IMG/VR virus record: IMGVR_UViG_3300010371_000021
Location: 1 to 42,400 of that record
Length of the DNA stretch: 42,400 nucleotides
Origin: a virus
Strand: one strand, 5' to 3'
In this document: positions 1-42,400 of the stretch, in pieces
Layout of the letters: every line of letters starts with the position of its first letter
Position numbering within the stretch: the first letter of the stretch is position 1
Translations under genes and position numbers: made by a program
The notes under the pieces: model-generated
Told to the model about the DNA's origin: nothing
Databases searched by the model: none
The model's input: only the letters and a program-made list of their open reading frames with translations

Positions 1-110
1 ACGAAATACCAGCGGCTTATAAGGATATCGACCAGGTGATGGAAGATGCAAAGGATTTGGTGAAGGTCAAACACACATTACACCAAATATTGAACGTAAA
101 GGGGGATTAG
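1..110 (+). CDS. rtcB: 3' end of the RtcB RNA ligase gene (wrap-around duplicate of 42278-42387)
   Basis: Same sequence and frame as the end of 41218-42387 (...HQILNVKGD). Stop TAG at 108-110. Confidence 0.85.
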   Translation, partial: EIPAAYKDIDQVMEDAKDLVKVKHTLHQILNVKGD

Positions 111-123
111 TATGACAACCCCA
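1..123. repeat. Terminal overlap: identical copy of 42278-42400 (circular closure or terminal redundancy)
   Basis: Base-by-base identity of 1-123 with 42278-42400, checked by reading both ends. The unique genome length is therefore 42,277 bp. Confidence 0.95.
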
Positions 124-444
124 CAGCATGACTCGGATGGGCTTGATAAAGTGCTCGCTTTACCAATGGCTGAATATATAGGTATTAGCAACATTGTATT
201 TACCGATTTTCATGGTCAAGAAAAAGGTGAAGATAAGCAATTCGACAGTTATTTTGATAGACAACAAAAAGCTTATAGAAAACTTAAATCCGCCCTAACC
301 CGCCATATCAAGCGGGAGGTGATTCGGGGGAAAATCGAGATATTAGACAAACTTGATTATAACAAGCAAATGTTTGGTGATTGGCAACAAGTAATTGAAA
401 ATGAGCGTGCCCAGCTCGAAGCAGAGCTTGAGGGGATAGGATGA
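112..444 (+). CDS. hypothetical protein, tandem paralog A
   Basis: ATG lies 1 nt after the rtcB stop, with a GGGGGA SD upstream. Shares KSALTR[HY]IKRE[VL]IRG[KR]IE and QLEAELE motifs with 613-969. Confidence 0.8.
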   Translation: MTTPQHDSDGLDKVLALPMAEYIGISNIVFTDFHGQEKGEDKQFDSYFDRQQKAYRKLKSALTRHIKREVIRGKIEILDKLDYNKQMFGDWQQVIENERAQLEAELEGIG

Positions 445-620
445 GTGGCTTAAACTCTATACTGAAAAAACTTACTAAAAACGGGTACGGTAAAATTACC
501 TTTACTAATGATGTTGGCCATAACCAGTGGTGGTGTACTAATGCAATAACGCACCAATTTGAAATTGGAAAAACGCCAGAGGAAGCTGCCCAAAAGTTAT
601 TGGAGGCGCAAGATGACTAA
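441..620 (+). CDS. small hypothetical protein (59 aa, below the ORF-track cutoff)
   Basis: Hand translation gives MSGLNSILKKLTKNGYGKITFTNDVGHNQWWCTNAITHQFEIGKTPEEAAQKLLEAQDD. It has an ATGA overlap with the upstream stop and its stop overlaps the next ATG, which fills an otherwise empty gap. Confidence 0.55.
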   Translation: MSGLNSILKKLTKNGYGKITFTNDVGHNQWWCTNAITHQFEIGKTPEEAAQKLLEAQDD

Positions 621-969
621 GAACAAACCGAGTCGTTTGCAGGGGGAGCTAGATGAGATATTAGAAGGTCAATATAGATGGATGATAGAAACTGTGAATA
701 ATGCTATAAAATACTCAGACGATGGTTTAAAACGACCAATACTTGGCACGGGCACGGCACCGTTACTGACACCTTCTGAAGCTAAATCCGCCCTCACCCG
801 CTACATCAAACGGGAGTTGATTCGAGGGAGGATTGAGGAAATAAAGACACTATTTTACATATGGGGAACAAAAAACCTAACCGAACGGGAGTTGACTGTG
901 CCGGAAAAGTTGGCCAGAAAGCGTATGGTTCAGCTCGAGGCAGAGCTTGAAGAATTGGAGACACAATAA
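613..969 (+). CDS. hypothetical protein, tandem paralog B
   Basis: ORF 559-969. I prefer the internal ATG at 613 because GGAGG sits 6 nt upstream. Shares motifs with 112-444. Confidence 0.75.
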   Translation: MTKNKPSRLQGELDEILEGQYRWMIETVNNAIKYSDDGLKRPILGTGTAPLLTPSEAKSALTRYIKRELIRGRIEEIKTLFYIWGTKNLTERELTVPEKLARKRMVQLEAELEELETQ

Positions 970-1307
970 TGAAAAAGCTACCAATTGACCTTTCATATAT
1001 CAAGAGATGTGGCTATTGCAATGGTGAAAACCGTTACATTATGCGGGCACCAAATGTAAACACTGGCGTTACAGACGATGACGCAAACAGGATGGCAATA
1101 CAACACGTAGGAAGTACCGAAGGTGGCTTTTGTGAGTCCTGCAAGATGATTACTCAGATGACAGTTGTTGCGTATGATTTTGGAAAGAGGAAAGGTCCTA
1201 GCCATGCCCACATAACTCGCGAATGGAAACAACATGGCTGCGCCCTCACCTTTGGTAACCGCCAGGCAATGCGGGAACATTGGAAGGAATATCATGCCAC
1301 AAAATGA
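969..1307 (+). CDS. Cys/His-rich putative zinc-binding protein
   Basis: TAATG overlap start. Contains CGYCNG and CESCK pairs plus HGC...H..W..YH. Confidence 0.7.
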   Translation: MKKLPIDLSYIKRCGYCNGENRYIMRAPNVNTGVTDDDANRMAIQHVGSTEGGFCESCKMITQMTVVAYDFGKRKGPSHAHITREWKQHGCALTFGNRQAMREHWKEYHATK

Positions 1308-1506
1308 GTACAAGATAACACTTAAGGGCATACTCCCGTCACTTTTCAATAACACTGTTACAGCAGTAGAGGTGTACGAGGCGAATAGTGGCCATGAGGC
1401 CATGGAAAAGGCCCGTAAAGATCTCAAGCACGAGTGCCTTGTAAACGGTCTAGACCCTGAAATAGATAGATTTAGGATAGAGATAATAGATGTGGAGAAA
1501 TTATGA
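1294..1506 (+). CDS. hypothetical protein (70 aa)
   Basis: ORF 1234-1506. The ATG at 1294 (MPQNEYK...) keeps the overlap with the upstream gene small. Confidence 0.65.
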   Translation: MPQNEYKITLKGILPSLFNNTVTAVEVYEANSGHEAMEKARKDLKHECLVNGLDPEIDRFRIEIIDVEKL

Positions 1507-2051
1507 CATTGACAACAGACCGAGCTGGCAATGATGCCCCAAGTAGTGGAGAGGGAGAGCTATCAGAAATTGTTTGGAGCATTTACAAAGAGGGCTTGGA
1601 AGCTGGATTCAATGAAGCTCACAACAAAACTAGTAAAGATGCCGGACAAGTAAAACAGCAAGCGTTGGCTAAGTTGGAATCCTGGCACGCTCAACAAGTA
1701 GAAGCAGCGGGAAAGGCTAAAGACAGCGCTTACTGGGAGCGAAATCAGCTCGTTGCCGCGCTCAGTAAGATTTTTCCAGCGTGGCTTGGATATCACGAAG
1801 GCCTTTGGGAAGACTGCTGGCGCACCATTGTTTACGTAATAATTCCAGTTCATCACGAGGTGAGCATTGGTGGCATGGGTGTGAGAGATGTTGGCAGCCA
1901 TGCGCAACTTAGCTGGCACATTCACGATGACGACAAAAAGTACTTTCATCATCTTGACCTAGGTTTGGAAACATGGGACGGGCATACTACTGAAGAAAAA
2001 TACAAGAGGTTGGCACAGCTGGCCACCCAGCAACGGAAGGGAGAGAAGTAA
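1503..2051 (+). CDS. hypothetical protein (182 aa)
   Basis: ATGA-coupled start and a long ORF. No family recognised with confidence. Confidence 0.8.
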   Translation: MTLTTDRAGNDAPSSGEGELSEIVWSIYKEGLEAGFNEAHNKTSKDAGQVKQQALAKLESWHAQQVEAAGKAKDSAYWERNQLVAALSKIFPAWLGYHEGLWEDCWRTIVYVIIPVHHEVSIGGMGVRDVGSHAQLSWHIHDDDKKYFHHLDLGLETWDGHTTEEKYKRLAQLATQQRKGEK

Positions 2052-2266
2052 TGTACGTAGCAAGTTTAGAGCTTTGCAAGGAGCTGTATGAGCTGAGTGG
2101 GTGGGATGATATAGAGTTCCAGTGGTCAAGTATCGACGGTAAGCATTGGGAAGCTGCCGTTTCGGTACTGTTTGCCGGAGCAACAGAGGTTGCTTATGAC
2201 CTCGGCTATCTGCTGCGGAAGTTGCCACCAGTCATCCAAGAGGATGGTATTTTTAGGAGCTTGTAG
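2051..2266 (+). CDS. N-terminal part of a gene interrupted by one in-frame TAG (see finding)
   Basis: TAATG-coupled start. The ORF ends at TAG 2264-2266, and the same frame stays open through to 2551. Confidence 0.7.
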   Translation: MYVASLELCKELYELSGWDDIEFQWSSIDGKHWEAAVSVLFAGATEVAYDLGYLLRKLPPVIQEDGIFRSL

Positions 2267-2296
2267 ATCAACTGTAACGGTGATGGTACATTTCAC

Positions 2297-2551
2297 TTGG
2301 CTTACGTCGAACCGTATGACAAAGAGTTTAAGGGCAGCCACATTACCAATGGTAACACTTTGGAAGACGCCCTCTGTAAACTCACCATCGGGCTATTCAA
2401 AGACGGCACCCCTGAACAACTCAAAATGAACCTGGAAATCACAGACGACCTCTTAAAGGAATGCGAAAAACTACTTAACCACAACGCCAAGGTCTACAAG
2501 GAGTATCTGGCTGCCCTTACCCCTAAGACTACTAAGGAGGATGATCAATAA
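2297..2551 (+). CDS. C-terminal part of the amber-interrupted gene (a TTG start would be needed if it is independent)
   Basis: Same frame as 2051-2266 (both coordinates = 2 mod 3). No ATG and no clear SD. The motif ..TLEDALCKLTIGLFKDG.. looks like the continuation of the upstream domain. Confidence 0.6.
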   Translation: MAYVEPYDKEFKGSHITNGNTLEDALCKLTIGLFKDGTPEQLKMNLEITDDLLKECEKLLNHNAKVYKEYLAALTPKTTKEDDQ

Positions 2552-2566
2552 AATTGCACTCAATCC

Positions 2567-2595
2567 TTGACATAATGCACCCACTTTGCTAAGCT
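2567..2595 (+). promoter_or_regulatory. sigma70-type promoter with extended -10
   Basis: TTGACA (2567-2572), then a 17-nt spacer ending in TGC, then TAAGCT (2590-2595). Confidence 0.55.
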
Positions 2596-2601
2596 ATAGG
2601 T

Positions 2602-2854
2602 AGTTCAAACGAAGGTAAAAGTTATACAACGCCTTGGCCGCTGAACGACTGCATTACTAGATTCATATCTAGAAAGAAACCGCCGGTAAAGAATGACAGA
2701 TTGGTAGAGATGCCTAAGGCCTGTCACTAGCACTTTCTAGATATGAACCAAACATTAACAGGTTGGCTAGCACTTGTCGCTCTTAGCGGACCCCACCCCC
2801 TCTGAGGGCGGCACGAGCTGGCCAACATATCTAAGCCTATCGAGGAGGTGTAAG
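2602..2854 (+). ncRNA. structured ~250-nt leader/RNA element upstream of a 43-aa ORF
   Basis: A 15-bp perfect helix pairs 2662-2676 TTCATATCTAGAAAG with 2733-2747 CTTTCTAGATATGAA. A 10-bp helix pairs 2762-2771 with 2817-2826. There are competing local hairpins and no ORF. Confidence 0.4.
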
Positions 2855-2986
2855 ATGAGCAAATTAACAACCCGTGTCTTTAGGACTCTAGAAGAAGCAG
2901 ATGTCTTCGTTGACCGTCAGATCGCCCGCCGTAAGCGCGTTAGCTTACTTCGGGACCTGGAACATGTTACTGTGTACGTCGCTTAA
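2855..2986 (+). CDS. small hypothetical protein (43 aa)
   Basis: ATG at 2855 is preceded by a strong GAGGAGG SD (2842-2848). Lies within ORF 2774-2986. Confidence 0.6.
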   Translation: MSKLTTRVFRTLEEADVFVDRQIARRKRVSLLRDLEHVTVYVA

Positions 2987-3021
2987 GTTTGAGAGCCTTT
3001 AAGTGACACTTGTGGAGTACG

Positions 3022-3207
3022 ATGATCGCAACAAACAGAGTTAACAACGTGCGCATACCAGTGGATCTCATCGAAGAGGTCCGCTGTTTGCCACTCAAAC
3101 AACAGGTTCTTACTAAACGGATACATTACATAATTAGGTTAGGGATACGATACCATGCGATTCTGGAGCTGGCAGCACAAAAGAACGAGGAAGAGGTACA
3201 CTCATGA
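3022..3207 (+). CDS. small DNA-binding protein, ribbon-helix-helix-like
   Basis: ATG at 3022 with GGAG upstream. The N-terminal ..VRIPVDLIEEV.. resembles the RHH beta-strand/helix signature. Confidence 0.5.
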   Translation: MIATNRVNNVRIPVDLIEEVRCLPLKQQVLTKRIHYIIRLGIRYHAILELAAQKNEEEVHS

Positions 3208-3270
3208 CCTGTTTTGCCTGTGCCGAAAATGCAATCCTTCCGTGCGTAAATGGATTAGGGGGTTACAGTA

Positions 3271-3495
3271 ATGGACTACTATGAACAAGACGCATATGAG
3301 CCGGATGAGCCACGTACAGCGGTGCATAACAAGCCATTGCTACGGGGAGTGAAAAGACAAACATTGAAGGACTTCATACAGTTTCTAAAGAACAGTGGTT
3401 CTAGTAAGATAGAAGGGGATCTAACGATGACTCTAACTAGTATGTCGTTTAGTGATCTGGAGGAGATGGTGGAGACGTTCTTACACGAGAAGTGA
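3271..3495 (+). CDS. hypothetical protein (74 aa)
   Basis: ATG preceded by a GGGGG SD-like run. Acidic N-terminus. Confidence 0.6.
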   Translation: MDYYEQDAYEPDEPRTAVHNKPLLRGVKRQTLKDFIQFLKNSGSSKIEGDLTMTLTSMSFSDLEEMVETFLHEK

Positions 3496-4074
3496 GAAGG
3501 TGAGTTCTTTAACAATGTAGACCGTAGTTGAGCTGGGAGTAAGAGCATGGGGTACCGGGCCACCCACAACCAGCTTGCTCTCAGCTCCATACGGTCTAAA
3601 TGGTGGATGAATATTGATACCAAGACGGTGCCAGCCAAGCGTACGCACCCGTGAGTTAGATTCTCTCCATGGATGGGGAAAGCTTGGTATCAATACCAAA
3701 TGCTAGTAATACAAAGTGGCGTAGGCTTAGAAGCAGCCATCGCTTAATCAACGCGTAACAGCGATCACCTTTACTAGCACCACACCTACCGGTAAGTGGC
3801 GGAATAGGTAGACGTAGTAGTTTTGTCAGCCAAACAAGAGGCAAATTACGTAGAGGTAGACGGACTGACAACGCCAAGACCTACATGCGGAGTGACTATA
3901 CGAGTAACAAATTGATAGCCATAAATAAAACGGAGACAATGGCTGGCGCTCCATCTCGTCAAATCTCTGCCTTACCAGTAGGTGTGGCCGCATAAGAGAA
4001 CCTTGAGCACTCCACCGTTGAAATAATACGGGCCTGCCAAGAGGAGAGCTCCAGGATTATGCCCGCATAATCCT
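3496..4074 (+). ncRNA. candidate large (~580 nt) structured non-coding RNA
   Basis: No + strand ORF of 60 aa or more. Multiple exact nested long-range helices: 3518-3526/3590-3598, 3530-3539/3578-3587, 3612-3624/3683-3695, 3780-3796/3971-3987 (17 bp with 1 mismatch), 3797-3801/3872-3876, 3823-3829/3865-3871 and 4051-4061/4066-4076. It directly abuts a tRNA. Confidence 0.55.
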
Positions 4075-4160
4075 GGAAGATTGCCTGAGTGGTTTATAGG
4101 GCTTCACTGCTAACGAAGTATACGAAAGTATCATAAGTTCGGATTCTATATCTTCCGCCA
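4075..4160 (+). tRNA. tRNA-Ser(GCU): tRNA-Ser (anticodon GCU), class II with long variable arm, CCA encoded
   Basis: Manual fold. Acceptor is GGAAGAT/ATCTTCC. U8, A14 and G18G19 are present. D stem is CCT/AGG. Anticodon stem is CTTC/GAAG with loop CTGCTAA (GCT at 4109-4111, U33, A37). Variable arm is ATAC-GAAA-GTAT. The T loop is TTCGGAT with an imperfect T stem (one A-C, one G-U). Ends with G73 and CCA. Confidence 0.75.
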
Positions 4161-4259
4161 CCGAATAACTAGACCTTGGTTTGTGCTGGGTTTAGGCGGT
4201 GGCAACTGTATAAATACAGAGTAATTTTATACAGTTGTAGGCTAGTACTGTATAAATAA

Positions 4260-4319
4260 TATAATGTTGTTGCGTTGCAGCACTCCACTCGGTTCTTAAT
4301 GAATCCTGTGGAGTTTTTT
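4260..4319 (+). promoter_or_regulatory. TATAAT box followed by a hairpin and T6 (promoter-proximal terminator or small RNA candidate)
   Basis: TATAAT at 4260-4265. Stem pairs 4282-4288 ACTCCAC with 4308-4314 GTGGAGT, followed by TTTTT at 4315-4319. Confidence 0.35.
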
Positions 4320-4647
4320 ACTTCCATCTTGCTGTATCTATTACAGACTGTTCCGACAGCTGCATATATAGTGGTAATATGTATAGAAAGCGGAAAAGAT
4401 ATGTACCCCCCTTCCCTACAATTCCTCAAGCGTAATAGGGAGTTATTGCGGCTTGAGCATCCTTTGTTTTGGGAATATGGACTCGTGTTGTAGACGTAAT
4501 GACGGTCTTGTAGAGTTTTTGGTTGTATGGTACTGTTCATTTGAGTAACCATTACTAGTCCTGATGTCTACTCATTAACTAAATTTGTAGGGGTCGGGTT
4601 GACTTCCCAGATTAGTTGTCGTATTATACTTACGACTAGTAATGCTT

Positions 4648-4677
4648 GAAACCCCTCGCAAGAAGGGGTTTTCTTTT
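4648..4677 (+). terminator. intrinsic terminator-like hairpin closing the non-coding region
   Basis: GAAACCCCT-CGCAAGA-AGGGGTTT stem followed by a TTTTCTTTT tract. Confidence 0.6.
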
Positions 4678-5226
4678 ATGGCAACATATTTCCGACCTGG
4701 AACGTACGCGTTAGTACCAAATAAGCATTTATTACCGGAAATGAAGGGCGCTCCATTATCCGTGTACATTACACTGTGTTCTCATGCGGACACGGAAGGT
4801 ATTTGCTTTCCAGGTATCAAACGTATTATGGCGATGAGTGGTTACAACAAAGATTCGGTATTCACAGCGTTGAAAAAGCTTATTGAACTGGGGGTCATAG
4901 AACGCACGAAACGTAAATCTAATCTTGGAAATAACGATACAAACCTATACCGTATACTAATAGTAGACGATGTCAAGGGTAGTCCGGTGGAGCAGACTAC
5001 CTACTCTAAAAAACCGGACTACCCTGGTACGGTGGAGCAGACTAGGGTGGTACGGTACACCGGACCCGAACTAACCCATGAACTAACCCATGTAAGAAAG
5101 GATGACATTGAAAAAACAGAAAGCTCAAAACGCATAGATCATCGCGGTGAATATAGCCCTACTGCAGAACGTATGCGTTCAGCTAGACAGAAAGGATTAA
5201 AACCATGGGAGGTACTAACAACATGA
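4678..5226 (+). CDS. winged-helix/HTH DNA-binding protein (possible replication initiator or regulator)
   Basis: ORF 4642-5226. ATG at 4678 lies after the hairpin, with AAGGGG upstream. ..GICFPGIKRIMAMSGYNKDSVFTALKKLIELGVIER.. is wHTH-like. Confidence 0.7.
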   Translation: MATYFRPGTYALVPNKHLLPEMKGAPLSVYITLCSHADTEGICFPGIKRIMAMSGYNKDSVFTALKKLIELGVIERTKRKSNLGNNDTNLYRILIVDDVKGSPVEQTTYSKKPDYPGTVEQTRVVRYTGPELTHELTHVRKDDIEKTESSKRIDHRGEYSPTAERMRSARQKGLKPWEVLTT

Positions 5227-5318
5227 AGAAGTACAAAATTTATAAAGTGCCTGTGATTAAGAAAAGGGAATTTATAAAAATAAAATATTAGAGAATGGTA
5301 GACTTTTATTTTTTTTAG

Positions 5319-5327
5319 TGTTATAAA
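5319..5327 (+). promoter_or_regulatory. extended -10 promoter abutting the terS ATG (leaderless candidate)
   Basis: TGTTATAAA ends 6 nt before ATG 5334. There is no SD. TAGACT lies 17 nt upstream as a -35-like hexamer. Confidence 0.45.
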
Positions 5328-5333
5328 AGTCGT

Positions 5334-5729
5334 ATGGCACATGCAGGTGGTAGACCACTAAAGTTTCAGTCCGTTGAAGAACTCGAGAAGAAGATCGATG
5401 AGTTTTTTGCATCTGGTAAACCACCTCTTATAACATCTTTAGCACTGTGGCTTGACACTGATCGAAAGGTACTTATTGATTATCAGGACCGGCCAGAGTT
5501 TTGTAACACCATAAAAAAGGCAAAATTGCGATGTGAGGAATATGTTGAGGAAACTTTGATGACTACTCGCAATGCAACAGGGGCGATCTTCAACTTAAAG
5601 AACAATTATGGTTGGGTTGATAAGACTGAGCAAGACATTACCAGCAAAGGCGAACAGATAAACCAACCTGTTAGTGAGACGCTTATGACACAGTTTTTGC
5701 AGAACGTGCAGGATAATACGAAACGCTAG
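5334..5729 (+). CDS. terS: terminase small subunit
   Basis: GGRPLKF..EEL...IDEFF, ..SLALWL.., ..IFNLKNNYGWVDK matches the common small-terminase pattern. It sits immediately upstream of terL. Confidence 0.85.
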   Translation: MAHAGGRPLKFQSVEELEKKIDEFFASGKPPLITSLALWLDTDRKVLIDYQDRPEFCNTIKKAKLRCEEYVEETLMTTRNATGAIFNLKNNYGWVDKTEQDITSKGEQINQPVSETLMTQFLQNVQDNTKR

Positions 5730-7345
5730 TGGGTCTTAAAGAAGACCTAGAAGCTGCTAACACCGTAGCCTGGATCATAGGCCAAGGCTTCGTAACAGAG
5801 AACCGTAAACCGTTTGAGTTCTACGATCACCGTTTTCTGCTCACTTATCTCGCAGATAACCACCGGCACAAGGTAAGCAAGAAGTCTAGTCAGATCGGTG
5901 AGACAGTTGGTGAGCTCTTTGACGACTTCCATTTGGCGATACATCGGAAGATGAATGTGATTCATACGCTTCACACCTCAGATGTGCTCAAAGGCTTCGT
6001 GACACCTAAGGTCAACCCTATAATTCAACACAATCCCGCTATTTCAAAACACATGAGCAAGGATAGCGAAGGACTCAAACAGTTTAGAGATAACTTCGTA
6101 TACTTCCGCGGTGCAAGCTCAGAGTCACAGGCCATTAGCATCTCAGCAGACGTGCTCAAAATTGATGAAAAGGACAGATCAGATCTTCGGGTGGTTGAGA
6201 TGTTCCAGTCTCGTTTAGACTTTAGCCAGTACAAATGGATTAGAGAGTTTTCTAACCCTTCTGCTGTTGGTTACGGTGTGGACGAGACCTATAACAGGTC
6301 TGATCAGCGTCATTGGTTTGTTGAGTGCCACCATTGTGGCCATTGGGCATGGGTGGATTTTGAACAGTCAAGTGACGACAATCACTACATTAATCAATTA
6401 CAAGAAATATTTGCTTGTGGCAAGTGTCACCGTGAGCTATCTGACGCTGATCGTTGTAACGGTGAATGGGTTGCCAAGTGGCCTTCTCGTAGCGACAAGA
6501 TCCATGGCTATTGGTTCTCTCAGATGATGGCACCGTGGTTTACAGCTGCTGAGATCATGGATAAGTTCAGAACGACGAGCACTGAGTACTTCCACAACTT
6601 CGTGTTAGGTAAGGCTTGGACACAAGCCGATCTGCTTATTGACCGCGACACGATTACCAAAGCATTACGACCTGGTAAGCCAATCCAACGACACATTGTT
6701 ATGGGTAGCGACATCGGTGTTCCACACTGGTATTGGTTAGGTACGCCAGATGGTGTGTTTAAGTGGGGTCGAGCGAAAGACTGGGAAGAGCTTGAGTATC
6801 TGTTTAACTTCTACCAGTGTGAAGCATGGGTTATGGATTCAATGCCAGAGTTCACTCAGGTGCAGAAGATGATCAAGAAGTACTCAGGTCGTGCATTCGC
6901 CTGCCAGTTCAATAAGGATCGTGCAGCTGCAGGTATCATTCGGTGGCAAGAGGGCGATAAACGTGGCTTTGTGTATGTTGACCGTACAAAGGCCATAGAC
7001 CGCGTGGTGAATGAGCTCAGTAGTGGGAACATACCCATCTATGGCAACGTGTCTGACGTTGAGGAGTTCATTACGCACGCGGCGAACATGTACCGCTCAG
7101 TTGAGACAGACGACAAAGGCCTCACCAAGATAGACTGGATGACTATACGCAAGCCCGATCACCTTGTGCTTGCCCTTGTGTACTGGCGTGTGGCACTTGA
7201 ACGTGTCTTTAGTGGCATTCACAGTAATGTAGTAGAGACTCCTGTGCTGAACAAACCGACAGTCCCGACTGTTGTTGATGGCAAAATACCGATCGATATA
7301 GATGTTAGCGCAAGCCTGGAACGGGCGCGGACCTTGCACGTTTAG
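5729..7345 (+). CDS. terL: terminase large subunit (GpA-like, with Cys4 zinc ribbon)
   Basis: 538 aa. GTG start overlaps the terS stop. Walker-A-like SSQIGET. CHHCGH...CGKCH zinc ribbon followed by GEWV, as in GpA-type terminases. Confidence 0.88.
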   Translation: MGLKEDLEAANTVAWIIGQGFVTENRKPFEFYDHRFLLTYLADNHRHKVSKKSSQIGETVGELFDDFHLAIHRKMNVIHTLHTSDVLKGFVTPKVNPIIQHNPAISKHMSKDSEGLKQFRDNFVYFRGASSESQAISISADVLKIDEKDRSDLRVVEMFQSRLDFSQYKWIREFSNPSAVGYGVDETYNRSDQRHWFVECHHCGHWAWVDFEQSSDDNHYINQLQEIFACGKCHRELSDADRCNGEWVAKWPSRSDKIHGYWFSQMMAPWFTAAEIMDKFRTTSTEYFHNFVLGKAWTQADLLIDRDTITKALRPGKPIQRHIVMGSDIGVPHWYWLGTPDGVFKWGRAKDWEELEYLFNFYQCEAWVMDSMPEFTQVQKMIKKYSGRAFACQFNKDRAAAGIIRWQEGDKRGFVYVDRTKAIDRVVNELSSGNIPIYGNVSDVEEFITHAANMYRSVETDDKGLTKIDWMTIRKPDHLVLALVYWRVALERVFSGIHSNVVETPVLNKPTVPTVVDGKIPIDIDVSASLERARTLHV

Positions 7346-7405
7346 TACTTATTTGTTATGGTACGTAAAACAACGTAAGCAGAAAAGCAGCGAGCACGCT
7401 AACTT

Positions 7406-7669
7406 ATGCAAATTGACACGCTTATCCGTACACCTTACCACCAAATGCCAATCACTATCGTGAACAAGGCTATGAGGCAGAAGGTATATCGTGACCTCTT
7501 TTGTATAGAGTGTAAGTGGCCATTGGCCCAGATCACCGATAAGATCGTGCTCGTGAGCGATGGAGGTATGCAGATTGAGGAGCTAATACCGAACAACTTC
7601 GGTATTGTTGAGACGCACTGTGGAAACCACAGATGTAAGCAATTTTATAGAATGGAGTTTGCGGTATGA
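7406..7669 (+). CDS. hypothetical zinc-ribbon protein
   Basis: CIECKWPL ... HCGNHRC motifs. Confidence 0.65.
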   Translation: MQIDTLIRTPYHQMPITIVNKAMRQKVYRDLFCIECKWPLAQITDKIVLVSDGGMQIEELIPNNFGIVETHCGNHRCKQFYRMEFAV

Positions 7670-8064
7670 CAGATAACGAATTGACAGACGATGAGATCAC
7701 CGGTGGTACCTTTAACGGGCTAGGGCTAAAGGTAAAAAGGGATACGACTACGATTCATCCCCTTAATAACCATTGCCTAATAGAAGTCCTAGACGACTAC
7801 GAAGGTGTGATACGTAATACCGAGAATGAGAATATGCAAAAAGGGAAACTATTAGGTTGCCATTTTGTTCCTTTTCACTTGACAGCTTCAACTGGGTTTG
7901 ATTTATCCCAGTATACGATGTCTGAAGTTAGAGACGACGTTGAAAAGAGTCTCGGCAAGACCGTCTACTGGCAAGAATACGCCGACGCAGGTAGTAAGTT
8001 CACTGTCGATGGCAAGAAGTACGTGCTTGTGCCTTTCTACAGATTGATCGGGTTTGAGGGATGA
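7666..8064 (+). CDS. GroES/gp31-like co-chaperonin candidate
   Basis: IHPLNNHCLIEV resembles GroES IRPLHDRVIV. QKGKLLG resembles RGEVLAVG. GKTVYWQEYADAGSKFTVDGKKYVLVPFYRLIGF resembles GDIVIF..Y.G.E..IDGEEYLIL.E.DILAI. ATGA-coupled start. Confidence 0.6.
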   Translation: MTDNELTDDEITGGTFNGLGLKVKRDTTTIHPLNNHCLIEVLDDYEGVIRNTENENMQKGKLLGCHFVPFHLTASTGFDLSQYTMSEVRDDVEKSLGKTVYWQEYADAGSKFTVDGKKYVLVPFYRLIGFEG

Positions 8065-8261
8065 CCGTCGAAGAACTGAAGGCCGAGTATCACAAGATAG
8101 ACGCTGATAGCCGTAAATGGTTGTCCAAGGTCAACAGCATAAGGGACTACGAGTCGAACGCACACGCTACGATCATGATGAACGCGCACTCACAGATTAA
8201 GAATCATATACTGATGACCATTGGTAAGAAGATCGTAGAAGAAAAAACAGATAAGGAGTAG
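8061..8261 (+). CDS. hypothetical protein (66 aa)
   Basis: ATGA-coupled ORF. Confidence 0.7.
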   Translation: MTVEELKAEYHKIDADSRKWLSKVNSIRDYESNAHATIMMNAHSQIKNHILMTIGKKIVEEKTDKE

Positions 8262-8263
8262 CT

Positions 8264-8515
8264 ATGACCAAAGACACCAAACCCACAGGCAAACAGTTCA
8301 GCCTAACCCCAATAGAAACCCAGCTCTTGCGCGTGACTCAGCAGAACTTTCAGACTGTTCTGAGCAATGAGATGGCTATGATCGCGGTACAGCGTTTGGC
8401 CTACCCCGTGAGCGAATACACTCGTTTTATGTTCAGTTCAGACATGACTGAGGTGACCATTAGCGAGGACGAACCTGTCGAGGATAAGGAAGAAACTGGA
8501 GTTATCGGTGATTAA
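8264..8515 (+). CDS. hypothetical protein (83 aa)
   Basis: AAGGAG SD upstream of the ATG. Confidence 0.75.
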   Translation: MTKDTKPTGKQFSLTPIETQLLRVTQQNFQTVLSNEMAMIAVQRLAYPVSEYTRFMFSSDMTEVTISEDEPVEDKEETGVIGD

Positions 8516-8696
8516 TGTAGAAGAAACGGAACATGATGTGACGATCACCTATACCCGTGCGGATGGTACTGGTAGTCACCAACGGTTTAACAAGTGGGAC
8601 TTAACAGATAAGTCACCCAAAGCAGTTGATAAGAATGCAGCTAAGGCCTTACGTAAACTAGCAGATAGAATTGAAGGAGCTACAACTAATGTCTAG
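8508..8696 (+). CDS. hypothetical protein (62 aa)
   Basis: GTG start with GGAG 8 nt upstream. Overlaps its neighbours by a few nt. Confidence 0.55.
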   Translation: MINVEETEHDVTITYTRADGTGSHQRFNKWDLTDKSPKAVDKNAAKALRKLADRIEGATTNV

Positions 8697-10314
8697 TTCA
8701 GGTATTCCCCCCCGAGAAGTCAAAGACCTCCAATACGGCCTGGACGCCCGCGCCACAGTCCTAGCCGGTGTAACCAAAGGCTACGAAGCCGTAAGTTCAA
8801 CGTATGGCCCTAGTGGTCAGAACGTCCTCCAAGGCATGCCGTTCGGTGATCCAGTCCTAACAAGAGACGGTGTAACCGTTGCCAAGCGTGTAGTACTAGA
8901 AAACCGCGCCGAAAACGATGCCTGGTCTGTCGTCCGTCAAGCTAGTGAGAAGACCAACAAGACTGCTGGAGATGGCACAACTGCCACTGTAGTATTGGCC
9001 TACAATCTCTATAAAGCCGCACACCAACGCGTTGTAGCCGGTGAAAATCCGATGAAACTCAAAGCTCAGATGGCTGAAGATAGCCGCAAGGTGATCGAGT
9101 TTATCAAATCTAAGAGCGTAAAAGCTGATAAACACCTATTAGAAGTAGCCACGGTGAGCTCTGGTGACCCAAACATTGGTGCGTTAGTCTCAGATGTTAT
9201 GCAGGAAATTGGCCTCAACGGTGGCATTACTATCCGTGAGCAGAACTACCCAACAATTGACGTTGAAAAGATCAACGGTTATTACTTCGACCGAGGCTTT
9301 TTCGCCCTAAATCAACAGATCGAGTGGGCAAAACCTCACATTCTAGTCACCCAAAAGCCCCTGACGGCTGCGAGTGACGTACTGCCTCTTATCCAGATGA
9401 TCAACCAACAGACTGAGAAGAAGTTGGTGGTTATCGGTGAGGTTCGGGGTGAGGCACTACAGATTCTACTTGCCAACACTATGGCGCAGGCAGATAGTCA
9501 GGGTCGTCCAGTCCCATTTGAAGGTGTTGTCGTCCCTCCACCGATGTATGGTGAGGAATCCAAGCTATTCATGGAAGACATTGCCATCTATACCGGTGCT
9601 AAAGTATTAACTGATGCAGAGACCACGATCAGTGAGAGCCATTTGGGCAGTGCAGAAAGAGTTCAGGTTTCCCAAGAACGCGCAATCGTATTCAAGGGCA
9701 AAGGAAACGCTGAGGCTATTAGCTCACGGGCCGCTGAGATCAAGAAGAACATCGACAAAGAGACTAACTCGCACGCCAAGGACCAGCTAGAGCAGCGTTA
9801 CAGCAAGCTCGTTGGTAAGATCGCCATTGTAAACGTTGGCGCCTCTACTCAGACAGAGATGGAAGAGCTACGCTTCCGTGTCGAGGATGCTATTGAGGCT
9901 ACTAAGAGTGCTATGGCTGATGGTGTGTTACCTGGTGGTGCCACGGCATTAGTACACGTAGCTTACCTAACAAACCCCACGACCGGACCCGATAACAAGA
10001 ATGTCTTTGGTGGTATATACCCGCGGCCTGCGATTGATACGCTGTTTAGAGAGGCTCTACTCGACACCTTTAAAAAGCTTTACGACAATGCTGGTGAATC
10101 ACCTGACTACAGGGTTAAGCAGATACAGGCTAGTAAATTTGGTATGGGATTCAACCTCCGCAACATGACCGAAGAGCCCATAGACCTAGCCAAGGCAGGC
10201 ATATGGGACGCCACTCGTGCAGTCGTACAGACCATTGAGAATGCAACGAGCGCTGCAGGTGCTCTCCTAACTGTAGGGGCGTTGGTGACGCCACGAGATG
10301 AAGAAGACGCTTAG
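8689..10314 (+). CDS. groEL: GroEL-like chaperonin (Cpn60 family)
   Basis: ATG at 8689 after a GAAGGAG SD. Contains YGPSGQNV, TRDGVTVAK, AGDGTTATVVLA (GDGTT motif) and VEDAIEATKSAMADGVLPGG. About 541 aa. Ends ...PRDEEDA without a GGM repeat tail. Confidence 0.93.
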   Translation: MSSSGIPPREVKDLQYGLDARATVLAGVTKGYEAVSSTYGPSGQNVLQGMPFGDPVLTRDGVTVAKRVVLENRAENDAWSVVRQASEKTNKTAGDGTTATVVLAYNLYKAAHQRVVAGENPMKLKAQMAEDSRKVIEFIKSKSVKADKHLLEVATVSSGDPNIGALVSDVMQEIGLNGGITIREQNYPTIDVEKINGYYFDRGFFALNQQIEWAKPHILVTQKPLTAASDVLPLIQMINQQTEKKLVVIGEVRGEALQILLANTMAQADSQGRPVPFEGVVVPPPMYGEESKLFMEDIAIYTGAKVLTDAETTISESHLGSAERVQVSQERAIVFKGKGNAEAISSRAAEIKKNIDKETNSHAKDQLEQRYSKLVGKIAIVNVGASTQTEMEELRFRVEDAIEATKSAMADGVLPGGATALVHVAYLTNPTTGPDNKNVFGGIYPRPAIDTLFREALLDTFKKLYDNAGESPDYRVKQIQASKFGMGFNLRNMTEEPIDLAKAGIWDATRAVVQTIENATSAAGALLTVGALVTPRDEEDA

Positions 10315-10540
10315 AAAACGACTTGGTGTCTGGATGATCGCTAAGGGTATTCGCTTGGCCGGTCAACAACAAACTGAGGTGAGCAAGACTGATATCAAAA
10401 AAGCGATTGGTAAGCCCACAAGTGCAGTTGTGGAAGCACCACTCGAAGCAAAACGTTGGAAAGAGGTGCAGCACGGTAACGTTATCGTAGCTGAGCCAGA
10501 CATCATGAAACAGTTTAGGAGGGAACGTGAGCAAATGTGA
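10298..10540 (+). CDS. hypothetical basic protein (80 aa)
   Basis: ORF overlaps the groEL end by 17 nt. Confidence 0.5.
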   Translation: MKKTLRKRLGVWMIAKGIRLAGQQQTEVSKTDIKKAIGKPTSAVVEAPLEAKRWKEVQHGNVIVAEPDIMKQFRREREQM

Positions 10541-10817
10541 GCTTTGCAGCAACGAAGGATCTAAGAGCACGATTGTGAATGCAAAGTACTACCGTTCGAT
10601 ATGCGACGGTTGCTACGATTCGCTACTCACTGGGAACAGCGTTAGTAGTGGCCACGCTGATTATGAACGTGGTCGTGATGCCGAGGACCATGAAGCTGAT
10701 ATCATGCAGCCACTAGGCCCTGGGGGCATTCCATCTGCTGAGTTCATTAAGCTCTATCCCGACACAGCTAAAAAGATCTTCACACGGGAGGAGATAAGTA
10801 GAGCGATTCGTGCGTAA
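10527..10817 (+). CDS. hypothetical Cys-rich protein (96 aa)
   Basis: GTG start after an AGGAGG SD. CELCSN...CDGCYD. Confidence 0.7.
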   Translation: MSKCELCSNEGSKSTIVNAKYYRSICDGCYDSLLTGNSVSSGHADYERGRDAEDHEADIMQPLGPGGIPSAEFIKLYPDTAKKIFTREEISRAIRA

Positions 10818-10847
10818 TGTGTTTTCACCTCTAGTCATTCTTGCTTG

Positions 10848-10856
10848 TGCTATAAT
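10848..10856 (+). promoter_or_regulatory. extended -10 promoter TGCTATAAT, 8 nt upstream of the portal ATG (leaderless candidate)
   Basis: TGCTATAAT at 10848-10856, then CCACGGTA, then ATG at 10865. No SD. Confidence 0.5.
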
Positions 10857-10864
10857 CCACGGTA

Positions 10865-12946
10865 ATGGCACGAACTAAAAAACAACCTGCTGATACGCCG
10901 CTAATTTTCGATTTGTCCTTAAACGATGTAACACTTGCCGGTATGGTGAAGCGCCGTGCAGCCGAGGCACAGAGTAAGTGGAACGAGCTGTATGACCTCA
11001 CTAAAATTCGTGAGGATAACAAGAAGTTGGCTGATGCCAAGAGCGCAGTCACTAAATACCGTGACGAACGTTTTCAGGATATATATAGCGATAACGTCAT
11101 CTTTAAGGCAAAGCGTACCTTGTTGTCCTTCGTTAGCGCCCGTATTACCCAACCAGAAGTGACGCCACATGACTACACATCTCTGTCGTACCAGTTTGCT
11201 CAAGACTTTGAGAAGGTACTCTACCAAGTGGCTGACGCGGCTAACGCTAAGGCCAAGATTAAGCTTGCCTATAACGATCTGTTTGATGGCCAACGCATTG
11301 GTATCTTGAAGTGGGTCTACAGCGACTACAAAAAGAAGCTCGAGCTTGTGCACTGTGACCCTAAAGACGTCATCATCGGCAGTCGTTCCGGATGGCTAGA
11401 AGAGCCGGACTTTGTACAGCACAAGCAGAAGCGTACCGTCGCTAAGCTATTGCAGCAATTCCCGGACAAAACTGATGATATCTATCGAGAATGTGGCATT
11501 GACAAGGGCGTTCCGAGTCAGCTTGAGAAGGAAAAAGATATTACCGAAAACTGGATCTTCGTTGAGGATGAGGACACCACAAAGCTTGGGGTAATCTTCA
11601 TGCTTGGTGACACCTTATTGGGTAAGATGAGCGACCCGAACTGGATTGACGGTGAAGAGAACTTCATAGATGAGCACATGATGCCATTCATTTTCTTTAA
11701 CCACACCAACGACGGCAAGGGATGGATAGACAATACGAGCTTCATCGAGCAAGCTAAATACAACCAGCAACAGTACAACAAGCGTGGGGAGACGATTGCA
11801 GAGAACGCCAATTACGCCGGTATCGGTGTGCCAGTCTTCGGTAAAGATGCCATTAAGGAAGAAGCAGCCGCACAGGTGCAGTTCAATCCGACCCAGCGGC
11901 TCATGCTTGACATTGAAGACGTCGGCAAAGGCTTTACCACGTGGCAGGCAGGACAGCTACAACCATTTGTCTTCGAAGATAAAGCGAAGTTGGAAACCTC
12001 CATTTACGACACATTTGGTACGAATCTTGTGCAGAGTGGTACGGATACCAATACAAATACGCTTGGTGAGGCAGTCCTTATGCGTAACCAAGCTGAGGGT
12101 CGCCAGCAAGAGCTTATTGATGGCAATGATGCCGCTATGGACCGCTTTTACAAGATAGAAGCACAAATGCTGTACCGTTATGCTGATGAACCACTCTATT
12201 TCAATGTGCTCGGCGAGGATGGCCGTTTCGAACAGCTGGTTATTAGTCAGAAGAAAATTGCCGATAACTTAAAGGCCAAGATTAGTGTGAAGTCTGGCAC
12301 AAACATGCCGATAGACCGTTCTCAGCGCATTGCTGTGGCAGTGCAACTTATGAACGCTAAACGAATTGGCACCAAGCGTCTTTACAAAGAGCTCGGTATT
12401 GAAGACCCGGATCAAGCTTACAAAGAGTTCTTACAGGAAAGTCTCATGCCGTTTGCTGATATGACGAAGGCCGACAAAGATCACGATAGCCGTGAAGCGC
12501 AAGAAGACCTCGATCTGGTAATTGGTGGAAAGCCCCCAATCGAACGAGAGGATATAGATGACGACTACATTGGCTATCTTACCGACTACCTGCTTAAACA
12601 ATCGTACGAACAGCTGCCAACCGCAGCACAGCAGCGCGTTAGTAAATTTGTGGCAGATGTTATAGCCCAGGCGCAGCGTAAATCGATTAAACAGCAGACA
12701 CAGCAACCAGTTGCACCGAACCCTGATACACAGATGCCTCCGGTACGACCAAATGTGTCTATTAGTGGCAAAGACTTACAACCTGATGTATTGGCACAGA
12801 TGTTACAGAACCTTGGGTACCAACCGTCTGCACTGACACCACTCGAGATGGCCGCCGGATTTGCCACCCCACCACAAGAACGTATAAACGCGGCGCCGAT
12901 TGCCAGTGGTCAACCAGCCCAACCAAGTAATCCAATAGGAGGATAG
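10865..12946 (+). CDS. portal protein (probable)
   Basis: 693 aa. Positioned between the terminase and scaffold/capsid genes. Size and acidic C-terminal tail are typical of portals. No search was possible. Confidence 0.65.
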   Translation: MARTKKQPADTPLIFDLSLNDVTLAGMVKRRAAEAQSKWNELYDLTKIREDNKKLADAKSAVTKYRDERFQDIYSDNVIFKAKRTLLSFVSARITQPEVTPHDYTSLSYQFAQDFEKVLYQVADAANAKAKIKLAYNDLFDGQRIGILKWVYSDYKKKLELVHCDPKDVIIGSRSGWLEEPDFVQHKQKRTVAKLLQQFPDKTDDIYRECGIDKGVPSQLEKEKDITENWIFVEDEDTTKLGVIFMLGDTLLGKMSDPNWIDGEENFIDEHMMPFIFFNHTNDGKGWIDNTSFIEQAKYNQQQYNKRGETIAENANYAGIGVPVFGKDAIKEEAAAQVQFNPTQRLMLDIEDVGKGFTTWQAGQLQPFVFEDKAKLETSIYDTFGTNLVQSGTDTNTNTLGEAVLMRNQAEGRQQELIDGNDAAMDRFYKIEAQMLYRYADEPLYFNVLGEDGRFEQLVISQKKIADNLKAKISVKSGTNMPIDRSQRIAVAVQLMNAKRIGTKRLYKELGIEDPDQAYKEFLQESLMPFADMTKADKDHDSREAQEDLDLVIGGKPPIEREDIDDDYIGYLTDYLLKQSYEQLPTAAQQRVSKFVADVIAQAQRKSIKQQTQQPVAPNPDTQMPPVRPNVSISGKDLQPDVLAQMLQNLGYQPSALTPLEMAAGFATPPQERINAAPIASGQPAQPSNPIGG

Positions 12947-12947
12947 T

Positions 12948-13829
12948 ATGCAACCAAACACTAACGGTGGCGATGGAGTCACCATGGGACCAACTGGCGA
13001 GGAGCCAGTCGAAAAAGCCGCGCCTATTCAGGGTGAAGTGAGCGCCAACCAGGCCGAGCTAGAAAGTAAGATCGAACAAGAGCTTGGCTTACCTCATGTA
13101 GAAGCTAAGACAGAGAAGAAAACCGATGGACTACCAGAGGATACTGGGAGTGACGATGCAGGCGATACAACAGCAGGAGAACCAGGCAACCCAGAACAGC
13201 AAGAAGATGATGAAGATACTCAAGAAGAGCTGGAAGAACCGACCAAGACATTAGAACCATCTACTCCGTCCGATGAGGAGCTGTTTATCGAAGTCGAAGA
13301 CGCTGAAGGTGTAACCCACAAGATTAGCAAAATCGAGGATCTTCCAGAAGACTTTAGCCCGAAGAACAACAGGCAAATTCTGCAGATTGTCTCTCAGCTT
13401 AATAAGCTTGAAACGCAAATGGAACAGCGCGAGATCGCCCGCCAGGAAGCTGCTGATAAGGCCGAAACTGTCGCAGCACAGCAGGCTCAGTTCAGCGCCT
13501 GGGACAATGAAATCGAAGAGCTACACAAGCAGAAGCGTATTGATCCGAGCGATGTCGAGCGTGTCAATAAGGTGTTCGAACACATCGCTACGATCAACAA
13601 AGCCCGTGGAAAAGCGGGAAACCCGAACCTTATAACCAGTTTTGAAGACGGTTTGGATAAGTTCGAGATCGTCGAAGCCAAGAACAAGGCAGATGAAGAA
13701 AAGAAAAAGGAGAATGACAGGGCGAAGCTGAAGTCTAGTCTTATCGGTGGGAGTACGTCTACCGGTGGTGGCTCAGGCCAGCGCTATTACTCTGGTCGTT
13801 ACCGCAGCATGGATGACGTGCCCGTATAG
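12948..13829 (+). CDS. scaffolding protein (probable)
   Basis: GGAGGA SD. Highly acidic, with a coiled-coil-like E/K/Q-rich sequence. Lies directly between the portal and major capsid genes. Confidence 0.6.
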   Translation: MQPNTNGGDGVTMGPTGEEPVEKAAPIQGEVSANQAELESKIEQELGLPHVEAKTEKKTDGLPEDTGSDDAGDTTAGEPGNPEQQEDDEDTQEELEEPTKTLEPSTPSDEELFIEVEDAEGVTHKISKIEDLPEDFSPKNNRQILQIVSQLNKLETQMEQREIARQEAADKAETVAAQQAQFSAWDNEIEELHKQKRIDPSDVERVNKVFEHIATINKARGKAGNPNLITSFEDGLDKFEIVEAKNKADEEKKKENDRAKLKSSLIGGSTSTGGGSGQRYYSGRYRSMDDVPV

Positions 13830-13832
13830 TAT

Positions 13833-13861
13833 TTGCATAGCTGTATAGACTGTGTTATATT
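13833..13861 (+). promoter_or_regulatory. promoter TTGCAT-N17-TATATT (with TGT extended -10)
   Basis: TTGCAT at 13833-13838, a 17-nt spacer, then TATATT at 13856-13861 preceded by TGT. Confidence 0.5.
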
Positions 13862-13873
13862 CACGATATAAAG

Positions 13874-13904
13874 ACCTCATAGGTTAACACCTGTGAGGTT
13901 TTTG
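13874..13904 (+). terminator. conserved promoter-proximal terminator-like hairpin (site A)
   Basis: ACCTCATAGG-TTAACA-CCTGTGAGGT followed by TTTTG. It starts 12 nt after the -10 box. The same stem sequence occurs at 20725-20751. Confidence 0.6.
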
Positions 13905-13940
13905 CGTATATAATATTTGACATAATGAAAAGGATATTGT

Positions 13941-15056
13941 GTGGATTATACACAGATCATAACTACTACGGCACAAAAAGTTGCGCCATTTGTAGTTGAC
14001 GCAGTACACGGTTCATCTGTCCTAGCAGCTCGTGTGTTGGCCAATCCCAAGACATGGGCTATGGGTCAATATGAGCAAAACCCGATCCAGGTTGCAGAAA
14101 GCACCACCGGTGGTGACTTCACTGGACTTGGTAACTTTGACACCTCAGACGTGTCTACAGATGTCAACCTGCAATGGTTGACCAAGGGTTACTACCAGAA
14201 CGTAACTATCCCGATTCCACTGATCTCTCTGAACAACACTGAGGCAGGAATCATTGCGCTTACCAAGCGTAAGATGGATGTTGCTAAGACGGCCATTATG
14301 AGCCAGCTTGGCTCACGTCTGTACGGTCTTGGTACTGGTGACGCCATCGAAGGCCTCCAGCTGATGACCGACGCTGGTACCTACAGTTCAACATATGGTG
14401 GCCAATCGCGCACTACATACGGTCCATACATTAACGGCCAGGTAACTGGTGCGACAGGTGGTATCATTAGCTTCCAAGCGCTGGGTTCACAGATTGACCT
14501 TTGTTCTACCGCTTCTGAGTCATCCGACGCTACTAACCTCATCTTGACTACTAAGTCAATCTGGGGCCTCATTGAGACGATTGTTGAGGCCAAGAACCGT
14601 GGTAACTACACCGTTATGGGTGGCTACAACAAAGTTACTCCATACACTGATATGGGCAGTGCGGTACGTCCAGACCAATTCCCAGTTGGTGGCATTGGTT
14701 TCGACAGCTACTACTTCCGTGGTATCCCAGTGGTGAAGGACGACAAGTGTCCTGCCGGTCTGGTTTACACTCTGAACGAAAACTATCTGAAGTTCATAAC
14801 ATTGCCACTCGTTGGCCTCAAGACCGTTTCGATGGTTCCACAGGTTTACCGTGGCGTGTACAGCCAAGCCGGTGAACAAGGTACCGCTGATCAAACTCCT
14901 GAGAAAGCTACGGCCTTCCAGATCACTGACGAGCGTATGCCAACCAACCAGCTTGGTTACGTGCAACAGATTGTTACCTATGGTAACTTCGCTAATTACA
15001 ACCCTAAGCGTTCCGGCGTATACGGCACTGTCGCTCTGCCCGTAACAACCGTCTAA
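13941..15056 (+). CDS. major capsid protein (probable)
   Basis: GTG start after an AAAGGA SD. 371 aa. Follows the scaffold gene and is preceded by its own promoter/hairpin. Confidence 0.65.
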   Translation: MDYTQIITTTAQKVAPFVVDAVHGSSVLAARVLANPKTWAMGQYEQNPIQVAESTTGGDFTGLGNFDTSDVSTDVNLQWLTKGYYQNVTIPIPLISLNNTEAGIIALTKRKMDVAKTAIMSQLGSRLYGLGTGDAIEGLQLMTDAGTYSSTYGGQSRTTYGPYINGQVTGATGGIISFQALGSQIDLCSTASESSDATNLILTTKSIWGLIETIVEAKNRGNYTVMGGYNKVTPYTDMGSAVRPDQFPVGGIGFDSYYFRGIPVVKDDKCPAGLVYTLNENYLKFITLPLVGLKTVSMVPQVYRGVYSQAGEQGTADQTPEKATAFQITDERMPTNQLGYVQQIVTYGNFANYNPKRSGVYGTVALPVTTV

Positions 15057-15073
15057 GAAAGGAGACTGAAGAT

Positions 15074-15799
15074 ATGGCATTTACAGGTCCAATGCAACTC
15101 AGCACCCAAGATGTTTATAAAGTGTCGACCACGAAGCTTATGCCTCTGGGCACACAGGGTGCGACTCGAGACGGCCGTTTGTTCCGTTATGGTCTTGCTG
15201 GTGCAGTAACACTTGCTCCAGGTAAGATTAACCAGATTGCAGCTGTTGTCGCCAACCACCAAAACATTGCCGTGCAGTCCGCTGCAGCTGTCGGTGACAC
15301 CGTATTGAACGTGACACTAGGTGCAACAGCCACAACCGCTAACCAATACGATGATGGTTATGTAATCGGCTATGACGCGTCTGGCGTTGGCCAAACATTA
15401 CGCATCGCGGGCACTCCAGTCTTGGCTCTAAGCACTTCCGGACCATTCCAACTTGGCGATCCGGTTGCCACCGCTATGACTACGTCAGCTAAGGTTAACC
15501 TCGAGCAGAACATGTGGTCGAACGCTCTGGTGTATGCTACCGGTGCAACAACCTTGCTTTGTAACGGTGTTGTCAACGTATCGCTGCCTGCTGCCAACTA
15601 CGGTTGGTTCCAGACTCGTGGTACTGCCGCAGTGCTAACGAACGGTACAATCGCTGCTGGTTCAGGTGTAATCCCTGGCCAAACAACCGCTGGTTCCGTG
15701 GACATTGAAGCTGCCGGTACAATCACGCAGCGCATCGGATTCCAGCAACAGACTGGTACAAGCACTAAGTACTCAACGACATATCTAACGATTGACTAA
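15074..15799 (+). CDS. virion structural protein (possible capsid decoration/auxiliary protein)
   Basis: AAGGAG SD. 241 aa, rich in Ala/Gly/Thr. Lies immediately after the capsid gene. Confidence 0.55.
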   Translation: MAFTGPMQLSTQDVYKVSTTKLMPLGTQGATRDGRLFRYGLAGAVTLAPGKINQIAAVVANHQNIAVQSAAAVGDTVLNVTLGATATTANQYDDGYVIGYDASGVGQTLRIAGTPVLALSTSGPFQLGDPVATAMTTSAKVNLEQNMWSNALVYATGATTLLCNGVVNVSLPAANYGWFQTRGTAAVLTNGTIAAGSGVIPGQTTAGSVDIEAAGTITQRIGFQQQTGTSTKYSTTYLTID

Positions 15800-15811
15800 T
15801 AGGAGAAAATC

Positions 15812-16231
15812 ATGGCATTACTTGCAGAAGATTTCTTCAATAGCATCTTTAAGTCAACCGGCTTTCGCTTCGGCAAAGGTTTCGGATATGGAACAGGCTC
15901 TGGTGTTGGTGGTGCGGTCACGCAGGCGACCAACCGTACCACAGGTGTGACACTTAACACCGTCACCGGTACGATTACCACAAACAACGCTTCACTAGCT
16001 GCCGAAGCAGCTGCTGTATTTACTGTGACTAATAGCCAGGTAGCAGCAACTGATACAGTGGTAGTATCCATTCAATCAGGTAGCAATGGTGGTAATACCG
16101 ATATTACGGTGATCGCGGTTGCTGCTGGTTCATTTAACATCCAGGTCGCTAACAACAATGCTGCCGCAGGTACGGCCGAAACCGGTGCGATTCTGATAAA
16201 CTTCGCAGTCATTAAGGGTTCAGCAACATAG
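15812..16231 (+). CDS. Gly/Ala/Thr-rich virion protein
   Basis: AGGAG SD. 139 aa with a beta-rich composition. Confidence 0.65.
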   Translation: MALLAEDFFNSIFKSTGFRFGKGFGYGTGSGVGGAVTQATNRTTGVTLNTVTGTITTNNASLAAEAAAVFTVTNSQVAATDTVVVSIQSGSNGGNTDITVIAVAAGSFNIQVANNNAAAGTAETGAILINFAVIKGSAT

Positions 16232-16243
16232 GGAGGACAATAT

Positions 16244-16444
16244 ATGAGTGATACACATCCGAATGCTTTTCGGGTAGAAGCAGCTGAAAAACGCGCACAA
16301 GCTACTCAGCTAAACGCCGAAGCTAAGGCTCTGGAAGACCAGGCAGACACGTTAGAATTTCCGGACGGTAAACCAAAGGAAAACGCTGAAGGTGACTCCA
16401 AGGACAGATCAGAACCTGAAAAGAAGAAGCTTTTCAGTAAGTAA
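16244..16444 (+). CDS. hypothetical protein (66 aa)
   Basis: GGGAGG SD. Charged helical sequence. Confidence 0.65.
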   Translation: MSDTHPNAFRVEAAEKRAQATQLNAEAKALEDQADTLEFPDGKPKENAEGDSKDRSEPEKKKLFSK

Positions 16445-16458
16445 ATTGTTCGCCCTTA

Positions 16459-16494
16459 CAAAACCGGCTCCTTGCATACGAGCCGGTTTTGTTA
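16459..16494 (+). terminator. intrinsic terminator after the head module
   Basis: AAAACCGGCTC-CTTGCATAC-GAGCCGGTTTT followed by GTT. Confidence 0.7.
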
Positions 16495-16522
16495 TAACTT
16501 ATGCTTATAACTAAGGAGTCGT

Positions 16523-16996
16523 ATGCAACCAGAACCAATCATTGATGAACAAGGGTTCATCGCTAAATATTGGCACCCAAACACTGAGGTAGTGACAGTC
16601 ATCAACCCGACGAGTGACGATTACATATTTAAGGCTACTGTGGACGCCGGTGTTGACATGAAGACTGGACGACCACGACCTGAGATGCGCGAATACAGGG
16701 TACCAAAGGGCGGAAGCGAACGTTTCCCTGGTTCGATCGCGAACATGTATCTTGACCAAATGAGCCGACAACTGGCCCAAAAAGACAACAGATTGGACCG
16801 TATGGTTGACTTCTCTGAGCGGGCCAAGTACTATGACCAGCTTACCGCCGATACGGAAGACTTAATTGCCGCGTACACACCTAATCCTGCCTACACTGAT
16901 GACAACCACAGTGTTAAAGAGGAAAAGAAAGAGGAAGTACCATTCTCTGGTGCGAGACGACCTGGACGACCACCTAAGGTAGCACCGCTTACTTAA
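16523..16996 (+). CDS. hypothetical protein (157 aa)
   Basis: AAGGAG SD. Confidence 0.75.
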   Translation: MQPEPIIDEQGFIAKYWHPNTEVVTVINPTSDDYIFKATVDAGVDMKTGRPRPEMREYRVPKGGSERFPGSIANMYLDQMSRQLAQKDNRLDRMVDFSERAKYYDQLTADTEDLIAAYTPNPAYTDDNHSVKEEKKEEVPFSGARRPGRPPKVAPLT

Positions 16997-16997
16997 C

Positions 16998-17816
16998 ATG
17001 AGTAAGCTTGCTGATGCTACAAAACAGGTTGAGGCCGCTACCCGTGACCTAAAACGCGAGCAGCAAGAGTGGAACGTCAGGAAAGCGGATTTGCAGCGGG
17101 ATAATCTCCAACTTAAGACCAAAAATCGTGCTCTAGAGCACAAGAATGCTGCTCTTGAGGAGAAGATAGTACACACTGAAGAGCTTATCGCTGATGCCGG
17201 GCGTCGTTATGGGCTCATCCAGGCCAAAGTAACGGAGATAGAGGCAAAGCTCGATGAGGTAGAGACCAGACACGCCGATAAGACACTCGAACTCGCCGAC
17301 CTGTATGAGGAAGTCAAAAAGCGTAAGCTAACCATTGATAGTGAGCTAGAGGCGTATTCGGTCGAACGTAAGTCTGCGATTAAAGACGACATATTAGCTA
17401 CCAATCAAGAACTTATAGACAATCGGACCGAATTGAAAGTAATACGTACTCAGATCGATGACAGTCGGCTGGAACTTGCGACGCTCAATCAGGCCGCCGT
17501 TCAGGAGCAGGAAGAGCAAAAGATTAGAAAAGTCACCATTGATGAGGATTTGGTTGCTAAACAGGCAGAGCTTGATGAACTACAACGCCAAGCTGATGAT
17601 GTCACGGCTTCTATAAAAAAAGCGCTCTTTGAACGTGATAACGCCCTCCTAGCAACGGCTAAGGCTCGAGAGGAACATAATAAGTTTGTGGCTTACGAAT
17701 CAAAGGCCCGTAAAATACTAGATGCGAAAGACCGTGAATTGGTTGAGCGCTCGAGTAACATAGCCCAGGAAAGCCAGCTCCTAAAGAATAGACGAACCTT
17801 TTTGCCTTCTTTGTAG
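16998..17816 (+). CDS. coiled-coil protein (272 aa)
   Basis: Long heptad-like E/K/L/Q-rich sequence. Confidence 0.75.
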   Translation: MSKLADATKQVEAATRDLKREQQEWNVRKADLQRDNLQLKTKNRALEHKNAALEEKIVHTEELIADAGRRYGLIQAKVTEIEAKLDEVETRHADKTLELADLYEEVKKRKLTIDSELEAYSVERKSAIKDDILATNQELIDNRTELKVIRTQIDDSRLELATLNQAAVQEQEEQKIRKVTIDEDLVAKQAELDELQRQADDVTASIKKALFERDNALLATAKAREEHNKFVAYESKARKILDAKDRELVERSSNIAQESQLLKNRRTFLPSL

Positions 17817-17830
17817 TAAAATGGTGACAA

Positions 17831-19879
17831 ATGGCAACTGACCGCGCCCGACATGATGTCAACCTAAATCCTACACTCGTAGCGGTATCTAGTGTTGATG
17901 GAGAAACACCGGTAAGCCTGTGGGCAGACCCGGTAACCCATGCCCTTCCTATTAGTGCATCTATATCTGGTGCAGACGGCGCTATTGTAGATGGCAGTAA
18001 CGCCACGATTAGAGCGACTGTCCTCAGCCTTACCAACTCTAAGCCGTTGACAGTGGCCATTACTGATACGAGTGGTAACCAAATAAGCTCGTTCGGGGGT
18101 GGAACGCAGTATACCGATGGTGGCACACCACCTGCTAATCCCGTTGGTGGCACAATAGAGTGGAACGAAGGGGGTACATGGAGAACTGTATCTACCGCTA
18201 AACCGTTGCCGGTTACACTGAGCAACGCCTCTGTTGCGGTGACAGGTACATTTTTTCAGGCCACTCAACCGATAAGCGCTTCCACTCTTCCACTTCCTAC
18301 TGGAGCAGCTACTTCGGCAAACCAGACGACCGAGTTGTCTTCTCTAGCAACTATCGCCACCAACACGACTCAGATACCGAGTGTCCCTTCTACAAACAAC
18401 TCATCTACAGCGACATTATTGTCGGGAGCTGTATTTACGGGTACGGGTGATGACTGCATAAACTATTCAGAGATGCGCGTTACTGTCTTTGCCAACGTTG
18501 CAAGTGCGACAGACGGTTTGAGCCTACAGCAGTCCGAAGATAACACGAACTGGGATGTGACTGATACTTACACCATACCCGCAATGTCGGCTGGACAGGC
18601 AAAGACGTATGTTGTGCCGCGCCAGGCACGATATTTCCGCGTAGTATATACCAACGGTGGCACGAACCAGACCACATTTAGACTACAGACGATTCTTAAC
18701 CGAACCGGTACCGCACCGAGCTCGCAGCGTGCTGGTGATGCCTACACAAACGAAACAGACCTTGTACAACAGCAATCTTTCCTCATGGGATACAACGGTA
18801 CGACGTGGGATAGATTGCGCACCACAGGGACTGGTGTACTTACTACTAGCACCGTACTCACTACAGGAGCCGCGACGATAGGTGCCATCTCAAATACAAC
18901 ATTCGCCGCCACCCAGTCGGGGAACTGGACCTCCCGCATAGTTGGTAATGCTGGGGCGACGTTGGACAGCACCGTTGGTGCAGGCACTGCTCCTACCAAC
19001 CAGCAGGTCGTAGGAGCGTTGTATAACTCCACCGAGATATCTCCGACCACGGGACAAGCGTTTGCGCTACAGGCTGACTCAAAAGGGCGTTTGAGGAACG
19101 TCATAATGGACGCCGCCGGCAACACAAGAGGAGCAAACGTTACCGCCAGTAACGCGTTGGTAGTCGATGGGTCAGCGGTTACGCAACCGGTTAGTCTCAC
19201 GTCGACCACGATAACCTCTATTGTGCCGGCAACTGGAGCAACAAACCTCGGGAAATCAGAAGACGCTGCCGCAGCGTCTGGCGACACGGGTGTGTTTGTA
19301 CTTGGCGTGCGCAATGATACTATTGCAACTACAACGTCTAACGACGGCGATTACTCTCAGCTGTCTGTCGACATGCAGGGACGCCTGCTAACGAGGTGCA
19401 CCGGGTTTGCAGACCTAAACACGGGCACAAGTCTAACGAACGCCAATGGTATCTTCTCTCTGATACGCGACGCTGCCGGTAATGCTAGAGGAGCGAATGT
19501 TACTGCGGCTAACGCCTTAGTGGTTGATGGATCAGCCACCACACAGCCTGTGTCTGTCGCTCAGTCCACGAATTCAACATCATCGGCCTATGAGACAAAC
19601 CGCGTTGCTAAGGCGAGCGCAGGTACGCTCTGGGGATTCAGCGGCTATAATTCGAGGACGTCCAGTCAGTTTATACAGATACACAACACCACAAGCCTCC
19701 CAGCAGACACAGCTGTTCCCGTATTTGTAATGATCGTGCCTGCCTCATCGAACTTTGCTGTCGATTTTGGAACGCACGGTAGGGCGTTTACAACAGGTAT
19801 AACCTTCTGCAACTCATCAACGGGCCCAACTAAGACAATTGGTAGTGCAGACTGCTGGTTCGATATTCAATACACATAG
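17831..19879 (+). CDS. tail fibre/receptor-binding-type structural protein with internal repeat
   Basis: 682 aa, rich in Thr/Ser/Gly/Ala. Contains a duplicated ..AAGN[TA]RGANVTA[SA][14 protein letters not shown].. unit. Confidence 0.6.
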
Positions 19880-19886
19880 GAGACAT

Positions 19887-20051
19887 ATGGCAACGGAAAA
19901 TAACCCACCACTTAAGTCAACGCAGGTCTATTCCACGAGTAACGTTACACCGTTGCGCACTATAGACCCAACAACGATCACAACTGCTAACGCCATAAAT
20001 GTTCTGGCCACTCTCGTAGCCGACTTACGAGCTGCTGGTATTCTCCAGTAG
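19887..20051 (+). CDS. hypothetical protein (54 aa)
   Basis: ATG after a TAGGAGA SD. An internal start of ORF 19839-20051. Confidence 0.55.
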   Translation: MATENNPPLKSTQVYSTSNVTPLRTIDPTTITTANAINVLATLVADLRAAGILQ

Positions 20052-20099
20052 AAGCTATACAATACACGTAGAGGGGTCTTTTAAAGAAAGGCTCTATTC

Positions 20100-20579
20100 A
20101 TGTCAACCGTTAGATGGGGAGATATCCCTATTAATTTCCCATGGCCAGCAAACACCGTGTTTCGCCGCAAGGCAGACGACTCAGACTGGGAAACAGTTAC
20201 TATACCGGCAGTCGTGACGAGGGCGTTCTCTGCTCCGACGAGAACACTCAACAGTGCTTTTCAGATATCAACAACTCAGGATGCACAAGTAAGCTACTCT
20301 GTAGACATTGCGACCACAGTATCTCTGTCTGGAGGTGCCGTAGGTACACTGTATCTTCGCTATGCGGACGATAGCGGATTCACCACGAACGTTGTTGAGG
20401 TCGGTCGAACGGTGAATGGAAACACAGGTACGCTGGTCGTAGGTTTGACCCTCAATCAGACTGCTACGGCACAAGTTAATGGTATGATACCTTCGGGCAA
20501 ATATGTCAAGCTTGTGACCGAGAATACTACCGGGACCCCTAGTTTCACTTGGAGATCTGGACAAGAGGTTTTAGTTTAG
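20100..20579 (+). CDS. hypothetical virion protein (159 aa)
   Basis: Clean ORF with a beta-rich composition. Confidence 0.75.
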   Translation: MSTVRWGDIPINFPWPANTVFRRKADDSDWETVTIPAVVTRAFSAPTRTLNSAFQISTTQDAQVSYSVDIATTVSLSGGAVGTLYLRYADDSGFTTNVVEVGRTVNGNTGTLVVGLTLNQTATAQVNGMIPSGKYVKLVTENTTGTPSFTWRSGQEVLV

Positions 20580-20587
20580 TAAACCAC

Positions 20588-20596
20588 TGCTATACT
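20588..20596 (+). promoter_or_regulatory. extended -10 promoter TGCTATACT
   Basis: Same TGnTAnAnT motif family as 10848, 33300, 36094 and 36318. Confidence 0.4.
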
Positions 20597-20602
20597 AAGC
20601 TG

Positions 20603-20691
20603 GTCTCTCACATTTAGACCTCTCTGTGGGAGACAGAAACGTATGATACCAGTGGTGTAGAGAGGTCCGTGGAATGCGTGCCACTGGTATC
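20603..20691 (+). ncRNA. structured ~90-nt RNA element with kissing-loop potential
   Basis: Hairpin 20603-20611/20626-20634 and hairpin 20645-20655/20681-20691 (11 bp perfect). The loop sequences GACCTCTCT (20617-20625) and AGAGAGGTC (20659-20667) are exactly complementary. Confidence 0.4.
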
Positions 20692-20704
20692 ACGCTCATG
20701 TTGC

Positions 20705-20713
20705 TGTTATAAT
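20705..20713 (+). promoter_or_regulatory. extended -10 promoter TGTTATAAT
   Basis: Lies 11 nt upstream of conserved hairpin site B. Confidence 0.45.
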
Positions 20714-20724
20714 CCGAGCTATAC

Positions 20725-20758
20725 ACCTCATAGGTCAGAAGCCTATGAGGTATTTTGC
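20725..20758 (+). terminator. conserved promoter-proximal terminator-like hairpin (site B)
   Basis: ACCTCATAGG-TCAGAAG-CCTATGAGGT followed by ATTTTGC. The stem is identical to site A. Confidence 0.55.
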
Positions 20759-20776
20759 TTAAAAAAGGAATTATGG

Positions 20777-21034
20777 ATGATTCACGTAACTGGAAATACA
20801 GCCGTTAACATACCTCCTTGCGCTGGTATATTGGTGCAGTGCAATGCGACCACGGCTTCTCAGACCTACACGATACTAGAGAACGACGGCACGTCGACTG
20901 TTGTTACGTCACCACTCGTCGGACAACAGTTCTTGTACTACGGCATAAAGAGCAGCTTGGCGATTCCGGCAACGTTTACCGCGTCGCAGGTTGGAGATTG
21001 CAGTATAAACATCTTAAGTAGGACGTTATCATAA
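20777..21034 (+). CDS. hypothetical protein (85 aa)
   Basis: ATG at 20777 after an AAGGA SD. The upstream part of ORF 20669-21034 is occupied by RNA hairpins. Confidence 0.6.
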   Translation: MIHVTGNTAVNIPPCAGILVQCNATTASQTYTILENDGTSTVVTSPLVGQQFLYYGIKSSLAIPATFTASQVGDCSINILSRTLS

Positions 21035-21035
21035 A

Positions 21036-21215
21036 ATGGCTAAGCTTCCAGCTAGGTGGGACCTACCAAACAGCAGTAGCACTGCGGGCCAAACAATTGG
21101 CGCTTTACTTCTCGAGAACGGTAGCTATCTGCTTCTAGAAGATGGTGTAAGCCACCTTCTGCTCGAAGGCGTTGTGTTCACACCTAAAGCGGCAACGCGA
21201 TGGGACGTTCTATAG
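21036..21215 (+). CDS. small protein with LLLE.G..LLLEDG repeats (59 aa)
   Basis: Hand translation gives MAKLPARWDLPNSSSTAGQTIGALLLENGSYLLLEDGVSHLLLEGVVFTPKAATRWDVL. It fills the 21034-21219 gap. Confidence 0.5.
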   Translation: MAKLPARWDLPNSSSTAGQTIGALLLENGSYLLLEDGVSHLLLEGVVFTPKAATRWDVL

Positions 21216-21218
21216 GCC

Positions 21219-22097
21219 ATGGCTGACACAAAAACCACTGGCCTAACGAGTCGGGGTACCCCTGATAGGGCGAACGATATTCTCATGGTCGTCAACGGTT
21301 CGTCGAACTACCAATCGACAGTTAATAACGAACTGGGTATTACTGGTGCGCCGGTTGGCACAACGGATTCCCAAACACTTACGAACAAGGTTCTGACGTC
21401 ACCGACCATATCCGGCCCTACACTCTCTGGAACGATTGCCGGTACATACACCATAGGTGGCACACCAACGTTTCCGGCTACAGTTGTACTAACGAGCGGC
21501 AACCAGACTATAAGCGGAACAAAAACCTTCTCCGGCTTAGTGGCGTCAACACCGACACTAACAAACGCAAGTATTACACAGGATTCAGTGGTCGGATTTA
21601 CTACCGCCAACAACGGCACCGTCTATGGCGTCACAATAACCGGCGGCCAAATCGGTAGCACAGGGTTAGCTACAAATGCAGTACAAGGCAATCAGCTAGC
21701 CACAAATGCCATAACGCTTGGGTACGCACAGATAACTAGTAGCTTCGTGCTCAGTGCTTCACAGACAACGCCTACGCAGGTTACGGGCCTGACATCGACG
21801 GTAACTATACCTGCAGGAAACAGGAAAGTTAAAATCACAGCCTTCTGCGGGAACTTGGTACCCGCTGGTGGCGTCTGCAATCTGAGTATCTGGGACGGGA
21901 CAGTAAACAGCGGAACACAGTTAAACTCGGCCAACAGCTGGAGCACCTCTGGCGGTGGAGTAGTAGCTATTGCTGTTGTAACGCCAAGCGCTGGATCAAA
22001 GACATATAATGCTGGAACCGTGAACACTGGTTTGAACAACGTAACCGTCACTGCATCAACCACTCAGCCAGCTTTTATACTTGTTGAGGCAATATAA
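21219..22097 (+). CDS. tail fibre-like protein
   Basis: The DSQTLTNKVLTSPTISGPTLSGT motif is typical of phage fibre shafts. Thr/Gly/Ser-rich. Confidence 0.65.
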   Translation: MADTKTTGLTSRGTPDRANDILMVVNGSSNYQSTVNNELGITGAPVGTTDSQTLTNKVLTSPTISGPTLSGTIAGTYTIGGTPTFPATVVLTSGNQTISGTKTFSGLVASTPTLTNASITQDSVVGFTTANNGTVYGVTITGGQIGSTGLATNAVQGNQLATNAITLGYAQITSSFVLSASQTTPTQVTGLTSTVTIPAGNRKVKITAFCGNLVPAGGVCNLSIWDGTVNSGTQLNSANSWSTSGGGVVAIAVVTPSAGSKTYNAGTVNTGLNNVTVTASTTQPAFILVEAI

Positions 22098-23008
22098 TGC
22101 TAACGTTTACTGACCAAATCAATCTTTGCAAAGAGATTAGTAATCTTTCTGACGCCACAAGTGTTATCAATTTCAAGCGTGATGTAAACGCTGGCACCGC
22201 TCGCTTTTTATCTAAGCTTAGTCGTCCTGTAGATCGCCAGAGTCGTTTTACGGGGTCTGTTGCTAACCAGCAGTACTACCAGTACCCAGAAGATGCTATA
22301 CGACCTTCACAGGTGATTTATCTGACAGGAACGAACATTTGGATACCACTTATAGAAGTTGGCGACGAAAGAACGTGGCGTCGGATGAACCAATATCCAC
22401 AAACTAGCTCGCAGCCAACACATTTCTTCGTGAGAGGTGGAGATGAGGTTGGCATCTACCCTATTCCATCTAATACGACGGCAGACGGTATAGAAATGGT
22501 CTTCGAACCACGGCACGTGCTTTTAACGGCCGATGACTATACGACCGGTACTTTAGCCATTACAAGCGGCCAAAATACGATTACCGGTACTGGTACTACC
22601 TTTACCTCAACAATGGCCAATGGAAGTTACGTTTTACAAGTTACAGATGGGACAGATGGCCGTTATTACAAGGTTAGCGCCTATTCTAGCTCAACGAGTC
22701 TAACGATTGAGAACTATTACCAAGGAATCACGACTGTTTCTGCGACATACCGAATTGGTCAAGTCAGCAATATCCCCGAAGAATATCAGGAAGCACCGGT
22801 GGACTACGCTATGTATCGTCACCACTTAGGTAAGGGGGAGCTGGAAAAGGCTAACGAGTTCAAATCTCTCTGGGAGGGAAGCCTCGAAGACTGTGAGAGC
22901 ACGTATGGCATGAGCACGAGTAATCAGATCGTTCTCGACAGCAGGATGCTCGGTGCAATGACGCCTAATCCTCTCTTGGACAGCTATTACAACCAGATTA
23001 GGACATAG
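22097..23008 (+). CDS. virion/tail structural protein (303 aa)
   Basis: TAATG-coupled start. Lies within the tail module. Confidence 0.75.
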   Translation: MLTFTDQINLCKEISNLSDATSVINFKRDVNAGTARFLSKLSRPVDRQSRFTGSVANQQYYQYPEDAIRPSQVIYLTGTNIWIPLIEVGDERTWRRMNQYPQTSSQPTHFFVRGGDEVGIYPIPSNTTADGIEMVFEPRHVLLTADDYTTGTLAITSGQNTITGTGTTFTSTMANGSYVLQVTDGTDGRYYKVSAYSSSTSLTIENYYQGITTVSATYRIGQVSNIPEEYQEAPVDYAMYRHHLGKGELEKANEFKSLWEGSLEDCESTYGMSTSNQIVLDSRMLGAMTPNPLLDSYYNQIRT

Positions 23009-24961
23009 ATGGCCAGCAGAGGGAACGACACTGATTTCGTAGGCCTGCCAAGCTTCATAGGTGGTGAGAGCCAGGACAGTAAGTTCGGCACGAAGTACCA
23101 GTACGACTATGGACGTCATATTGACGTCCGCAAAAAGGCGTCTGGTTTTAGCGTTTTGCCAGGTACCTCTAAAGCATCGGGGGGTGTTGTCACTGACCTT
23201 GTGCAGGATATGACGCAGATACCTAACGGAAATCGTTACGCCCTTGGCGATAGTGGAAATGTATATTTAGTAAGCACGGCTGGTGTGTGGAGTAAGATTG
23301 GTAACATTGGCCAAAACGGTGGTGCCGGTATTCTTTATCGCCCCGACAATGACTGTATCTACATTACGGGCCAGACGAAGATTGCTCGCATTAAATCTGT
23401 TAGCACAACACCGTTTTTAGACGTAAACTGGTTTCAGTACGGTATATCTACTGCAACCACCTGCTCCAAGAGTGGAGGTACAGCTACATACACACTCCCA
23501 CAGACAATAGGTGAGCAAGCTAGTGACATGCGCGCCTTTATAGCTGATATCGAGCCACTCATACGTATAGGTGTAAAACCTACAGTTGCCACCGGTAACT
23601 GGACATTGACCTTACACGATGACGCTAATAATCTTCTAGGGTCGGTAACTATTGCTGCTGCGAACCTTGTAGTGGGTCAGATAAACTATTTCACCTTTAA
23701 CACGCCAGTTCGGCTGTATATATCTGTTAATAACTTTACTTCTAGCTCAAGCGGTGGTCGAACATACCATTTTCACTTAACATCAAGCGTAACAGGTGAC
23801 AAGGTACAAACCACGACTGCTAATTCACTCGCAGATTGTGATATGGAGCTATGGGCCAATGCATTAGTGCAACCAAACAACGGCCTACACCCAATATATT
23901 CATTCGCTCAGTTCACGTTATTTGGCAATGAGAAGTACGTGGCCGCTTACGAACCATTACAGGACCAGCCCACCACATCGGACTTCCAACGTCATCGTCT
24001 AACGTTTCCGTCAGGTTACGAGACGAACGGAATTGCCCAATTAGATTTGTACGCTGCCATAACAGCTGAGCAACGCTCTACGAACACTACACAAGACTAC
24101 CAGAGTGGCAAGATGTTCCTGTGGGATGCTATTCAGACGACATATAACCGTTACTACGATATTCCTGAGGGGAGCCCAGAAGGTATATTCAGCCACAAGA
24201 ACGTCATATCGTTTATAGCTGGTGGGGCGCTCTATCAGTCTAGTGGTGGCCAGCCTATCAAAGTTAGGACGATACGCAACACAGACAGCGAATTCTCCAA
24301 CATAGCCGACTCTACCCACCTCTACCCACACATGATGACCGTACGTCGAGGTATCTTGCTTATAGGGTATCCGAGTTTCACTACTAATCAACTTCTTGAA
24401 CATGCCGTGTATGGGTATGGAACGCGGTCAAGCCAGTACCCACTCAGCTGGACCACAAGTTATACCATGTCGACGGGTAGCATTTTGAACAATGGTACGA
24501 ACAATCTGCGCTTAGGCATGGTTAAGAACAATGGTGACACCCTATACATATCATGGCGTGATGACAGTACAGGTACCGCGACATACGGCGTTGACGTGGT
24601 AAACAATAGCTCCGCACCAGCAAGCGATTTCCAAGTGCATATGCTACATTTCGACCAAGACGCGCCGTATAAGGAGAAACTGGCTAAGAAGGCGCTCGCC
24701 GTCTTCGACACCCTCCCTGACGATAAAAGTGTGTCACTACGTATGTGGTATCGTTTAAACAATGGAAGTCGCGTTTATTCTACTGATGATGGTACCCCTT
24801 ATGTTACTTCTGGCAATGTTGTACAGATAAAAATTCCCCAACAATTTATAGATATGCAAATAGGTTTGGAGGGCACTATAACAGGTACGATTAGTCCCTT
24901 CTGTCACGGTATATACTTAGCCTTCGATCCAGAGACATTACGTAACGAGGTGAGCCAGTAA
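23009..24961 (+). CDS. large tail structural protein (650 aa)
   Basis: Long ORF immediately after the preceding stop. Confidence 0.8.
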   Translation: MASRGNDTDFVGLPSFIGGESQDSKFGTKYQYDYGRHIDVRKKASGFSVLPGTSKASGGVVTDLVQDMTQIPNGNRYALGDSGNVYLVSTAGVWSKIGNIGQNGGAGILYRPDNDCIYITGQTKIARIKSVSTTPFLDVNWFQYGISTATTCSKSGGTATYTLPQTIGEQASDMRAFIADIEPLIRIGVKPTVATGNWTLTLHDDANNLLGSVTIAAANLVVGQINYFTFNTPVRLYISVNNFTSSSSGGRTYHFHLTSSVTGDKVQTTTANSLADCDMELWANALVQPNNGLHPIYSFAQFTLFGNEKYVAAYEPLQDQPTTSDFQRHRLTFPSGYETNGIAQLDLYAAITAEQRSTNTTQDYQSGKMFLWDAIQTTYNRYYDIPEGSPEGIFSHKNVISFIAGGALYQSSGGQPIKVRTIRNTDSEFSNIADSTHLYPHMMTVRRGILLIGYPSFTTNQLLEHAVYGYGTRSSQYPLSWTTSYTMSTGSILNNGTNNLRLGMVKNNGDTLYISWRDDSTGTATYGVDVVNNSSAPASDFQVHMLHFDQDAPYKEKLAKKALAVFDTLPDDKSVSLRMWYRLNNGSRVYSTDDGTPYVTSGNVVQIKIPQQFIDMQIGLEGTITGTISPFCHGIYLAFDPETLRNEVSQ

Positions 24962-25458
24962 TGGCAGAATTCTCTACACTTAAGCCTAATGAGTCTATCC
25001 CGTCTTCACCCGGTGTTGCTGCTGATGACGCTTTAGGCCTCACTAATCCTGACAGTATGCTAGCCGGTCAGCTGCGTGGTACACAGAACGTGGGTAGTGG
25101 TGGTACGCAGATAGACGCCGCAAACAACCGTATTGTGTTGGCCAACAACTCAGCGGTTACTAACGCCTCGGTTGGCGCAGGCATAGCCCTAGATGGCAAC
25201 TCAAGCACGATTACCATTACTAACTCAGATGGTGCCAAGGTCGGCATGGGTCTTATACCTGGTTCGACGACTGACTTTGGGTTCTTCGTAGTCGACTCGA
25301 ATGGAAACCTTGTTAGCAAGATCGTCGGCCCGACAATGTACGCCTACGACATCGCTAACGGTAAGGTGAACGTTATGCAGCTGCTGAAACTGCCGGATGG
25401 AAGTTACGGTTTTGCAGTAGCTAACACTGGACAAAATGTGTCCGCTGGCTTCTCATGA
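24961..25458 (+). CDS. tail-associated protein (165 aa)
   Basis: TAATG-coupled start. Confidence 0.75.
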   Translation: MAEFSTLKPNESIPSSPGVAADDALGLTNPDSMLAGQLRGTQNVGSGGTQIDAANNRIVLANNSAVTNASVGAGIALDGNSSTITITNSDGAKVGMGLIPGSTTDFGFFVVDSNGNLVSKIVGPTMYAYDIANGKVNVMQLLKLPDGSYGFAVANTGQNVSAGFS

Positions 25459-26180
25459 TAACCAACCCTGGGGCTTTACACCTCGCTGTACCTGTGAACA
25501 GGATTGACCAGATCATCGGAGTACATACCGGGGCGTTTATTATTAGCGCTCCAACCGCAGCGCCCGGTGGTTCACCAACCAATGCATCAGACAGCTTCAC
25601 CACAGGTTTTGGAGACACCTGTTTGTTCCAGGGCATATTCTCTGTGGACGGAGGAGCGAGTTGGAATGATTTTGGGTCTTATAAACCTAATCTGACAACT
25701 CCCGCTCAACCAGTACTACAGACAGTCACGTGCAGGGGATGGGTAACTCCAGCTGGAGTGTTTACCGCTTACGCTGAGAATAACTACGATCTAGTCCATG
25801 GATCTGGTGTATCGTACGTAGTCCAATACAAGGTTGCGTTTCTGGCCAAGGACGATCAGGGCGCCATTACTCCACTCCCCAGAAGCGAGATTCTCAATTA
25901 CAGTTCTTCCTTTAACTACCAGAAGATATACATAGGCAGTTCGTTTGCCAATGGTGGTGGCGCGACGACTATAGCGCATAACCTTGGTTACGTACCGAAG
26001 GTAAGGGCCTGGATAACGTCCTCTAGATCATCACCATTTCCAGCCAATAGCCTCTTGTCTTACGATTGGCCTGGTGGATCTAACTTTAACATCAAGGTTA
26101 ACAGCACTAATGCTGTCTTCGACAGCATTAGTGGGTATGGTACCGCAAATATACTATATAGGATATATTTGGATAGCTAG
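25455..26180 (+). CDS. tail-associated protein (241 aa)
   Basis: ATGA-coupled start. Confidence 0.8.
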   Translation: MITNPGALHLAVPVNRIDQIIGVHTGAFIISAPTAAPGGSPTNASDSFTTGFGDTCLFQGIFSVDGGASWNDFGSYKPNLTTPAQPVLQTVTCRGWVTPAGVFTAYAENNYDLVHGSGVSYVVQYKVAFLAKDDQGAITPLPRSEILNYSSSFNYQKIYIGSSFANGGGATTIAHNLGYVPKVRAWITSSRSSPFPANSLLSYDWPGGSNFNIKVNSTNAVFDSISGYGTANILYRIYLDS

Positions 26181-26567
26181 ATGATCATACCGAGTAAGCT
26201 TGCAGCAGCTAGTACCTTGGGAGGATTTAAAAACTATTTGTCAAGTAGTTTTTCAGTTAACGTGCCGACACAGAACGTTAATGCGGGTAACTTTATATCA
26301 TTTACGGCGTCTACAGCGCTATCTAACACTAATTCCATATCTCAAGTTCAGATACAATATAATGGTCTGTCTACTGACTACTACATTATGAACGGGTCTG
26401 TGACTACTGTCTGGTCAGCTGGTGCCCTACAAGTGCAATCCTACTACTCCTTCACCCCCACAACCCTCTCCGTCTTCACTGTCCTGGTGAACCAGAGTGG
26501 GGGGGTGTTGAATGTACCCAACATCACCATAAACTGCCGGGGATTCTTGTTCTTAGCGCCGTTCTAG
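26181..26567 (+). CDS. tail-associated protein (128 aa); its 3' part contains repeat copy 1
   Basis: ATG directly after the preceding TAG. Ends with TAGTAG, overlapping the convergent gene's stop in CTAG. Confidence 0.7.
   Translation: MIIPSKLAAASTLGGFKNYLSSSFSVNVPTQNVNAGNFISFTASTALSNTNSISQVQIQYNGLSTDYYIMNGSVTTVWSAGALQVQSYYSFTPTTLSVFTVLVNQSGGVLNVPNITINCRGFLFLAPF
26434..26510. repeat. 77-bp perfect direct repeat, copy 1
   Basis: Identical to 28019-28095 (TGCAATCCTACTACTCC...GGGGGGGTGTTG). Contains a G7 run at 26499-26505. Confidence 0.95.
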
Positions 26568-27073
26568 TAGCGAGGCTCGCTGAATAGACTGCAGCTGCCT
26601 TGATAATCAAAATAGTGGTAACCAATGGTCACACCGTCGCTACTGTGGAATGGATCAGTGTACTCTATCATGACAGGTGAAGTGAACAGCTTGTCGTAAT
26701 CGTCGTAGTTATACCCCTCGGAGCCCAACATTTTGTTCACACAAATGAACTGTGCAGCGAGTTGGTCACCTGTTATTCCGTGGGATATTGCCAGGTTTGT
26801 TACATAATCTTTTAACTTTTGCTTGTTTTGGTCGGGTGTAGGTGCGGACGGGGCAGTCTGTTGTGCCTCTACAGGCGTCACAGGAGCCGCAGGAACCGTT
26901 TCAATGGGTTTTGACGTAGTTAGTGGGGTTTCACTAGTATCGGGCGTTGTAGAGGCTGATTTTACGTCAGAAGCGACTTTTGATGTCGACTTATGCGTAT
27001 TAGTCGCAAAAACTGCGCCTGTCCCCAGTGAGAGGACTGTGAAAACGGTAATAATTAGGTAAATCCGTCTCAT
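26564..27073 (-). CDS. secreted protein with signal peptide, Pro/Thr-rich linker and Cys-containing C-terminal domain
   Basis: MRRIYLIITVFTVLSLGTGAVFA signal-like N-terminus, a P/T/S/A linker and a YTDPFH motif. Confidence 0.75.
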   Translation of the reverse strand: MRRIYLIITVFTVLSLGTGAVFATNTHKSTSKVASDVKSASTTPDTSETPLTTSKPIETVPAAPVTPVEAQQTAPSAPTPDQNKQKLKDYVTNLAISHGITGDQLAAQFICVNKMLGSEGYNYDDYDKLFTSPVMIEYTDPFHSSDGVTIGYHYFDYQGSCSLFSEPRY

Positions 27074-27106
27074 TTGTATCTATGATAGTATAAAAAATAT
27101 AGGTTG

Positions 27107-27427
27107 TCAATAGCAAGTTGTGTCTGTGAACTGGTTCTTTATCCCGTACGAATATGACGAGCAATAGCTTGGTGCCCTCTGCACCTGTGGGACAGAAGTT
27201 ACAGAAGAACAGTTCACATAGATGTGGAATGGGTCGTAAGTTGGGCAGTTCCCCGTATACGTTGTTTCTGGGCCCCTATTACTGCCCTTTAAATACCCGA
27301 GCTTGAATCCAGCATTTTCTCCAGCGCTATATGCCGATTTATAGATGTAGTATTTCGTTGTATAGAATGTTCCCGCGATCGTCGCCACCAAAACGAAAGT
27401 CGTGATTACGAAAAAGATTTTCTTCAT
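27107..27427 (-). CDS. small membrane-anchored/secreted Cys-rich protein
   Basis: Preferred start is MKKIFFVITTFVLVATIAG (ATG at 27427). Contains a PTYDPFH motif and 5 Cys. Confidence 0.7.
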   Translation of the reverse strand: MKKIFFVITTFVLVATIAGTFYTTKYYIYKSAYSAGENAGFKLGYLKGSNRGPETTYTGNCPTYDPFHIYVNCSSVTSVPQVQRAPSYCSSYSYGIKNQFTDTTCY

Positions 27428-27435
27428 TATTGTAT

Positions 27436-27444
27436 AATATACCA
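27436..27444 (-). promoter_or_regulatory. extended -10 promoter TGGTATATT, 8 nt upstream of ATG 27427 (leaderless candidate)
   Basis: The minus strand reads TGGTATATT-ATACAATA-ATG. No SD. Confidence 0.4.
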
Positions 27445-27544
27445 CTTAACAGATGACGAAGATTATTTGACAACTGCTTCTACCAACCTTTGTTTTGCTT
27501 CACCTCTGTTACGGACGTCGTAGAATCAGCATTGTGCGACATAA

Positions 27545-27778
27545 CTACTTCAAATTACGGCTTTTCATGACATTGTCGCACAGTTTTACAAAGGCGTGGC
27601 CTGGATTGTTTGACTTACGTAAACAGTAGTCCAGGAGCTCTTCTATGTCTTTTTCACTCAGTTTTTGAACTATGAGCGCTACGAAACGGTGATCTAATGT
27701 GGAATCGTGTAGTTTTCTCTGTAACCTTTCAGTCTGTACCTCGATAATCGATTGAGCTAACGCAGCTTCCTTGATCAT
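27545..27778 (-). CDS. small helical protein (possible regulator); start uncertain (27778 ATG or 27877 GTG)
   Basis: ORF 27545-27877. The C-terminal ..EELLDYCLRKSNNPGHAFVKLCDN.. resembles ..MELVNKARKSGNDPQRLFFWMLKN.. of 36492-36776. Confidence 0.5.
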   Translation of the reverse strand: MIKEAALAQSIIEVQTERLQRKLHDSTLDHRFVALIVQKLSEKDIEELLDYCLRKSNNPGHAFVKLCDNVMKSRNLK

Positions 27779-28018
27779 CGATTGTTTAGAGAGTGGGTGA
27801 TTGCTGAAGTCCACTTGCTTTCTCTTTCTACCCGTGCTAGGATGAAGACATCTCTGTAGACATCCCCAAGGTAACACTTGGGGTTTTCTTTACACTTTTT
27901 ATGCAACTGACGGATAGCACGTGTACTTAGGGCTCTCCGTGGGCTAGTCTGATTCTCTGTAGACTATACTTGCCTACATTTAATCACAAGTTAACGCACT
28001 GAACAAGTATTTTACCCC

Positions 28019-28095
28019 TGCAATCCTACTACTCCTTCACCCCCACAACCCTCTCCGTCTTCACTGTCCTGGTGAACCAGAGTGGGGGGGTGTTG
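28019..28095. repeat. 77-bp perfect direct repeat, copy 2
   Basis: Identical to 26434-26510. G7 run at 28084-28090. Confidence 0.95.
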
Positions 28096-28128
28096 GGGAT
28101 TCTGTGGATAGCTAGTATAGTATGGATT

Positions 28129-28941
28129 ATGACCCCTACAGCAAATCTTCCATCTGCTCAGGATGCCCTCACTACGCTCAACAGTTTCCAGCAACCAGAC
28201 TCTGGGAGCCTCTTGTCCGCTGCTCAGCAAAAATATGGCGTTCAGGGCTTGCAAGACCGTGTTAACACCTACAAGACACTCACCAATAACCTAACTGGTG
28301 CTATATCTGCAGTAGACCCATCTGTCACCGGCCGTACGGCCGGTAGCCTTGTTACCGAAGGTCAACGCAGCGCGTTGGTTGATCGCGAGCGAACACCACT
28401 AGTCGGTCAGTTAGGCACGGCTCAACAGGGTGAGTCCGAGGCCAACAACGACTTAGGCAAAGCCGAAACCGATGTCAATAACGAGGTATCCTCTCAGAAA
28501 CAGGATGCCCAGAATAAGTACAATCAGCTACTCCAAACCTACCAAATTGCTAACGAGCGCGAACAGAGCGCCGCCCAAGAAGCAGCGGACGCAGCGAAGC
28601 AGAAAGAGGCTATACGCGAGTTTGATGTTGGACAGGCTAATGATCTTGCCAAATCAGCCGCGGGCCGGGCAGCATCTGCTCCTAACCCAGCTGCTGGTTA
28701 CAGCGTCAAACAGCTTACTAGCGGTAACAAGGCGTATACAGGACCGAATGGGCAGACTAACTTGTATCAGTATGCGTCGGCGATCGCAGGGGGTGATCCA
28801 AACGGCACTTATAATGAGATTTTGGGCCAACTTAAGACGGGTTCACCAACTGATAAGGCAGCTTTCAACAAGGTTGCGAAGATGTCAATGCCCGACGCAA
28901 TCAATTACCTCAAAACGCATAATAGCTACATTTTTGATTAA
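28129..28941 (+). CDS. internal-virion/tail-associated protein (270 aa); GTG 28072 inside the repeat is an alternative start
   Basis: ORF 28072-28941. ATG at 28129 (MTPTANLPS...) lies just beyond the repeat. Confidence 0.7.
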   Translation: MTPTANLPSAQDALTTLNSFQQPDSGSLLSAAQQKYGVQGLQDRVNTYKTLTNNLTGAISAVDPSVTGRTAGSLVTEGQRSALVDRERTPLVGQLGTAQQGESEANNDLGKAETDVNNEVSSQKQDAQNKYNQLLQTYQIANEREQSAAQEAADAAKQKEAIREFDVGQANDLAKSAAGRAASAPNPAAGYSVKQLTSGNKAYTGPNGQTNLYQYASAIAGGDPNGTYNEILGQLKTGSPTDKAAFNKVAKMSMPDAINYLKTHNSYIFD

Positions 28942-28943
28942 CT

Positions 28944-30749
28944 ATGCCGACGTACGACCCATTCAATATCCGTGGTGGCACAACTGCCACAGCTACAAAG
29001 GGCAGTACCAGCTCGAACTTTATTGGGGGCACCCCAAAGTCTAATGTAGGCCGCACCTATGATCCATTTGGTATAAACCAAAGCACTTTGCATACACCAA
29101 CTGCTTCAGCGACTAATAATAGCAGTCCAAAAAATCAAAATAATAAACCAGCAGGCTCGAGCCTATTCAGCAAAGTAAAGAACGTCGTTAAAGGGGCGGC
29201 TAGTGACGCCAAGACAACACTTGTAGATAAGCCTCTTAACACGTTAGCAGCTGGGGCTAGTGGCGTTATTGGTCTGGGTGAGGCTGGCGTACAGGCCGCC
29301 ACGGGCAACAAGAAGGGCGCGAAGACAACGCTAACCGCCACACAGGAAGCGGCGAATCAATTCCTTGATAAGGGCGTAGGAGGTAAAGGGGGTTTTCTTA
29401 ATTCCAAACAAGCCGCCTCTAGAGGAACCGGCGGTAAGGGTTACGTAAATGACTTTGTAAAACCAACTGCTCAAGGGGCGACTGATGTTTTGCCCTATGT
29501 CTTTCCAGCTGGTAAGGCAGCAAAGGGTGCAAGTCTGCTGGTCAGAGCTGGTAAGTCTGCTGCGAGTAATGCCCTAGTAAGCGGTGGAACTACTGCCGCC
29601 AATGAAGCAATCCAGGGTAATATAACTAAGGATGGTGGTAAAGAAATCGCAAAAAGCGTTGCATTAGGTGCCGCTCTTGGTGCTGGTGGATCTTTATTAC
29701 ATGGCGCAGCTAAAGAAGGCGTAGCACGCGTAAGCACTAAAGAGGCAAGCTCAGCGCTTAACAACGCCAAGACAAACACACTGCTGAACGCCGCAGATAA
29801 GAGTACCGAACCTGCTACTGTTTATAATCCGTCTAACCCAAAGGTGAAAGAGCTTGTGGAAGCTCGTCAAAATGAAGCTCAATCCCAGGCCGCACCCGAC
29901 CAGGCTGCCGACAAACAGAGGGCAGACGCTGTGGCGACTGCTGAAAAGAACCAGGAACAAGGTAAAAAGGTAGATCGCCAGATTGAGCTCATCCAGGCAA
30001 AGGGTAAAGACAGTGAGACGGGATTAAGCAATGTTGATAAGACCAAACTGAACCACTTACAAGAGGATAAGCAACAGCTGGAAGACAATACCAAGCAGAC
30101 TCTTGCCGCGACAGTGACACCTACTGAGCAAGCCGCTAGCCCTATCGAACACGTCGCCACTCCCGTACCTGATTCTTCCATTCCGAAAGAGGCACCTGAA
30201 CCACAGCCACAACAGGATAGAGGAGTTAGTAAAGTTGCTCAGTCTGTTCAAGAAAAAGCAGTTGCACGAGGACTCAAGAATGACTTCGGCGGTCCAGGTG
30301 GATATGACAAGGTGACGATCGCCGACCAGGCGGCTAAAGCCACGAAGGTCGCCAATGACCGCCCACTACTAGATAGCATTATAAACGGTGATAAACCATT
30401 ACCCGATGGCCTTCGTGCTACTGCTCTTATTAAAGCTGTTGAAGAACACCCTGTACTTGGGAAAGATCCAGAGCTTATTAATCGCTTGTCCCAAGCCGAA
30501 CATTTAACTGGCGAATCTAGCCGGTCGGCACAAGAGTTACGATTGGCGGCTGAACGCTCACCTACAAGTCCTGTAGAGGCGGTGAGACAAGTACGACAGG
30601 CTAGAGCTGAGGCTGTTGAACGCAAGACTGGGAAGAGTGTAAGTAAAGCGACGAGCGACGAGCTTAAGGCCATCCGAGCTGCTAAAGCGACTGTTCCAAA
30701 GCCAACTAAAGAGACATTCGCGAGCTTCGTCGATTCATTGCGCTGCTAG
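28944..30749 (+). CDS. large Ala/Gly/Lys-rich internal-virion (ejection?) protein with two N-terminal TYDPF motifs
   Basis: 601 aa. MPTYDPFNIRGG... and ...GRTYDPFGINQ. Confidence 0.75.
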   Translation: MPTYDPFNIRGGTTATATKGSTSSNFIGGTPKSNVGRTYDPFGINQSTLHTPTASATNNSSPKNQNNKPAGSSLFSKVKNVVKGAASDAKTTLVDKPLNTLAAGASGVIGLGEAGVQAATGNKKGAKTTLTATQEAANQFLDKGVGGKGGFLNSKQAASRGTGGKGYVNDFVKPTAQGATDVLPYVFPAGKAAKGASLLVRAGKSAASNALVSGGTTAANEAIQGNITKDGGKEIAKSVALGAALGAGGSLLHGAAKEGVARVSTKEASSALNNAKTNTLLNAADKSTEPATVYNPSNPKVKELVEARQNEAQSQAAPDQAADKQRADAVATAEKNQEQGKKVDRQIELIQAKGKDSETGLSNVDKTKLNHLQEDKQQLEDNTKQTLAATVTPTEQAASPIEHVATPVPDSSIPKEAPEPQPQQDRGVSKVAQSVQEKAVARGLKNDFGGPGGYDKVTIADQAAKATKVANDRPLLDSIINGDKPLPDGLRATALIKAVEEHPVLGKDPELINRLSQAEHLTGESSRSAQELRLAAERSPTSPVEAVRQVRQARAEAVERKTGKSVSKATSDELKAIRAAKATVPKPTKETFASFVDSLRC

Positions 30750-30771
30750 TTTATTGATAGGCTATAGTGTA

Positions 30772-30780
30772 TGATACAAT
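30772..30780 (+). promoter_or_regulatory. extended -10 promoter TGATACAAT upstream of the HNH gene
   Basis: TGnTAnAAT motif just upstream of ATG 30782/30791. Confidence 0.35.
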
Positions 30781-30781
30781 T

Positions 30782-31330
30782 ATGGAATTCATGCCAAAGG
30801 GCGTAAAAGGTTTTCAAAAAGGGCATCCTGTCCCTGAATCTGTTAGAAGGAGAGTTTCGGAAAGTCGAAAAGGTCATAAACAGTCGCCAGAGACGATAGC
30901 CAAAAGAGTCGCTAAGCTAAAAGGCAAAACTGGCCACGTGTGGACTGATGAACAACGTAAGGCGGCAAGATTGAGGGTCTTGGGTAGTAAACAGTCCCCT
31001 GAACTTATCGCTAAGCGTTTTGCGAGCAGAAGAGGTTACAGGCATTCAGAGGAAACAAGAAGTAGAATTGCTGAATCCCAGAAAGAAGAACGGTCTGCTC
31101 AATGGAAAGGTGATAAAGTTGGTTATCATGGTTTACATAGTTGGGTTTACAGGAAACTAGGTAGAGCCGAAATCTGTAGCAACTGTGACTCTACGATAAA
31201 TGTCGAATGGTCTAACGTAAGCCACAGTTATAAAAGAGACGTTAATGATTGGCAACAACTATGTGCCAGATGTCATAGGGCTTATGATAAAGGGAGAAAT
31301 GACATAAGACTTCTTTTTGGTGTAGTCTAA
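30782..31330 (+). CDS. HNH homing endonuclease with NUMOD3-type DNA-binding repeats
   Basis: Repeated H.QSPETIAKR / KQSPELIAKR / HSEETRSRIAES units (NUMOD3-like). C-terminal ...NVEWSNVSHSY..DVNDWQQLCARCHRAYD is the HNH signature. The start could be 30767, 30782 or 30791. Confidence 0.85.
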   Translation: MEFMPKGVKGFQKGHPVPESVRRRVSESRKGHKQSPETIAKRVAKLKGKTGHVWTDEQRKAARLRVLGSKQSPELIAKRFASRRGYRHSEETRSRIAESQKEERSAQWKGDKVGYHGLHSWVYRKLGRAEICSNCDSTINVEWSNVSHSYKRDVNDWQQLCARCHRAYDKGRNDIRLLFGVV

Positions 31331-31334
31331 GATT

Positions 31335-33299
31335 ATGCCCGCAGGGATTTGCCTTCCACCTAAAGTAGTCGATTCGTTCAAGCAAGCGCTTGTGAGCGGC
31401 AAGATAGTGCCCGAGAAGCTAGCTCAGATGACTAGCGAAGAGCGCCACAAATTGTTTAGTGATATCGTTGGTGAGGGGAATGCCCGATTTGTAAACTCAA
31501 CTTTTGAAGCAAAAACCTTACTTAAGGACCAGCAGGCCGGGTATTTAAGATGGGCCAAGAAACTTGTAGGTGTAACGCCCGAAGTAAAACGCGATCTGAT
31601 TACCCGCATCGGCAAACTTGACCATGTACTTAGCCCATCTGAAGAACGTAGCTTTTTGAAAGATTTGGCGGCCACAAAACTTGGTGTAGATGTTACTGCT
31701 GAAGAGGCGGCACATATTACCCAGCTAAGTAATAAACTCAAAGATCTGGCGGCTAAACAGAGATCCGATGGTACCTTTCCAACTGAGTCAGACCGTATGG
31801 CTTATGGTCGTGCTAAAGTGGGGTTCGGGTCACACTTGGCCGAGCTCAAGAACAATGCTAATAAACTGTCCATTAGTGAACAAGCTGCTCACCCGCTACG
31901 CGCCGCATCCAAAGTGGCAGGTCTCGCTAAATCGTTGAAGGCGAGCCTCGATAACTCTGCTGTATTCCGCCAAGGTTGGAAGACAATAGCAACAAATCCT
32001 TATATATGGCAAAAGAACGCTCGAAAATCATTTATAGACATTGCGAAACAGCTTGGCGGCAAAGACACCCTAAAGGAGGTACAGGCAGATATTGTCTCGC
32101 GTCCTAACTTTGACAAATACGAGAAAATGAAGCTGGCCGTTGGCAACGTAGAAGAGGAGTTCCCAAGTGGGCTACCTGAAAAAGTACCGGTACTCGGTCG
32201 GGCCTACAAGGCCTCTGAAGGGGCGTACACTGGATTTCTTTACCGCCAACGTGCTGATGTAGCTGATAAGATGCTCCAGATGGCCGAGAAGTCTGGGGTT
32301 GACATCACCGACAAGAAAGAGCTCGAAGCAATCGGTAAGCTGGTAAACTCCCTAACAGGCCGGGGAAACCTCGGCAGGCTTGAGGGAACAGCAGCGGATA
32401 GTTTAAACAACGTATTCTTCTCGGCTCGGTTTCTTAAAAGCAACATCGACACAATAACTGCTCACTCGTTCCAAAAGGGTGTTACACCATTCGTTCGTAA
32501 GCAAGCGGCACAGAACCTTGTTAAGATTGTTATGCTGAGTGCCGGTGTTATGGCAATAGCCAACTGGTTAAAACCTGGAAGCGCCGAACTAGATCCGCGG
32601 AGTAGTAACTTCGGCAAGGTAAAGGTTGGCCACACCACGTTTGACGTCACTGGTGGTATGGGATCAATAGCCACACTGGCTGCACGCATTCTTAAACAAT
32701 CGAGCAAGAGTTCAACAACTGGAATCGTAAGTAAGCTCAACTCCGGATACGGGTCACAGACTGGCCTTGATGTCCTGAATAGCTTCTTTGACAATAAACT
32801 CTCTCCAGCAGCATCAATCGTTAAAGATCTAATCAAGCAACAGGACTTCAACGGTAATAAGCCAACCCTTAAAGGCGAGGCTAGTAACTTATTTACACCG
32901 CTACCCGTTACTAATGTTGCGGGTAATAACGATCCCCATAGCGCTAATAAGCTACTCATTTCCATAGCTGATGGTCTTGGTATAGCCGCAAGTACCACGA
33001 GTCCACAACGTAGTGCTGACCAGAACTTGGCTAATAGTAAGACTCAACAGGCCTTCAAGAAGGCAGTCGGTGACGTCAGCTTTAAACAGGCAAATGCTGA
33101 CTATAACACCGAACTAAACGATTGGATGGCAGCACACCAGCAAGATCTCAATGCGTTGCCTCAGGACGAGCAGCAATCGACACTCACTGCGGTTAAAGGA
33201 AAGATTCAAGATAAAGTATATAAACAGTATAACTTTAAGCCACCTAAGCCACAGAAAGCTTCCGGTACCAAGAAGAGTTTACTGAGCTCAATACGGTAG
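31335..33299 (+). CDS. large internal-virion/tail protein with hydrophobic segment (654 aa)
   Basis: Long ORF with a predicted TM-like stretch NLVKIVMLSAGVMAIANWL. Confidence 0.75.
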   Translation: MPAGICLPPKVVDSFKQALVSGKIVPEKLAQMTSEERHKLFSDIVGEGNARFVNSTFEAKTLLKDQQAGYLRWAKKLVGVTPEVKRDLITRIGKLDHVLSPSEERSFLKDLAATKLGVDVTAEEAAHITQLSNKLKDLAAKQRSDGTFPTESDRMAYGRAKVGFGSHLAELKNNANKLSISEQAAHPLRAASKVAGLAKSLKASLDNSAVFRQGWKTIATNPYIWQKNARKSFIDIAKQLGGKDTLKEVQADIVSRPNFDKYEKMKLAVGNVEEEFPSGLPEKVPVLGRAYKASEGAYTGFLYRQRADVADKMLQMAEKSGVDITDKKELEAIGKLVNSLTGRGNLGRLEGTAADSLNNVFFSARFLKSNIDTITAHSFQKGVTPFVRKQAAQNLVKIVMLSAGVMAIANWLKPGSAELDPRSSNFGKVKVGHTTFDVTGGMGSIATLAARILKQSSKSSTTGIVSKLNSGYGSQTGLDVLNSFFDNKLSPAASIVKDLIKQQDFNGNKPTLKGEASNLFTPLPVTNVAGNNDPHSANKLLISIADGLGIAASTTSPQRSADQNLANSKTQQAFKKAVGDVSFKQANADYNTELNDWMAAHQQDLNALPQDEQQSTLTAVKGKIQDKVYKQYNFKPPKPQKASGTKKSLLSSIR

Positions 33300-33308
33300 T
33301 GCTATACT
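33300..33308 (+). promoter_or_regulatory. extended -10 promoter TGCTATACT
   Basis: Same motif family. Lies 31 nt upstream of ATG 33340, which has a GAGGAA SD. Confidence 0.4.
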
Positions 33309-33339
33309 GCAAGCATAATCATATAACGAGGAACTCACT

Positions 33340-33558
33340 ATGAACTCCAGTACTCTCGCCTCAGCTAAGAAAGCAGCGGCCCCAATCGTCGCCAAGAAGA
33401 CCAAGAAAAAGGGTGACGTCGGTAAGAAGAATAATGGTACAACGACTGGTTTCGCAGCTGTTGCTAAAAAGGGCGCAGCCGAATACGGTAGCAAAGCAGC
33501 CGGCGACAAAGTAGCGGGTGCCGTATATGCCAAGATGAAGGCCTCAGGAAAGCTATAG
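33340..33558 (+). CDS. small Lys/Ala-rich basic protein (72 aa)
   Basis: AKKAAAPIVAKKTKKKGDVGKK... has a histone-H1-like composition. Confidence 0.6.
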   Translation: MNSSTLASAKKAAAPIVAKKTKKKGDVGKKNNGTTTGFAAVAKKGAAEYGSKAAGDKVAGAVYAKMKASGKL

Positions 33559-33561
33559 ACC

Positions 33562-34263
33562 GTGGACTTCTCAGCTTTCCTCTCCCAATGGATAGGTGGC
33601 CGAGTAGCTGATCCGTCGCTAGGTAGTAAGGGCATACCACAAGATAAATGGTATGAGAACGTCTCTCTAGTCAAAGACTATATTAGACGTTGCGTTGGTG
33701 TCGAACCCAACCAAGGCGAAACGGCCGAGCTGTACTGGACTAATACGACCGATCTACTCCTATCAAGGTTCCAAAAGTTCGTCACAAACGACGTCATGGA
33801 AAGCGACATCGTTATCATGCTCAGGGCGAGTGGTTACCACATAGGTCTTGGGACGGGACGCCAGAATACAATTCAGTTTGAGATTGTTGAGCAGGACGGC
33901 GAGAACCCAGACGGCACGGGACTCAATGACAACGCTGTACGCTACCGCTGGGTACGGAAGGCGAAGATCGTTGGCGTGCTACGTCCCATCAACAAACTTA
34001 AACATTATGAATACTCCTTTCCGTCTGCGGCCCTTAAGGTGCCGCTGCGCACACAGAAGTACTTTGTGCGTGGGTCTGTGCCGAGATTTTCTGCACCGCG
34101 TGACGCCAGCCAACATAAGAATGCTAAAGGTGTGCTAACGACCGGGAATTACTATGTCTTCAAGAGACTGGATGGGATGGTTAATATCAGCAAGATACAG
34201 AACGAGCCAGGGTTTTGGGTTAATCCTGCAGATAACAAAGAATATGCTACTATAAGCATATGA
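33562..34263 (+). CDS. CHAP-like domain protein lacking the catalytic Cys, with SH3b-like C-terminal domain
   Basis: GTG start. WYENVSLVKDYI sits where CHAP domains have G.QC..L...Y. Downstream GYHIGLG and IVEQDG match the His and E-Q-N positions. The C-terminus ...GNYYVFKRLDGMVNISKIQNEPGFWVNP resembles SH3b. Confidence 0.6.
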   Translation: MDFSAFLSQWIGGRVADPSLGSKGIPQDKWYENVSLVKDYIRRCVGVEPNQGETAELYWTNTTDLLLSRFQKFVTNDVMESDIVIMLRASGYHIGLGTGRQNTIQFEIVEQDGENPDGTGLNDNAVRYRWVRKAKIVGVLRPINKLKHYEYSFPSAALKVPLRTQKYFVRGSVPRFSAPRDASQHKNAKGVLTTGNYYVFKRLDGMVNISKIQNEPGFWVNPADNKEYATISI

Positions 34264-34405
34264 GCTATGAAATCGGCACCCATATCACCTTTAAGACGTC
34301 ACCGGCGGAAAGTATAAGAACATATCTCCGCGAGGTTGGCGAACATATCATATTTGTAGTAGATCGGTCCAGCGATGCCACAACCACCACAGTTACAGCG
34401 TACTA
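34259..34405 (+). CDS. possible small ORF (48 aa)
   Basis: ATGA overlap with the upstream stop and it fills the 34263-34375 gap. No other support. Confidence 0.3.
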
Positions 34406-34845
34406 GTGAAAATATAGGCGAAGAGTTAAACGCAATTAGGACCGGAAAGTCACGCGGGAAGTACAAAGCTCTCGACGCACTGTTATCGCCACCATATTCG
34501 TCCGACAGCTTACTTACCGTTGACTATGCACACACGATCTGTACTCCTGAATGCCCGAACAGACGCATGATACAGGATGTAACGCCGCCTACCGGTGAGC
34601 GTTTAGCTGTCGTCGAGCATCGCGTTAATGAGATAGACAAGGAATTTGACCGCCATCGGGAAGAGTCGATTAGGGCTAGCGCCCTATACGCTACAAAGGA
34701 AGAACTTTCTGCGGTTAAAGAACACGTTAGCAAACTTGATACACAGAGTACACTGAAGTCACTGGCGCTTATCTTCACCATTATTGGATTCCTTATATCC
34801 ATGTCCTACAACATCGTGAATATTTATAAAGTGCTACACTTATGA
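34375..34845 (+). CDS. C-terminally membrane-anchored protein in the lysis module (holin/spanin-like?)
   Basis: 156 aa with a coiled-coil middle and a C-terminal TM segment LALIFTIIGFLISMSYNIV. Confidence 0.6.
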   Translation: MPQPPQLQRTSENIGEELNAIRTGKSRGKYKALDALLSPPYSSDSLLTVDYAHTICTPECPNRRMIQDVTPPTGERLAVVEHRVNEIDKEFDRHREESIRASALYATKEELSAVKEHVSKLDTQSTLKSLALIFTIIGFLISMSYNIVNIYKVLHL

Positions 34846-35630
34846 CCGTTTCACTAGTTGACCTGTATCATCAGTATCAAGGGACAGCTATACCTAGCTT
34901 TGATGGAAACCAAAAAAACAACGGACAGTGCGTTCAGTGGGCCCTCATGGTCCGCACCAAACGGGACGGTCTTCCGGTACGTTACGGGAACGCTATAGAC
35001 TGGTGGACTAATCGCGGAAGCGATGTAGATCACTATGACTACATACCCCACGCTTTTGGTATATATCCAAAAACCGGTGACTATGTGGTGTGGGGTGCTG
35101 GCGTAGGATCACAGTTCGGCCATATTGACATTTGCGCCTTTGATGGCAACCCGGTTGGCTTTCTGGGATATGACTCAAATTGGCTAGATATTCCAAAACT
35201 CACCACTGTTCAACACGATTATTCATTAGGCATTTTGGGCTACATAAGATTAAAGGGGCAAGATATGTTCAACGAAGGAGACAGAGTTAACTTCAACAGC
35301 CGCGAGTATGGCCAGGACTTGGGGCTACATAAAGAGCTTGTGAGCCAACAGCTTTCCTACAAGGACGCAGTTGCAGCCGCCTGGAGCTCGTCTGAGTGGC
35401 GAGACAACGCAAGAGTAAATAAAGGTGACGTTGTAAACTACTTCCGTGCTCTAGTAGGCGTTGAGCCTGTAGACGCTGACTACGCGTTCCATGTTGGGCT
35501 AACGCATAAGCAGAGCGTCTATAATCTATTAGGGCGCGGAGACGTACAGAAACGGCTTGCGGCTGCAACTGGTGGCGATCCGAAGCTTATCGCCCTAGCG
35601 CAGGCATTAAAAGAATACCTGGGGAGTTAA
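34842..35630 (+). CDS. CHAP-domain endolysin
   Basis: NNGQCVQWA (Cys), SQFGHIDICA (His) and GYDSNW motifs. ATGA-coupled start. Confidence 0.85.
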   Translation: MTVSLVDLYHQYQGTAIPSFDGNQKNNGQCVQWALMVRTKRDGLPVRYGNAIDWWTNRGSDVDHYDYIPHAFGIYPKTGDYVVWGAGVGSQFGHIDICAFDGNPVGFLGYDSNWLDIPKLTTVQHDYSLGILGYIRLKGQDMFNEGDRVNFNSREYGQDLGLHKELVSQQLSYKDAVAAAWSSSEWRDNARVNKGDVVNYFRALVGVEPVDADYAFHVGLTHKQSVYNLLGRGDVQKRLAAATGGDPKLIALAQALKEYLGS

Positions 35631-35698
35631 TATGTAACACCTCATGCCCATATCACAGACAACTTATTCCATATAACAAACTTTACAAGGAGAACAGT

Positions 35699-35953
35699 AT
35701 GAACGACTATGTAACCAGTCTGATCCGAACGTATGTACCGGTCGCAGTAGGTGCTTTGGCAGCATGGTTAGAGCAAAAAGGCCTAAACCTTGACCCGAGC
35801 GCTACGGCAGGCCTTATGACCTTCCTAACGGCCCTTTCCACTGCTGTGTACTACTTAGTAGTGCGTTTGTTAGAGAAATACGCCTCACCGCGTTTTGGCT
35901 GGCTGCTTGGTTGGGCAAAATCGCCGACATATCCTGCTCCTACTAAGCAGTAG
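35699..35953 (+). CDS. holin-like two-TM membrane protein
   Basis: AAGGAG SD. RTYVPVAVGALAAWL and LMTFLTALSTAVYYLVV hydrophobic helices. Adjacent to the endolysin. Confidence 0.6.
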   Translation: MNDYVTSLIRTYVPVAVGALAAWLEQKGLNLDPSATAGLMTFLTALSTAVYYLVVRLLEKYASPRFGWLLGWAKSPTYPAPTKQ

Positions 35954-35976
35954 GAGCCAAGCATACCCCATATAGA

Positions 35977-36016
35977 GAAACCCCCTGTGCATTACCTGAC
36001 GCAGGGGGTTTTCTAA
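35977..36016 (+). terminator. intrinsic terminator after the lysis module
   Basis: GAAACCCCCTG ... CAGGGGGTTTTC followed by a T-rich tail. Confidence 0.7.
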
Positions 36017-36093
36017 ACAAAGGGTTAAGAGGTATCGAGGACCAATTAACCTGGGGTGTAGTATACCGTTTTTTAATCTAAATGTCCAGGGTG

Positions 36094-36102
36094 TGCTATA
36101 CT
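36094..36102 (+). promoter_or_regulatory. extended -10 promoter TGCTATACT
   Basis: GTGTGCTATACT, the same motif as at 10846 and 36316. Confidence 0.45.
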
Positions 36103-36130
36103 GCTTATGCATCATAAATGGGAGTCTTGT

Positions 36131-36226
36131 ATGCGCAAAGTTACTATTAGTGTTCATAGGCGCACTGCGTCTAAAATCACTGTGAATGTACACAAGCCTA
36201 GTTATTTGGATTATATTCAATATTAG
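36131..36226 (+). CDS. possible mini-ORF (31 aa)
   Basis: GGGAG SD 6 nt upstream. MRKVTISVHRRTASKITVNVHKPSYLDYIQY. Lies between a promoter and a terminator. Confidence 0.3.
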   Translation: MRKVTISVHRRTASKITVNVHKPSYLDYIQY

Positions 36227-36272
36227 GGTATTATCTAAGGGCAGGACTCCCAAGCCTTGCTCTTAGATTGAG

Positions 36273-36308
36273 AACAGCTCAGCCGCATCCTGGGCTGTTT
36301 TCTTTTTA
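36273..36308 (+). terminator. terminator-like hairpin plus T-tract
   Basis: AACAGC...GCTGTT (or CAGCC/GGCTG) followed by TTTCTTTTTATT. Confidence 0.5.
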
Positions 36309-36317
36309 TTGTGGTTG

Positions 36318-36326
36318 TGCTACAAT
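36318..36326 (+). promoter_or_regulatory. extended -10 promoter TGCTACAAT (start of the early/RNA module)
   Basis: GTTGTGCTACAAT motif. Confidence 0.45.
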
Positions 36327-36491
36327 GCCAACAGTCTTAGATCAGTAGTCAAACTATCTAAGGAAGTCGTGTAGCTTAAGATAGGCGCAAAAATAATCCA
36401 GTAAAAAAAGTAACGCCCCCTATGTGGTAGGAGGCGTTGAGATCAGTAGTCTCTTATATCCTACCATTCGGGGTTTGAAAGGTCAAGCCTG

Positions 36492-36776
36492 ATGTCAACA
36501 GAATCTCTCAGTGAAACAGTTAAACATTACAGTGACAGTAATTTAAACATTAAAAACTACAGTGACAGTAAACACAGTAATATCACTGTAACAGACGTTT
36601 TTAAAAACTTAGTAGACGTAATCCCTAATGACGATTATATGCCTTACTACGTAAGTCGATTTAAACAACTAGGTTATACTAGATTTATGGAATTAGTCAA
36701 CAAGGCTCGAAAGTCTGGGAATGATCCACAACGCTTGTTTTTTTGGATGCTTAAGAACAATGAGTTAGTGAGATGA
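36492..36776 (+). CDS. hypothetical protein (94 aa)
   Basis: GAAAGG SD. The C-terminal motif is shared with 27545-27778(-). Confidence 0.7.
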   Translation: MSTESLSETVKHYSDSNLNIKNYSDSKHSNITVTDVFKNLVDVIPNDDYMPYYVSRFKQLGYTRFMELVNKARKSGNDPQRLFFWMLKNNELVR

Positions 36777-37768
36777 TAGACGAGATTATATCCCCAAGCT
36801 ACATGGTGGGTGGTTGTGTTAGGGACGTACTTTTAGGTCGTGAACCCAAAGACTGGGATTTTGCCACGCCCCTGTTGCCAGATGAAGTGGAGGCAAAAGT
36901 ACGGGCATCAGGTCGGAAAGCTCATATCACTGGCAAACGTTTCGGCACCATTGGCTTTAAGTTTGAAGATAAATTTGTCGAGGTGACCACTTTTAGGCAC
37001 GAAAAATATGGTAAAACGCGTAAGCCAGAAGTTCAATTCGTTACTTCGATTAATGACGATCTTGCACGACGTGATTTTACTATTAACGCTATTGCCAAGA
37101 GAGGCACAAAGATCATTGATCCATTTAATGGACGTGAAGATTTACAAATGGGGCTTATCAAGACAGTCGGTAAGCCTACAGAACGATTCAATGAAGACCC
37201 GTTACGTATGCTTAGGGCGGTTCGGTTTCAGGCACAGCTTGGGTTTATTATTGAAGAATATACGCTCGCCTCGATAAACAAGAATGCACATAAGATTCTG
37301 AGCATCAGTCGCGAACGGTGGATGCAAGAACTTGATAAGCTGCTTGTCGCAGATTACGTGGTTCTAGCTCTTCACACACTATTCGCCACAGATCTTATCA
37401 AGTTTTTGTTACCCGAACTCCGTATCCAGATCGGGTATGATCAGAATAGTGATTGGCACGAATATAGTTTAGCTGAACACACTATAAAGACTATTGGGGC
37501 TACTCCCGCTAGTACCACTTTACGTTGGGCCGCCCTATTGCACGATATAGGTAAACCTTTCGTACGTACTGATAATAAGCGTGGAAGTAGCAACTACGTG
37601 TTCCACGATGTTGTTGGTGCTGAAATGATTTACGGTATTGGAAAGAGGCTTAAATGGTCCAATGAACGCTTACAGATGATGCAAGAGCTTGTCAGAAACC
37701 ACCTAAGCGATGACAGCCCATTGCGTAATGCCGACAATTCAAGTAAACGTTTAGGAATAAAATTATGA
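36773..37768 (+). CDS. cca: tRNA nucleotidyltransferase (CCA-adding enzyme) with HD domain
   Basis: GGCVRDVLLGREPKDWDFAT (class II NTase G-box and DxD), RRDFTINA, and HDIGKP (HD). Confidence 0.9.
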   Translation: MIDEIISPSYMVGGCVRDVLLGREPKDWDFATPLLPDEVEAKVRASGRKAHITGKRFGTIGFKFEDKFVEVTTFRHEKYGKTRKPEVQFVTSINDDLARRDFTINAIAKRGTKIIDPFNGREDLQMGLIKTVGKPTERFNEDPLRMLRAVRFQAQLGFIIEEYTLASINKNAHKILSISRERWMQELDKLLVADYVVLALHTLFATDLIKFLLPELRIQIGYDQNSDWHEYSLAEHTIKTIGATPASTTLRWAALLHDIGKPFVRTDNKRGSSNYVFHDVVGAEMIYGIGKRLKWSNERLQMMQELVRNHLSDDSPLRNADNSSKRLGIKL

Positions 37769-38157
37769 CCCATCCCCAAATCCTAGAGAAGGCAATACAA
37801 AAGGCTATTGATGGTGGATGGCGCTATGATTTGGGCAACGGGTGGGCAAGTTTTGGCGATCATGACTTCCGAGCACCCGTGGTAAACAACGACGGTGACA
37901 TTGAACAGTATGATGGCGACGGCCACTGGATAACCCTTCCGAAAGAGTCCTTCATCTTCAACCACGAGTTTGCTAAGGCGCTGTGGGGCGATAACGTGTA
38001 CTACACCACCTATCAAAACACGTGGGGAGGTAGGACAACTAAAGACGACCCTAATGCCATCAAAGGACATGCTAATGGATTACCTAAGTGGCAATATAGG
38101 CTTCAGCAGATGGTAATCGCCGACGATCCTGTCGCCTATTTGGGGGAGCATATATGA
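37765..38157 (+). CDS. hypothetical protein (130 aa)
   Basis: ATGA-coupled to cca. Confidence 0.8.
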   Translation: MTHPQILEKAIQKAIDGGWRYDLGNGWASFGDHDFRAPVVNNDGDIEQYDGDGHWITLPKESFIFNHEFAKALWGDNVYYTTYQNTWGGRTTKDDPNAIKGHANGLPKWQYRLQQMVIADDPVAYLGEHI

Positions 38158-38200
38158 TCGACAAAATCTTCTATAAAACCAAAGAAGTGGCAGACAGCCC

Positions 38201-38229
38201 TTGACAAAACCCCTCCCGCAGACTACACT
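38201..38229 (+). promoter_or_regulatory. near-consensus sigma70 promoter
   Basis: TTGACA (38201-38206), an exact 17-nt spacer, then TACACT (38224-38229). Confidence 0.55.
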
Positions 38230-38394
38230 GAGAGTACCATCTAAACAAAGGGTAAAATATGTATCAATCAGAGGAAAGGTTAACCGTAAGCGTATGAAGA
38301 CTTACTTCGACACTTATATCAAACCGTTGAACGATGAGCTCCGTGTTCTCATTGCCGTCAGTGAAAAGGGCAATGTAGTTAGGAGGGTACGGGG

Positions 38395-39432
38395 ATGAGT
38401 CTTCTACAACCCGCTTCAAACCAAACTGCCTACCTAAAAGCCGGTATTCTCGGTTTCCAAGGTTCTGGTAAAACATACACTGCCTCACGCTTAGCAACTG
38501 GCTTAGCTAAGATGAGTGGTAAGGCAAAACCAAGAGTCGCCTTCTTCGATACGGAAAAAGGTTCAGATTTTCTCGTCAAGTATTTCAATGACCAAGGTAT
38601 ACAATTCGATGTTGTCAAGTCACGCGCATTCTCGGACCTTTTAGAGTTCATTAAAGAGGTGCAACAAGAGCAGTATGACGTGGCCATCATCGACTCAGTG
38701 TCACATATCTGGCGAGATCTTACAGAGAGTTACCAGAACAAACTCCGACGTCAGAATGGCCTACTATTCCAGGACTGGTCCAAAGTGAAAGGTGAGTGGC
38801 GACGCTTTACCGATGCATTCATCAACAGCAACATTCACATGATCGTTCTAGGACGCGCTGGCTATGAGTACGACTTCGATACCGATGAATCTGGCAAAAA
38901 AGAGCTCATTAAGACCGGAACCAAGATGAAGGCAGAGGGTGAGTTCGGTTATGAATCAGACATCTTGCTGGAGATGGAGCGCATCAAGGACGGTAAGAAA
39001 ACGATTAATCGTTGCTACGTCCTGAAGGACCGAACCGACACTATTGACGGCAAACAGATCGACTTCCCGAAGTTCGAAGACTTTAAAACAGTCATTGACT
39101 ACCTGAATATCGGTGGTGAACACAAAGGCATAGATGTTGACCGCAATTCTGAGGATATGTTTGACGATCCAGACAAGTCCTATGCCAAAGAGCGTGAGAT
39201 GCGTGAGATTGCCCTAGAAGAGCTGCAACAGGAGCTTGTGCTCAATGACCTTGCTGGAACGTCTTCGGCCACTCAGAAGCGTCGTGTGGAGCTCTTAATG
39301 GAAGTATTTGGGACATCTAGCAAAGCAGCAATCGAGGGGATGAGGTCACAACAGATTCGGGACGGCATTATGCAGATTCGGTCGATACTTGGAGAAGAGA
39401 GATCTAGAGAATTAACAAACCAGACTTCGTAA
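38395..39432 (+). CDS. AAA_24/Sak4-like RecA-fold ATPase
   Basis: AGGAGG SD. Walker A GFQGSGKT, Walker B-like VAIIDSVSHIW, and ..VLKDR.. near the C-terminal part of the core. Confidence 0.75.
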   Translation: MSLLQPASNQTAYLKAGILGFQGSGKTYTASRLATGLAKMSGKAKPRVAFFDTEKGSDFLVKYFNDQGIQFDVVKSRAFSDLLEFIKEVQQEQYDVAIIDSVSHIWRDLTESYQNKLRRQNGLLFQDWSKVKGEWRRFTDAFINSNIHMIVLGRAGYEYDFDTDESGKKELIKTGTKMKAEGEFGYESDILLEMERIKDGKKTINRCYVLKDRTDTIDGKQIDFPKFEDFKTVIDYLNIGGEHKGIDVDRNSEDMFDDPDKSYAKEREMREIALEELQQELVLNDLAGTSSATQKRRVELLMEVFGTSSKAAIEGMRSQQIRDGIMQIRSILGEERSRELTNQTS

Positions 39433-39465
39433 GCAAAACATTAATTCTTATACAGGGAAAACACT

Positions 39466-39792
39466 ATGGCAAAACTAGAAACAATTGAACTAAATGGCAA
39501 GACCTATCGTGAGGTTGACCCCACCGCGACCGATATTCAACCAGCGGTCGATACCGACCACATTATCGTCATTGCGCAAAGAGGTTGGATTTTTGAAGGA
39601 CACAAAGACAAGTCCGTTACTGATAAGATTCAGCTCCTGAATGCTAATGTAGTACGCTCGTGGTCAAACGGTAAAGGTATTGGTGGTTTGTGTAGTAAGG
39701 GTAACAAGTCTGATTACAAGCTCGATCCTGTTGGTGCCGTATCATTCCCGAATGAGGGCATAATTGCCGTAATCGATATTACGGAGTGGTAG
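39466..39792 (+). CDS. hypothetical protein (108 aa)
   Basis: Clean ORF. Confidence 0.75.
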   Translation: MAKLETIELNGKTYREVDPTATDIQPAVDTDHIIVIAQRGWIFEGHKDKSVTDKIQLLNANVVRSWSNGKGIGGLCSKGNKSDYKLDPVGAVSFPNEGIIAVIDITEW

Positions 39793-40062
39793 ATGAGCTA
39801 CGTTCGAAACGCTAACACAGCAGACGAAGCTCAACCGATAACACTGCATCCAGCCGGCAACGGCTACGGCAACGGCTACGGCGACGGCTACGGCGACGGC
39901 TACGGCGACGGCTACGGCGACGGCTACGGCTACGGCTACGGCGACGGCTACGGCGACGGCTACGGCAACGGCTACGGCGACGGCTACGGCGACGGCGACG
40001 GCAACGGCTACGGCGACGGCTACGGCGACGGCTACGGCTACGGCGACGGCGGAATTCTGTAG
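39793..40062 (+). CDS. (Gly-Tyr-Gly-Asp/Asn)n low-complexity repeat protein (89 aa)
   Basis: ATG directly after TAG 39790-39792. A 21-aa unique N-terminus is followed by about 16 GYG[DN] units. Confidence 0.6.
   Translation: MSYVRNANTADEAQPITLHPAGNGYGNGYGDGYGDGYGDGYGDGYGYGYGDGYGDGYGNGYGDGYGDGDGNGYGDGYGDGYGYGDGGIL
39856..40053. repeat. 12-bp tandem repeat array (GGCTACGGCGAC)n with variants
   Basis: Read directly: about 16 units, with GAC/AAC and GGCTAC/GGCGAC variants. Confidence 0.95.
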
Positions 40063-40064
40063 TT

Positions 40065-40226
40065 ATGAGGTGGAATCTCCGAAGATCTATCCTGGGAAAA
40101 TCTATATACACAGCGGGGAATAAGACTGGCTACCAGATTAGTCCGAACGATATCTTCACGATTGTCTATAACTTCCAGGATATGACGTTCAGAGTAATAC
40201 TCAGGAGAAACGATGGCGCAGAATAG
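40065..40226 (+). CDS. possible small ORF (53 aa)
   Basis: Fills the 40062-40213 gap. MRWNLRRSILGKSIYTAGNKTGYQISPNDIFTIVYNFQDMTFRVILRRNDGAE. Confidence 0.4.
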   Translation: MRWNLRRSILGKSIYTAGNKTGYQISPNDIFTIVYNFQDMTFRVILRRNDGAE

Positions 40227-40497
40227 AGCACAGAAGAAGCTAAACGTAGAGCACTACGTTCCAGCTCTCGAAGGTTTCGCAATAGATAATGACGTGGATC
40301 TGCAAGTATTCGGTGATGCAGGTATCCACTGGAGGTTATCAGGTGGGTGTGTCCTAGACTGTTGGCCTACTACCGGAAGATTCTGGATAAAAGAGTTACC
40401 ACTTATCCGTTCAACGTCACACGTCATCGAACGCAAGGGCAAGCTGCCCTGGGACTATATGGAACTAGATAAGTTTTTGAGGAGACTATTTCTATGA
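40213..40497 (+). CDS. hypothetical protein (94 aa)
   Basis: AGGAGA SD. Confidence 0.7.
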   Translation: MAQNRAQKKLNVEHYVPALEGFAIDNDVDLQVFGDAGIHWRLSGGCVLDCWPTTGRFWIKELPLIRSTSHVIERKGKLPWDYMELDKFLRRLFL

Positions 40498-40637
40498 GCA
40501 CTGCGGAAGAGTTCTTAAGTGACCTTGTGAGAGATGTACTATCTGTAGCACCAATGGACCGCCAAAAGATCGTTAGAGGATACGCTAGACACCTCGAGGC
40601 GAGAGAAGTGTCGTGGGGGAAGCGCGCTAATGTATAA
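40494..40637 (+). CDS. small hypothetical protein (47 aa)
   Basis: ATGA-coupled start. Below the track cutoff. Confidence 0.5.
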   Translation: MSTAEEFLSDLVRDVLSVAPMDRQKIVRGYARHLEAREVSWGKRANV

Positions 40638-40788
40638 AAGATGGAAACAGTATCCAATAAAGAGATCTGTTCAGCTAAAACAAGAGACATTCGCTGACCT
40701 ACTTGAAGCGGCTGACTCGAAAGGGATGAAGTACGGCACACTTATGAGAAAAATAATCGAGGAATGGTTAGAAAGGGGTGATGGGTAG
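40630..40788 (+). CDS. ribbon-helix-helix (CopG/Arc-like) protein (52 aa)
   Basis: ..KRSVQLKQETFADLLEAADSKGMKYGTLMRKIIEEWLER.. matches the RHH pattern. Confidence 0.5.
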   Translation: MYKRWKQYPIKRSVQLKQETFADLLEAADSKGMKYGTLMRKIIEEWLERGDG

Positions 40789-40793
40789 AGATT

Positions 40794-40904
40794 ATGACGA
40801 AGACTAGGTTATTCATCAGGCACTACGAGTACCCTCTCTTGTACACCTTAGTATGGCTACCATTAACAGTTGTTATTGTGCGGATGATATGGGGGAAAGT
40901 ATGA
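40794..40904 (+). CDS. possible small membrane peptide (36 aa)
   Basis: MTKTRLFIRHYEYPLLYTLVWLPLTVVIVRMIWGKV. Its stop overlaps the next ATG. Confidence 0.3.
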   Translation: MTKTRLFIRHYEYPLLYTLVWLPLTVVIVRMIWGKV

Positions 40905-41221
40905 CACCTACTTACCAGCAACGACTAGAAGCGATTCTACGCGGTATGCGCTTTAGCACTAATTTTGATAGCGTCTTAGAGAAGACTGCCGCTGACGACA
41001 AGGTGTACGCAGAGACGGTAGCTGCTATTAATGCACTGAATGTGGACACCTCGAGGCACATTTGCACTCTGCCCCTCAACATCGTCAACATATCCCGTAA
41101 AGACCTCGGTACTCCTACAGATCGAGTAGTCATAACCGATGAACAGGGCAATAAATACGTAAAAGTAAGTAAATTGAACACTGTTGATGCAGTTGTTCGG
41201 AAGGTGTTGGAGGAGATATGA
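40901..41221 (+). CDS. hypothetical protein translationally coupled to rtcB (106 aa)
   Basis: ATG at 40901 after a GGGGGAAAG SD. ATGA overlap with the rtcB start. Confidence 0.7.
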   Translation: MTPTYQQRLEAILRGMRFSTNFDSVLEKTAADDKVYAETVAAINALNVDTSRHICTLPLNIVNISRKDLGTPTDRVVITDEQGNKYVKVSKLNTVDAVVRKVLEEI

Positions 41222-42387
41222 TACAAATTAACAAAAAACTCTATAGCTGGGCCTCTATCATTGAGCCGAACACTGAAGCACAGGCCATCACGACAAGTAG
41301 TATGCCTTTCATATGGCATCACTATGCGTTAATGCCCGATGCTCATCTAGGTGCAGGAGCGACGGTCGGTTCGGTAATACCTACATTAGGAGCTATCATG
41401 CCTGCCGCCGTAGGTGTAGATATTGGTTGTGGAATGATAGCCATAAAAACCCAATTTACTAAAGAAGATTTAATACTTAGAGATTTAAAGACGCTACGCG
41501 AAAGCATCGAACGTTCCATCCCCCTATCCGCAGGTGCATACAATCTTGACATAAAAGAGACCGCTAAGTCTAAGATCACCGAGTTGGAGGCAAAGGCGGG
41601 CGACAGACTTAAATTCTACGATGGTTTCAAGAACGACTGGCGCGTACAACTTGGAACGTTGGGATCGGGCAATCATTTTATTGAGGTAAGTCTTGACGAG
41701 AAAGATAGCGTATGGCTGTTTCTACACTCTGGCAGTCGAGGTATAGGCAACAAGATAGCCACATATCATATCAAAATCGCCCAGGATTTGTGCAAACGTT
41801 GGTTCATACCACTACCTGACCCAGATTTAGCTTATCTTATAGACGGGACGAAAGAGTTTGGTAATTATATAACTGATCTGAATTGGGCCCAGCTCTTCGC
41901 GTTGCTTAATCGCGAAGAGATGATGGATAGACTTATTAACGATTTTGAGCATTGGATCGGTAGAAAAACTGAAGAACAAGAGAGGATCAATTGTCACCAC
42001 AACTTCACGCTCAAAGAGCATCATTTCGGCAAAGATGTGTGGTTAAGCCGTAAGGGTGCTATACAGGCAGATGCTGGGCGGCTGGGGCTTATTCCTGGGT
42101 CCATGGGTACTGCTAGTTACGTCGTGGAAGGTTTGGGTAATCATCTGGCATTTGATAGTTCTCCGCATGGAGCAGGACGCGTTTATTCACGTTCTGTAGC
42201 ACGCAGAAAGTTCACCTTTGATGATTTAGAAACGGCGATGGAAGGGATTGAGTACCGCAAAACAGATGCATTTCTTGACGAAATACCAGCGGCTTATAAG
42301 GATATCGACCAGGTGATGGAAGATGCAAAGGATTTGGTGAAGGTCAAACACACATTACACCAAATATTGAACGTAAAGGGGGATTAG
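41218..42387 (+). CDS. rtcB: RtcB 3'-phosphate/5'-hydroxyl RNA ligase
   Basis: PDAHLGAGATVGSVIP, VGVDIGCGM, GSGNHFIE, LHSGSRGIGN, CHHNF, PGSMGTASYVV and SSPHGAGR are all hallmark RtcB motifs. Confidence 0.95.
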   Translation: MIQINKKLYSWASIIEPNTEAQAITTSSMPFIWHHYALMPDAHLGAGATVGSVIPTLGAIMPAAVGVDIGCGMIAIKTQFTKEDLILRDLKTLRESIERSIPLSAGAYNLDIKETAKSKITELEAKAGDRLKFYDGFKNDWRVQLGTLGSGNHFIEVSLDEKDSVWLFLHSGSRGIGNKIATYHIKIAQDLCKRWFIPLPDPDLAYLIDGTKEFGNYITDLNWAQLFALLNREEMMDRLINDFEHWIGRKTEEQERINCHHNFTLKEHHFGKDVWLSRKGAIQADAGRLGLIPGSMGTASYVVEGLGNHLAFDSSPHGAGRVYSRSVARRKFTFDDLETAMEGIEYRKTDAFLDEIPAAYKDIDQVMEDAKDLVKVKHTLHQILNVKGD

Positions 42388-42400
42388 TATGACAACCCCA
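42278..42400. repeat. Terminal overlap: identical copy of 1-123
   Basis: See feature 1-123. Confidence 0.95.

Follow-up and report, generated by a model that had tools for sequence, protein, structure and literature searches.

What is the densely base-paired, gene-free tract that precedes a tRNA-Ser gene in this phage genome, and which part of it is shared with other phages? The tract lies at positions 3496-4160 of an IMG/VR virus record (IMGVR_UViG_3300010371_000021, positions 1 to 42,400; this whole stretch of 42,400 nt is called the window below). A preliminary description made from the letters alone had proposed a giant noncoding RNA of about 580 nt, either ROOL/GOLLD-like or new, which was co-transcribed with the tRNA and perhaps tied to the RtcB and CCA enzyme genes of the phage.

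Gene content and setting of the locus

The longest plus-strand ORFs of 3496-4074 measured 30-36 aa. All three stop codons were present in each plus-strand frame, at 10-17 stops per 193 codons, and a gene with stop-codon recoding is therefore excluded. Coding readings of the stretch, whether as a recoded or a decayed gene, were ruled out by the stop density in all frames. The earlier claim that the stretch is free of ORFs was thus borne out: no plausible ORF was found, and an independent gene call for the same phage (L042) was also empty from the end of a 74-aa ORF at 3495 to a gene start at 4678. The 74-aa ORF is an orphan among 5.8 billion proteins. The gene at 4678-5226 encodes an O/DnaD-like replication initiator and is followed by terminase genes. 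The locus is at the distal end of the early gene block, on the plus strand. Iterons and an AT-rich unwinding stretch were observed at 4200-4270 and were absent from 3496-4074, and the hexamer GTAGAC was enriched across 3517-5350.

Comparisons of the region with other genomes at the nucleotide level were negative. Positions 3200-4400 had no blastn match among INPHARED phages, and k-mers shared between the locus and the ORF-free regions of two other loci (L045 and L046) were near chance expectation. Homologues of the replication initiator gene were found in other contexts, where the RNA was absent. Phages with related terminases likewise lacked the conserved element described below in all cases examined. 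For relatives with terminases 40-60% identical, IMG/VR and JGI metagenomes supplied 41 loci, in which neither nhmmer nor blastn detected a homologue; their large "gaps" (L002 and L011) were really small minus-strand genes or operator regions. In closer relatives (77-87% identity; Logan and JGI), the element was absent and the early regions were completely different.

Folding of the locus

The minimum free energy (MFE) of 3496-4160 was -227 kcal/mol on the plus strand (z = -5.5) and -218 kcal/mol on the minus strand (z = -3.8). The plus strand folds better because of G-U pairs. In stability the stretch ranked second among 146 GC-corrected segments of 580 nt. Genome-wide, 77 exact inverted repeats reach 9 bp or more with their arms within 450 nt (about 1.8 per kb); nine of these are in 3400-4700, where they are nested. 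None of the units of the locus was found elsewhere in the genome. The dense nested complementarity noticed by eye is therefore real: long nested helices are far more numerous here than in the rest of the genome, and the fold beats shuffled controls. We conclude that 3496-4074 has RNA-type structure, better folded on the plus strand.

Most individual helices stood up to inspection (Table 1). The outer stem of domain 1 and the closing stem of domain 2 were exact as claimed, the 17-bp helix 3780-3796/3971-3987 had the single C-A mismatch reported for it, and the hairpin 3823-3829/3865-3871 was seen both by inspection and in the MFE fold. Two helices were present with amendments. The inner stem of domain 1, given as exact at 3530-3539/3578-3587, contains one G-U pair there and extends to 14 bp, and the exact hairpin near 4051-4076 extends to 12 bp (4050-4061/4066-4077) instead of 11. 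The proposed helix 3797-3801/3872-3876 had to be given up, as it clashes with a family-conserved D-arm (D-stem 3799-3801/3813-3815). Two further helices of 9 bp had been overlooked: 3701-3709/3771-3779, which is exact, and 3599-3607/4011-4019, which contains one G-U pair.

Table 1. Features of the locus (positions are those of the window).
Feature	Position	Strand	Remarks
Domain 1, long hairpin	3518-3598	+	9-bp exact stem 3518-3526/3590-3598 around 14-bp stem 3530-3543/3574-3587 with two G-U
Candidate enclosing helix, 5' strand AAUGGUGGA	3599-3607	+	Pairs with 4011-4019; MFE fold
Domain 2	3612-3695	+	13-bp exact closing stem 3612-3624/3683-3695, three-hairpin junction inside
Domain 3	3701-3779	+	9-bp exact closing stem, two small hairpins inside; no linker to next helix
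Domain 4, conserved tRNA-like module, 208 nt	3780-3987	+	Covariance model R1 and nhmmer
P1 5' strand, acceptor-like	3780-3796	+	Pairs with 3971-3987; P1 covaries across the family
U8 and tRNA-Leu-type D-arm UGGCGGAAUAGGUAGACGU	3797-3815	+	D-stem 3799-3801/3813-3815; exact match to family 18-mer
Variable region replacing anticodon arm	3816-3886	+	Hairpin 3823-3829/3865-3871; conserved cAUG at end
T-arm	3887-3970	+	6-bp stem GCGGAG/CUCUGC (3887-3892/3965-3970), one G-U
T-loop insert ACUAUACGAGUA...CUCGU	3895-3959	+	Base helix 3901-3904/3955-3958
P1 3' strand	3971-3987	+	17-bp helix with 3780-3796
Candidate enclosing helix, 3' strand UCCACCGUU	4011-4019	+	MFE fold
12-bp hairpin	4050-4077	+	Exact helix; 3' arm overlaps first three bases of tRNA-Ser
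tRNA-Ser(GCU), 86 nt	4075-4160	+	ARAGORN; long variable arm, encoded CCA, degenerate T-arm

The domains flanking the module also fold well by themselves. Domain 1 (3512-3604) had z = -5.5 on the plus strand and -3.3 on the minus strand, with an MFE of -44.3 versus -37.9 (6 kcal/mol better on the plus strand); z was -3.4 for domain 2 (3608-3699), -2.4 for domain 3 (3699-3781) and -5.5 for the hairpin region 4046-4081. The candidate enclosing helix would join domains 2-4 in one multibranch fold. An equally good helix arose in 28 of 20000 shuffles of both segments (p ~0.0014), the segments having been picked after the fold was seen. No homologues of 3496-3779 or 3988-4074 were detected in the 41 terminase-related loci, five closer relatives and 202 element-bearing loci, and domains 1-3 and the enclosing helix are known from one genome. 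The domains in 3518-3779 are thus significantly structured and lineage-specific. With flanks that are structured but without homologues, a single RNA of about 0.5 kb comprising flanks and module is a plausible candidate model of the locus.

The adjacency to a co-oriented tRNA gene was confirmed, and the setting resembles the phage tRNA/ncRNA islands in which ROOL and GOLLD reside. ARAGORN called a tRNA-Ser(GCU) where it had been proposed, but in a degenerate form, in which the conserved G53-C61 and A58 are replaced: by inspection, the T-loop is UUCGGAU with G at position 58, G53-U61 is a wobble pair and the T-stem has an A-C mismatch. The Rfam tRNA model (threshold 29 bits) did not match 4075-4160 even at E <= 10. 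In nhmmer searches, this tRNA-Ser resembled a tRNA-Ser(GCU) of another locus (L086), which lies 18 nt upstream of another family member.

A conserved tRNA-like module

The part of the locus with relatives is the 208-nt module. A covariance model (R1), from whose construction the window was left out, had its sole match in the window at 3787-3980 on the plus strand, covering model positions 1-174 of 174 with 97.8 bits (E 4e-23; R1 E-values are rough because calibration was shortened). In nhmmer searches, the module matched L241 (E 2e-15) along with some 35 others, and its T-loop insert was nearly identical to that of L241. On the basis of these matches, we assign 3780-3987 to a large phage RNA family absent from Rfam 15.

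The module has the plan of a tRNA. The 5' strand of P1 immediately precedes U8 and its 3' strand immediately follows the T-arm, with C3971 paired to G3796, and the C-A mismatch of P1 is the seventh pair from the junction, the equivalent of tRNA pair 1-72. The D-arm is of the tRNA-Leu type (GGCGGAAUAGGUAGACGU; family form GGCGGAAUAGGUAGACGY, with a 3-bp D-stem). The T-loop is split as UG|CAAAU, with UG at 3893-3894 and CAAAU at 3960-3964, by a conserved hairpin (ACUAUACGAG...CUCGU). ARAGORN at relaxed settings misses the module as a canonical tRNA, and the Rfam tRNA model was silent here and in other loci.

Members and covariation of the family

Scans of IMG/VR with exact motifs recovered more than 200 elements in unrelated phages. 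The D-arm 18-mer gave 84 exact matches, only two of which were true tRNAs, and the split T-loop pattern GTGACTATACGAGT N45-75 CAAATC gave more than 119. A scan of genome contigs for D-arm and T-loop 30-60 nt apart yielded one match, in a Lactobacillus genome. Exact scans with a 23-mer spanning P1 and D-arm and with a 21-mer of the tRNA-Ser returned no match. No Rfam 15 family matched the module, and no prior description was found in the searchable literature by the motif sequences or by tRNA-like combined with ROOL or phage. The family might be included, unnamed, among the roughly 10,000 candidate viral RNAs catalogued in 2023 (PMC10690425).

Members share P1 as a stand-in for the acceptor stem, U8, a D-arm of the class-II tRNA-Leu type, a 6-bp T-stem stacked on P1 and the T-loop UGCAAAU. 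In place of the anticodon arm they carry a variable region of 15 to about 220 nt. In the split subtype, a conserved hairpin ACUAUACGAG...CUCGK leaves the T-loop between G55 and C56; the window copy, with its insert of the form ACUAUACGAGU...CUCGK, belongs here. P1 is at least 10 bp long in 60 of 97 split members and 17 bp in the window. In the unsplit subtype, found by model R1 at 39-55 bits, P1 is conserved at exactly 7 bp. In 12 of the 14 unsplit members whose P1 ends at 7 bp, the base that follows is A. The main identity element for LeuRS is A73. In the window copy, the long P1 leaves no free acceptor end, which disfavours aminoacylation or standard trimming by RNase P/Z.

In an alignment of 35 core sequences, 92.5% of cells were paired, a value reached by 0 of 500 shuffles. 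For 40 natural full-length sequences, 96% of cells were paired, and the covariation score of 0.61 exceeded those of shuffles (0.17) and slid partners (0.08-0.14). The T-stem of these sequences showed changes on both sides at five of its six pairs, and the middle pair of the D-stem varies among C-G, U-A and A-U across members. Since exact-match motifs served as seeds for the alignments and the P1 5' strand was placed by requiring seven pairs, motif conservation and inner P1 pairing are partly imposed; pairing of the T-stem, D-stem and P1 extension is not. The closing stem, D-stem and T-stem covary. Of the helices initially listed, P1 is the one that covaries across the family.

Genomic company of the family

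Family members are found on the tRNA strand of phage tRNA arrays, immediately behind ROOL, or adjoining the skipping-rope RNA; most are alone or within tRNA arrays. Among 68 members, 18 have a tRNA on the same strand no more than 600 nt away, and for some the distance is only 10-18 nt. ROOL is immediately upstream of the element in three loci (L059, L067 and L053), skipping-rope RNA and tRNAs adjoin it in L254, and in L173 it follows a structured domain of 140 nt. In Lactobacillus phage Sha1 (HQ141411 4043-4166), it is located between rinA and HNH/terminase genes. The distance to the downstream gene is often about 50-900 nt, and the downstream genes are heterogeneous, with no shared protein neighbour found. 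The suggested tie to RtcB and the CCA enzyme found no support, as the former was encoded in 1 of 202 and the latter in 0 of 202 element-bearing loci (about 9 kb each). The phage of the window has its own CCA enzyme gene at 36773-37768.

Proposed explanation and alternatives

The best overall explanation, to which we give a probability of about 0.6, is a plus-strand ncRNA island whose core belongs to a tRNA-Leu-elbow family and is presented in trans. The GG of the D-loop would dock on the T-loop, which would give the RNA an L-shaped body with a tRNA-like elbow. Transcription would include the neighbouring tRNA(s), and host RNases would then trim the RNA. The elbow and the invariant T-loop hairpin may be presented in trans to a tRNA-recognising partner, for which RNase P or Z, LeuRS, tRNA-modifying enzymes, the ribosome and an anti-phage tRNA nuclease are candidates, and the RNA might act as a decoy, sponge or adaptor. 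In the window, the module sits amid the hairpin domains 3518-3779 and, with the helix 3599-3607/4011-4019, could form one composite RNA of about 0.4-0.55 kb, followed by the degenerate tRNA-Ser. A more specific version is put forward tentatively and as a whole: the family would be an undescribed and widespread class, present in hundreds of IMG/VR contigs, whose tRNA-Leu elbow and T-loop hairpin engage a tRNA-recognising machine of host or phage (for example as a decoy for anti-phage tRNA nucleases or a ROOL-assembly adaptor) and which in this phage has become part of a new composite structured RNA of about 0.5 kb.

Some observations could also be read as one new giant ornate RNA, in which 3496-4077 is a single RNA of about 0.55 kb, a functional analogue of ROOL or GOLLD, and the module is just one arm. 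The helices abut with linkers of 0-5 nt, the enclosing helix is rarely equalled by chance, the whole region has z = -5.5, and the module elsewhere lies directly 3' of ROOL or, in L173, after a structured domain. However, the flanks had no homologues in the loci searched, most members are alone or in tRNA arrays, and very long perfect helices are unusual in ornate RNAs, so that we regard this reading as rather doubtful. A cis-acting signal, that is, an entry site for RNase P, Z or III or a 3'-end stabiliser between the early mRNA and the tRNA/late genes, or a leader of the downstream gene, appears still somewhat less likely. It would suit the location at the end of the early block, the position between rinA and HNH/terminase in Sha1, the frequent placement about 50-900 nt upstream of a gene, and the overlap of hairpin 4050-4077 with the 5' end of the tRNA. 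Yet the D-loop, T-loop and T-loop hairpin are near-invariant in more than 200 unrelated phages, which exceeds the needs of a cleavage site; moreover, downstream genes are heterogeneous, many copies lie within tRNA arrays, and a P1 of extended length would get in the way of RNase P and Z.

It is highly improbable that the locus consists of non-functional relics of a decaying tRNA array, with pseudo-tRNAs and random hairpins. The D-arm is identical to that of a true phage tRNA-Leu (L113), the neighbouring tRNA-Ser is degenerate and the element is missing from all phages with related terminases, but compensatory changes keep P1, D-stem and T-stem across many phages, features foreign to tRNAs (6-bp T-stem, G55, T-loop hairpin) are conserved as well, and perfect helices of 13-17 bp are unexpected in decaying tRNAs. 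We attach equally little weight to an element acting as DNA, such as a replication origin, a packaging site or nested miniature inverted repeats by the initiator and terminase genes. The presence of those genes downstream and the enrichment of GTAGAC are in its favour, as are the long helices, most of which are perfectly Watson-Crick, so that both strands can fold. Against it, the core belongs to a strand-specific family of RNAs that share the orientation of tRNAs, the plus strand with its G-U pairs folds better, the iterons and AT-rich stretch are at 4200-4270 with none inside 3496-4074, and no unit recurs elsewhere in the genome.

The family adds one more conserved resident to phage tRNA islands, beside ROOL, GOLLD and skipping-rope. 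Its architecture is readable, as the top half of a tRNA minus the anticodon arm plus an invariant extra hairpin, and opens biochemical tests of RNase P/Z cleavage, CCA addition, LeuRS charging and defence-nuclease binding; Sha1 is a cultivable carrier. Should the RNA turn out to serve as a tRNA decoy or adaptor, it would be relevant to the emerging view that phages and bacterial defences contend over tRNAs. Because the module often directly follows ROOL, the family may also inform the role of ROOL-type RNAs. For annotation, it explains why the intergenic region ahead of the late genes recurrently looks "empty" in many phages.

Comparison with known RNAs

ROOL, GOLLD and skipping-rope are residents of phage tRNA islands, and to our knowledge none has a known function. 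A covariance scan with Rfam models gave nothing at gathering thresholds in the window and nothing at E <= 10 on 3000-4700. The suggested likeness to ROOL or GOLLD thus has no support at the level of these models, whereas the same tool found ROOL (RF03087; threshold 99.1 bits) in the positive controls L059 and L067 at 263 bits; since the module belongs to a family absent from Rfam 15, it is neither of the two. The alternative suggestion of a new family agrees with the lack of any Rfam 15 match. The giant RNA of about 580 nt held in part: there is a structured plus-strand RNA beside a co-oriented tRNA, but homologues exist only for the 208-nt tRNA-like module. The locus resembles ROOL as a phage/prophage ncRNA of about 580 nt near tRNA islands, whereas the 208 nt with homologues are unrelated to ROOL. 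GOLLD (RF01998) is also a large phage RNA near tRNAs, and a tRNA is sometimes embedded in its variable linker (Kretsch et al. 2025, PMC12286853). The window had no match to its model and no conserved 3' GOLLD domain. Skipping-rope (RF02924), a phage-associated structured RNA, adjoins a family member between tRNAs in L254 but differs in fold and sequence and had no match in the window.

Other RNAs combine tRNA-like parts with additional domains. YrlA, which is genetically linked to rtcB in enterobacteria, is an ncRNA with a tRNA-like D/T-arm module, but its topology is opposite, in that its ends lie in the Ro-binding stem; of the 202 other loci with a family element, just one had RtcB nearby, and the YrlA and Y RNA models of Rfam had no match in the window. 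In the tRNA-like domain of tmRNA, as in the family, the 5' and 3' ends pair as an acceptor-like stem that is flanked by a D-like element and a T-arm, and the anticodon arm has given way to a large insert. The family D-arm, however, has a true stem and is of Leu rather than Ala type, a tag reading frame and the conserved ACCA end are missing, and neither ARAGORN nor Rfam detected a tmRNA in the window. With no relationship claimed, species 1 and 2 of phage T4 (rnaC and rnaD) provide a precedent: they are stable RNAs of tRNA size or larger and of unknown function, which lie in the tRNA cluster and are processed with the tRNAs.

Class-II tRNA-Leu resembles the family in U8, in a D-arm identical to that of phage tRNA-Leu genes (GGCGGAAUAGGUAGACG), as in L113, in a T-arm stacked directly on the closing stem, in the 7-bp closing stem of the unsplit subtype with A at the discriminator-like position (12 of 14), and in residence in tRNA arrays. 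In contrast to tRNA-Leu, the family is without an anticodon arm, its T-stem has 6 instead of 5 bp, its T-loop UGCAAAU carries G at 55 and is often split by a hairpin of 57-87 nt, and P1 is frequently at least 10 bp long.

Structure of the gene-free locus

The window, ~42.4 kb long, represents an entire phage genome assembled as a circle, and a Logan contig of the same phage spans its ends. As the preliminary description had stated for 3496-4074, no credible gene was found between the stop of a 74-aa ORF (3495) and the tRNA-Ser gene (4075): the longest + strand ORFs are at most 36 aa, and an independent gene call of the same phage places nothing between 3495 and 4678. All three types of stop codon occur in each + frame at approximately random density, which speaks against coding by stop-codon recoding. 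Long nested inverted repeats are several-fold denser at the locus than the genome average. The MFE of 3496-4160 gave z = -5.5 on the + strand versus -3.8 on the - strand, and the region ranked second in folding stability among 146 GC-corrected windows. Because of G-U pairs, domain 1 (3518-3598) folds better on the + strand than on the - strand by 6 kcal/mol. The structure of the locus is confirmed to exceed chance expectation.

The long helices listed earlier are each present in the sequence, with two corrections. The helix 3530-3539/3578-3587, described as exact, holds G-U and extends to 14 bp, and 3797-3801/3872-3876 clashes with the conserved D-arm of the RNA family described below. Two 9-bp helices had been overlooked (3701-3709/3771-3779 and 3599-3607/4011-4019).

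No Rfam 15 family matched anywhere in the window at gathering score, and ROOL, GOLLD, HEARO, OLE, Y RNA, tmRNA, RNase P and intron families had no match in 3000-4700 even at E ≤ 10. ROOL itself was detected by the same tool in other loci (263 bits), which lends weight to the absence of a match, and the suggested ROOL/GOLLD-like identity is not borne out. The tRNA-Ser(GCU) called by ARAGORN is a degenerate tRNA; it fails the Rfam tRNA model, and by inspection position 58 is G, pair 53-61 is a G-U wobble and one A-C mismatch interrupts the T-stem.

Features of the locus and of the phage genome
Feature	Position	Strand	Remark
Upstream domains 1, 2 and 3	3518-3598, 3612-3695, 3701-3779		perfect closing stems, 9-14 bp
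Candidate enclosing helix	3599-3607/4011-4019		9 bp; would surround domains 2-4
P1 (closing helix)	3780-3796/3971-3987	+	one C-A mismatch, at equivalent of tRNA pair 1-72
U8	3797	+	
D-arm	3798-3815	+	
Variable region	3816-3886	+	contains hairpin 3823-3829/3865-3871
T-stem	3887-3892/3965-3970	+	
T-loop	3893-3894 (UG), 3960-3964 (CAAAU)	+	
T-loop insert	3895-3959	+	base helix 3901-3904/3955-3958
Hairpin	4050-4077	+	12 bp; 3' side overlaps first three bases of tRNA-Ser
tRNA-Ser(GCU)	4075-4160	+	ARAGORN
GroEL-type chaperonin	8671-10314		conserved in all phages with related terminase
CCA-adding enzyme with HD domain	36773-37768		
RtcB RNA ligase	41218-42387		

A family of tRNA-like RNAs

The stretch 3797-3815 (UGGCGGAAUAGGUAGACGU) resembles U8 followed by the D-arm of a class-II tRNA-Leu, and IMG/VR was therefore scanned for the 18-mer D-arm. 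There were 84 exact matches versus an estimated few by chance; only two were true tRNAs (L113, by ARAGORN call, and L095), and the others shared one fixed architecture. From 5' to 3', it consists of a variable 5' stem strand, G-U-GGCGGAAUAGGUAGACGU, a variable stretch of ~30-220 nt, cAUG, a 6-bp stem, UGCAAAU, the stem complement, a C and the complement of the 5' stem strand. In a minority, including the window, the T-loop is split as UG[ACUAUACGAGU...CUCGK]CAAAU (the split subtype), and a scan of IMG/VR for this pattern yielded at least 119 further loci. Rfam recognized none of the family elements in other loci.

A covariance model built from 40 split-subtype sequences, with the window excluded, matched only once within the whole window, over the full length of the model: 3787-3980 on the + strand (97.8 bits, E 4e-23). 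The unsplit subtype was scored at 39-55 bits by the same model. The closest relative is L241, with a T-loop insert nearly identical to that in the window's module (domain 4, 3780-3987; nhmmer E 2e-15).

Among 35 non-redundant core sequences, which share a conserved 7-bp closing stem, 92.5% of cells were paired versus 68% in shuffles, and none of 500 shuffles reached this value. A MAFFT alignment of the 40 natural full-length split members used for the model was 96% paired, with a covariation score of 0.61 versus 0.17 for shuffles and 0.08-0.14 when partners were slid by 1-3 columns; every one of the ten P1 pairs showed two-sided changes, as did five of the six pairs in the T-stem. The middle D-stem pair is C-G in 61 members, U-A in eight and A-U in one. 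The seed motifs are invariant by construction and the P1 5' strand was located by requiring seven pairs, so pairing within the inner P1 is in part a product of the procedure, which did not impose the T-stem, the D-stem or the P1 extension. The D-loop, the T-loop and the T-loop hairpin are under strong purifying selection.

Some phages carry two or three element copies or variants per tRNA/ROOL island, for example L053 (between ROOL and a Sha1-type element), L134 (3210-3342 and 3535-3634) and L086 (2758-2887). In one group (e.g. L138 and L144), the D-arm is swapped for a GGCUCGAAAGCC hairpin, while the T-arm and the insert are kept.

Genomic context and relatives

Same-strand tRNA genes lie within 600 nt of 18 of the 68 unsplit members, some only 10-18 nt away, and in L086 a tRNA-Ser(GCU) is immediately upstream of the element. 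A full ROOL is found immediately 5' of the element in three loci, with a second, variant copy between the two in L053, and L254 presents a row of tRNA, skipping-rope RNA, tRNA and element. The cultivated Lactobacillus phage Sha1 has its element between rinA and the HNH/terminase genes, in a gap without annotation. This position parallels that in the window, where the island is upstream of the replication-initiator gene (4678-5226), followed by terminase genes. The genes downstream of the element are otherwise heterogeneous.

A functional tie to RtcB and the CCA enzyme had been proposed. Within about 5-7 kb of the element, RtcB was found in one and the CCA enzyme in none of 202 loci, so co-occurrence does not support such a tie. 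In L215, the element is followed after 196 nt by an RLIG1-like RNA ligase gene, and L161 has an RtcB homologue (56% identity) near its element; such proximity, in 2-3 of about 200 loci, is too rare for an association.

No homologue of the RNA was found in 41 loci with large terminases 40-60% identical or in five with 77-87% identity, and the covariance model matched none of the terminase relatives. The early regions of these phages, upstream of the small terminase gene, have no proteins in common with the window. The 74-aa ORF upstream of the locus is an orphan, and homologues of the downstream replication initiator occur in other contexts. Therefore, the early region that contains the locus is hypervariable, and the locus is not shared by vertical descent.

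In L045, the closest relative (terminase 86% identical), an ORF-free stretch of ~525 nt in the early region (3860-4385) contains perfect helices that are long and nested (z = -4.65); its sequence is related neither to the locus in the window nor to any other sequence retrieved. L046/L047 have a 1.3-kb gene-free gap (7365-8676) of less clear structure. The distant relatives L011 (2690-3800), L008, L009 and L006 have in common an AT-rich regulatory region with repeated ACCYCTGTTA/TAACAGRGGT boxes and a conserved G-rich/C-rich hairpin element, located upstream of tRNA-Gln in L011 and L008.

Other non-coding features of the genome

Beyond the tRNA-Ser, the gene-free 4161-4677 is itself structured (z = -4.0). 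Three ACTGTATAAA(TA) copies, direct and inverted, lie in an AT-rich patch (4203-4258); they are possible operators or iterons ahead of the replication-initiator gene. A promoter-like site (4599-4627), directly followed by a strong terminator-like hairpin (4648-4672), weakly resembles the rnk leader. Upstream of the locus, the gene-poor stretches 2552-2854 and 2987-3270 are separated by small ORFs without homologues; in this region, 2662-2676 and 2733-2747 form an exact 15-bp inverted repeat, and a long hairpin lies near 2760-2830. Seven of the 13 genome-wide + strand copies of GTAGAC fall in 1.8 kb (3517-5350), and three of six in L045 lie within its 1-kb non-coding region.

Genome-wide, + strand folding is most stable in a gap that separates the CHAP lysin from the CCA-adding enzyme (35631-36772); the segment 35961-36540 there folds at -195.6 kcal/mol on the + strand versus -159.5 on the - strand. 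By eye, one small ORF in the gap is holin-like, two hairpins resemble terminators and some sites look like extended -10 promoters; the gap is therefore probably the late/early boundary, and small RNAs within it are possible. GTAGACGTAAT is repeated at 4490 and 36612.

Possible function and comparison with known RNAs

The module has a tRNA-like secondary structure without an anticodon arm and is co-oriented with tRNAs. With moderate confidence, we infer that it is a tRNA-elbow mimic working in trans. The RNA would derive from an early transcript and then be trimmed, the D-loop equivalents of G18G19 would dock on the T-loop, and the resulting elbow would be presented to a tRNA-recognising partner. 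The main functional rival is a cis-acting role in processing or regulation. The 3' end of the tRNA-Ser, UUCCGCCAC (4153-4161, CCA included), is an exact complement of GUGGCGGAA (3796-3804), where the module's D-arm starts; this alternative pairing may be due to chance or may couple the module and the tRNA-Ser in a precursor. The main structural rival, one composite large RNA, is compatible with a tRNA-elbow mimic. The upstream domains are each significantly stable, and an enclosing helix of equal quality arose in 0.14% of shuffles of both segments, which were picked after the fold was seen; homologues of the three domains were not detectable.

Unsplit members have a stem of exactly 7 bp; where it ends, A comes next in 12 of 14 cases, before U-rich sequence. 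The identity of tRNA-Leu resides in A73 and the tertiary core, not in the anticodon. Given this and established knowledge of RNase Z substrates, the unsplit stem end would look like a CCA-less, leucine-type acceptor end. P1 is usually at least 10 bp in the split subtype, window included, which argues against a free acceptor end in those copies.

The family has no counterpart in Rfam 15 or in the searchable literature, and may lie unnamed among the roughly 10,000 candidate viral RNAs of one catalogue (PMC10690425). It is of interest for being large, for its readable architecture and for having ROOL as a companion. Non-coding RNAs that mimic tRNA are a known kind, as are the odd stable RNAs of phage tRNA clusters; this family combines a Leu-type D-arm, a 6-bp T-stem, G55 and an optional conserved T-loop hairpin with no anticodon arm.

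Follow-up and report, generated by a model that had tools for sequence, protein, structure and literature searches.

Morons, in the sense of Hendrix and colleagues, are reportedly independently transcribed accessory genes that lie between the genes of phage late operons. Classical examples usually share the orientation of the late operon and carry a promoter and a terminator. In lambda N/nut, the first gene codes for a small regulator and follows a leader whose boxes are conserved and whose hairpins are specific to each phage. In phage T5, the receptor-blocking superinfection-exclusion protein Llp is encoded beside the receptor-binding tail gene (PMC4728585, PMC9586334), and the cognate Llp proteins of T5 and BF23 are non-homologous while occupying the same position (PMC4728585).

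The locus described here lies in a window of 42,400 nucleotides (the whole stretch of viral DNA analysed), which holds a circular phage genome of 42,277 bp. Three antisense genes, referred to below as the island, are found between p128 and p270, two genes of the virion module, and are bracketed by a direct repeat of 77 bp. We consider it probable (roughly 0.6) that the island sits at a conserved variable site and that the repeat is a scar of recombination, most likely left behind when part of the island was spliced in. Judging by the related contigs, this is a variable accessory-gene site between p128 and p270 in an uncultivated phage group. The genes concerned and the promoter-like sites of the first two island genes are as follows.

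26181 to 26567, plus strand: p128, a conserved virion-module gene, intact, ending in the invariant C-terminus of its family, ...N.R..LF.APF (alignment A2)
26564 to 27073, minus strand: c169, with a hydrophobic signal or anchor at the N-terminus, then a Pro/Thr-rich linker and a C-terminal domain of about 85 aa with two invariant Cys
27082 to 27110, minus strand: promoter-like site of c169, TTGACA-17-TATCAT, 8 nt before the ATG, leaderless type, 11 of 12 consensus matches
27107 to 27427, minus strand: c106, with an N-terminal transmembrane helix and a 4-Cys ectodomain, an orphan
27436 to 27444, minus strand: extended -10 box of c106, TGGTATATT, 8 nt before the ATG, conserved in contig L037, a candidate promoter
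27545 to 27814, minus strand: c89, a small protein of 89 aa, predicted to have four helices, with a GTG start at 27814
28129 to 28941, plus strand: p270, the downstream virion-module gene, which directly follows the p128 homolog in island-less relatives

The accessory site and its states among relatives

Homologs of p128 were found in about 20 related contigs. A p128 profile had no match in the reference genomes and thus gives no link to a host or prophage; the sole host link is a weak one, an amino acid identity of 31% between a neighbouring protein and a TM7 phage protein. A search of GenBank phage DNA with positions 24900-29100 returned nothing, and the phage is not described in a published study of rhizosphere Saccharibacteria.

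The site is empty in at least eight contigs (L001/L012/L020, L018, L014, L017, L024, L025, L027 and L029), contains one gene in at least eight and the c89 cassette in one, and carries all three genes in the window. Relatives lacking the insertion, with which the original prediction had proposed a comparison, exist: in L001, the closest long relative, the p128 homolog is followed by 57 bp and then by the p270 homolog. Presence or absence at the same position in close relatives, one of the criteria for morons, is what these contigs display. Candidate promoters, recognized by consensus matches only, precede each island gene and are conserved in the homologs, and the GC content of the island is 0.42-0.46 versus about 0.51 in the flanks. 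The three minus-strand ORFs between the repeat copies had also been called the only minus-strand genes of the genome; this is plausible, since the other minus-strand ORFs of at least 100 aa in the window (3279-3638, 4169-4552, 35885-36253 and 40424-40741) mostly overlap plus-strand genes or are junk-like sequence.

The gene c169 is convergent with p128 and, as predicted, their stop codons overlap in CTAG (26564-26567). Members of the c169 family occur at the same site in at least eight related contigs (L019, L023, L022, L003/L004, L034, L035 and L036), among which both the stop overlap (CTAG or TTAA, a 4-nt palindrome) and the promoter are conserved, with the promoter layout also read in L019, L023, L004 and L034. 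Flanking repeats are absent in the carriers examined for them (L019, L023, L022 and L004), and no terminator was found downstream of c169. By this comparison, both the junction of p128 with c169 and the promoter of c169 are ancestral. The cassette had been predicted to be a recent, moron-like insertion that duplicated its target; its accessory nature and its promoter-like sites stand, but a single three-gene unit duplicating its target does not, nor does a single recent insertion, since the left boundary is no insertion junction and its stop overlap and promoter are conserved without repeats. The ancient vertical architecture that the original prediction would have read from the same arrangement without repeats applies to the first gene, c169, only in part.

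The family of c169 is small and phage-specific, with eight real clusters among 1.84 billion representatives. Its C-terminal domain has the motifs N..KL, QW/F.C(V/I)(D/N)K, GY.DY and Y.YFD.(P)G.C, and residues N83, Q108, C111, Y123, Y126, D156, G159 and C161 are invariant (alignment A8). With features that include a gene convergent with the p128 homolog, c169 represents a new, unnamed family, to which an ORF of L004 also belongs (hhalign, 97.5%). A 1699-aa candidate homolog (P0009) proved to be a repetitive junk ORF, and a 182-aa protein of L037 is not a member. A word-indexed protein search with c169 retrieved only itself, tblastn against GenBank phages found nothing, and there was no significant match in Pfam, PHROG, PADLOC or PDB (sequence). 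The single-sequence structure model was poor (pLDDT 51), so no fold search was made from it. For c106, the only relative among 5.8 billion clusters was the protein itself, the word-indexed search likewise gave nothing beyond self, and Pfam, PHROG and PADLOC contained no match.

In our best model, the island would consist of three separately promoted antisense genes with different histories. That the three genes instead form an old vertical unit, with a repeat produced by local tandem duplication and deletion unrelated to gene acquisition, seems unlikely to us. It would suit the long residence of c169 at the site and the same three-gene layout in L037 (a c89 homolog, a small TM/Cys ORF and a TM protein with a Pro/Thr/Ser-rich linker), a contig 78% identical to the window over 27428-28015. 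However, genes 2 and 3 of L037 have no detectable homology to c106 and c169, the closest long relatives carry none or just one of the genes, and the tail of the second repeat copy resembles the island-less arrangement, with the end of p128 beside the p270 leader.

The 77-bp repeat and its origin

The repeat and the right joint comprise the following elements, for which no strand is assigned except in the last case.

26434 to 26510: repeat copy 1, inside the functional p128, coding for QSYYSFTPTTLSVFTVLVNQSGGVL
28016 to 28019: novel joint of the upstream edge of the c89 module against internal p128 sequence, the only new joint
28019 to 28095: repeat copy 2, a non-functional fragment of the p128 3' end
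28096 to 28128, plus strand: decayed tail with GGGATTCT, then GGATAGC, then TATAGT 7 nt before the p270 ATG

As originally described, the copies are 100% identical over 77 nt. No other long dispersed exact repeat occurs in the window; the one exact repeat that is longer is the 123-nt overlap of the two ends, the mark of a circular assembly. Each copy has one G7 run (28084-28090 in copy 2); copy 1 is in frame inside the 128-aa ORF of p128 and copy 2 is in frame with p270 (270 aa, ATG at 28129) via an open frame from 28003, all in agreement with the prediction. The open frame across copy 2 is also present in an independent protein catalogue (P0016). The similarity claimed past the repeat was recovered too: after a 28-nt gap, GGGATTCT is found again at 26539-26547 and 28095-28103, the match becoming GGGGATTCT if the shared last G is counted, and by our own estimate the chance of a collinear 8-mer match past the gap is about 7e-4. 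Other suggestions fared less well. The G7 run had been proposed as a programmed slippage site, but relatives read CAGACAGCTGGG, CAGTCTGGTGGA, CAGTCGGGAGGA and CAAACGGCGGGC at this position, and we found neither a conserved slippery run nor a conserved product in the alternative frame. The resemblance between ends in VDS-TAG and LDS-TAG comes down to a single 11-mer, TGGATAGCTAG, for which we estimate about 0.5 chance matches.

Mis-assembly, which had been named as what could undo the observation, is improbable, as two other assemblies back both junctions. The window is a MEGAHIT k141 contig, and since this k-mer is longer than the repeat, single k-mers cover each copy plus both flanks. A Logan k=31 unitig from run SRR6185312 matches 26481-28048 exactly, i.e., the island with 30 nt of each copy, stopping where it is expected to if both contexts are real. 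P0016, from a third protein catalogue of the same run, corresponds to an ORF continuous from upstream of c89 through copy 2 into p270, with one nucleotide difference from the window in copy 2. It is hardly credible, then, that the duplication is an artefact of assembly or comes from a chimera between coexisting strains with and without the island, even if the source is a metagenomic short-read assembly and the same run contains a second haplotype or an error-bearing catalogue with single-residue differences in p241, c169 and copy 2.

At the right joint, the similarity to L037 stops at 28015, which leaves 3 nt before the repeat begins at 28019. As aligned with copy 1, copy 2 repeats the 3' end of the phage's own p128 in truncated form, directly before p270; being a decayed gene end, it does not agree with the target-site duplication that had been predicted. 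In the tail, GGGATTCT is p128-derived after the 28-nt loss and specific to the p128 allele of this phage, and GGATAGC matches the 5' flank of the hairpin upstream of p270 in relatives, although such tail/spacer matches are short (7-8 nt) and could be due to chance. The promoter-hairpin unit found upstream of p270 in L001, L018, L014, L019, L023 and L034 is missing here, and TTGGGG-17-TATAGT (28093-28121) is a weak candidate for a p270 promoter.

In the scar reading that we favour, the starting genome would have contained p128 together with the island and the c89 module. One illegitimate crossover or one template switch, possibly at the short microhomology CAATCC, would have joined it to a point inside p128 of a near-identical genome whose p128 still adjoined p270. 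The product would have had at least 115 bp of the p128 3' end duplicated; from the redundant right copy, 28 bp would later have disappeared, along with the stop codon of p128 and the promoter-hairpin unit that precedes p270. An AAA_24 (Sak4-like) protein encoded by the phage may provide recombination capacity. Because no cassette-less or donor genome more than 90% identical to this phage was found, the direction of recombination and the number of its steps are a reconstruction. Capture by recombination, put forward as an alternative in the original prediction, fits better than any transposition: there is no transposase domain and there are no terminal inverted repeats, while the extent of the duplication (at least 77-115 bp of coding sequence) and the ancestral state of one boundary argue against a transposon target duplication.

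Direct repeats that derive from a target 3' end and surround a discrete gene set are also what a Campbell-type event produces, and the c89 module occurs in unrelated phage contexts. Even so, we find it very unlikely that the copies are att-type or other recombination sites of a self-mobile cassette that excises and integrates as one unit, such as an integron cassette or a small integrative element restoring the 3' end of its target, because no integrase, transposase or other recombinase is encoded in or beside the island, the relatives with c169 or the c89 cassette examined at this site lack flanking repeats, the left boundary is an ancestral gene junction and the right copy is decayed beyond 77 bp.

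It is a little odd that the 77 bp contain no substitution when the tail has three apparent deletions; the event may be very recent, or gene conversion or some function may preserve the copy. Recombination between the copies would, as had been predicted, join p128 to p270 in frame, removing the island and swapping the invariant C-terminus of p128 for the p270 fusion. Since these residues would be lost, deletants are probably defective and the island would be retained. It is rather improbable that the repeat is kept for use, either as a recombination switch (fusion or island loss) or as a 5' region, promoter or N-terminal extension for p270. The invariant C-terminal residues of p128 are absent from the fusion, no such fusion protein was found in a collection of 15 billion sequences, no relative has a repeat of this kind, no ribosome-binding site precedes the GTG at 28072, the G7 run is not conserved and the substitution seen in one catalogue is confined to copy 2. 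In favour of such a use are the perfect identity despite adjacent decay, the shared frame of copy 2 and p270, the encoded Sak4-like protein, and the loss of the normal promoter-hairpin unit together with the presence of TTGGGG-17-TATAGT, partly made of copy 2, which ends 7 nt ahead of the p270 ATG.

The c89 gene and its leader

The third gene had been given a start at 27778 or 27877; the GTG at 27814 is the most likely start instead, as indicated by the conserved N-terminus VDF(S/T)xHPL and the gene calls in L037 and L031. Homologs of c89 are P0004, P0005, P0020 and one in L033. Upstream of the gene lie the following elements.

27815 to 27986, minus strand: c89 leader and putative promoter, conserved and non-coding (alignments A3 and A9)
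27978 to 27986, minus strand: extended -10 box of the leader, TGATTAAAT, a putative promoter
27945 to 27966 (P1), 27864 to 27883 (P2) and 27847 to 27864 (P3), minus strand: predicted leader hairpins
27864 to 27890, plus strand: terminator-like element, hairpin P2 plus TTTTCTTT, facing the late operon, a candidate intrinsic terminator

On the evidence of the alignments, c89 and its structured leader (about 140 nt) are a module common to four other phage contigs (L031, L032, L033 and L037), of which L032 and L037 come from runs SRR29078253 and SRR29078209. In L032 the module lies beside a p128 homolog, the contig end encoding the p128 C-terminus; the start of this contig has only CAATCC in common with copy 2, too little to judge a p128-derived repeat. 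Searching with the leader DNA pattern added a single locus from viral contigs and nothing from genomes. The AlphaFold model of c89 (pLDDT 81) predicts a folded four-helix protein without an arginine-rich motif; it had no match in PDB and one in BFVD, an uncharacterised phage protein. No relatives came from profile-based locus searches of viral and genome collections, nothing from tblastn against GenBank phages, and nothing significant from Pfam, PHROGs or PADLOC. A second gene of the window, p94 (36492-36776), looked like a paralog by eye and was rejected (BLASTP E = 0.91).

The leader has the invariant blocks GCCCACG, AAGTACA and CCGTCAGT, and the 11-mer GTCTACAGAGA occurs in it twice (27954-27964 and 27851-27861). 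The 5' arm and loop sequence is repeated between P1 and P3 and co-varies between phages. In alignment A9, with its five sequences, pairing holds in 92% of cells versus 22-46% in slid controls, and six pairs are changed on both sides. The A-run and hairpin of the terminator-like element are kept in 5/5 homologs. Rfam 15 gave no match at E up to 1 within 26000-28400.

One could combine these features into a joint reading, doubtful in our view, in which c89 and the leader of about 140 nt are a previously undescribed mobile regulatory module, c89 acts via its own leader RNA and the p128 fragment locks the island in place. The protein would recognise the co-varying hairpins P1 and P3 and would control its own synthesis and that of the fast-evolving envelope proteins encoded downstream. 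In this phage, the decayed remnant of p128 would also "lock" the island, because its loss by recombination at the repeat destroys an essential virion gene.

Predicted roles and comparison with known systems

The two Cys-containing proteins predicted to be exported or membrane-anchored, c169 and c106, would be produced from sigma-70-like promoters of leaderless type, independently of the late operon and convergent with it. Their site of action would be the cell envelope, where superinfection exclusion or masking of a receptor is the most plausible role, and c89 would be a small regulator linked to the leader RNA of its own gene. Homology to exclusion proteins (Llp, Cor, Sie or Imm-like) was sought without a sequence match in Pfam, PHROG, PADLOC or PDB, and both c169 and c106 lack a lipobox Cys, so they are not lipoproteins.

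The locus is ordinary phage mosaicism carrying some unfamiliar genes. It provides a worked example of how accessory genes accumulate at a fixed variable site in an uncultivated phage group, in a genome where the scar of the joining event is still visible. It involves no new mechanism and leaves general principles unchanged: it is well known that genes become partly duplicated at recombination joints and that tail regions have moron hot spots. It does yield two unnamed protein families, those of c169 and c89, and a candidate for a structured leader RNA. There is a weak hint that the host is an epibiont of the Saccharibacteria type; in that case, surface proteins encoded by the phage could influence attachment between cells.

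Like morons, the island genes are missing in close relatives, lie between two conserved virion genes, each have a promoter-like site of their own, have a lower GC content than the flanks and encode predicted envelope products. Unlike classical morons, all three are antisense and convergent with the upstream late gene, sharing stop-codon bases with it, one of them has long been settled at the site, in distant relatives too, and a partial duplicate of the neighbouring gene has been left as a scar. Campbell-type and other 3'-end-restoring elements are similar in that a repeat from the target 3' end flanks the insert and the left copy keeps the gene intact. They differ in that the island has no recombinase, its repeat is plain coding sequence from a gene of the phage itself, decay has affected the right copy and the left junction is ancestral.

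The likeness to lambda N/nut is one of layout only, c89 being the first gene after a putative promoter and a leader with invariant blocks and two hairpins; unlike N, c89 lacks an arginine-rich motif and is predicted to fold into four helices, and there are only five examples. As with T5 Llp, a gene for a small exported protein (by prediction here) lies beside tail/virion genes and would be expressed apart from the late genes. Unlike Llp, c169 and c106 are not lipoproteins and have no sequence or structural similarity to it. As with the Llp proteins of T5 and BF23, genes 2 and 3 in the window and in L037 occupy the same position without detectable homology.

The duplicated p128 segment and the island between its copies

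The 77-nt segments at 26434-26510 (copy 1) and 28019-28095 (copy 2) were confirmed to be identical by comparison within the window, and the three minus-strand ORFs of the original prediction are present in the DNA between them (the island). The only longer exact repeat in a scan of the whole window is a 123-nt overlap of its two ends (1-123 and 42278-42400, identical throughout), so the genome is circular or terminally redundant, with a length of 42,277 bp.

Features of the island and its surroundings
25455-26180: p241, ORF
26181-26567, plus strand: p128, 128-aa ORF
26434-26510: copy 1, within the p128 ORF
26564-27073, minus strand: c169
27107-27427, minus strand: c106, with a transmembrane N-terminus and four cysteines
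27545-27814, minus strand: c89, third island gene
27815-27986, minus strand: c89 leader, non-coding (L037 65-224, L032 64-232, L031 4589-4746, L033 9553-9716)
27864-27890, plus strand: terminator-like hairpin
28019-28095: copy 2, 33 nt 5' of the p270 ATG and in frame with p270
28129-28941, plus strand: p270, 270-aa ORF

Beyond the 77 bp, similarity does resume once 28 nt missing from copy 2 are skipped: GGGATTCT occurs at 26539-26547 and 28095-28103; its recurrence indicates that the duplicated segment formerly spanned at least 115 bp of the 3' end of p128. Three records speak against mis-assembly, and the repeat is probably not an assembly error. The window is identical to MEGAHIT contig k141_114562 (ENA ERZ27256652), and since k = 141 exceeds the repeat length, single k-mers cover each copy plus both flanks. 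A Logan k=31 unitig (SRR6185312) corresponds exactly to 26481-28048, i.e., the island with 30 nt of either copy, as a de Bruijn graph would yield if both contexts exist. The same run is also represented by a third catalogue, in which the ORF of protein P0016 reads from TSILPL (the region upstream of c89) through copy 2 into p270, with one substitution in copy 2 (SFPPTT versus SFTPTT).

Two other proposals found no support. The G7 run, suggested as a slippage site, is conserved in no relative, and its seven bases amount to two Gly codons and one further G. The likeness of the VDS-TAG reading to the end of p241 comes down to a single 11-mer, TGGATAGCTAG (26170-26180 and 28105-28115), for which we estimate that ~0.5 chance matches are expected.

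A conserved variable site between p128 and p270

About 25 related contigs were collected from viral and metagenome collections via p241 and p128, plus an exact homolog look-up, and the site between p128 and p270 was found in two states.

State of the p128-p270 site in related contigs
Without island (p128 homolog, 57-100 bp, p270-type gene): L001/L012/L020, L018, L014, L017, L024, L025, L027, L029
With one minus-strand c169-family gene: L019, L023, L022, L003/L016, L004/L015, L034, L035, L036

In the carriers, the antisense gene always shares a 4-nt palindrome (CTAG or TTAA) with the p128 stop, TTGACA-17-TAnnnT always lies 6-8 nt 5' of its ATG, and no flanking repeats were found in those examined. 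These comparisons mark the left edge of the supposed cassette as an old gene junction and c169 as a resident accessory gene of the phage group, sporadically absent. The observation behind the original prediction is real, but its reading as a recently acquired insertion that duplicated its target does not hold for c169, for which relatives have the arrangement without repeats.

The c169 family is small. When the C-terminal 90 residues were searched exhaustively with HMMER against 1.84 billion representatives, no more than eight genuine clusters emerged. All measure 163-180 aa and combine a hydrophobic N-terminus with a Pro/Thr-rich linker and a small domain that has two invariant cysteines; an ORF in L004 is a more distant member (hhalign, 97.5%). 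No relatives of the family were found in Pfam, PHROG, PADLOC, or PDB, and the single-sequence structure model of c169 was too poor for use. For c106, there were no homologs anywhere searched.

Every relative, with or without c169, keeps a unit 5' of p270 made up of a TGnTAYAMT box, a hairpin opened by GGATAGYCC, a T-run, and a ribosome-binding site (read at L001 9103-9165 and at the equivalent positions of L018, L014, L019, L023, and L034). By its sequence, this unit amounts to a promoter followed by an immediate terminator-like hairpin. In relatives without the island, the final p128 codons are ~20 nt from it.

The c89 module and the joint at copy 2

The start of c89 is best read as GTG at 27814 (89 aa), given that VDF(S/T)xHPL is conserved, that L037 has no internal Met, and that gene callers agree (L031, L037). 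Homologs were found in four other contigs, with amino acid identities of ~90% (L037), 80% (L032), 69% (L031), and 29% (L033). In L031 the gene is found with NinG and WDGH genes, while in L033 it comes after the lysis genes; as these are different phages, the c89 gene moves between phages. The protein gave a confident model of four helices, whose sole match is one uncharacterised phage protein.

The ~140-200 nt upstream of c89 are conserved to the same degree as the gene. All five sequences of this leader have three hairpins (P1 to P3) and the invariant blocks GCCCACG, AAGTACA, and CCGTCAGT; 92% of cells are paired, versus 22-46% with the partners slid, and in six pairs both partners have changed. 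One invariant G-U pair argues for an RNA on the sense strand. The 11-mer that makes up P1's 5' arm and loop is found again in P3; it is phage specific, both copies varying together. The leader has no Rfam match and may be a new cis-regulatory RNA.

At the end of L032, the p128 C-terminus is convergent with the gene after the c89 homolog, which places a c89-type cassette at the same locus in another group member. L037 has the three-gene order of the window (c89 homolog, small TM/Cys ORF, and TM protein with a Pro/Thr/Ser-rich linker), although its second and third genes have no detectable homology to c106 and c169. The small N-terminal-TM proteins 3' of the c89 homologs (L037 955-1503 and ~636-893, L032 710-1096) are non-homologous, and those of L037 have Cys-rich or Pro/Thr/Ser-rich regions; in both contigs the layout is that of the window, with different sequences.

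The similarity between the window and L037 extends from 27428 to 28015, ending 3 nt short of copy 2, so that the alignment leaves 28016-28019 as the sole new joint, where the c89 module's upstream end abuts the interior of p128. The sequence 3' of copy 2 reads GGGATTCT - GT - GGATAGC - TAGTATAGTATGGATT - ATG. Here, GGGATTCT has the allelic form found in this phage's own p128 (in relatives it differs by 1-3 nt), while at 28096-28128 the p270-upstream unit is missing and only GGATAGC is kept. The order of these remnants matches the island-free arrangement once three losses are allowed for (28 nt from p128; ~35 nt with the stop codon and -10 box; ~18 nt of the hairpin), although the last two matches are short and no more than suggestive.

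Most likely, two genomes were joined in this way by one illegitimate crossover or template switch, the first providing everything through the end of the c89 module and the second, near-identical, everything from a point inside p128 onward, with its p128 still beside p270. The left p128 would have stayed intact, and the redundant right fragment would later have been eroded by deletions. The same product would be expected if a circular fragment had entered by one Campbell-type crossover. The joining event looks recent, since the 77 bp are without substitution in this assembly. What occupies this conserved variable site is a moron-type accessory island that bears a recombination scar; the conserved convergent stop overlap of the c169 family and the c89 leader module add a modest extra interest.

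Recombination between the copies would, as predicted, remove the island (1,585 bp as computed) and fuse p128 to p270. The predicted 391-aa fusion would run from p128 residues 1-110 through the linker GILWIASIVWI into p270. Since it lacks the invariant C-terminal residues of the p128 family (N118, R120, L123, F124, A126, P127, and F128) and is absent from a collection of 15 billion sequences, deletants are probably defective, and the island would be stabilised as a result.

Genome context, expression, and possible function

The genome is that of a tailed phage, encoding a large terminase, an SU10-type adaptor, a BppL_N domain protein, and a CHAP endolysin. Annotated relatives were limited to a TM7 phage and an uncultured Caudoviricetes genome, with ~30% amino acid identity in a neighbouring 650-aa protein, a weak link to a host. 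A GroEL/Cpn60-like chaperonin gene (8671-10314) adjoins the terminase and head genes, and tRNA-Ser(GCT) (4075-4160), a CCA-adding enzyme with an HD domain (36773-37768), and an RtcB RNA ligase (41218-42387) look like a tRNA repair kit. No integrase was found among the large ORFs scanned. An AAA_24 (Sak4-like) protein (38395-39432), with a possible role in single-strand annealing or recombination relevant to repeat stability, could promote recombination at short homologies. An ORF with NUMOD3 and a weak HNH-like region (homing-endonuclease type) lies inside the virion gene block (30767-31330), and a Cys-rich ORF, HNH-looking by eye, is 3' of the virion genes in L001 (12602-13201). Other repeats are a tandem 12-nt unit, GGCTACGGCGAC (39819-40094, about 16 copies at least, few variants), and a 69-nt direct repeat of 78% identity (285-353 and 783-851) within two small adjacent ORFs (112-444 and 559-969) that are probably early-gene paralogs.

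Seven intergenic plus-strand sites (10848, 20588, 20705, 33300, 34832, 36094, and 36318) carry an extended -10 box (TGCTAYAMT), several of them only a few nt from a start codon; such boxes are probably the promoter type of this phage. A box of the same kind, TGGTATATT, lies 8 nt before the c106 ATG. All three island genes are oriented antisense to the late operon, each with a promoter-like site. As no terminator-like site was found 3' of the c169 stop within the scanned region, the c169 transcript probably continues antisense into p128. Late transcription, in turn, would pass antisense through the island up to the plus-strand hairpin at 27864-27890. Such convergent transcription would separate island expression from late expression.

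By prediction, two of the island proteins, both of which contain cysteines, are either exported or anchored in the membrane. In T5-like phages, a receptor-blocking or exclusion protein is encoded beside the tail genes, with non-homologous Llp proteins taking the same position from one phage to another (PMC4728585, PMC9586334). By this analogy, a similar role for the island proteins is conceivable rather than probable; although they have neither homology to Llp nor a lipobox, the Llp of T5-like phages is their nearest functional analogy.

Follow-up and report, generated by a model that had tools for sequence, protein, structure and literature searches.

Phage membrane proteins that block DNA entry, among them SieA of P22, gp15 of HK97, and Imm and Sp of T4, form one functional class. 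We know of no report of an exclusion protein that contains a copied ejection-protein peptide. SieA, an inner-membrane protein, prevents DNA injection; sensitivity to it maps to the ejection proteins gp16 and gp20, where escape mutations are found (PMC10883804). A citation within PMC11436027 gives HK97 gp15 as a moron encoding an exclusion protein. The window (the whole 42.4-kb stretch of phage DNA that was analysed) contains a minus-strand cassette whose products appear similar to this class, as they are small, predicted membrane or exported proteins encoded outside the late operon and their proposed action is at the DNA-entry step. They differ in that their sequences resemble no known exclusion family, and exclusion by the cassette proteins is a prediction. 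The best reading of the locus, held tentatively, is exclusion by decoy peptides.

A paired N-terminal motif that is co-inherited with the C-terminal domain of the preceding protein is, to our knowledge, not known from T7 or P22. The ejection proteins of these two phages are large and helical, partly plastic or disordered, and conserved in a mosaic manner (PMC8954989). The window's proteins are likewise large and helical, with disordered parts and mosaic conservation, and they are encoded by three consecutive genes after the tail genes, like gp14, gp15, and gp16 of T7 and gp7, gp20, and gp16 of P22. In contrast to these, the 601-residue protein of the window matches no Pfam or PHROG family, and its presence in the virion is predicted. 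Iyer et al. in 2017 reportedly described polyvalent proteins of phages and conjugative elements. Some homologues of the 601-residue protein resemble these in that a Zeta-toxin (PF06414) or ParB-like (PF02195) insert separates their conserved N- and C-terminal parts, which would suit proteins that enter the cell along with the DNA, but no such insert was found in the window's protein.

Morons are transcription units in their own right, inserted among the conserved genes of a phage. The cassette is similar in its opposite-strand genes, its own promoter-like sites, its absence from close relatives, and its slightly lower GC content (39-46%, versus 48-54% in the flanks). It differs in that no convincing terminator was found for it and that the 169-residue gene seems to be a long-standing resident of the site. 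The features of the locus are listed in Table 1.

Table 1. Features of the cassette and of the genes beside it, in window coordinates
Feature	Position	Strand	Description
169-aa orphan protein, predicted secreted	26564-27073	-	Signal-peptide-like N-terminus MRRIYLIITVFTVLSLGTGAVFA
YTDPF of the 169-aa protein	26648-26662	-	Within YTDPFH, in the C-terminal domain
106-aa orphan protein (112 aa from GTG 27445)	27107-27427	-	Hydrophobic anchor or signal segment, residues 4-22; four Cys
PTYDPFHI of the 106-aa protein	27221-27244	-	Between Cys61 and Cys73
Third cassette ORF	27545-27877	-	110 aa from GTG or 77 aa from ATG 27778; soluble
Promoter-like site TTGACA-17-TATCAT	27082-27110	-	11/12 matches; ends 8 nt before the 169-aa ATG
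Extended -10-like element TGgTATATT	27436-27444	-	8 nt upstream of the 106-aa ATG
77-bp direct repeat, left copy	26434-26510	+	In the 3' portion of the 128-aa tail gene
77-bp direct repeat, right copy	28019-28095	+	Just upstream of the 270-aa gene
270-aa protein, probably first of the ejection/core proteins	28129-28941	+	Directly upstream of the 601-aa gene
C-terminal ~80-aa domain of the 270-aa protein	28699-28938	+	Sequence type co-segregates with motif type of the next gene
601-aa probable internal/ejection protein	28944-30749	+	ORF with disordered N-terminal tail (residues 1-72) and helical body
Type A N-terminal module, ~70 aa of the 601-aa protein	28944-29153	+	Similar to YDPF-type phages only
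Motif copy 1, TYDPF	28950-28964	+	Residues 3-7 of the 601-aa protein, within MPTYDPFNI
Motif copy 2, TYDPF	29055-29069	+	Residues 38-42 of the 601-aa protein, within GRTYDPFGI

The paired motif and a candidate partner domain upstream

The 601-residue protein looks like an internal or ejection protein, which agrees with the earlier note. Its gene lies downstream of the adaptor, nozzle, and fibre genes, its AF2 model is largely helical with a disordered N-terminus (pLDDT 32-39 over residues 1-72), and its homologues include the insert-bearing proteins. The family profile also has a weak match (E=1.4e-4) to PDB 9vvp_L, 'Gp29', a 1295-aa chain of which the entry contains 4. There are 21 homologues of the protein itself and 3,454 family representatives at E<=1e-3, and the C-terminus ends in an invariant Cys.

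The proteins of this large family, which are probable podovirus ejection proteins, have two copies of a lineage-specific aromatic motif in the disordered N-terminal tail, spaced by 17-37 residues. YDPF is a common type; the residue after it is G, N, or S but never H, and the next is usually I, L, V, M, or F. The other types vary widely and include YQSFF, IxxW, AIDAF, NPYDV, and more. In the window the ORF starts with MPTYDPFNIRGG, and GRTYDPFGINQ follows 35 residues later. The N-terminal 5-mer recurs downstream with a BLOSUM score of at least 22 in 42% of 151 representatives, compared to 1.8% of shuffles, and a YDPF-type pair is found in 14 of the 152 sequences compared. Residues are constant while codons vary freely, both between phages and between the two copies, which in the window differ at four of five synonymous codon positions. 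From these comparisons and its location in a disordered tail, the paired motif is judged to be a selected feature of the family. The earlier note had proposed motif conservation as a check, and on the side of the 601-residue protein YDPF is kept in homologues and is always paired.

Comparison of related loci shows that the N-terminal tail and the last ~80 residues of the preceding protein are inherited as one recombination module. The start of the preceding 270-residue protein is taken as ATG 28129, as the listed ORF start at 28072 falls inside the second 77-bp repeat, and its homologues have the same position in all related loci. Residues 191-270 have tblastn matches only in L001, L002, and L019 (63-69%), while the best match of residues 1-110 is in L003 (78%). 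In tblastn by segment the type A module matches the same three relatives only (54-70% identity). By pairwise Smith-Waterman score it resembles L021 too, where a type-A domain adjoins a YDPF N-terminus. The upstream domain and the tail have the same sequence type in 11 of 11 loci, including all five of type A, and their similarity scores are correlated (Spearman 0.61). Neither correlates with the C-terminal 180 residues of the 601-aa homologues (Spearman ~0 for the domain). Since the domain travels with the motif type as one module, it is a candidate partner of the YDPF peptides. However, domain and tail are adjacent on the DNA, so their co-segregation could be plain physical linkage, and this counts against docking.

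These results bear on the proposal of the earlier note that the tail has its host envelope target in common with the exported proteins, with the cassette occupying that target and thereby excluding superinfecting phage. This is unlikely. It would account for the same motif sharing and export features as decoy peptides do, and motif types differ between lineages, as expected if they track hosts. However, motif type does not track the tail-fibre-like genes, which serve as a proxy for host range; in the window these genes match L003, a phage of type D, rather than the phages of type A. In addition, type-A phages range from 41.6 to 48.5% GC, and motif type tracks a phage-encoded domain. A host envelope target has no specific support.

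The minus-strand cassette

No database homologues of the cassette proteins were found. Searches of 5.8e9 protein clusters with the 106- and 169-residue proteins returned only self-matches, and no tblastn match to the former was found in phage records. The third ORF has no family match and no database match. As the earlier note claimed, the first two are probably exported, each having an N-terminal hydrophobic segment typical of a signal peptide or membrane anchor. The 106-residue protein, a 112-residue ORF from GTG 27445, is counted here from its ATG; it is rich in Y and T. The 169-residue protein has a T/P-rich linker followed by a C-terminal domain with two Cys, and its single-sequence AF2 model is poor.

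We infer that the cassette genes are morons, accessory genes that stand alone and have a promoter-like site each. The TGgTATATT element was read directly from the sequence; lacking a -35 element, it is missing from the output of the consensus scan. The gene for the exported protein of L017 has TTGACA-17-TATCAT and then 7 nt to its ATG, like the 169-residue gene. The 8-nt spacing to the ATG suggests that the sites of both window genes may be placed for leaderless mRNA. The cassette is flanked by two perfect copies of the 77-bp repeat, and an independent Logan contig (L020) is identical to window positions 26481-28048, ending 30 nt inside each copy. No recognisable integrase was found in this phage.

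Three relatives (L003, L007, and L017) have exported proteins on the opposite strand at the same site, and none of these copies the N-terminal motif of its own phage. The L003 protein at this position probably has a fast-evolving counterpart in the 169-residue protein (p=0.007 by shuffling), whose gene therefore seems to have been at the site for long. L001 and L002, both relatives of type A, lack the cassette. The three YDPF-type relatives with enough flanking sequence have no cassette and no further YDPF in the sequence examined. Sharing of the motif between an ejection-type protein and exported proteins is found in one genome only.

Motif copies in the cassette proteins

Six-frame translation of the whole window gives four matches to [TY][YT]DPF, all inside 26642-29075. 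The broader pattern [TY][YT]DP[FYW] also has four matches, all in one 2.4-kb region, and DPF has just six. Besides the DPFH of both cassette proteins, the remaining proteome (~12,800 residues) has one other DPF. The motif region of the 106-residue protein is GNCPTYDPFHIYVNC, with seven of eight residues identical to motif copy 1; that of the 169-residue protein is IEYTDPFHSSDG, in which T and Y are swapped and no I or L follows. H follows DPF in both. At the DNA level TACGACCCATTC is found at two places in the window and no others, 28953-28964 (+) and 27227-27238 (-). An inverted 12-nt identity of this kind was reached in 1 of 100 shuffles. Over 24 nt, which encode PTYDPF[N/H]I, the two places are 83% identical. 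The ORF starts, motif strings, and coordinates of the earlier note all hold when re-read from the window, and the inverted identity is present where it was placed.

The match of the 106-residue protein is well beyond chance, judging from expected counts and shuffles of its own composition. With the motif as prior target, the counts expected over the other 13,082 residues are 0.036 for YDPF, 0.003 for TYDPF, and 0.0001 for PTYDPF, and one of each was observed. Composition-keeping shuffles of this protein give 7e-4 for YDPF and 8e-5 for TYDPF. The match of the 169-residue protein is weaker and suggestive only, with values from 0.03 for DPF down to 0.001 for [TY][TY]DPF. The original statement that four occurrences are very unlikely by chance has to be qualified: the two copies in the 601-residue protein go back to a single inherited trait of the family and do not count separately, and exact 6-mers shared between genes are not rare in this proteome.

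It is doubtful, but conceivable, that there is no functional link, the cassette proteins being ordinary fast-evolving exported accessories and the resemblance a coincidence noticed through a shared-peptide search. They may then be exclusion or surface-modifying factors that act otherwise. About eight other pairs of exact 6-mers not explained by the 77-bp repeat are common to unrelated genes of this proteome, and a Smith-Waterman shuffle test of the 106-residue protein against the 601-residue N-terminus gives p = 0.01 only. The Y and T content of the 106-residue protein, the reduction of the 169-residue match to DPF with swapped T and Y (p 0.001-0.03), the H that is alien to the family motif, and the lack of motif sharing in L003, L007, and L017 point the same way. 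On the other hand, the shared stretch coincides exactly with the only conserved element of a 70-residue disordered tail, the expected counts of TYDPF and PTYDPF are very low, and DPFH is found in two adjacent but mutually unrelated proteins.

Descent without selection seems improbable. A short piece of the 5' end of the 601-residue gene would have been copied, inverted and without function, into a young cassette gene, in the course of the rearrangement that also gave the 77-bp duplication. The YDPF and I codons of the 106-residue gene are those of copy 1 (p estimated at ~0.01-0.04 from codon frequencies, usage being nearly unbiased). In addition, the perfect duplication around the cassette shows recent local rearrangement, and the cassette genes have no homologues anywhere searched. 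However, similarity stops at 24 nt, the codons of the neighbouring P and T and of H/N are not shared, and the copy is in frame within a Cys-bounded loop. The second, unrelated cassette protein also has DPFH, with a different D codon.

Possible decoy docking peptides

A possible explanation, put forward with some reserve, is that TYDPF is the window phage's version of a family-wide paired docking peptide and that the cassette proteins are decoys that cause superinfection exclusion. The two tail peptides would dock onto the C-terminal domain of the 270-residue protein, or onto a shared partner, as the internal core or trans-envelope conduit assembles. The cassette would encode a membrane-anchored 106-residue protein and a secreted 169-residue protein. 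On the outer face of the membrane the former would display the near-copy PTYDPFHI in its Cys-bounded loop, and the latter the degenerate copy YTDPFH. When a phage with the same type of module infects, these decoys would capture the docking domain of the ejection proteins that it releases and stop the conduit from being assembled, resulting in exclusion at the DNA-entry step.

The decoy explanation is favoured by the clustering and statistics of the motif, the selected family pair, and the co-segregation of the module. The hydrophobic N-termini, the Cys flanking the motif, the promoter-like sites, the exported proteins at the site in L003, L007, and L017, the absence of the cassette from L001 and L002, and the precedent of SieA (PMC10883804) also favour it. 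It is weakened by its restriction to one genome, the lack of the phage's own motif in those three exported proteins, the H after DPF, and the T/Y swap and missing I or L of the 169-residue version. The common shared 6-mers, the alignment shuffle p=0.01, and the lack of a recognisable integrase weaken it further.

It is very improbable that the motif is instead a shared site of processing, modification, or wall anchoring, where an envelope enzyme would recognise ejected and exported proteins alike. Envelope passage is expected for all three proteins, and Asp-Pro bonds are chemically labile. However, the family motif varies widely, which is at odds with a single conserved enzyme site, none of the genes nearby encodes such an enzyme, and the exported proteins that relatives have at this position lack the motif.

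Short-linear-motif mimicry is well known in eukaryotic viruses. The decoys would be similar in that a motif of 5-8 residues from a disordered region recurs in an unrelated protein as a potential competitor, and different in that the copy is in a probably structured Cys-bounded loop. If the decoy explanation is true, the phage mimics its own protein, not one of a host.

A conserved motif pair in a family of ejection-like proteins

The 601-aa protein belongs to a large family of ejection-like proteins, and a pair of short N-terminal motifs is firmly established as a conserved feature of this family. A search of 5.8 billion clusters returned 21 homologues, and with a profile 3,454 members were recovered at E<=1e-3 among 1.84 billion representatives. 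A short aromatic motif stands right after the start and is repeated 17-37 residues downstream; the two copies are alike within one protein and differ between lineages. The pair types are YDPF/YDPF, YQSFF/YQSFF, IALW/ISVW, AIDAF/AIDAF, NPYDV/NPYNV, YDVF/YDVF, FAGLF/FAGLF, and KFDYL/KFDYL. At a BLOSUM62 score of at least 22, a pair is present in 42% of 151 representatives, compared to 1.8% of shuffled N-termini. The YDPF-type pair (type A) is found in 14 of 152 sequences, with the consensus x-[Y/F/L]-D-P-F-[G/N/S]-[I/L/V/M/F]. In the window, the codons of copies 1 and 2 (the first and second TYDPF of the N-terminal tail) differ at four of five positions, and in homologues the codons for the motif vary freely while the residues are constant, which shows that selection acts on the peptide and not on a DNA repeat. 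In an AlphaFold2 model made from the family alignment, which is of low confidence (mean pLDDT 56), residues 1-72 are predicted to be disordered (pLDDT 32-39) and the body mostly helical. The original motif is conserved and, according to this model, lies within the disordered region, as mimicry of a short linear motif requires.

The designation of the 601-aa protein as an internal or ejection protein, made in the earlier note, is supported but not proven by the helical model, domain inserts, a structural database match, and gene position. The gene order (SU10-type adaptor, 650-aa, fibre-like, 270-, 601-, and 654-aa proteins) is that of post-tail ejection proteins. The family profile matches 9vvp_L ('Gp29', a 1295-aa PDB chain) weakly, with E=1.4e-4 over a Gly/Ala-rich stretch of only ~110 residues. 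In the homologues P0010, P0015, P0017, and P0021, ParB-like (PF02195) or Zeta-toxin (PF06414) inserts separate the conserved N-terminal part from the C-terminal one, which suggests effector cargo delivered along with the DNA. The family also has a common end, ...SF[V/I][D/E]SL[K/R]C (window 30747-30749; P0002-P0021), and the last Cys is invariant in 21 of 21 aligned sequences.

Comparison of related loci firmly establishes that the motif pair and the C-terminal domain of the preceding protein behave as one recombination module. The window was compared segment by segment with ten related loci. The first 70 residues of the 601-aa protein are similar only to those of the YDPF phages L001, L002, and L019 (54-70% identity), and the rest of the protein is nearest to phages with other motifs (last 180 residues: L004 84%, L007 65%, L003 60%). 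Similarly, the last ~80 residues of the 270-aa protein match only L001, L002, and L019 (63-69%), and its first 110 residues are nearest to L003 (78%), a type-D phage. Upstream domain type and N-terminal motif type correspond one-to-one in 11 loci, including five of five type-A loci, and locus L021 keeps the type-A correspondence although the C-terminus of its 601-like protein is nearest to a type-B phage. Loci with similar upstream domains tend to have similar N-terminal tails (pairwise Spearman 0.61), and neither similarity is related to that of the C-terminal 180 residues in the 601-aa homologues (Spearman ~0). The type correspondence and the correlation show that domain and tail are exchanged as one module of ~450 nt across the gene boundary. 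The pattern fits co-adapted interacting parts, and plain adjacency could also yield it. We infer that the C-terminal domain of the 270-aa protein is a candidate partner of the motif pair.

A hot spot for opposite-strand exported proteins

Judged from the predicted features of its genes, the site just upstream of the 270-aa gene is a hot spot for exported proteins encoded on the opposite strand. In the window it holds a cassette of three minus-strand ORFs (169, 106, and 110 aa). In L001, L002, and L018 the tail gene runs directly to the 270-aa homologue and the site is empty, so that the cassette stands, like a moron, between genes that are adjacent in relatives. L003, L007, and L017 have other opposite-strand genes here, whose products combine a signal peptide or anchor with an ectodomain that contains Cys. 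The promoter arrangement of the L017 gene is the same as that of the window's 169-aa gene.

The N-termini of the 169-aa and 106-aa proteins have basic residues followed by a hydrophobic stretch of 19 residues (residues 4-22, Kyte-Doolittle mean 2.1), and both are predicted to be small membrane-anchored or exported phage proteins. In the 169-aa protein a signal-peptidase-like site (VFA-T, by inspection) is followed by a T/P-rich linker and then by a C-terminal domain containing two Cys; its single-sequence structure model is of poor quality. There are four Cys in the 106-aa protein, and the motif lies between two of them (C-PTYDPFHIYVN-C). A promoter-like TTGACA-17-TATCAT (11 of 12 matches) ends 8 nt before the ATG of the 169-aa gene, and an extended -10-like TGgTATATT ends 8 nt before that of the 106-aa gene; this spacing suggests that both mRNAs are leaderless. 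No credible minus-strand terminator follows either gene. On the plus strand there is a terminator-like hairpin inside the cassette at 27864-27893, CCCCAAGGTAACACTTGGGG then TTTTCTTT. Two copies of the 11-mer GTCTACAGAGA are found on the minus strand, one upstream of the third cassette ORF (27964-27954) and one within its start (27862-27852), and the elements in 27852-27964 may be operator-like sites.

Homologue searches with the 169-aa and 106-aa proteins gave only self-hits in 5.8e9 clusters, and the cassette proteins had no tblastn match in phage records; P0023, a 99%-identical variant, has no contig on record. The two are not paralogues, as the only stretch common to them by BLASTP is DPFH. 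It is firmly established that the cassette encodes orphan proteins whose N-termini are of the export type, and that genes of this kind have been gained at the site repeatedly. A 140-aa public gene call in L003 is truncated, and its frame is open upstream to a signal peptide, MNKRNLLIAGVLVIALSVTGVTMA (8259-8900, minus strand). In its extended form the L003 protein is probably a rapidly evolving equivalent of the 169-aa protein (p=0.007). In the alignment YTDPFHS of the window stands in place of LLPTTNP, so the motif of the 169-aa protein is lineage-specific. The neighbouring L003 gene (8744-9145, minus strand) encodes a 133-aa protein rich in Cys and His, which on inspection resembles a small zinc-binding nuclease or DNA-binding protein.

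The cassette lies between the two copies of a perfect 77-bp direct repeat (26434-26510 and 28019-28095). The left copy lies within the 128-aa tail gene; the right one is an additional, partial copy in the same frame as the 270-aa gene. If the two copies recombined, the cassette would be lost and the 128-aa and 270-aa genes fused. The Logan contig L020, from the independent run SRR6185312, is identical to window 26481-28048 and breaks off 30 nt into each repeat copy, as expected if the assembler used 31-mers, which is our assumption. An assembly artefact may have produced the repeat; breaks at both copies are the expected pattern for a true repeat and for a population polymorphism alike.

Motif copies in the cassette and a possible decoy role

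It is firmly established that the 106-aa protein contains a near-exact copy of the motif. All of the peptides quoted in the earlier note are found in the window, as is the 12-mer TACGACCCATTC, which is exact at 28953-28964 (plus) and 27227-27238 (minus) with no third site in the window. The 12-mer match extends to 24 nt with 83% identity, encoding PTYDPFNI and PTYDPFHI. In a six-frame translation of the whole contig there are four matches to [TY][YT]DP[FYW], all within 26642-29075, and six to DPF. The 106-aa PTYDPFHI matches at seven of eight residues, while the 169-aa YTDPFHS matches only at DPF. In both cassette copies DPF is followed by H, whereas YDPF-type family members carry G, N, or S there and never H.

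The claim that these occurrences are very unlikely by chance was overstated in its general form and is borne out for the 106-aa copy. About eight other exact 6-mers are common to different genes of the window proteome, excluding those in the 77-bp duplication, and when the 106-aa protein is aligned with the 601-aa N-terminus by Smith-Waterman, a shuffle test yields p = 0.01. With the motif as a prior target, the numbers expected elsewhere in the proteome are 0.036 for YDPF, 0.003 for TYDPF, and 0.0001 for PTYDPF. Composition-keeping shuffles give 7e-4 (YDPF) and 8e-5 (TYDPF) for the 106-aa protein, and 0.03 (DPF) to 0.001 ([TY][TY]DPF) for the 169-aa protein. By these prior-target statistics the match of the 106-aa protein to the 601-aa tail is not chance, and that of the 169-aa protein is suggestive only. 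Coincidence as the explanation of the link between motif and cassette is rather unlikely.

The codons for YDPF and I are the same in the 106-aa gene and copy 1 (p ~0.01-0.04, estimated from near-unbiased codon usage). This hints at copying at the DNA level, but the flanking codons differ. That the motif is a non-functional patch of copied DNA is quite unlikely. A longer inverted duplication is ruled out because similarity ends at 24 nt, and the other inverted matches, I3-I5, are short and not collinear. Antisense pairing is also ruled out, since an inverted DNA repeat gives both mRNAs the identical sense sequence. That the motif marks a processing or anchoring site is very improbable; as for a prohead-protease site, it is excluded because no other head protein of the window has the motif.

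The mutual recognition of podovirus ejection proteins, and how exclusion proteins stop such proteins, are poorly understood. Exclusion at DNA entry and exported accessory proteins beside ejection genes are known kinds, to which a decoy made from a docking peptide of the phage itself would add a variant. In the model considered here, the paired N-terminal motif would dock onto the C-terminal domain of the 270-aa protein, and the phage would export decoy copies of this peptide joining two of its own ejection proteins. These copies would hinder a phage that arrives with the same ejection module from building its conduit, and the occupied cell would be protected; superinfection exclusion would then come about through mimicry of the phage's own short linear motif. 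A decoy with a phage partner is possible, and we propose it tentatively; that exported decoys of the docking peptide bring about exclusion is more doubtful. The outcome would resemble that of P22 SieA, for which target specificity has been mapped to ejection proteins (PMC10883804). Neither the 169-aa nor the 106-aa protein has a significant match in Pfam, PHROG, PADLOC, or NCBIfam that would place it in a known exclusion or defence family.

The comparative evidence goes against the decoy model. If phages generally copied their own motif, it would be expected in the exported neighbours of L003, L007, and L017, but it is absent from them. Sharing of the phage's own motif is also absent in L001, L002, L004, L005, and L018, and a 601-like N-terminal 5-mer in a neighbouring real gene is found at no locus besides the window. 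In the type-A loci L001 and L002, YDPF does not occur again within ~19.5 kb of sequence each. The key link of the motif to the cassette is seen in a single genome, and the one comparative test available did not bear it out. According to the earlier note, the exported proteins and the ejection protein could compete for the same host target. A host-specific partner is mildly disfavoured by the tail-fibre-like genes of the window, which follow L003 and not the type-A phages, and by the range of GC content of the type-A loci (41.6 to 48.5%), and this version is distinctly improbable.

If the decoy model is true, it provides an exclusion rule that can be read from sequence (same motif type, same exclusion group) and a defined peptide-domain pair, and the paired motif and upstream C-terminal domain would be a specific interface in an ejection family of >3,400 members. 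Independent of the decoy, there is a large unannotated ejection-like family with a paired N-terminal motif whose copies co-vary, the motif is inherited together with the C-terminal domain of the preceding protein, and the site just upstream is a hot spot for opposite-strand exported proteins. To our knowledge, no such family-wide motif pair, module partner, or exported-protein hot spot has been described.

Gene content and layout

The window is probably a complete genome. Bases 1-123 are identical to 42278-42400, indicating a circularly closed assembly with ~42,277 bp of unique sequence. The proteome comprises 65 genes and 13.7k residues, with almost all genes on the plus strand, and the recognisable genes include a podovirus-like structural block. 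Neither an integrase nor a DNA polymerase was recognised among its genes, and the cassette, 270-, 601-, and 654-aa proteins belong to no Pfam, PHROG, PADLOC, or NCBIfam family.

Recognisable genes and ORFs of the window
Feature	Position	Strand	Remark
Small and large terminase subunits; CHAP-domain lysin			recognisable genes
GroEL-type chaperonin	8671-10314
SU10-type adaptor	22097-23008
650-aa protein	23009-24961		directly after adaptor
128-aa gene	26181-26567		last of three small fibre-like genes after 650-aa gene
169-aa ORF	26564-27073	minus	cassette
106-aa ORF	27107-27427	minus	cassette; 112 aa from GTG
110-aa ORF	27545-27877	minus	third of cassette
270-aa protein	28129-28941	plus	ATG at 28129
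601-aa protein	28944-30749	plus
HNH/NUMOD3 homing-endonuclease-like gene	30767-31330	plus
654-aa protein	31335-33299	plus
CCA-adding enzyme with HD domain	36773-37768
RtcB RNA ligase	41218-42387

The homologues of the 601-aa and 654-aa genes adjoin directly in L001, L002, L003, L007, and others, so the HNH/NUMOD3 gene is a window-specific insertion. The chaperonin is also present in L007. Close relatives were found neither by megablast and tblastn against GenBank phages nor by a single-protein scan of IMG/VR, and GTDB genomes, when scanned, yielded no related prophage. Alignment-based scans found one locus in IMG/VR and eight in metagenomes, mostly short and distant.

A tandem array of the 12-mer CGGCGACGGCTA is found at 39855-40051 (16.4 copies, 93% matches). 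One plus-strand frame of the array reads (TA)n, and ORFs of both strands overlap it. Two small adjacent plus-strand genes, 100-441 and 550-966, have KSALTR and QLEAELE exactly in common and in the same order, and they are probably tandem paralogues.

Follow-up and report, generated by a model that had tools for sequence, protein, structure and literature searches.

In its early/middle gene block, the tailed phage analysed here encodes an RtcB ligase and a compact class II tRNA nucleotidyltransferase (Cca), enzymes of RNA-end repair that are independent of each other, and we put at roughly 55% the probability that they counter damage inflicted by host RNases, the small ORFs overlapping them being lineage-specific accessories. 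The window, by which we mean the whole stretch of DNA analysed (42,400 nucleotides), is a complete phage genome assembled as a circle of ~42.3 kb: its first 123 nt match its last 123 nt exactly, giving a closed contig of ~42,277 bp; a circular junction was also part of the original prediction. The phage collection contained no nucleotide-level relatives of this genome. The long co-directional run of early/middle genes begins at a terminator-like hairpin behind the lysis genes, and the location of both cca and rtcB in this one block supports the repair reading. The first gene of the block encodes a 94-aa protein with no significant family match in Pfam, PHROG or NCBIfam; rtcB stands last, at the assembly junction, and the gene that follows starts 1 nt past the rtcB stop.

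36270..36302, plus strand: hairpin resembling a terminator, behind the lysis genes (stem of 13 bp, then a T-run)
36492..36776, plus strand: 94-aa ORF that opens the block (from the ORF list; function unassigned)
36773..37768, plus strand: class II tRNA nucleotidyltransferase of the CCA-adding type with a C-terminal HD/HDIG domain, 331 aa (Pfam, phrog_2244, alignment to 6ibp and 1miv)
37765..38157, plus strand: 130-aa protein adjoining cca, from a large phage family of no assigned function
40901..41221, plus strand: 106-aa near-orphan ORF whose stop overlaps the rtcB start (other possible starts at 40853 and 40946)
41218..42387, plus strand: RtcB RNA ligase of the short bacterial type, 389 aa (Pfam, phrog_1075, alignment to 1uc2)
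42278..42400, no strand: repeat of positions 1–123 (assembly overlap; exact prefix/suffix match)

An intact RtcB and a compact tRNA nucleotidyltransferase

The ligase matches the Pfam RtcB family over its full length (PF01139, E 3.4e-116, residues 22–388 on profile positions 1–426) as well as phrog_1075 (E 3.9e-143). In a phmmer alignment to P. horikoshii RtcB (1uc2), all of the metal ligands (Asp65, Asp95, Cys98, His203, His234 and His329, numbered as in P. horikoshii) and His404, the GMP acceptor, are identical in the phage protein, and the motifs around them are kept: MPDAH (Asp65/His67), VDIGCG (Asp95/Cys98), GSGNHF (His203), LHSGSRG (His234), CHHNF (His329) and SPHGAGR (His404). The initial assignment as an unambiguous RtcB with every metal and GMP-His motif is thus borne out, with none of the catalytic His or Cys residues substituted. 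Its score of 154 bits against the curated equivalog model PRK09588 (NCBIfam) lies under the cut-off of 407, making it a member of the family rather than the named equivalog. From the intact active site, we infer that the enzyme would ligate, in a reaction dependent on GTP and Mn, 3’-phosphate or 2’,3’-cyclic-phosphate to 5’-OH RNA ends.

RtcB homologues occur in 701 phage records, and the best relatives reach 58% identity in phages and 67% in viral contigs. The RtcB-like ligases of the actinobacteriophages Amohnition, DS6A, SamW and Trogglehumper are 56–58% identical over their full length and have the same short bacterial-type architecture; they have been annotated as RtcB-like RNA ligases or tRNA-splicing ligases and interpreted as RNA-repair enzymes (PMC7824862). 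The window differs from these phages in its genome backbone and in that its RtcB shares the genome with cca. In agreement with the original reading, searches of the window with Pfam, PHROG and tblastn returned no RtcA, archease, Pnkp, Rnl, Hen1 or Ro, and the archease, RtcA and TROVE families were absent from all scanned ORFs. A 547-aa ORF considered as a candidate RtcB partner of the archease, RtcA or Ro type was rejected, since it encodes a GroEL-like chaperonin.

The second enzyme contains the PolyA_pol head (4.3e-33), the PolyA_pol_RNAbd neck (3.7e-14) and an HD domain (2.8e-9) in Pfam, and it matches phrog_2244. Of the class II head motifs, A (GGxVRD...DxD), B (RRD) and D (EDxxR) are present, and the segments GGCVRD...DWD, RRDFTINA and EDPLRMLRAVRF are conserved with respect to the CCA enzymes 6ibp and 1miv. 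The HD domain scores 33.3 bits against HDIG TIGR00277 (cut-off 27.6), shows an LLHDIGK motif in translation and retains the metal-binding signature of HD phosphohydrolases (H...HD...H/D). These head and neck motifs and the HD/HDIG domain are common to the E. coli Cca type and the actinobacterial TIGR02692 enzymes, which measure 410–470 aa, as opposed to 331 aa in the phage protein. The C-terminal tail is missing: the phage enzyme covers only positions 31–343 of the 466 in TIGR02692, its closest NCBIfam model, and scores 250 bits against a cut-off of 438.8. All equivalog cut-offs are missed; CCA enzymes nevertheless provide the best models (250 and 224 bits, compared with 165 bits for PcnB, each below its own cut-off), and CCA addition, as opposed to A addition or poly(A) synthesis, is a candidate specificity of the tail-less protein. 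The initial assignment as a class II CCA-adding enzyme with an HD domain is borne out by the intact motifs, neck and HD domain, with the caveat of the absent tail and the missed equivalog cut-offs. Similar compact tRNA nucleotidyltransferases are found in ~500 phage records.

Proposed repair of RNA ends

In the reading that we favor, RtcB would reseal RNAs, chiefly tRNAs, that have been cut by metal-independent RNases leaving a 2’,3’-cyclic phosphate or 3’-phosphate together with a 5’-OH; candidate attackers are anticodon nucleases of the HEPN type (PrrC/RloC), colicin-type nucleases and MazF-type toxins. It counts against this reading that a number of the tRNA-cutting defences described recently rely on TOPRIM or PIN nucleases, and the 5’-phosphate/3’-OH ends that these generate are not RtcB substrates. 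The compact Cca, putatively CCA-adding, would restore trimmed 3’-CCA ends, and its HD domain, on the model of E. coli Cca, could prepare the ends by stripping 2’,3’-cyclic or 3’-phosphate groups. The two enzymes would each act alone, with the overlapping small ORFs adjoining them by chance.

The proposed logic is that of T4, in which Pnkp and Rnl1 act against PrrC, resealing for the phage the tRNAs that a host RNase has cut. The chemistry is different, as RtcB joins 3’-phosphate or 2’,3’-cyclic-phosphate to 5’-OH ends directly with GTP, without healing by a kinase-phosphatase. The T4-type cassette is carried instead by a related phage contig (L124), whose Pnkp, Rnl1 and RlaP gave no tblastn match in the window. 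Phage RtcB and phage CCA enzymes are common and already described as an RNA-repair counter-defence: they have been read as keeping tRNAs usable under host RNase attack (PMC7824862), and tRNA-cleaving defences are themselves common (PMC11555353, PMC10802454, PMC13096335).

The original prediction went further and saw in the two enzymes a counter-defence module. What stands of this is that both enzymes are intact and that an RNA-repair role has been published for their phage versions; as a pair, they are neither compact nor conserved. The two genes are separated by 3.4 kb and about ten ORFs, one of which encodes a Sak4-like recombinase. No cca homologue lies within 8 kb on either side of RtcB in any of 80 RtcB-encoding viral loci, and RtcB is missing from all 22 terminase relatives. 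A compact or conserved cca-rtcB module is hence not supported, and with the genes neither adjacent nor co-occurring in the 80 loci, the term toolkit reflects their co-presence in one genome.

A large structured RNA joined to a tRNA gene

Across the circular junction from rtcB lie the RNA genes of the phage:

3496..4074, plus strand: ORF-free, highly structured RNA of 579 nt directly upstream of the tRNA (folding against shuffles)
3701..3779, plus strand: stand-alone structural mimic of the GTPase-associated centre (GAC) of 23S rRNA, comprising the end of H42, H43 and H44 (Rfam LSU model)
4075..4160, plus strand: type II tRNA-Ser(GCU) with encoded CCA and a weak T-stem (ARAGORN cloverleaf)
4648..4672, plus strand: terminator-like hairpin (9-bp stem plus T-run)

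ARAGORN recognizes the tRNA by its long variable arm and GCU anticodon, and the sequence is ~70% identical over 92 nt to the tRNA-Ser(GCU) genes of two other loci (L160 and L246), including a compensated acceptor pair. The T-stem holds a G53-U61 pair and one A.C mismatch, and the Rfam tRNA model (RF00005) gave no match at the gathering score or at E ≤ 10. The upstream RNA has a minimum free energy of -203.9 kcal/mol, with a z-score against shuffles of -5.87 on the plus strand and -3.7 on the minus strand. Together, the ARAGORN call, the homologous tRNA genes and the folding z-score of -5.9 confirm the tRNA-Ser(GCU) and large RNA first proposed for this region. A convincing ORF is absent from the RNA, the region as a whole matches no Rfam family, and the compared loci contain no similar DNA outside the GAC hairpin. 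The downstream hairpin probably ends the transcription unit of the RNA genes; the segment 4642–5226 matches HTH_36 and replication-initiator PHROGs, and the initiator gene likely starts at 4679.

The GAC mimic emerged unexpectedly during the follow-up of the large RNA. Positions 3701–3779, the only rRNA-like part of the region, match positions 1079–1158 of the Rfam model LSU_rRNA_bacteria (35 bits, E 6.5e-9), show compensation in their helices and form the H42/H43/H44 three-way junction with conserved 1067 and 1095 loops. A split form of the mimic, with a variable inserted domain, has a wide distribution in phage tRNA arrays, where it goes unannotated; covariation in this family is strong: 84% of cells are paired (34–49% in slid controls) and the covariation score is 0.54 (0.12–0.18 in the controls).

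The genome has an unusually large structured RNA fused directly to a tRNA, and both enzymes act on RNA ends; an alternative to counter-defence is that RtcB and Cca work on RNAs of the phage itself. Cca would then maintain the 3’ end of the tRNA-Ser or a tRNA-like 3’ end of the 580-nt RNA, whose processed fragments would be joined or circularised by RtcB. Among 119 loci with a related GAC-mimic RNA, cca, Pnkp or Rnl1 lies nearby in nine, which favors such a link, but RtcB in none; nor is such an RNA found near most of the RtcB phages examined. Rfam searches further revealed neither a self-cleaving ribozyme nor an intron or a split tRNA, and the tRNA-Ser already encodes its own CCA, which argues that Cca serves repair and not synthesis. 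We regard this alternative as unlikely.

The overlapping small ORFs

The repair reading treats the small ORFs as accessories, whereas they had been proposed to act with RtcB and Cca as new cofactors or specificity factors. The ATGA overlaps behind that proposal are genuine: the 106-aa ORF is joined to rtcB at 41218–41221, and cca to the 130-aa ORF at 37765–37768. Overlaps of 4 or 1 nt nonetheless occur at 14 of 64 junctions in a crude gene chain of this genome, and cca is overlapped on its upstream side too, by the stop of the 94-aa ORF (4 nt); because such overlaps are generic here, the translational coupling is not specific.

The 106-aa ORF is a near-orphan. Of its possible starts, 40901 is the one preceded by a Shine-Dalgarno-like GGGGGAAAG, while the gene caller selects 40946. 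The ORF has no family match in Pfam, PHROG or NCBIfam, its AF2 model has a pLDDT of 41, and a word search of 5.8e9 proteins returned only the protein itself. An exhaustive HMMER search of 1.84 billion proteins yielded a single credible relative, 59 aa long, whose gene overlaps that of a C5 DNA methylase and has no rtcB in its vicinity; this context speaks against a role as an RtcB cofactor. In the closest relatives of RtcB, moreover, the upstream neighbour gene is different in every case.

The 130-aa protein has 533 relatives, all of them lacking Pfam domains; across this family, the helices are conserved and the inserts hypervariable, and the AF2 model of the protein (pLDDT 85.8) has no fold match in the PDB or BFVD. 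The context of some homologues does favor the cofactor idea: the closest relative (53% identity) directly follows the RlaP-Rnl1-Pnkp RNA-repair cassette of L124, another (L010) follows a Pnkp fragment, and a third (L023) lies 3.2 kb upstream of RtcB. Against these, RNA-repair genes were detected by tblastn or Pfam near only four of ~34 loci with a homologue and at none of the other ~30. The neighbours are mostly terminase, portal and GroEL-like genes, as well as methylase and recombination genes, and the gene shifts position between relatives and occurs in tandem copies. Despite the adjacency to cca, we see no evidence for an RNA-repair role of this protein, and its proposed function as a Cca cofactor is not supported. 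One 9-kb contig (L255) encodes homologues of both small ORFs and neither RtcB nor Cca. The conservation beside rtcB or cca that the original prediction expected is thus found for neither ORF; genomic context largely refutes the cofactor idea, which we consider very improbable.

A mimic of the ribosomal GTPase-associated centre

The presence of a 23S rRNA site mimic, together with a weak match of the ligase to the release-factor-associated RtcB model TIGR03073 (NCBIfam, 129.9 bits), could suggest that RtcB acts on rRNA rather than tRNA as a ribosome-rescue ligase like the PrfH-paired bacterial enzymes, functionally linked to the mimic RNA, but the score is far under the cut-off of 271.8, searches of the window yielded nothing resembling PrfH and the other GAC mimics have no RtcB nearby, leaving this the least credible of the alternatives.

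The RNA itself resembles ROOL and GOLLD, large phage RNAs found near tRNA genes (PMC12286853), in being large, ornate, non-coding and adjacent to a tRNA gene. It differs from them in holding the mimic of the 23S GTPase centre, a feature absent from the ROOL/GOLLD papers, and the ROOL and GOLLD Rfam models remained unmatched in the window at both E ≤ 1 and E ≤ 10. The mimic shares the three-helix layout of the 23S GTPase-associated centre (E. coli 1051–1108, the L11/thiostrepton site) and keeps its loops, GGCUUAGAAGCAGCC (A1067 loop) and GCGUAAYAGC (A1095 loop). Unlike the ribosomal element, it lies outside any 23S gene, and its three helices are changed in sequence and still paired.

More tentatively than for the two repair enzymes, we suggest that phages may encode an undescribed class of RNA that copies the 23S GAC (the uL11/uL10/thiostrepton site) and acts as a decoy or sponge, or alternatively nucleates a mini stalk particle. 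A decoy could be aimed at uL11/uL10 in free form, at signalling that depends on RelA, or at a toxin directed against the GAC, of which Tre23, an ADP-ribosyltransferase acting on H44, is an example. The split form in tRNA arrays would be processed like a tRNA, and the window has a unique unsplit copy, lying within the structured RNA of 580 nt that is joined to tRNA-Ser. Alongside RtcB, Cca and the tRNA, this RNA may belong to a set of tools for protecting or redirecting translation, in which case the novelty of the RNA toolkit would sit in its non-coding part.

Two putative RNA-repair enzymes in a circular tailed-phage genome

The first 123 bases of the window are identical to its last 123 in a prefix/suffix comparison, indicating that the contig closes into a circle of ~42,277 bp. 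This is a tailed-phage genome, with genes for both the small and the large terminase subunit, an SU10-type adaptor, a baseplate protein, a CHAP endolysin, a holin-like protein, an HTH_36 replication initiator and, between cca and rtcB, a Sak4-like AAA_24 protein. No DNA-level relative was found in the phage reference collection, and the nearest viral contigs share 40–60% terminase identity with the window. A terminator at 36270–36302 is followed by a long co-directional block that holds both cca and rtcB, which sit among the early/middle genes. The features that concern us here are:

112–444: next gene past the junction, beginning 1 base after the RtcB stop
3701–3779 (+): likeness of the 23S rRNA GTPase-associated centre (GAC)
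4075–4160: tRNA-Ser(GCU), an ARAGORN cloverleaf
36773–37768: Cca, class II tRNA nucleotidyltransferase
37765–38157 (+): 130-aa ORF, overlapping the cca stop
40901–41221: 106-aa ORF, overlapping the rtcB start
41218–42387: RtcB, RNA ligase

Three further loci were recorded. A GroEL-like chaperonin lies between terminase and portal (8671–10314, +; Cpn60_TCP1 2e-46, NCBIfam GroEL subfamily 370 bits) and has homologues in the related contigs L107–L112, L250 and L252. One of the ORFs scanned outside the early block, in 5334–35950, bears a match to NUMOD3 (E 4.8e-6), a motif characteristic of homing endonucleases. Finally, the ORF at 39793–40062 (+) contains a 12-nt unit repeated 16.4 times with 93% matches (39855–40051) and would yield an 89-aa (GYGD)n product, either a Gly/Tyr-rich protein or a DNA repeat with another role.

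RtcB seals 3'-phosphate or 2',3'-cyclic-phosphate ends to 5'-OH ends, the products of metal-independent RNases. The phage ORF is matched end to end by the Pfam RtcB family (E 3.4e-116) and also by phrog_1075, and its alignment to P. horikoshii RtcB agrees with the original prediction of an intact ligase: all metal ligands and the GMP-accepting histidine are identical, and a check for substituted catalytic residues found none. Since it scores 154 bits against an NCBIfam equivalog cut-off of 407, it is a family member and not a named orthologue. Homologues occur in 701 phage records; the most similar, at 58% identity, are annotated as RtcB-like RNA ligases in Mycobacterium, Corynebacterium and Rhodococcus phages. 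At least 80 viral contigs carry RtcB too.

The second enzyme had been described as a class II CCA-adding enzyme with an HD domain, and it does have the class II head domain, the neck and an HD/HDIG domain, with motifs A, B and D kept in alignment to solved CCA-adding enzymes. It is short, spanning positions 31–343 of a 466-position actinobacterial CCA model, and misses every equivalog cut-off, so that from its sequence specificity for CCA addition is likely rather than settled. Homologues of this tRNA nucleotidyltransferase are found in 500 phage records. Judged by these alignments, both RtcB and Cca are real, with intact active sites. On the likeliest reading, drawn from established enzymology, RtcB would reseal RNA ends left by metal-independent RNases and Cca would rebuild CCA ends, its HD domain possibly stripping terminal phosphates beforehand.

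The enzymes do not form a conserved module

The original prediction placed these genes in a counter-defence module in which the small coupled ORFs act as cofactors or specificity factors. cca and rtcB form neither a compact nor a conserved module: some ten ORFs, the Sak4-like gene included, fill the 3.4 kb that separates them. No cca homologue was found within 8 kb in 80 RtcB-encoding viral loci, and RtcB is missing within 10 kb from all 22 terminase relatives, two of which (contigs L115 and L116) carry only a 179-aa fragment of the cca head domain. This ORF (3960–4499 in L115, 6671–7039 in L116), ~1 kb upstream of terminase, joins a head domain 61% identical to residues 2–124 of the window Cca to a Cys-rich tail; it was rejected as a conserved full-length gene and may be a truncated or repurposed nucleotidyltransferase.

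Pnkp, Rnl1 and RlaP gave no tblastn match in the window, and RtcA, archease, Hen1 and the Ro family are absent from all scanned window ORFs, bearing out the reported lack of RtcA, archease, Pnkp and Hen1. A system combining RtcB, a tRNA-like RNA and Ro60 (the Ro/Y-RNA idea) was rejected, as the 547-aa candidate is the GroEL-like chaperonin.

A comparison of jumbo phages treats RtcB, ATP-dependent ligases, RlaP, CCA-adding enzymes and tRNAs as RNA-repair systems against host RNases (PMC7824862). An RNA-repair role for the window enzymes is therefore plausible and already known for phages; this part of the counter-defence proposal is supported, and the cofactor part is not. With GCCA already encoded at its end, the phage tRNA-Ser gene points to Cca in repair rather than biosynthesis. 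Rival readings are that the enzymes serve the phage's own RNAs, that RtcB repairs rRNA, or that the small ORFs are their cofactors. As far as the enzymes go, the window adds a further phage that encodes both RtcB and a CCA enzyme, and little is otherwise changed.

The small overlapping ORFs are improbable cofactors

The start/stop overlaps of the small ORFs with rtcB and cca are real in the sequence. Across a crude 65-ORF chain, 4-nt overlaps occur at 10 junctions and 1-nt overlaps at 4, and the ORF of unknown type upstream of cca overlaps cca as well. Such frequent junctions make the overlaps of the small ORFs unremarkable, and in phage genomes a start/stop overlap alone is a poor pointer to functional partners.

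The 106-aa ORF matched only itself in a word-indexed search of 5.8 billion proteins and has no relatives in the viral contigs under the searches made there. Exhaustive HMMER over 1.84 billion representatives returned one credible relative, a 59-aa protein with 49% identity across residues 75–121, whose start shares 4 nt with the end of a C5 DNA methylase gene; terminase genes lie downstream of it, and 9 kb of sequence contain no rtcB. The repeat proteins P0122 and P0124 were discounted as relatives, their scores being sums of many weak repeat matches. The genes upstream of RtcB differ in all seven of its seven closest relatives. A single-sequence AlphaFold2 model of the 106-aa protein was unusable (pLDDT 41), and a PADLOC scan of the small ORFs and the enzymes returned generic HD matches and nothing else.

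The 130-aa protein is one of more than 500 in a family that lacks a Pfam domain and is represented in contigs L001–L021, L124–L128, L249–L252 and L255. Three conserved helical segments, ILEKAIQKAIDGGW, FNHDFAKALWG and WQYHLQQMVIADDPIKYLGEH, are separated by hypervariable inserts. The AlphaFold2 model is confident (pLDDT 85.8), and Foldseek found no match for it at E<0.3 in the PDB or among viral predicted structures. The gene shifts position across related genomes, often with tandem copies. Taken together, invariant helices, hypervariable inserts, tandem copies, mobility and an unmatched fold suggest a diversifying binding protein.

Neither cca nor rtcB is present within 6 kb in 21 viral loci. 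The 109 ORFs neighbouring its homologues include terminase, portal, methylase, recombination and HNH families by Pfam and no RNA-repair family; other contexts include the terminase small subunit and GroEL-like neighbours. RNA-repair genes are near it in 4 of ~34 loci: the window; L124, where its closest relative directly follows an RlaP-Rnl1-Pnkp cassette; L010, where it follows a Pnkp fragment; and L023, where it is 3.2 kb upstream of RtcB. This association could be a weak real link, and could equally arise from RNA-repair cassettes and the 130-aa gene sharing an accessory region ahead of the packaging genes. With a methylase gene beside the sole credible relative of one ORF, so few repair loci for the other, and neither conserved beside rtcB or cca, we consider it very improbable that the small ORFs are RtcB or Cca cofactors; the co-occurrence check went against that proposal, and the present evidence gives no ground to pursue either ORF in that role.

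Two of the contigs have further features. In the related 41-kb phage contig L124, TerD, TerC, RlaP, a T4-type RNA ligase 1 and a Pnkp-like kinase-phosphatase stand in a row (1296–6854) that ends at the 130-aa homologue, a different RNA-repair cassette with the same neighbouring gene as in the window. Phage contig L255 carries homologues of both small ORFs and a ~1.3-kb gene-free gap (3454–4760) just upstream of the terminase genes, as in the window; the gap contains no tRNA and no similarity to the window RNA.

A GAC mimic within the structured RNA

The predicted tRNA-Ser(GCU) and large RNA are both upheld. The tRNA folds as a cloverleaf in ARAGORN and is ~70% identical to tRNA-Ser(GCU) genes of other viral contigs; it has a weak T-stem, and 4075–4160 goes unmatched by the Rfam tRNA model even at E<=10. 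In the 579 bases upstream no ORF is convincing, and their fold is 5.9 standard deviations more stable than that of shuffles. ROOL and GOLLD were rejected as identities for this RNA, Rfam giving no match. Downstream of the tRNA, ~490 nt without convincing ORFs (4161–4647) lead to a terminator-like hairpin at 4648–4672 (+); because the hairpin lies inside the annotated start of the replication initiator, the ATG at 4679 is probably its true start.

Within the 579-nt RNA, 3701–3779 matches positions 1079–1158 of the bacterial LSU rRNA model (E 6.5e-9) and is a free-standing mimic of the GTPase-associated centre of 23S rRNA, the L11/thiostrepton site. The mimic shares both loop sequences with the ribosomal site; all three helices differ in sequence from those of E. 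coli and are still paired. Comparison with the E. coli rrn operon revealed no other rRNA-like pieces in 3400–4700. A second unsplit stand-alone copy was not found in the viral contigs, where the sole unsplit match is a genuine enterobacterial 23S.

Related elements are present in contigs L129–L247 and L253, and at least 119 viral contigs carry the 18-base sequence of the H43 loop. An H44-like motif lies 69–324 nt downstream of the loop in 92 of 123 motif occurrences, and every copy with a located H44 motif has a split architecture in which the two strands of a closing stem enclose, in this order, H43, UUAAAGAGU, a variable insert with its own stem to close it, and UUUGGCGUAAUAGCACAC. The suspicion that about half of the 18-mer matches were true 23S genes was rejected, as the long mutual alignments come from duplicate phage contigs.

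The split element is a real structure that covaries strongly. When a linker stands in for the insert, 84% of cells pair across 64 distinct sequences (34–49% with slid partners), both sides change in 19 of 26 pairs, and the covariation score is 0.54 against 0.12–0.18 for slid controls. The search used the exact H43 loop, which imposes loop conservation but not the stem covariation or the H44 motif.

A same-strand tRNA is found within 500–600 nt of 65 of 97 distinct elements, and Rfam reveals dense tRNA arrays around them; no Rfam family covers the elements themselves. Unannotated copies occur in cultured phages, Rak2-like jumbo phages included: Pseudomonas pf16, Astolliot and Milchi, Aeromonas 4_4572, Xanthomonas XacN1, Cronobacter GAP32, Pectobacterium CBB, Serratia BF and several Erwinia jumbo phages. 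In pf16 the mimic fills the 253-nt gap from tRNA-Asn to tRNA-Pro. Genes for cca, Pnkp or Rnl1 are near 9 of 119 mimic loci, and RtcB is near none of the 119. Individual contigs also carry a GOLLD RNA 3.4 kb from the mimic (L148), a phage tmRNA gene ~340 nt downstream of it (L161, 8525–9133) and a group I intron in the same tRNA island (L209, 2334–2589).

We found no description of a phage mimic of the GAC/L11 site in the literature, whose coverage was incomplete, making this weak evidence of novelty. A known toxin ADP-ribosylates helix 44 of the GTPase-associated centre (PMC8661411), and a putative decoy role of the phage mimic is for this reason conceivable. A covarying, widespread and unannotated GAC mimic of phage tRNA islands matters more than the enzyme finding, and this mimic of an rRNA site deserves follow-up of its own. 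Should uL11/uL10 or a GAC-directed toxin be its binding partner, phages would have in it a new route to interfere with or protect translation.
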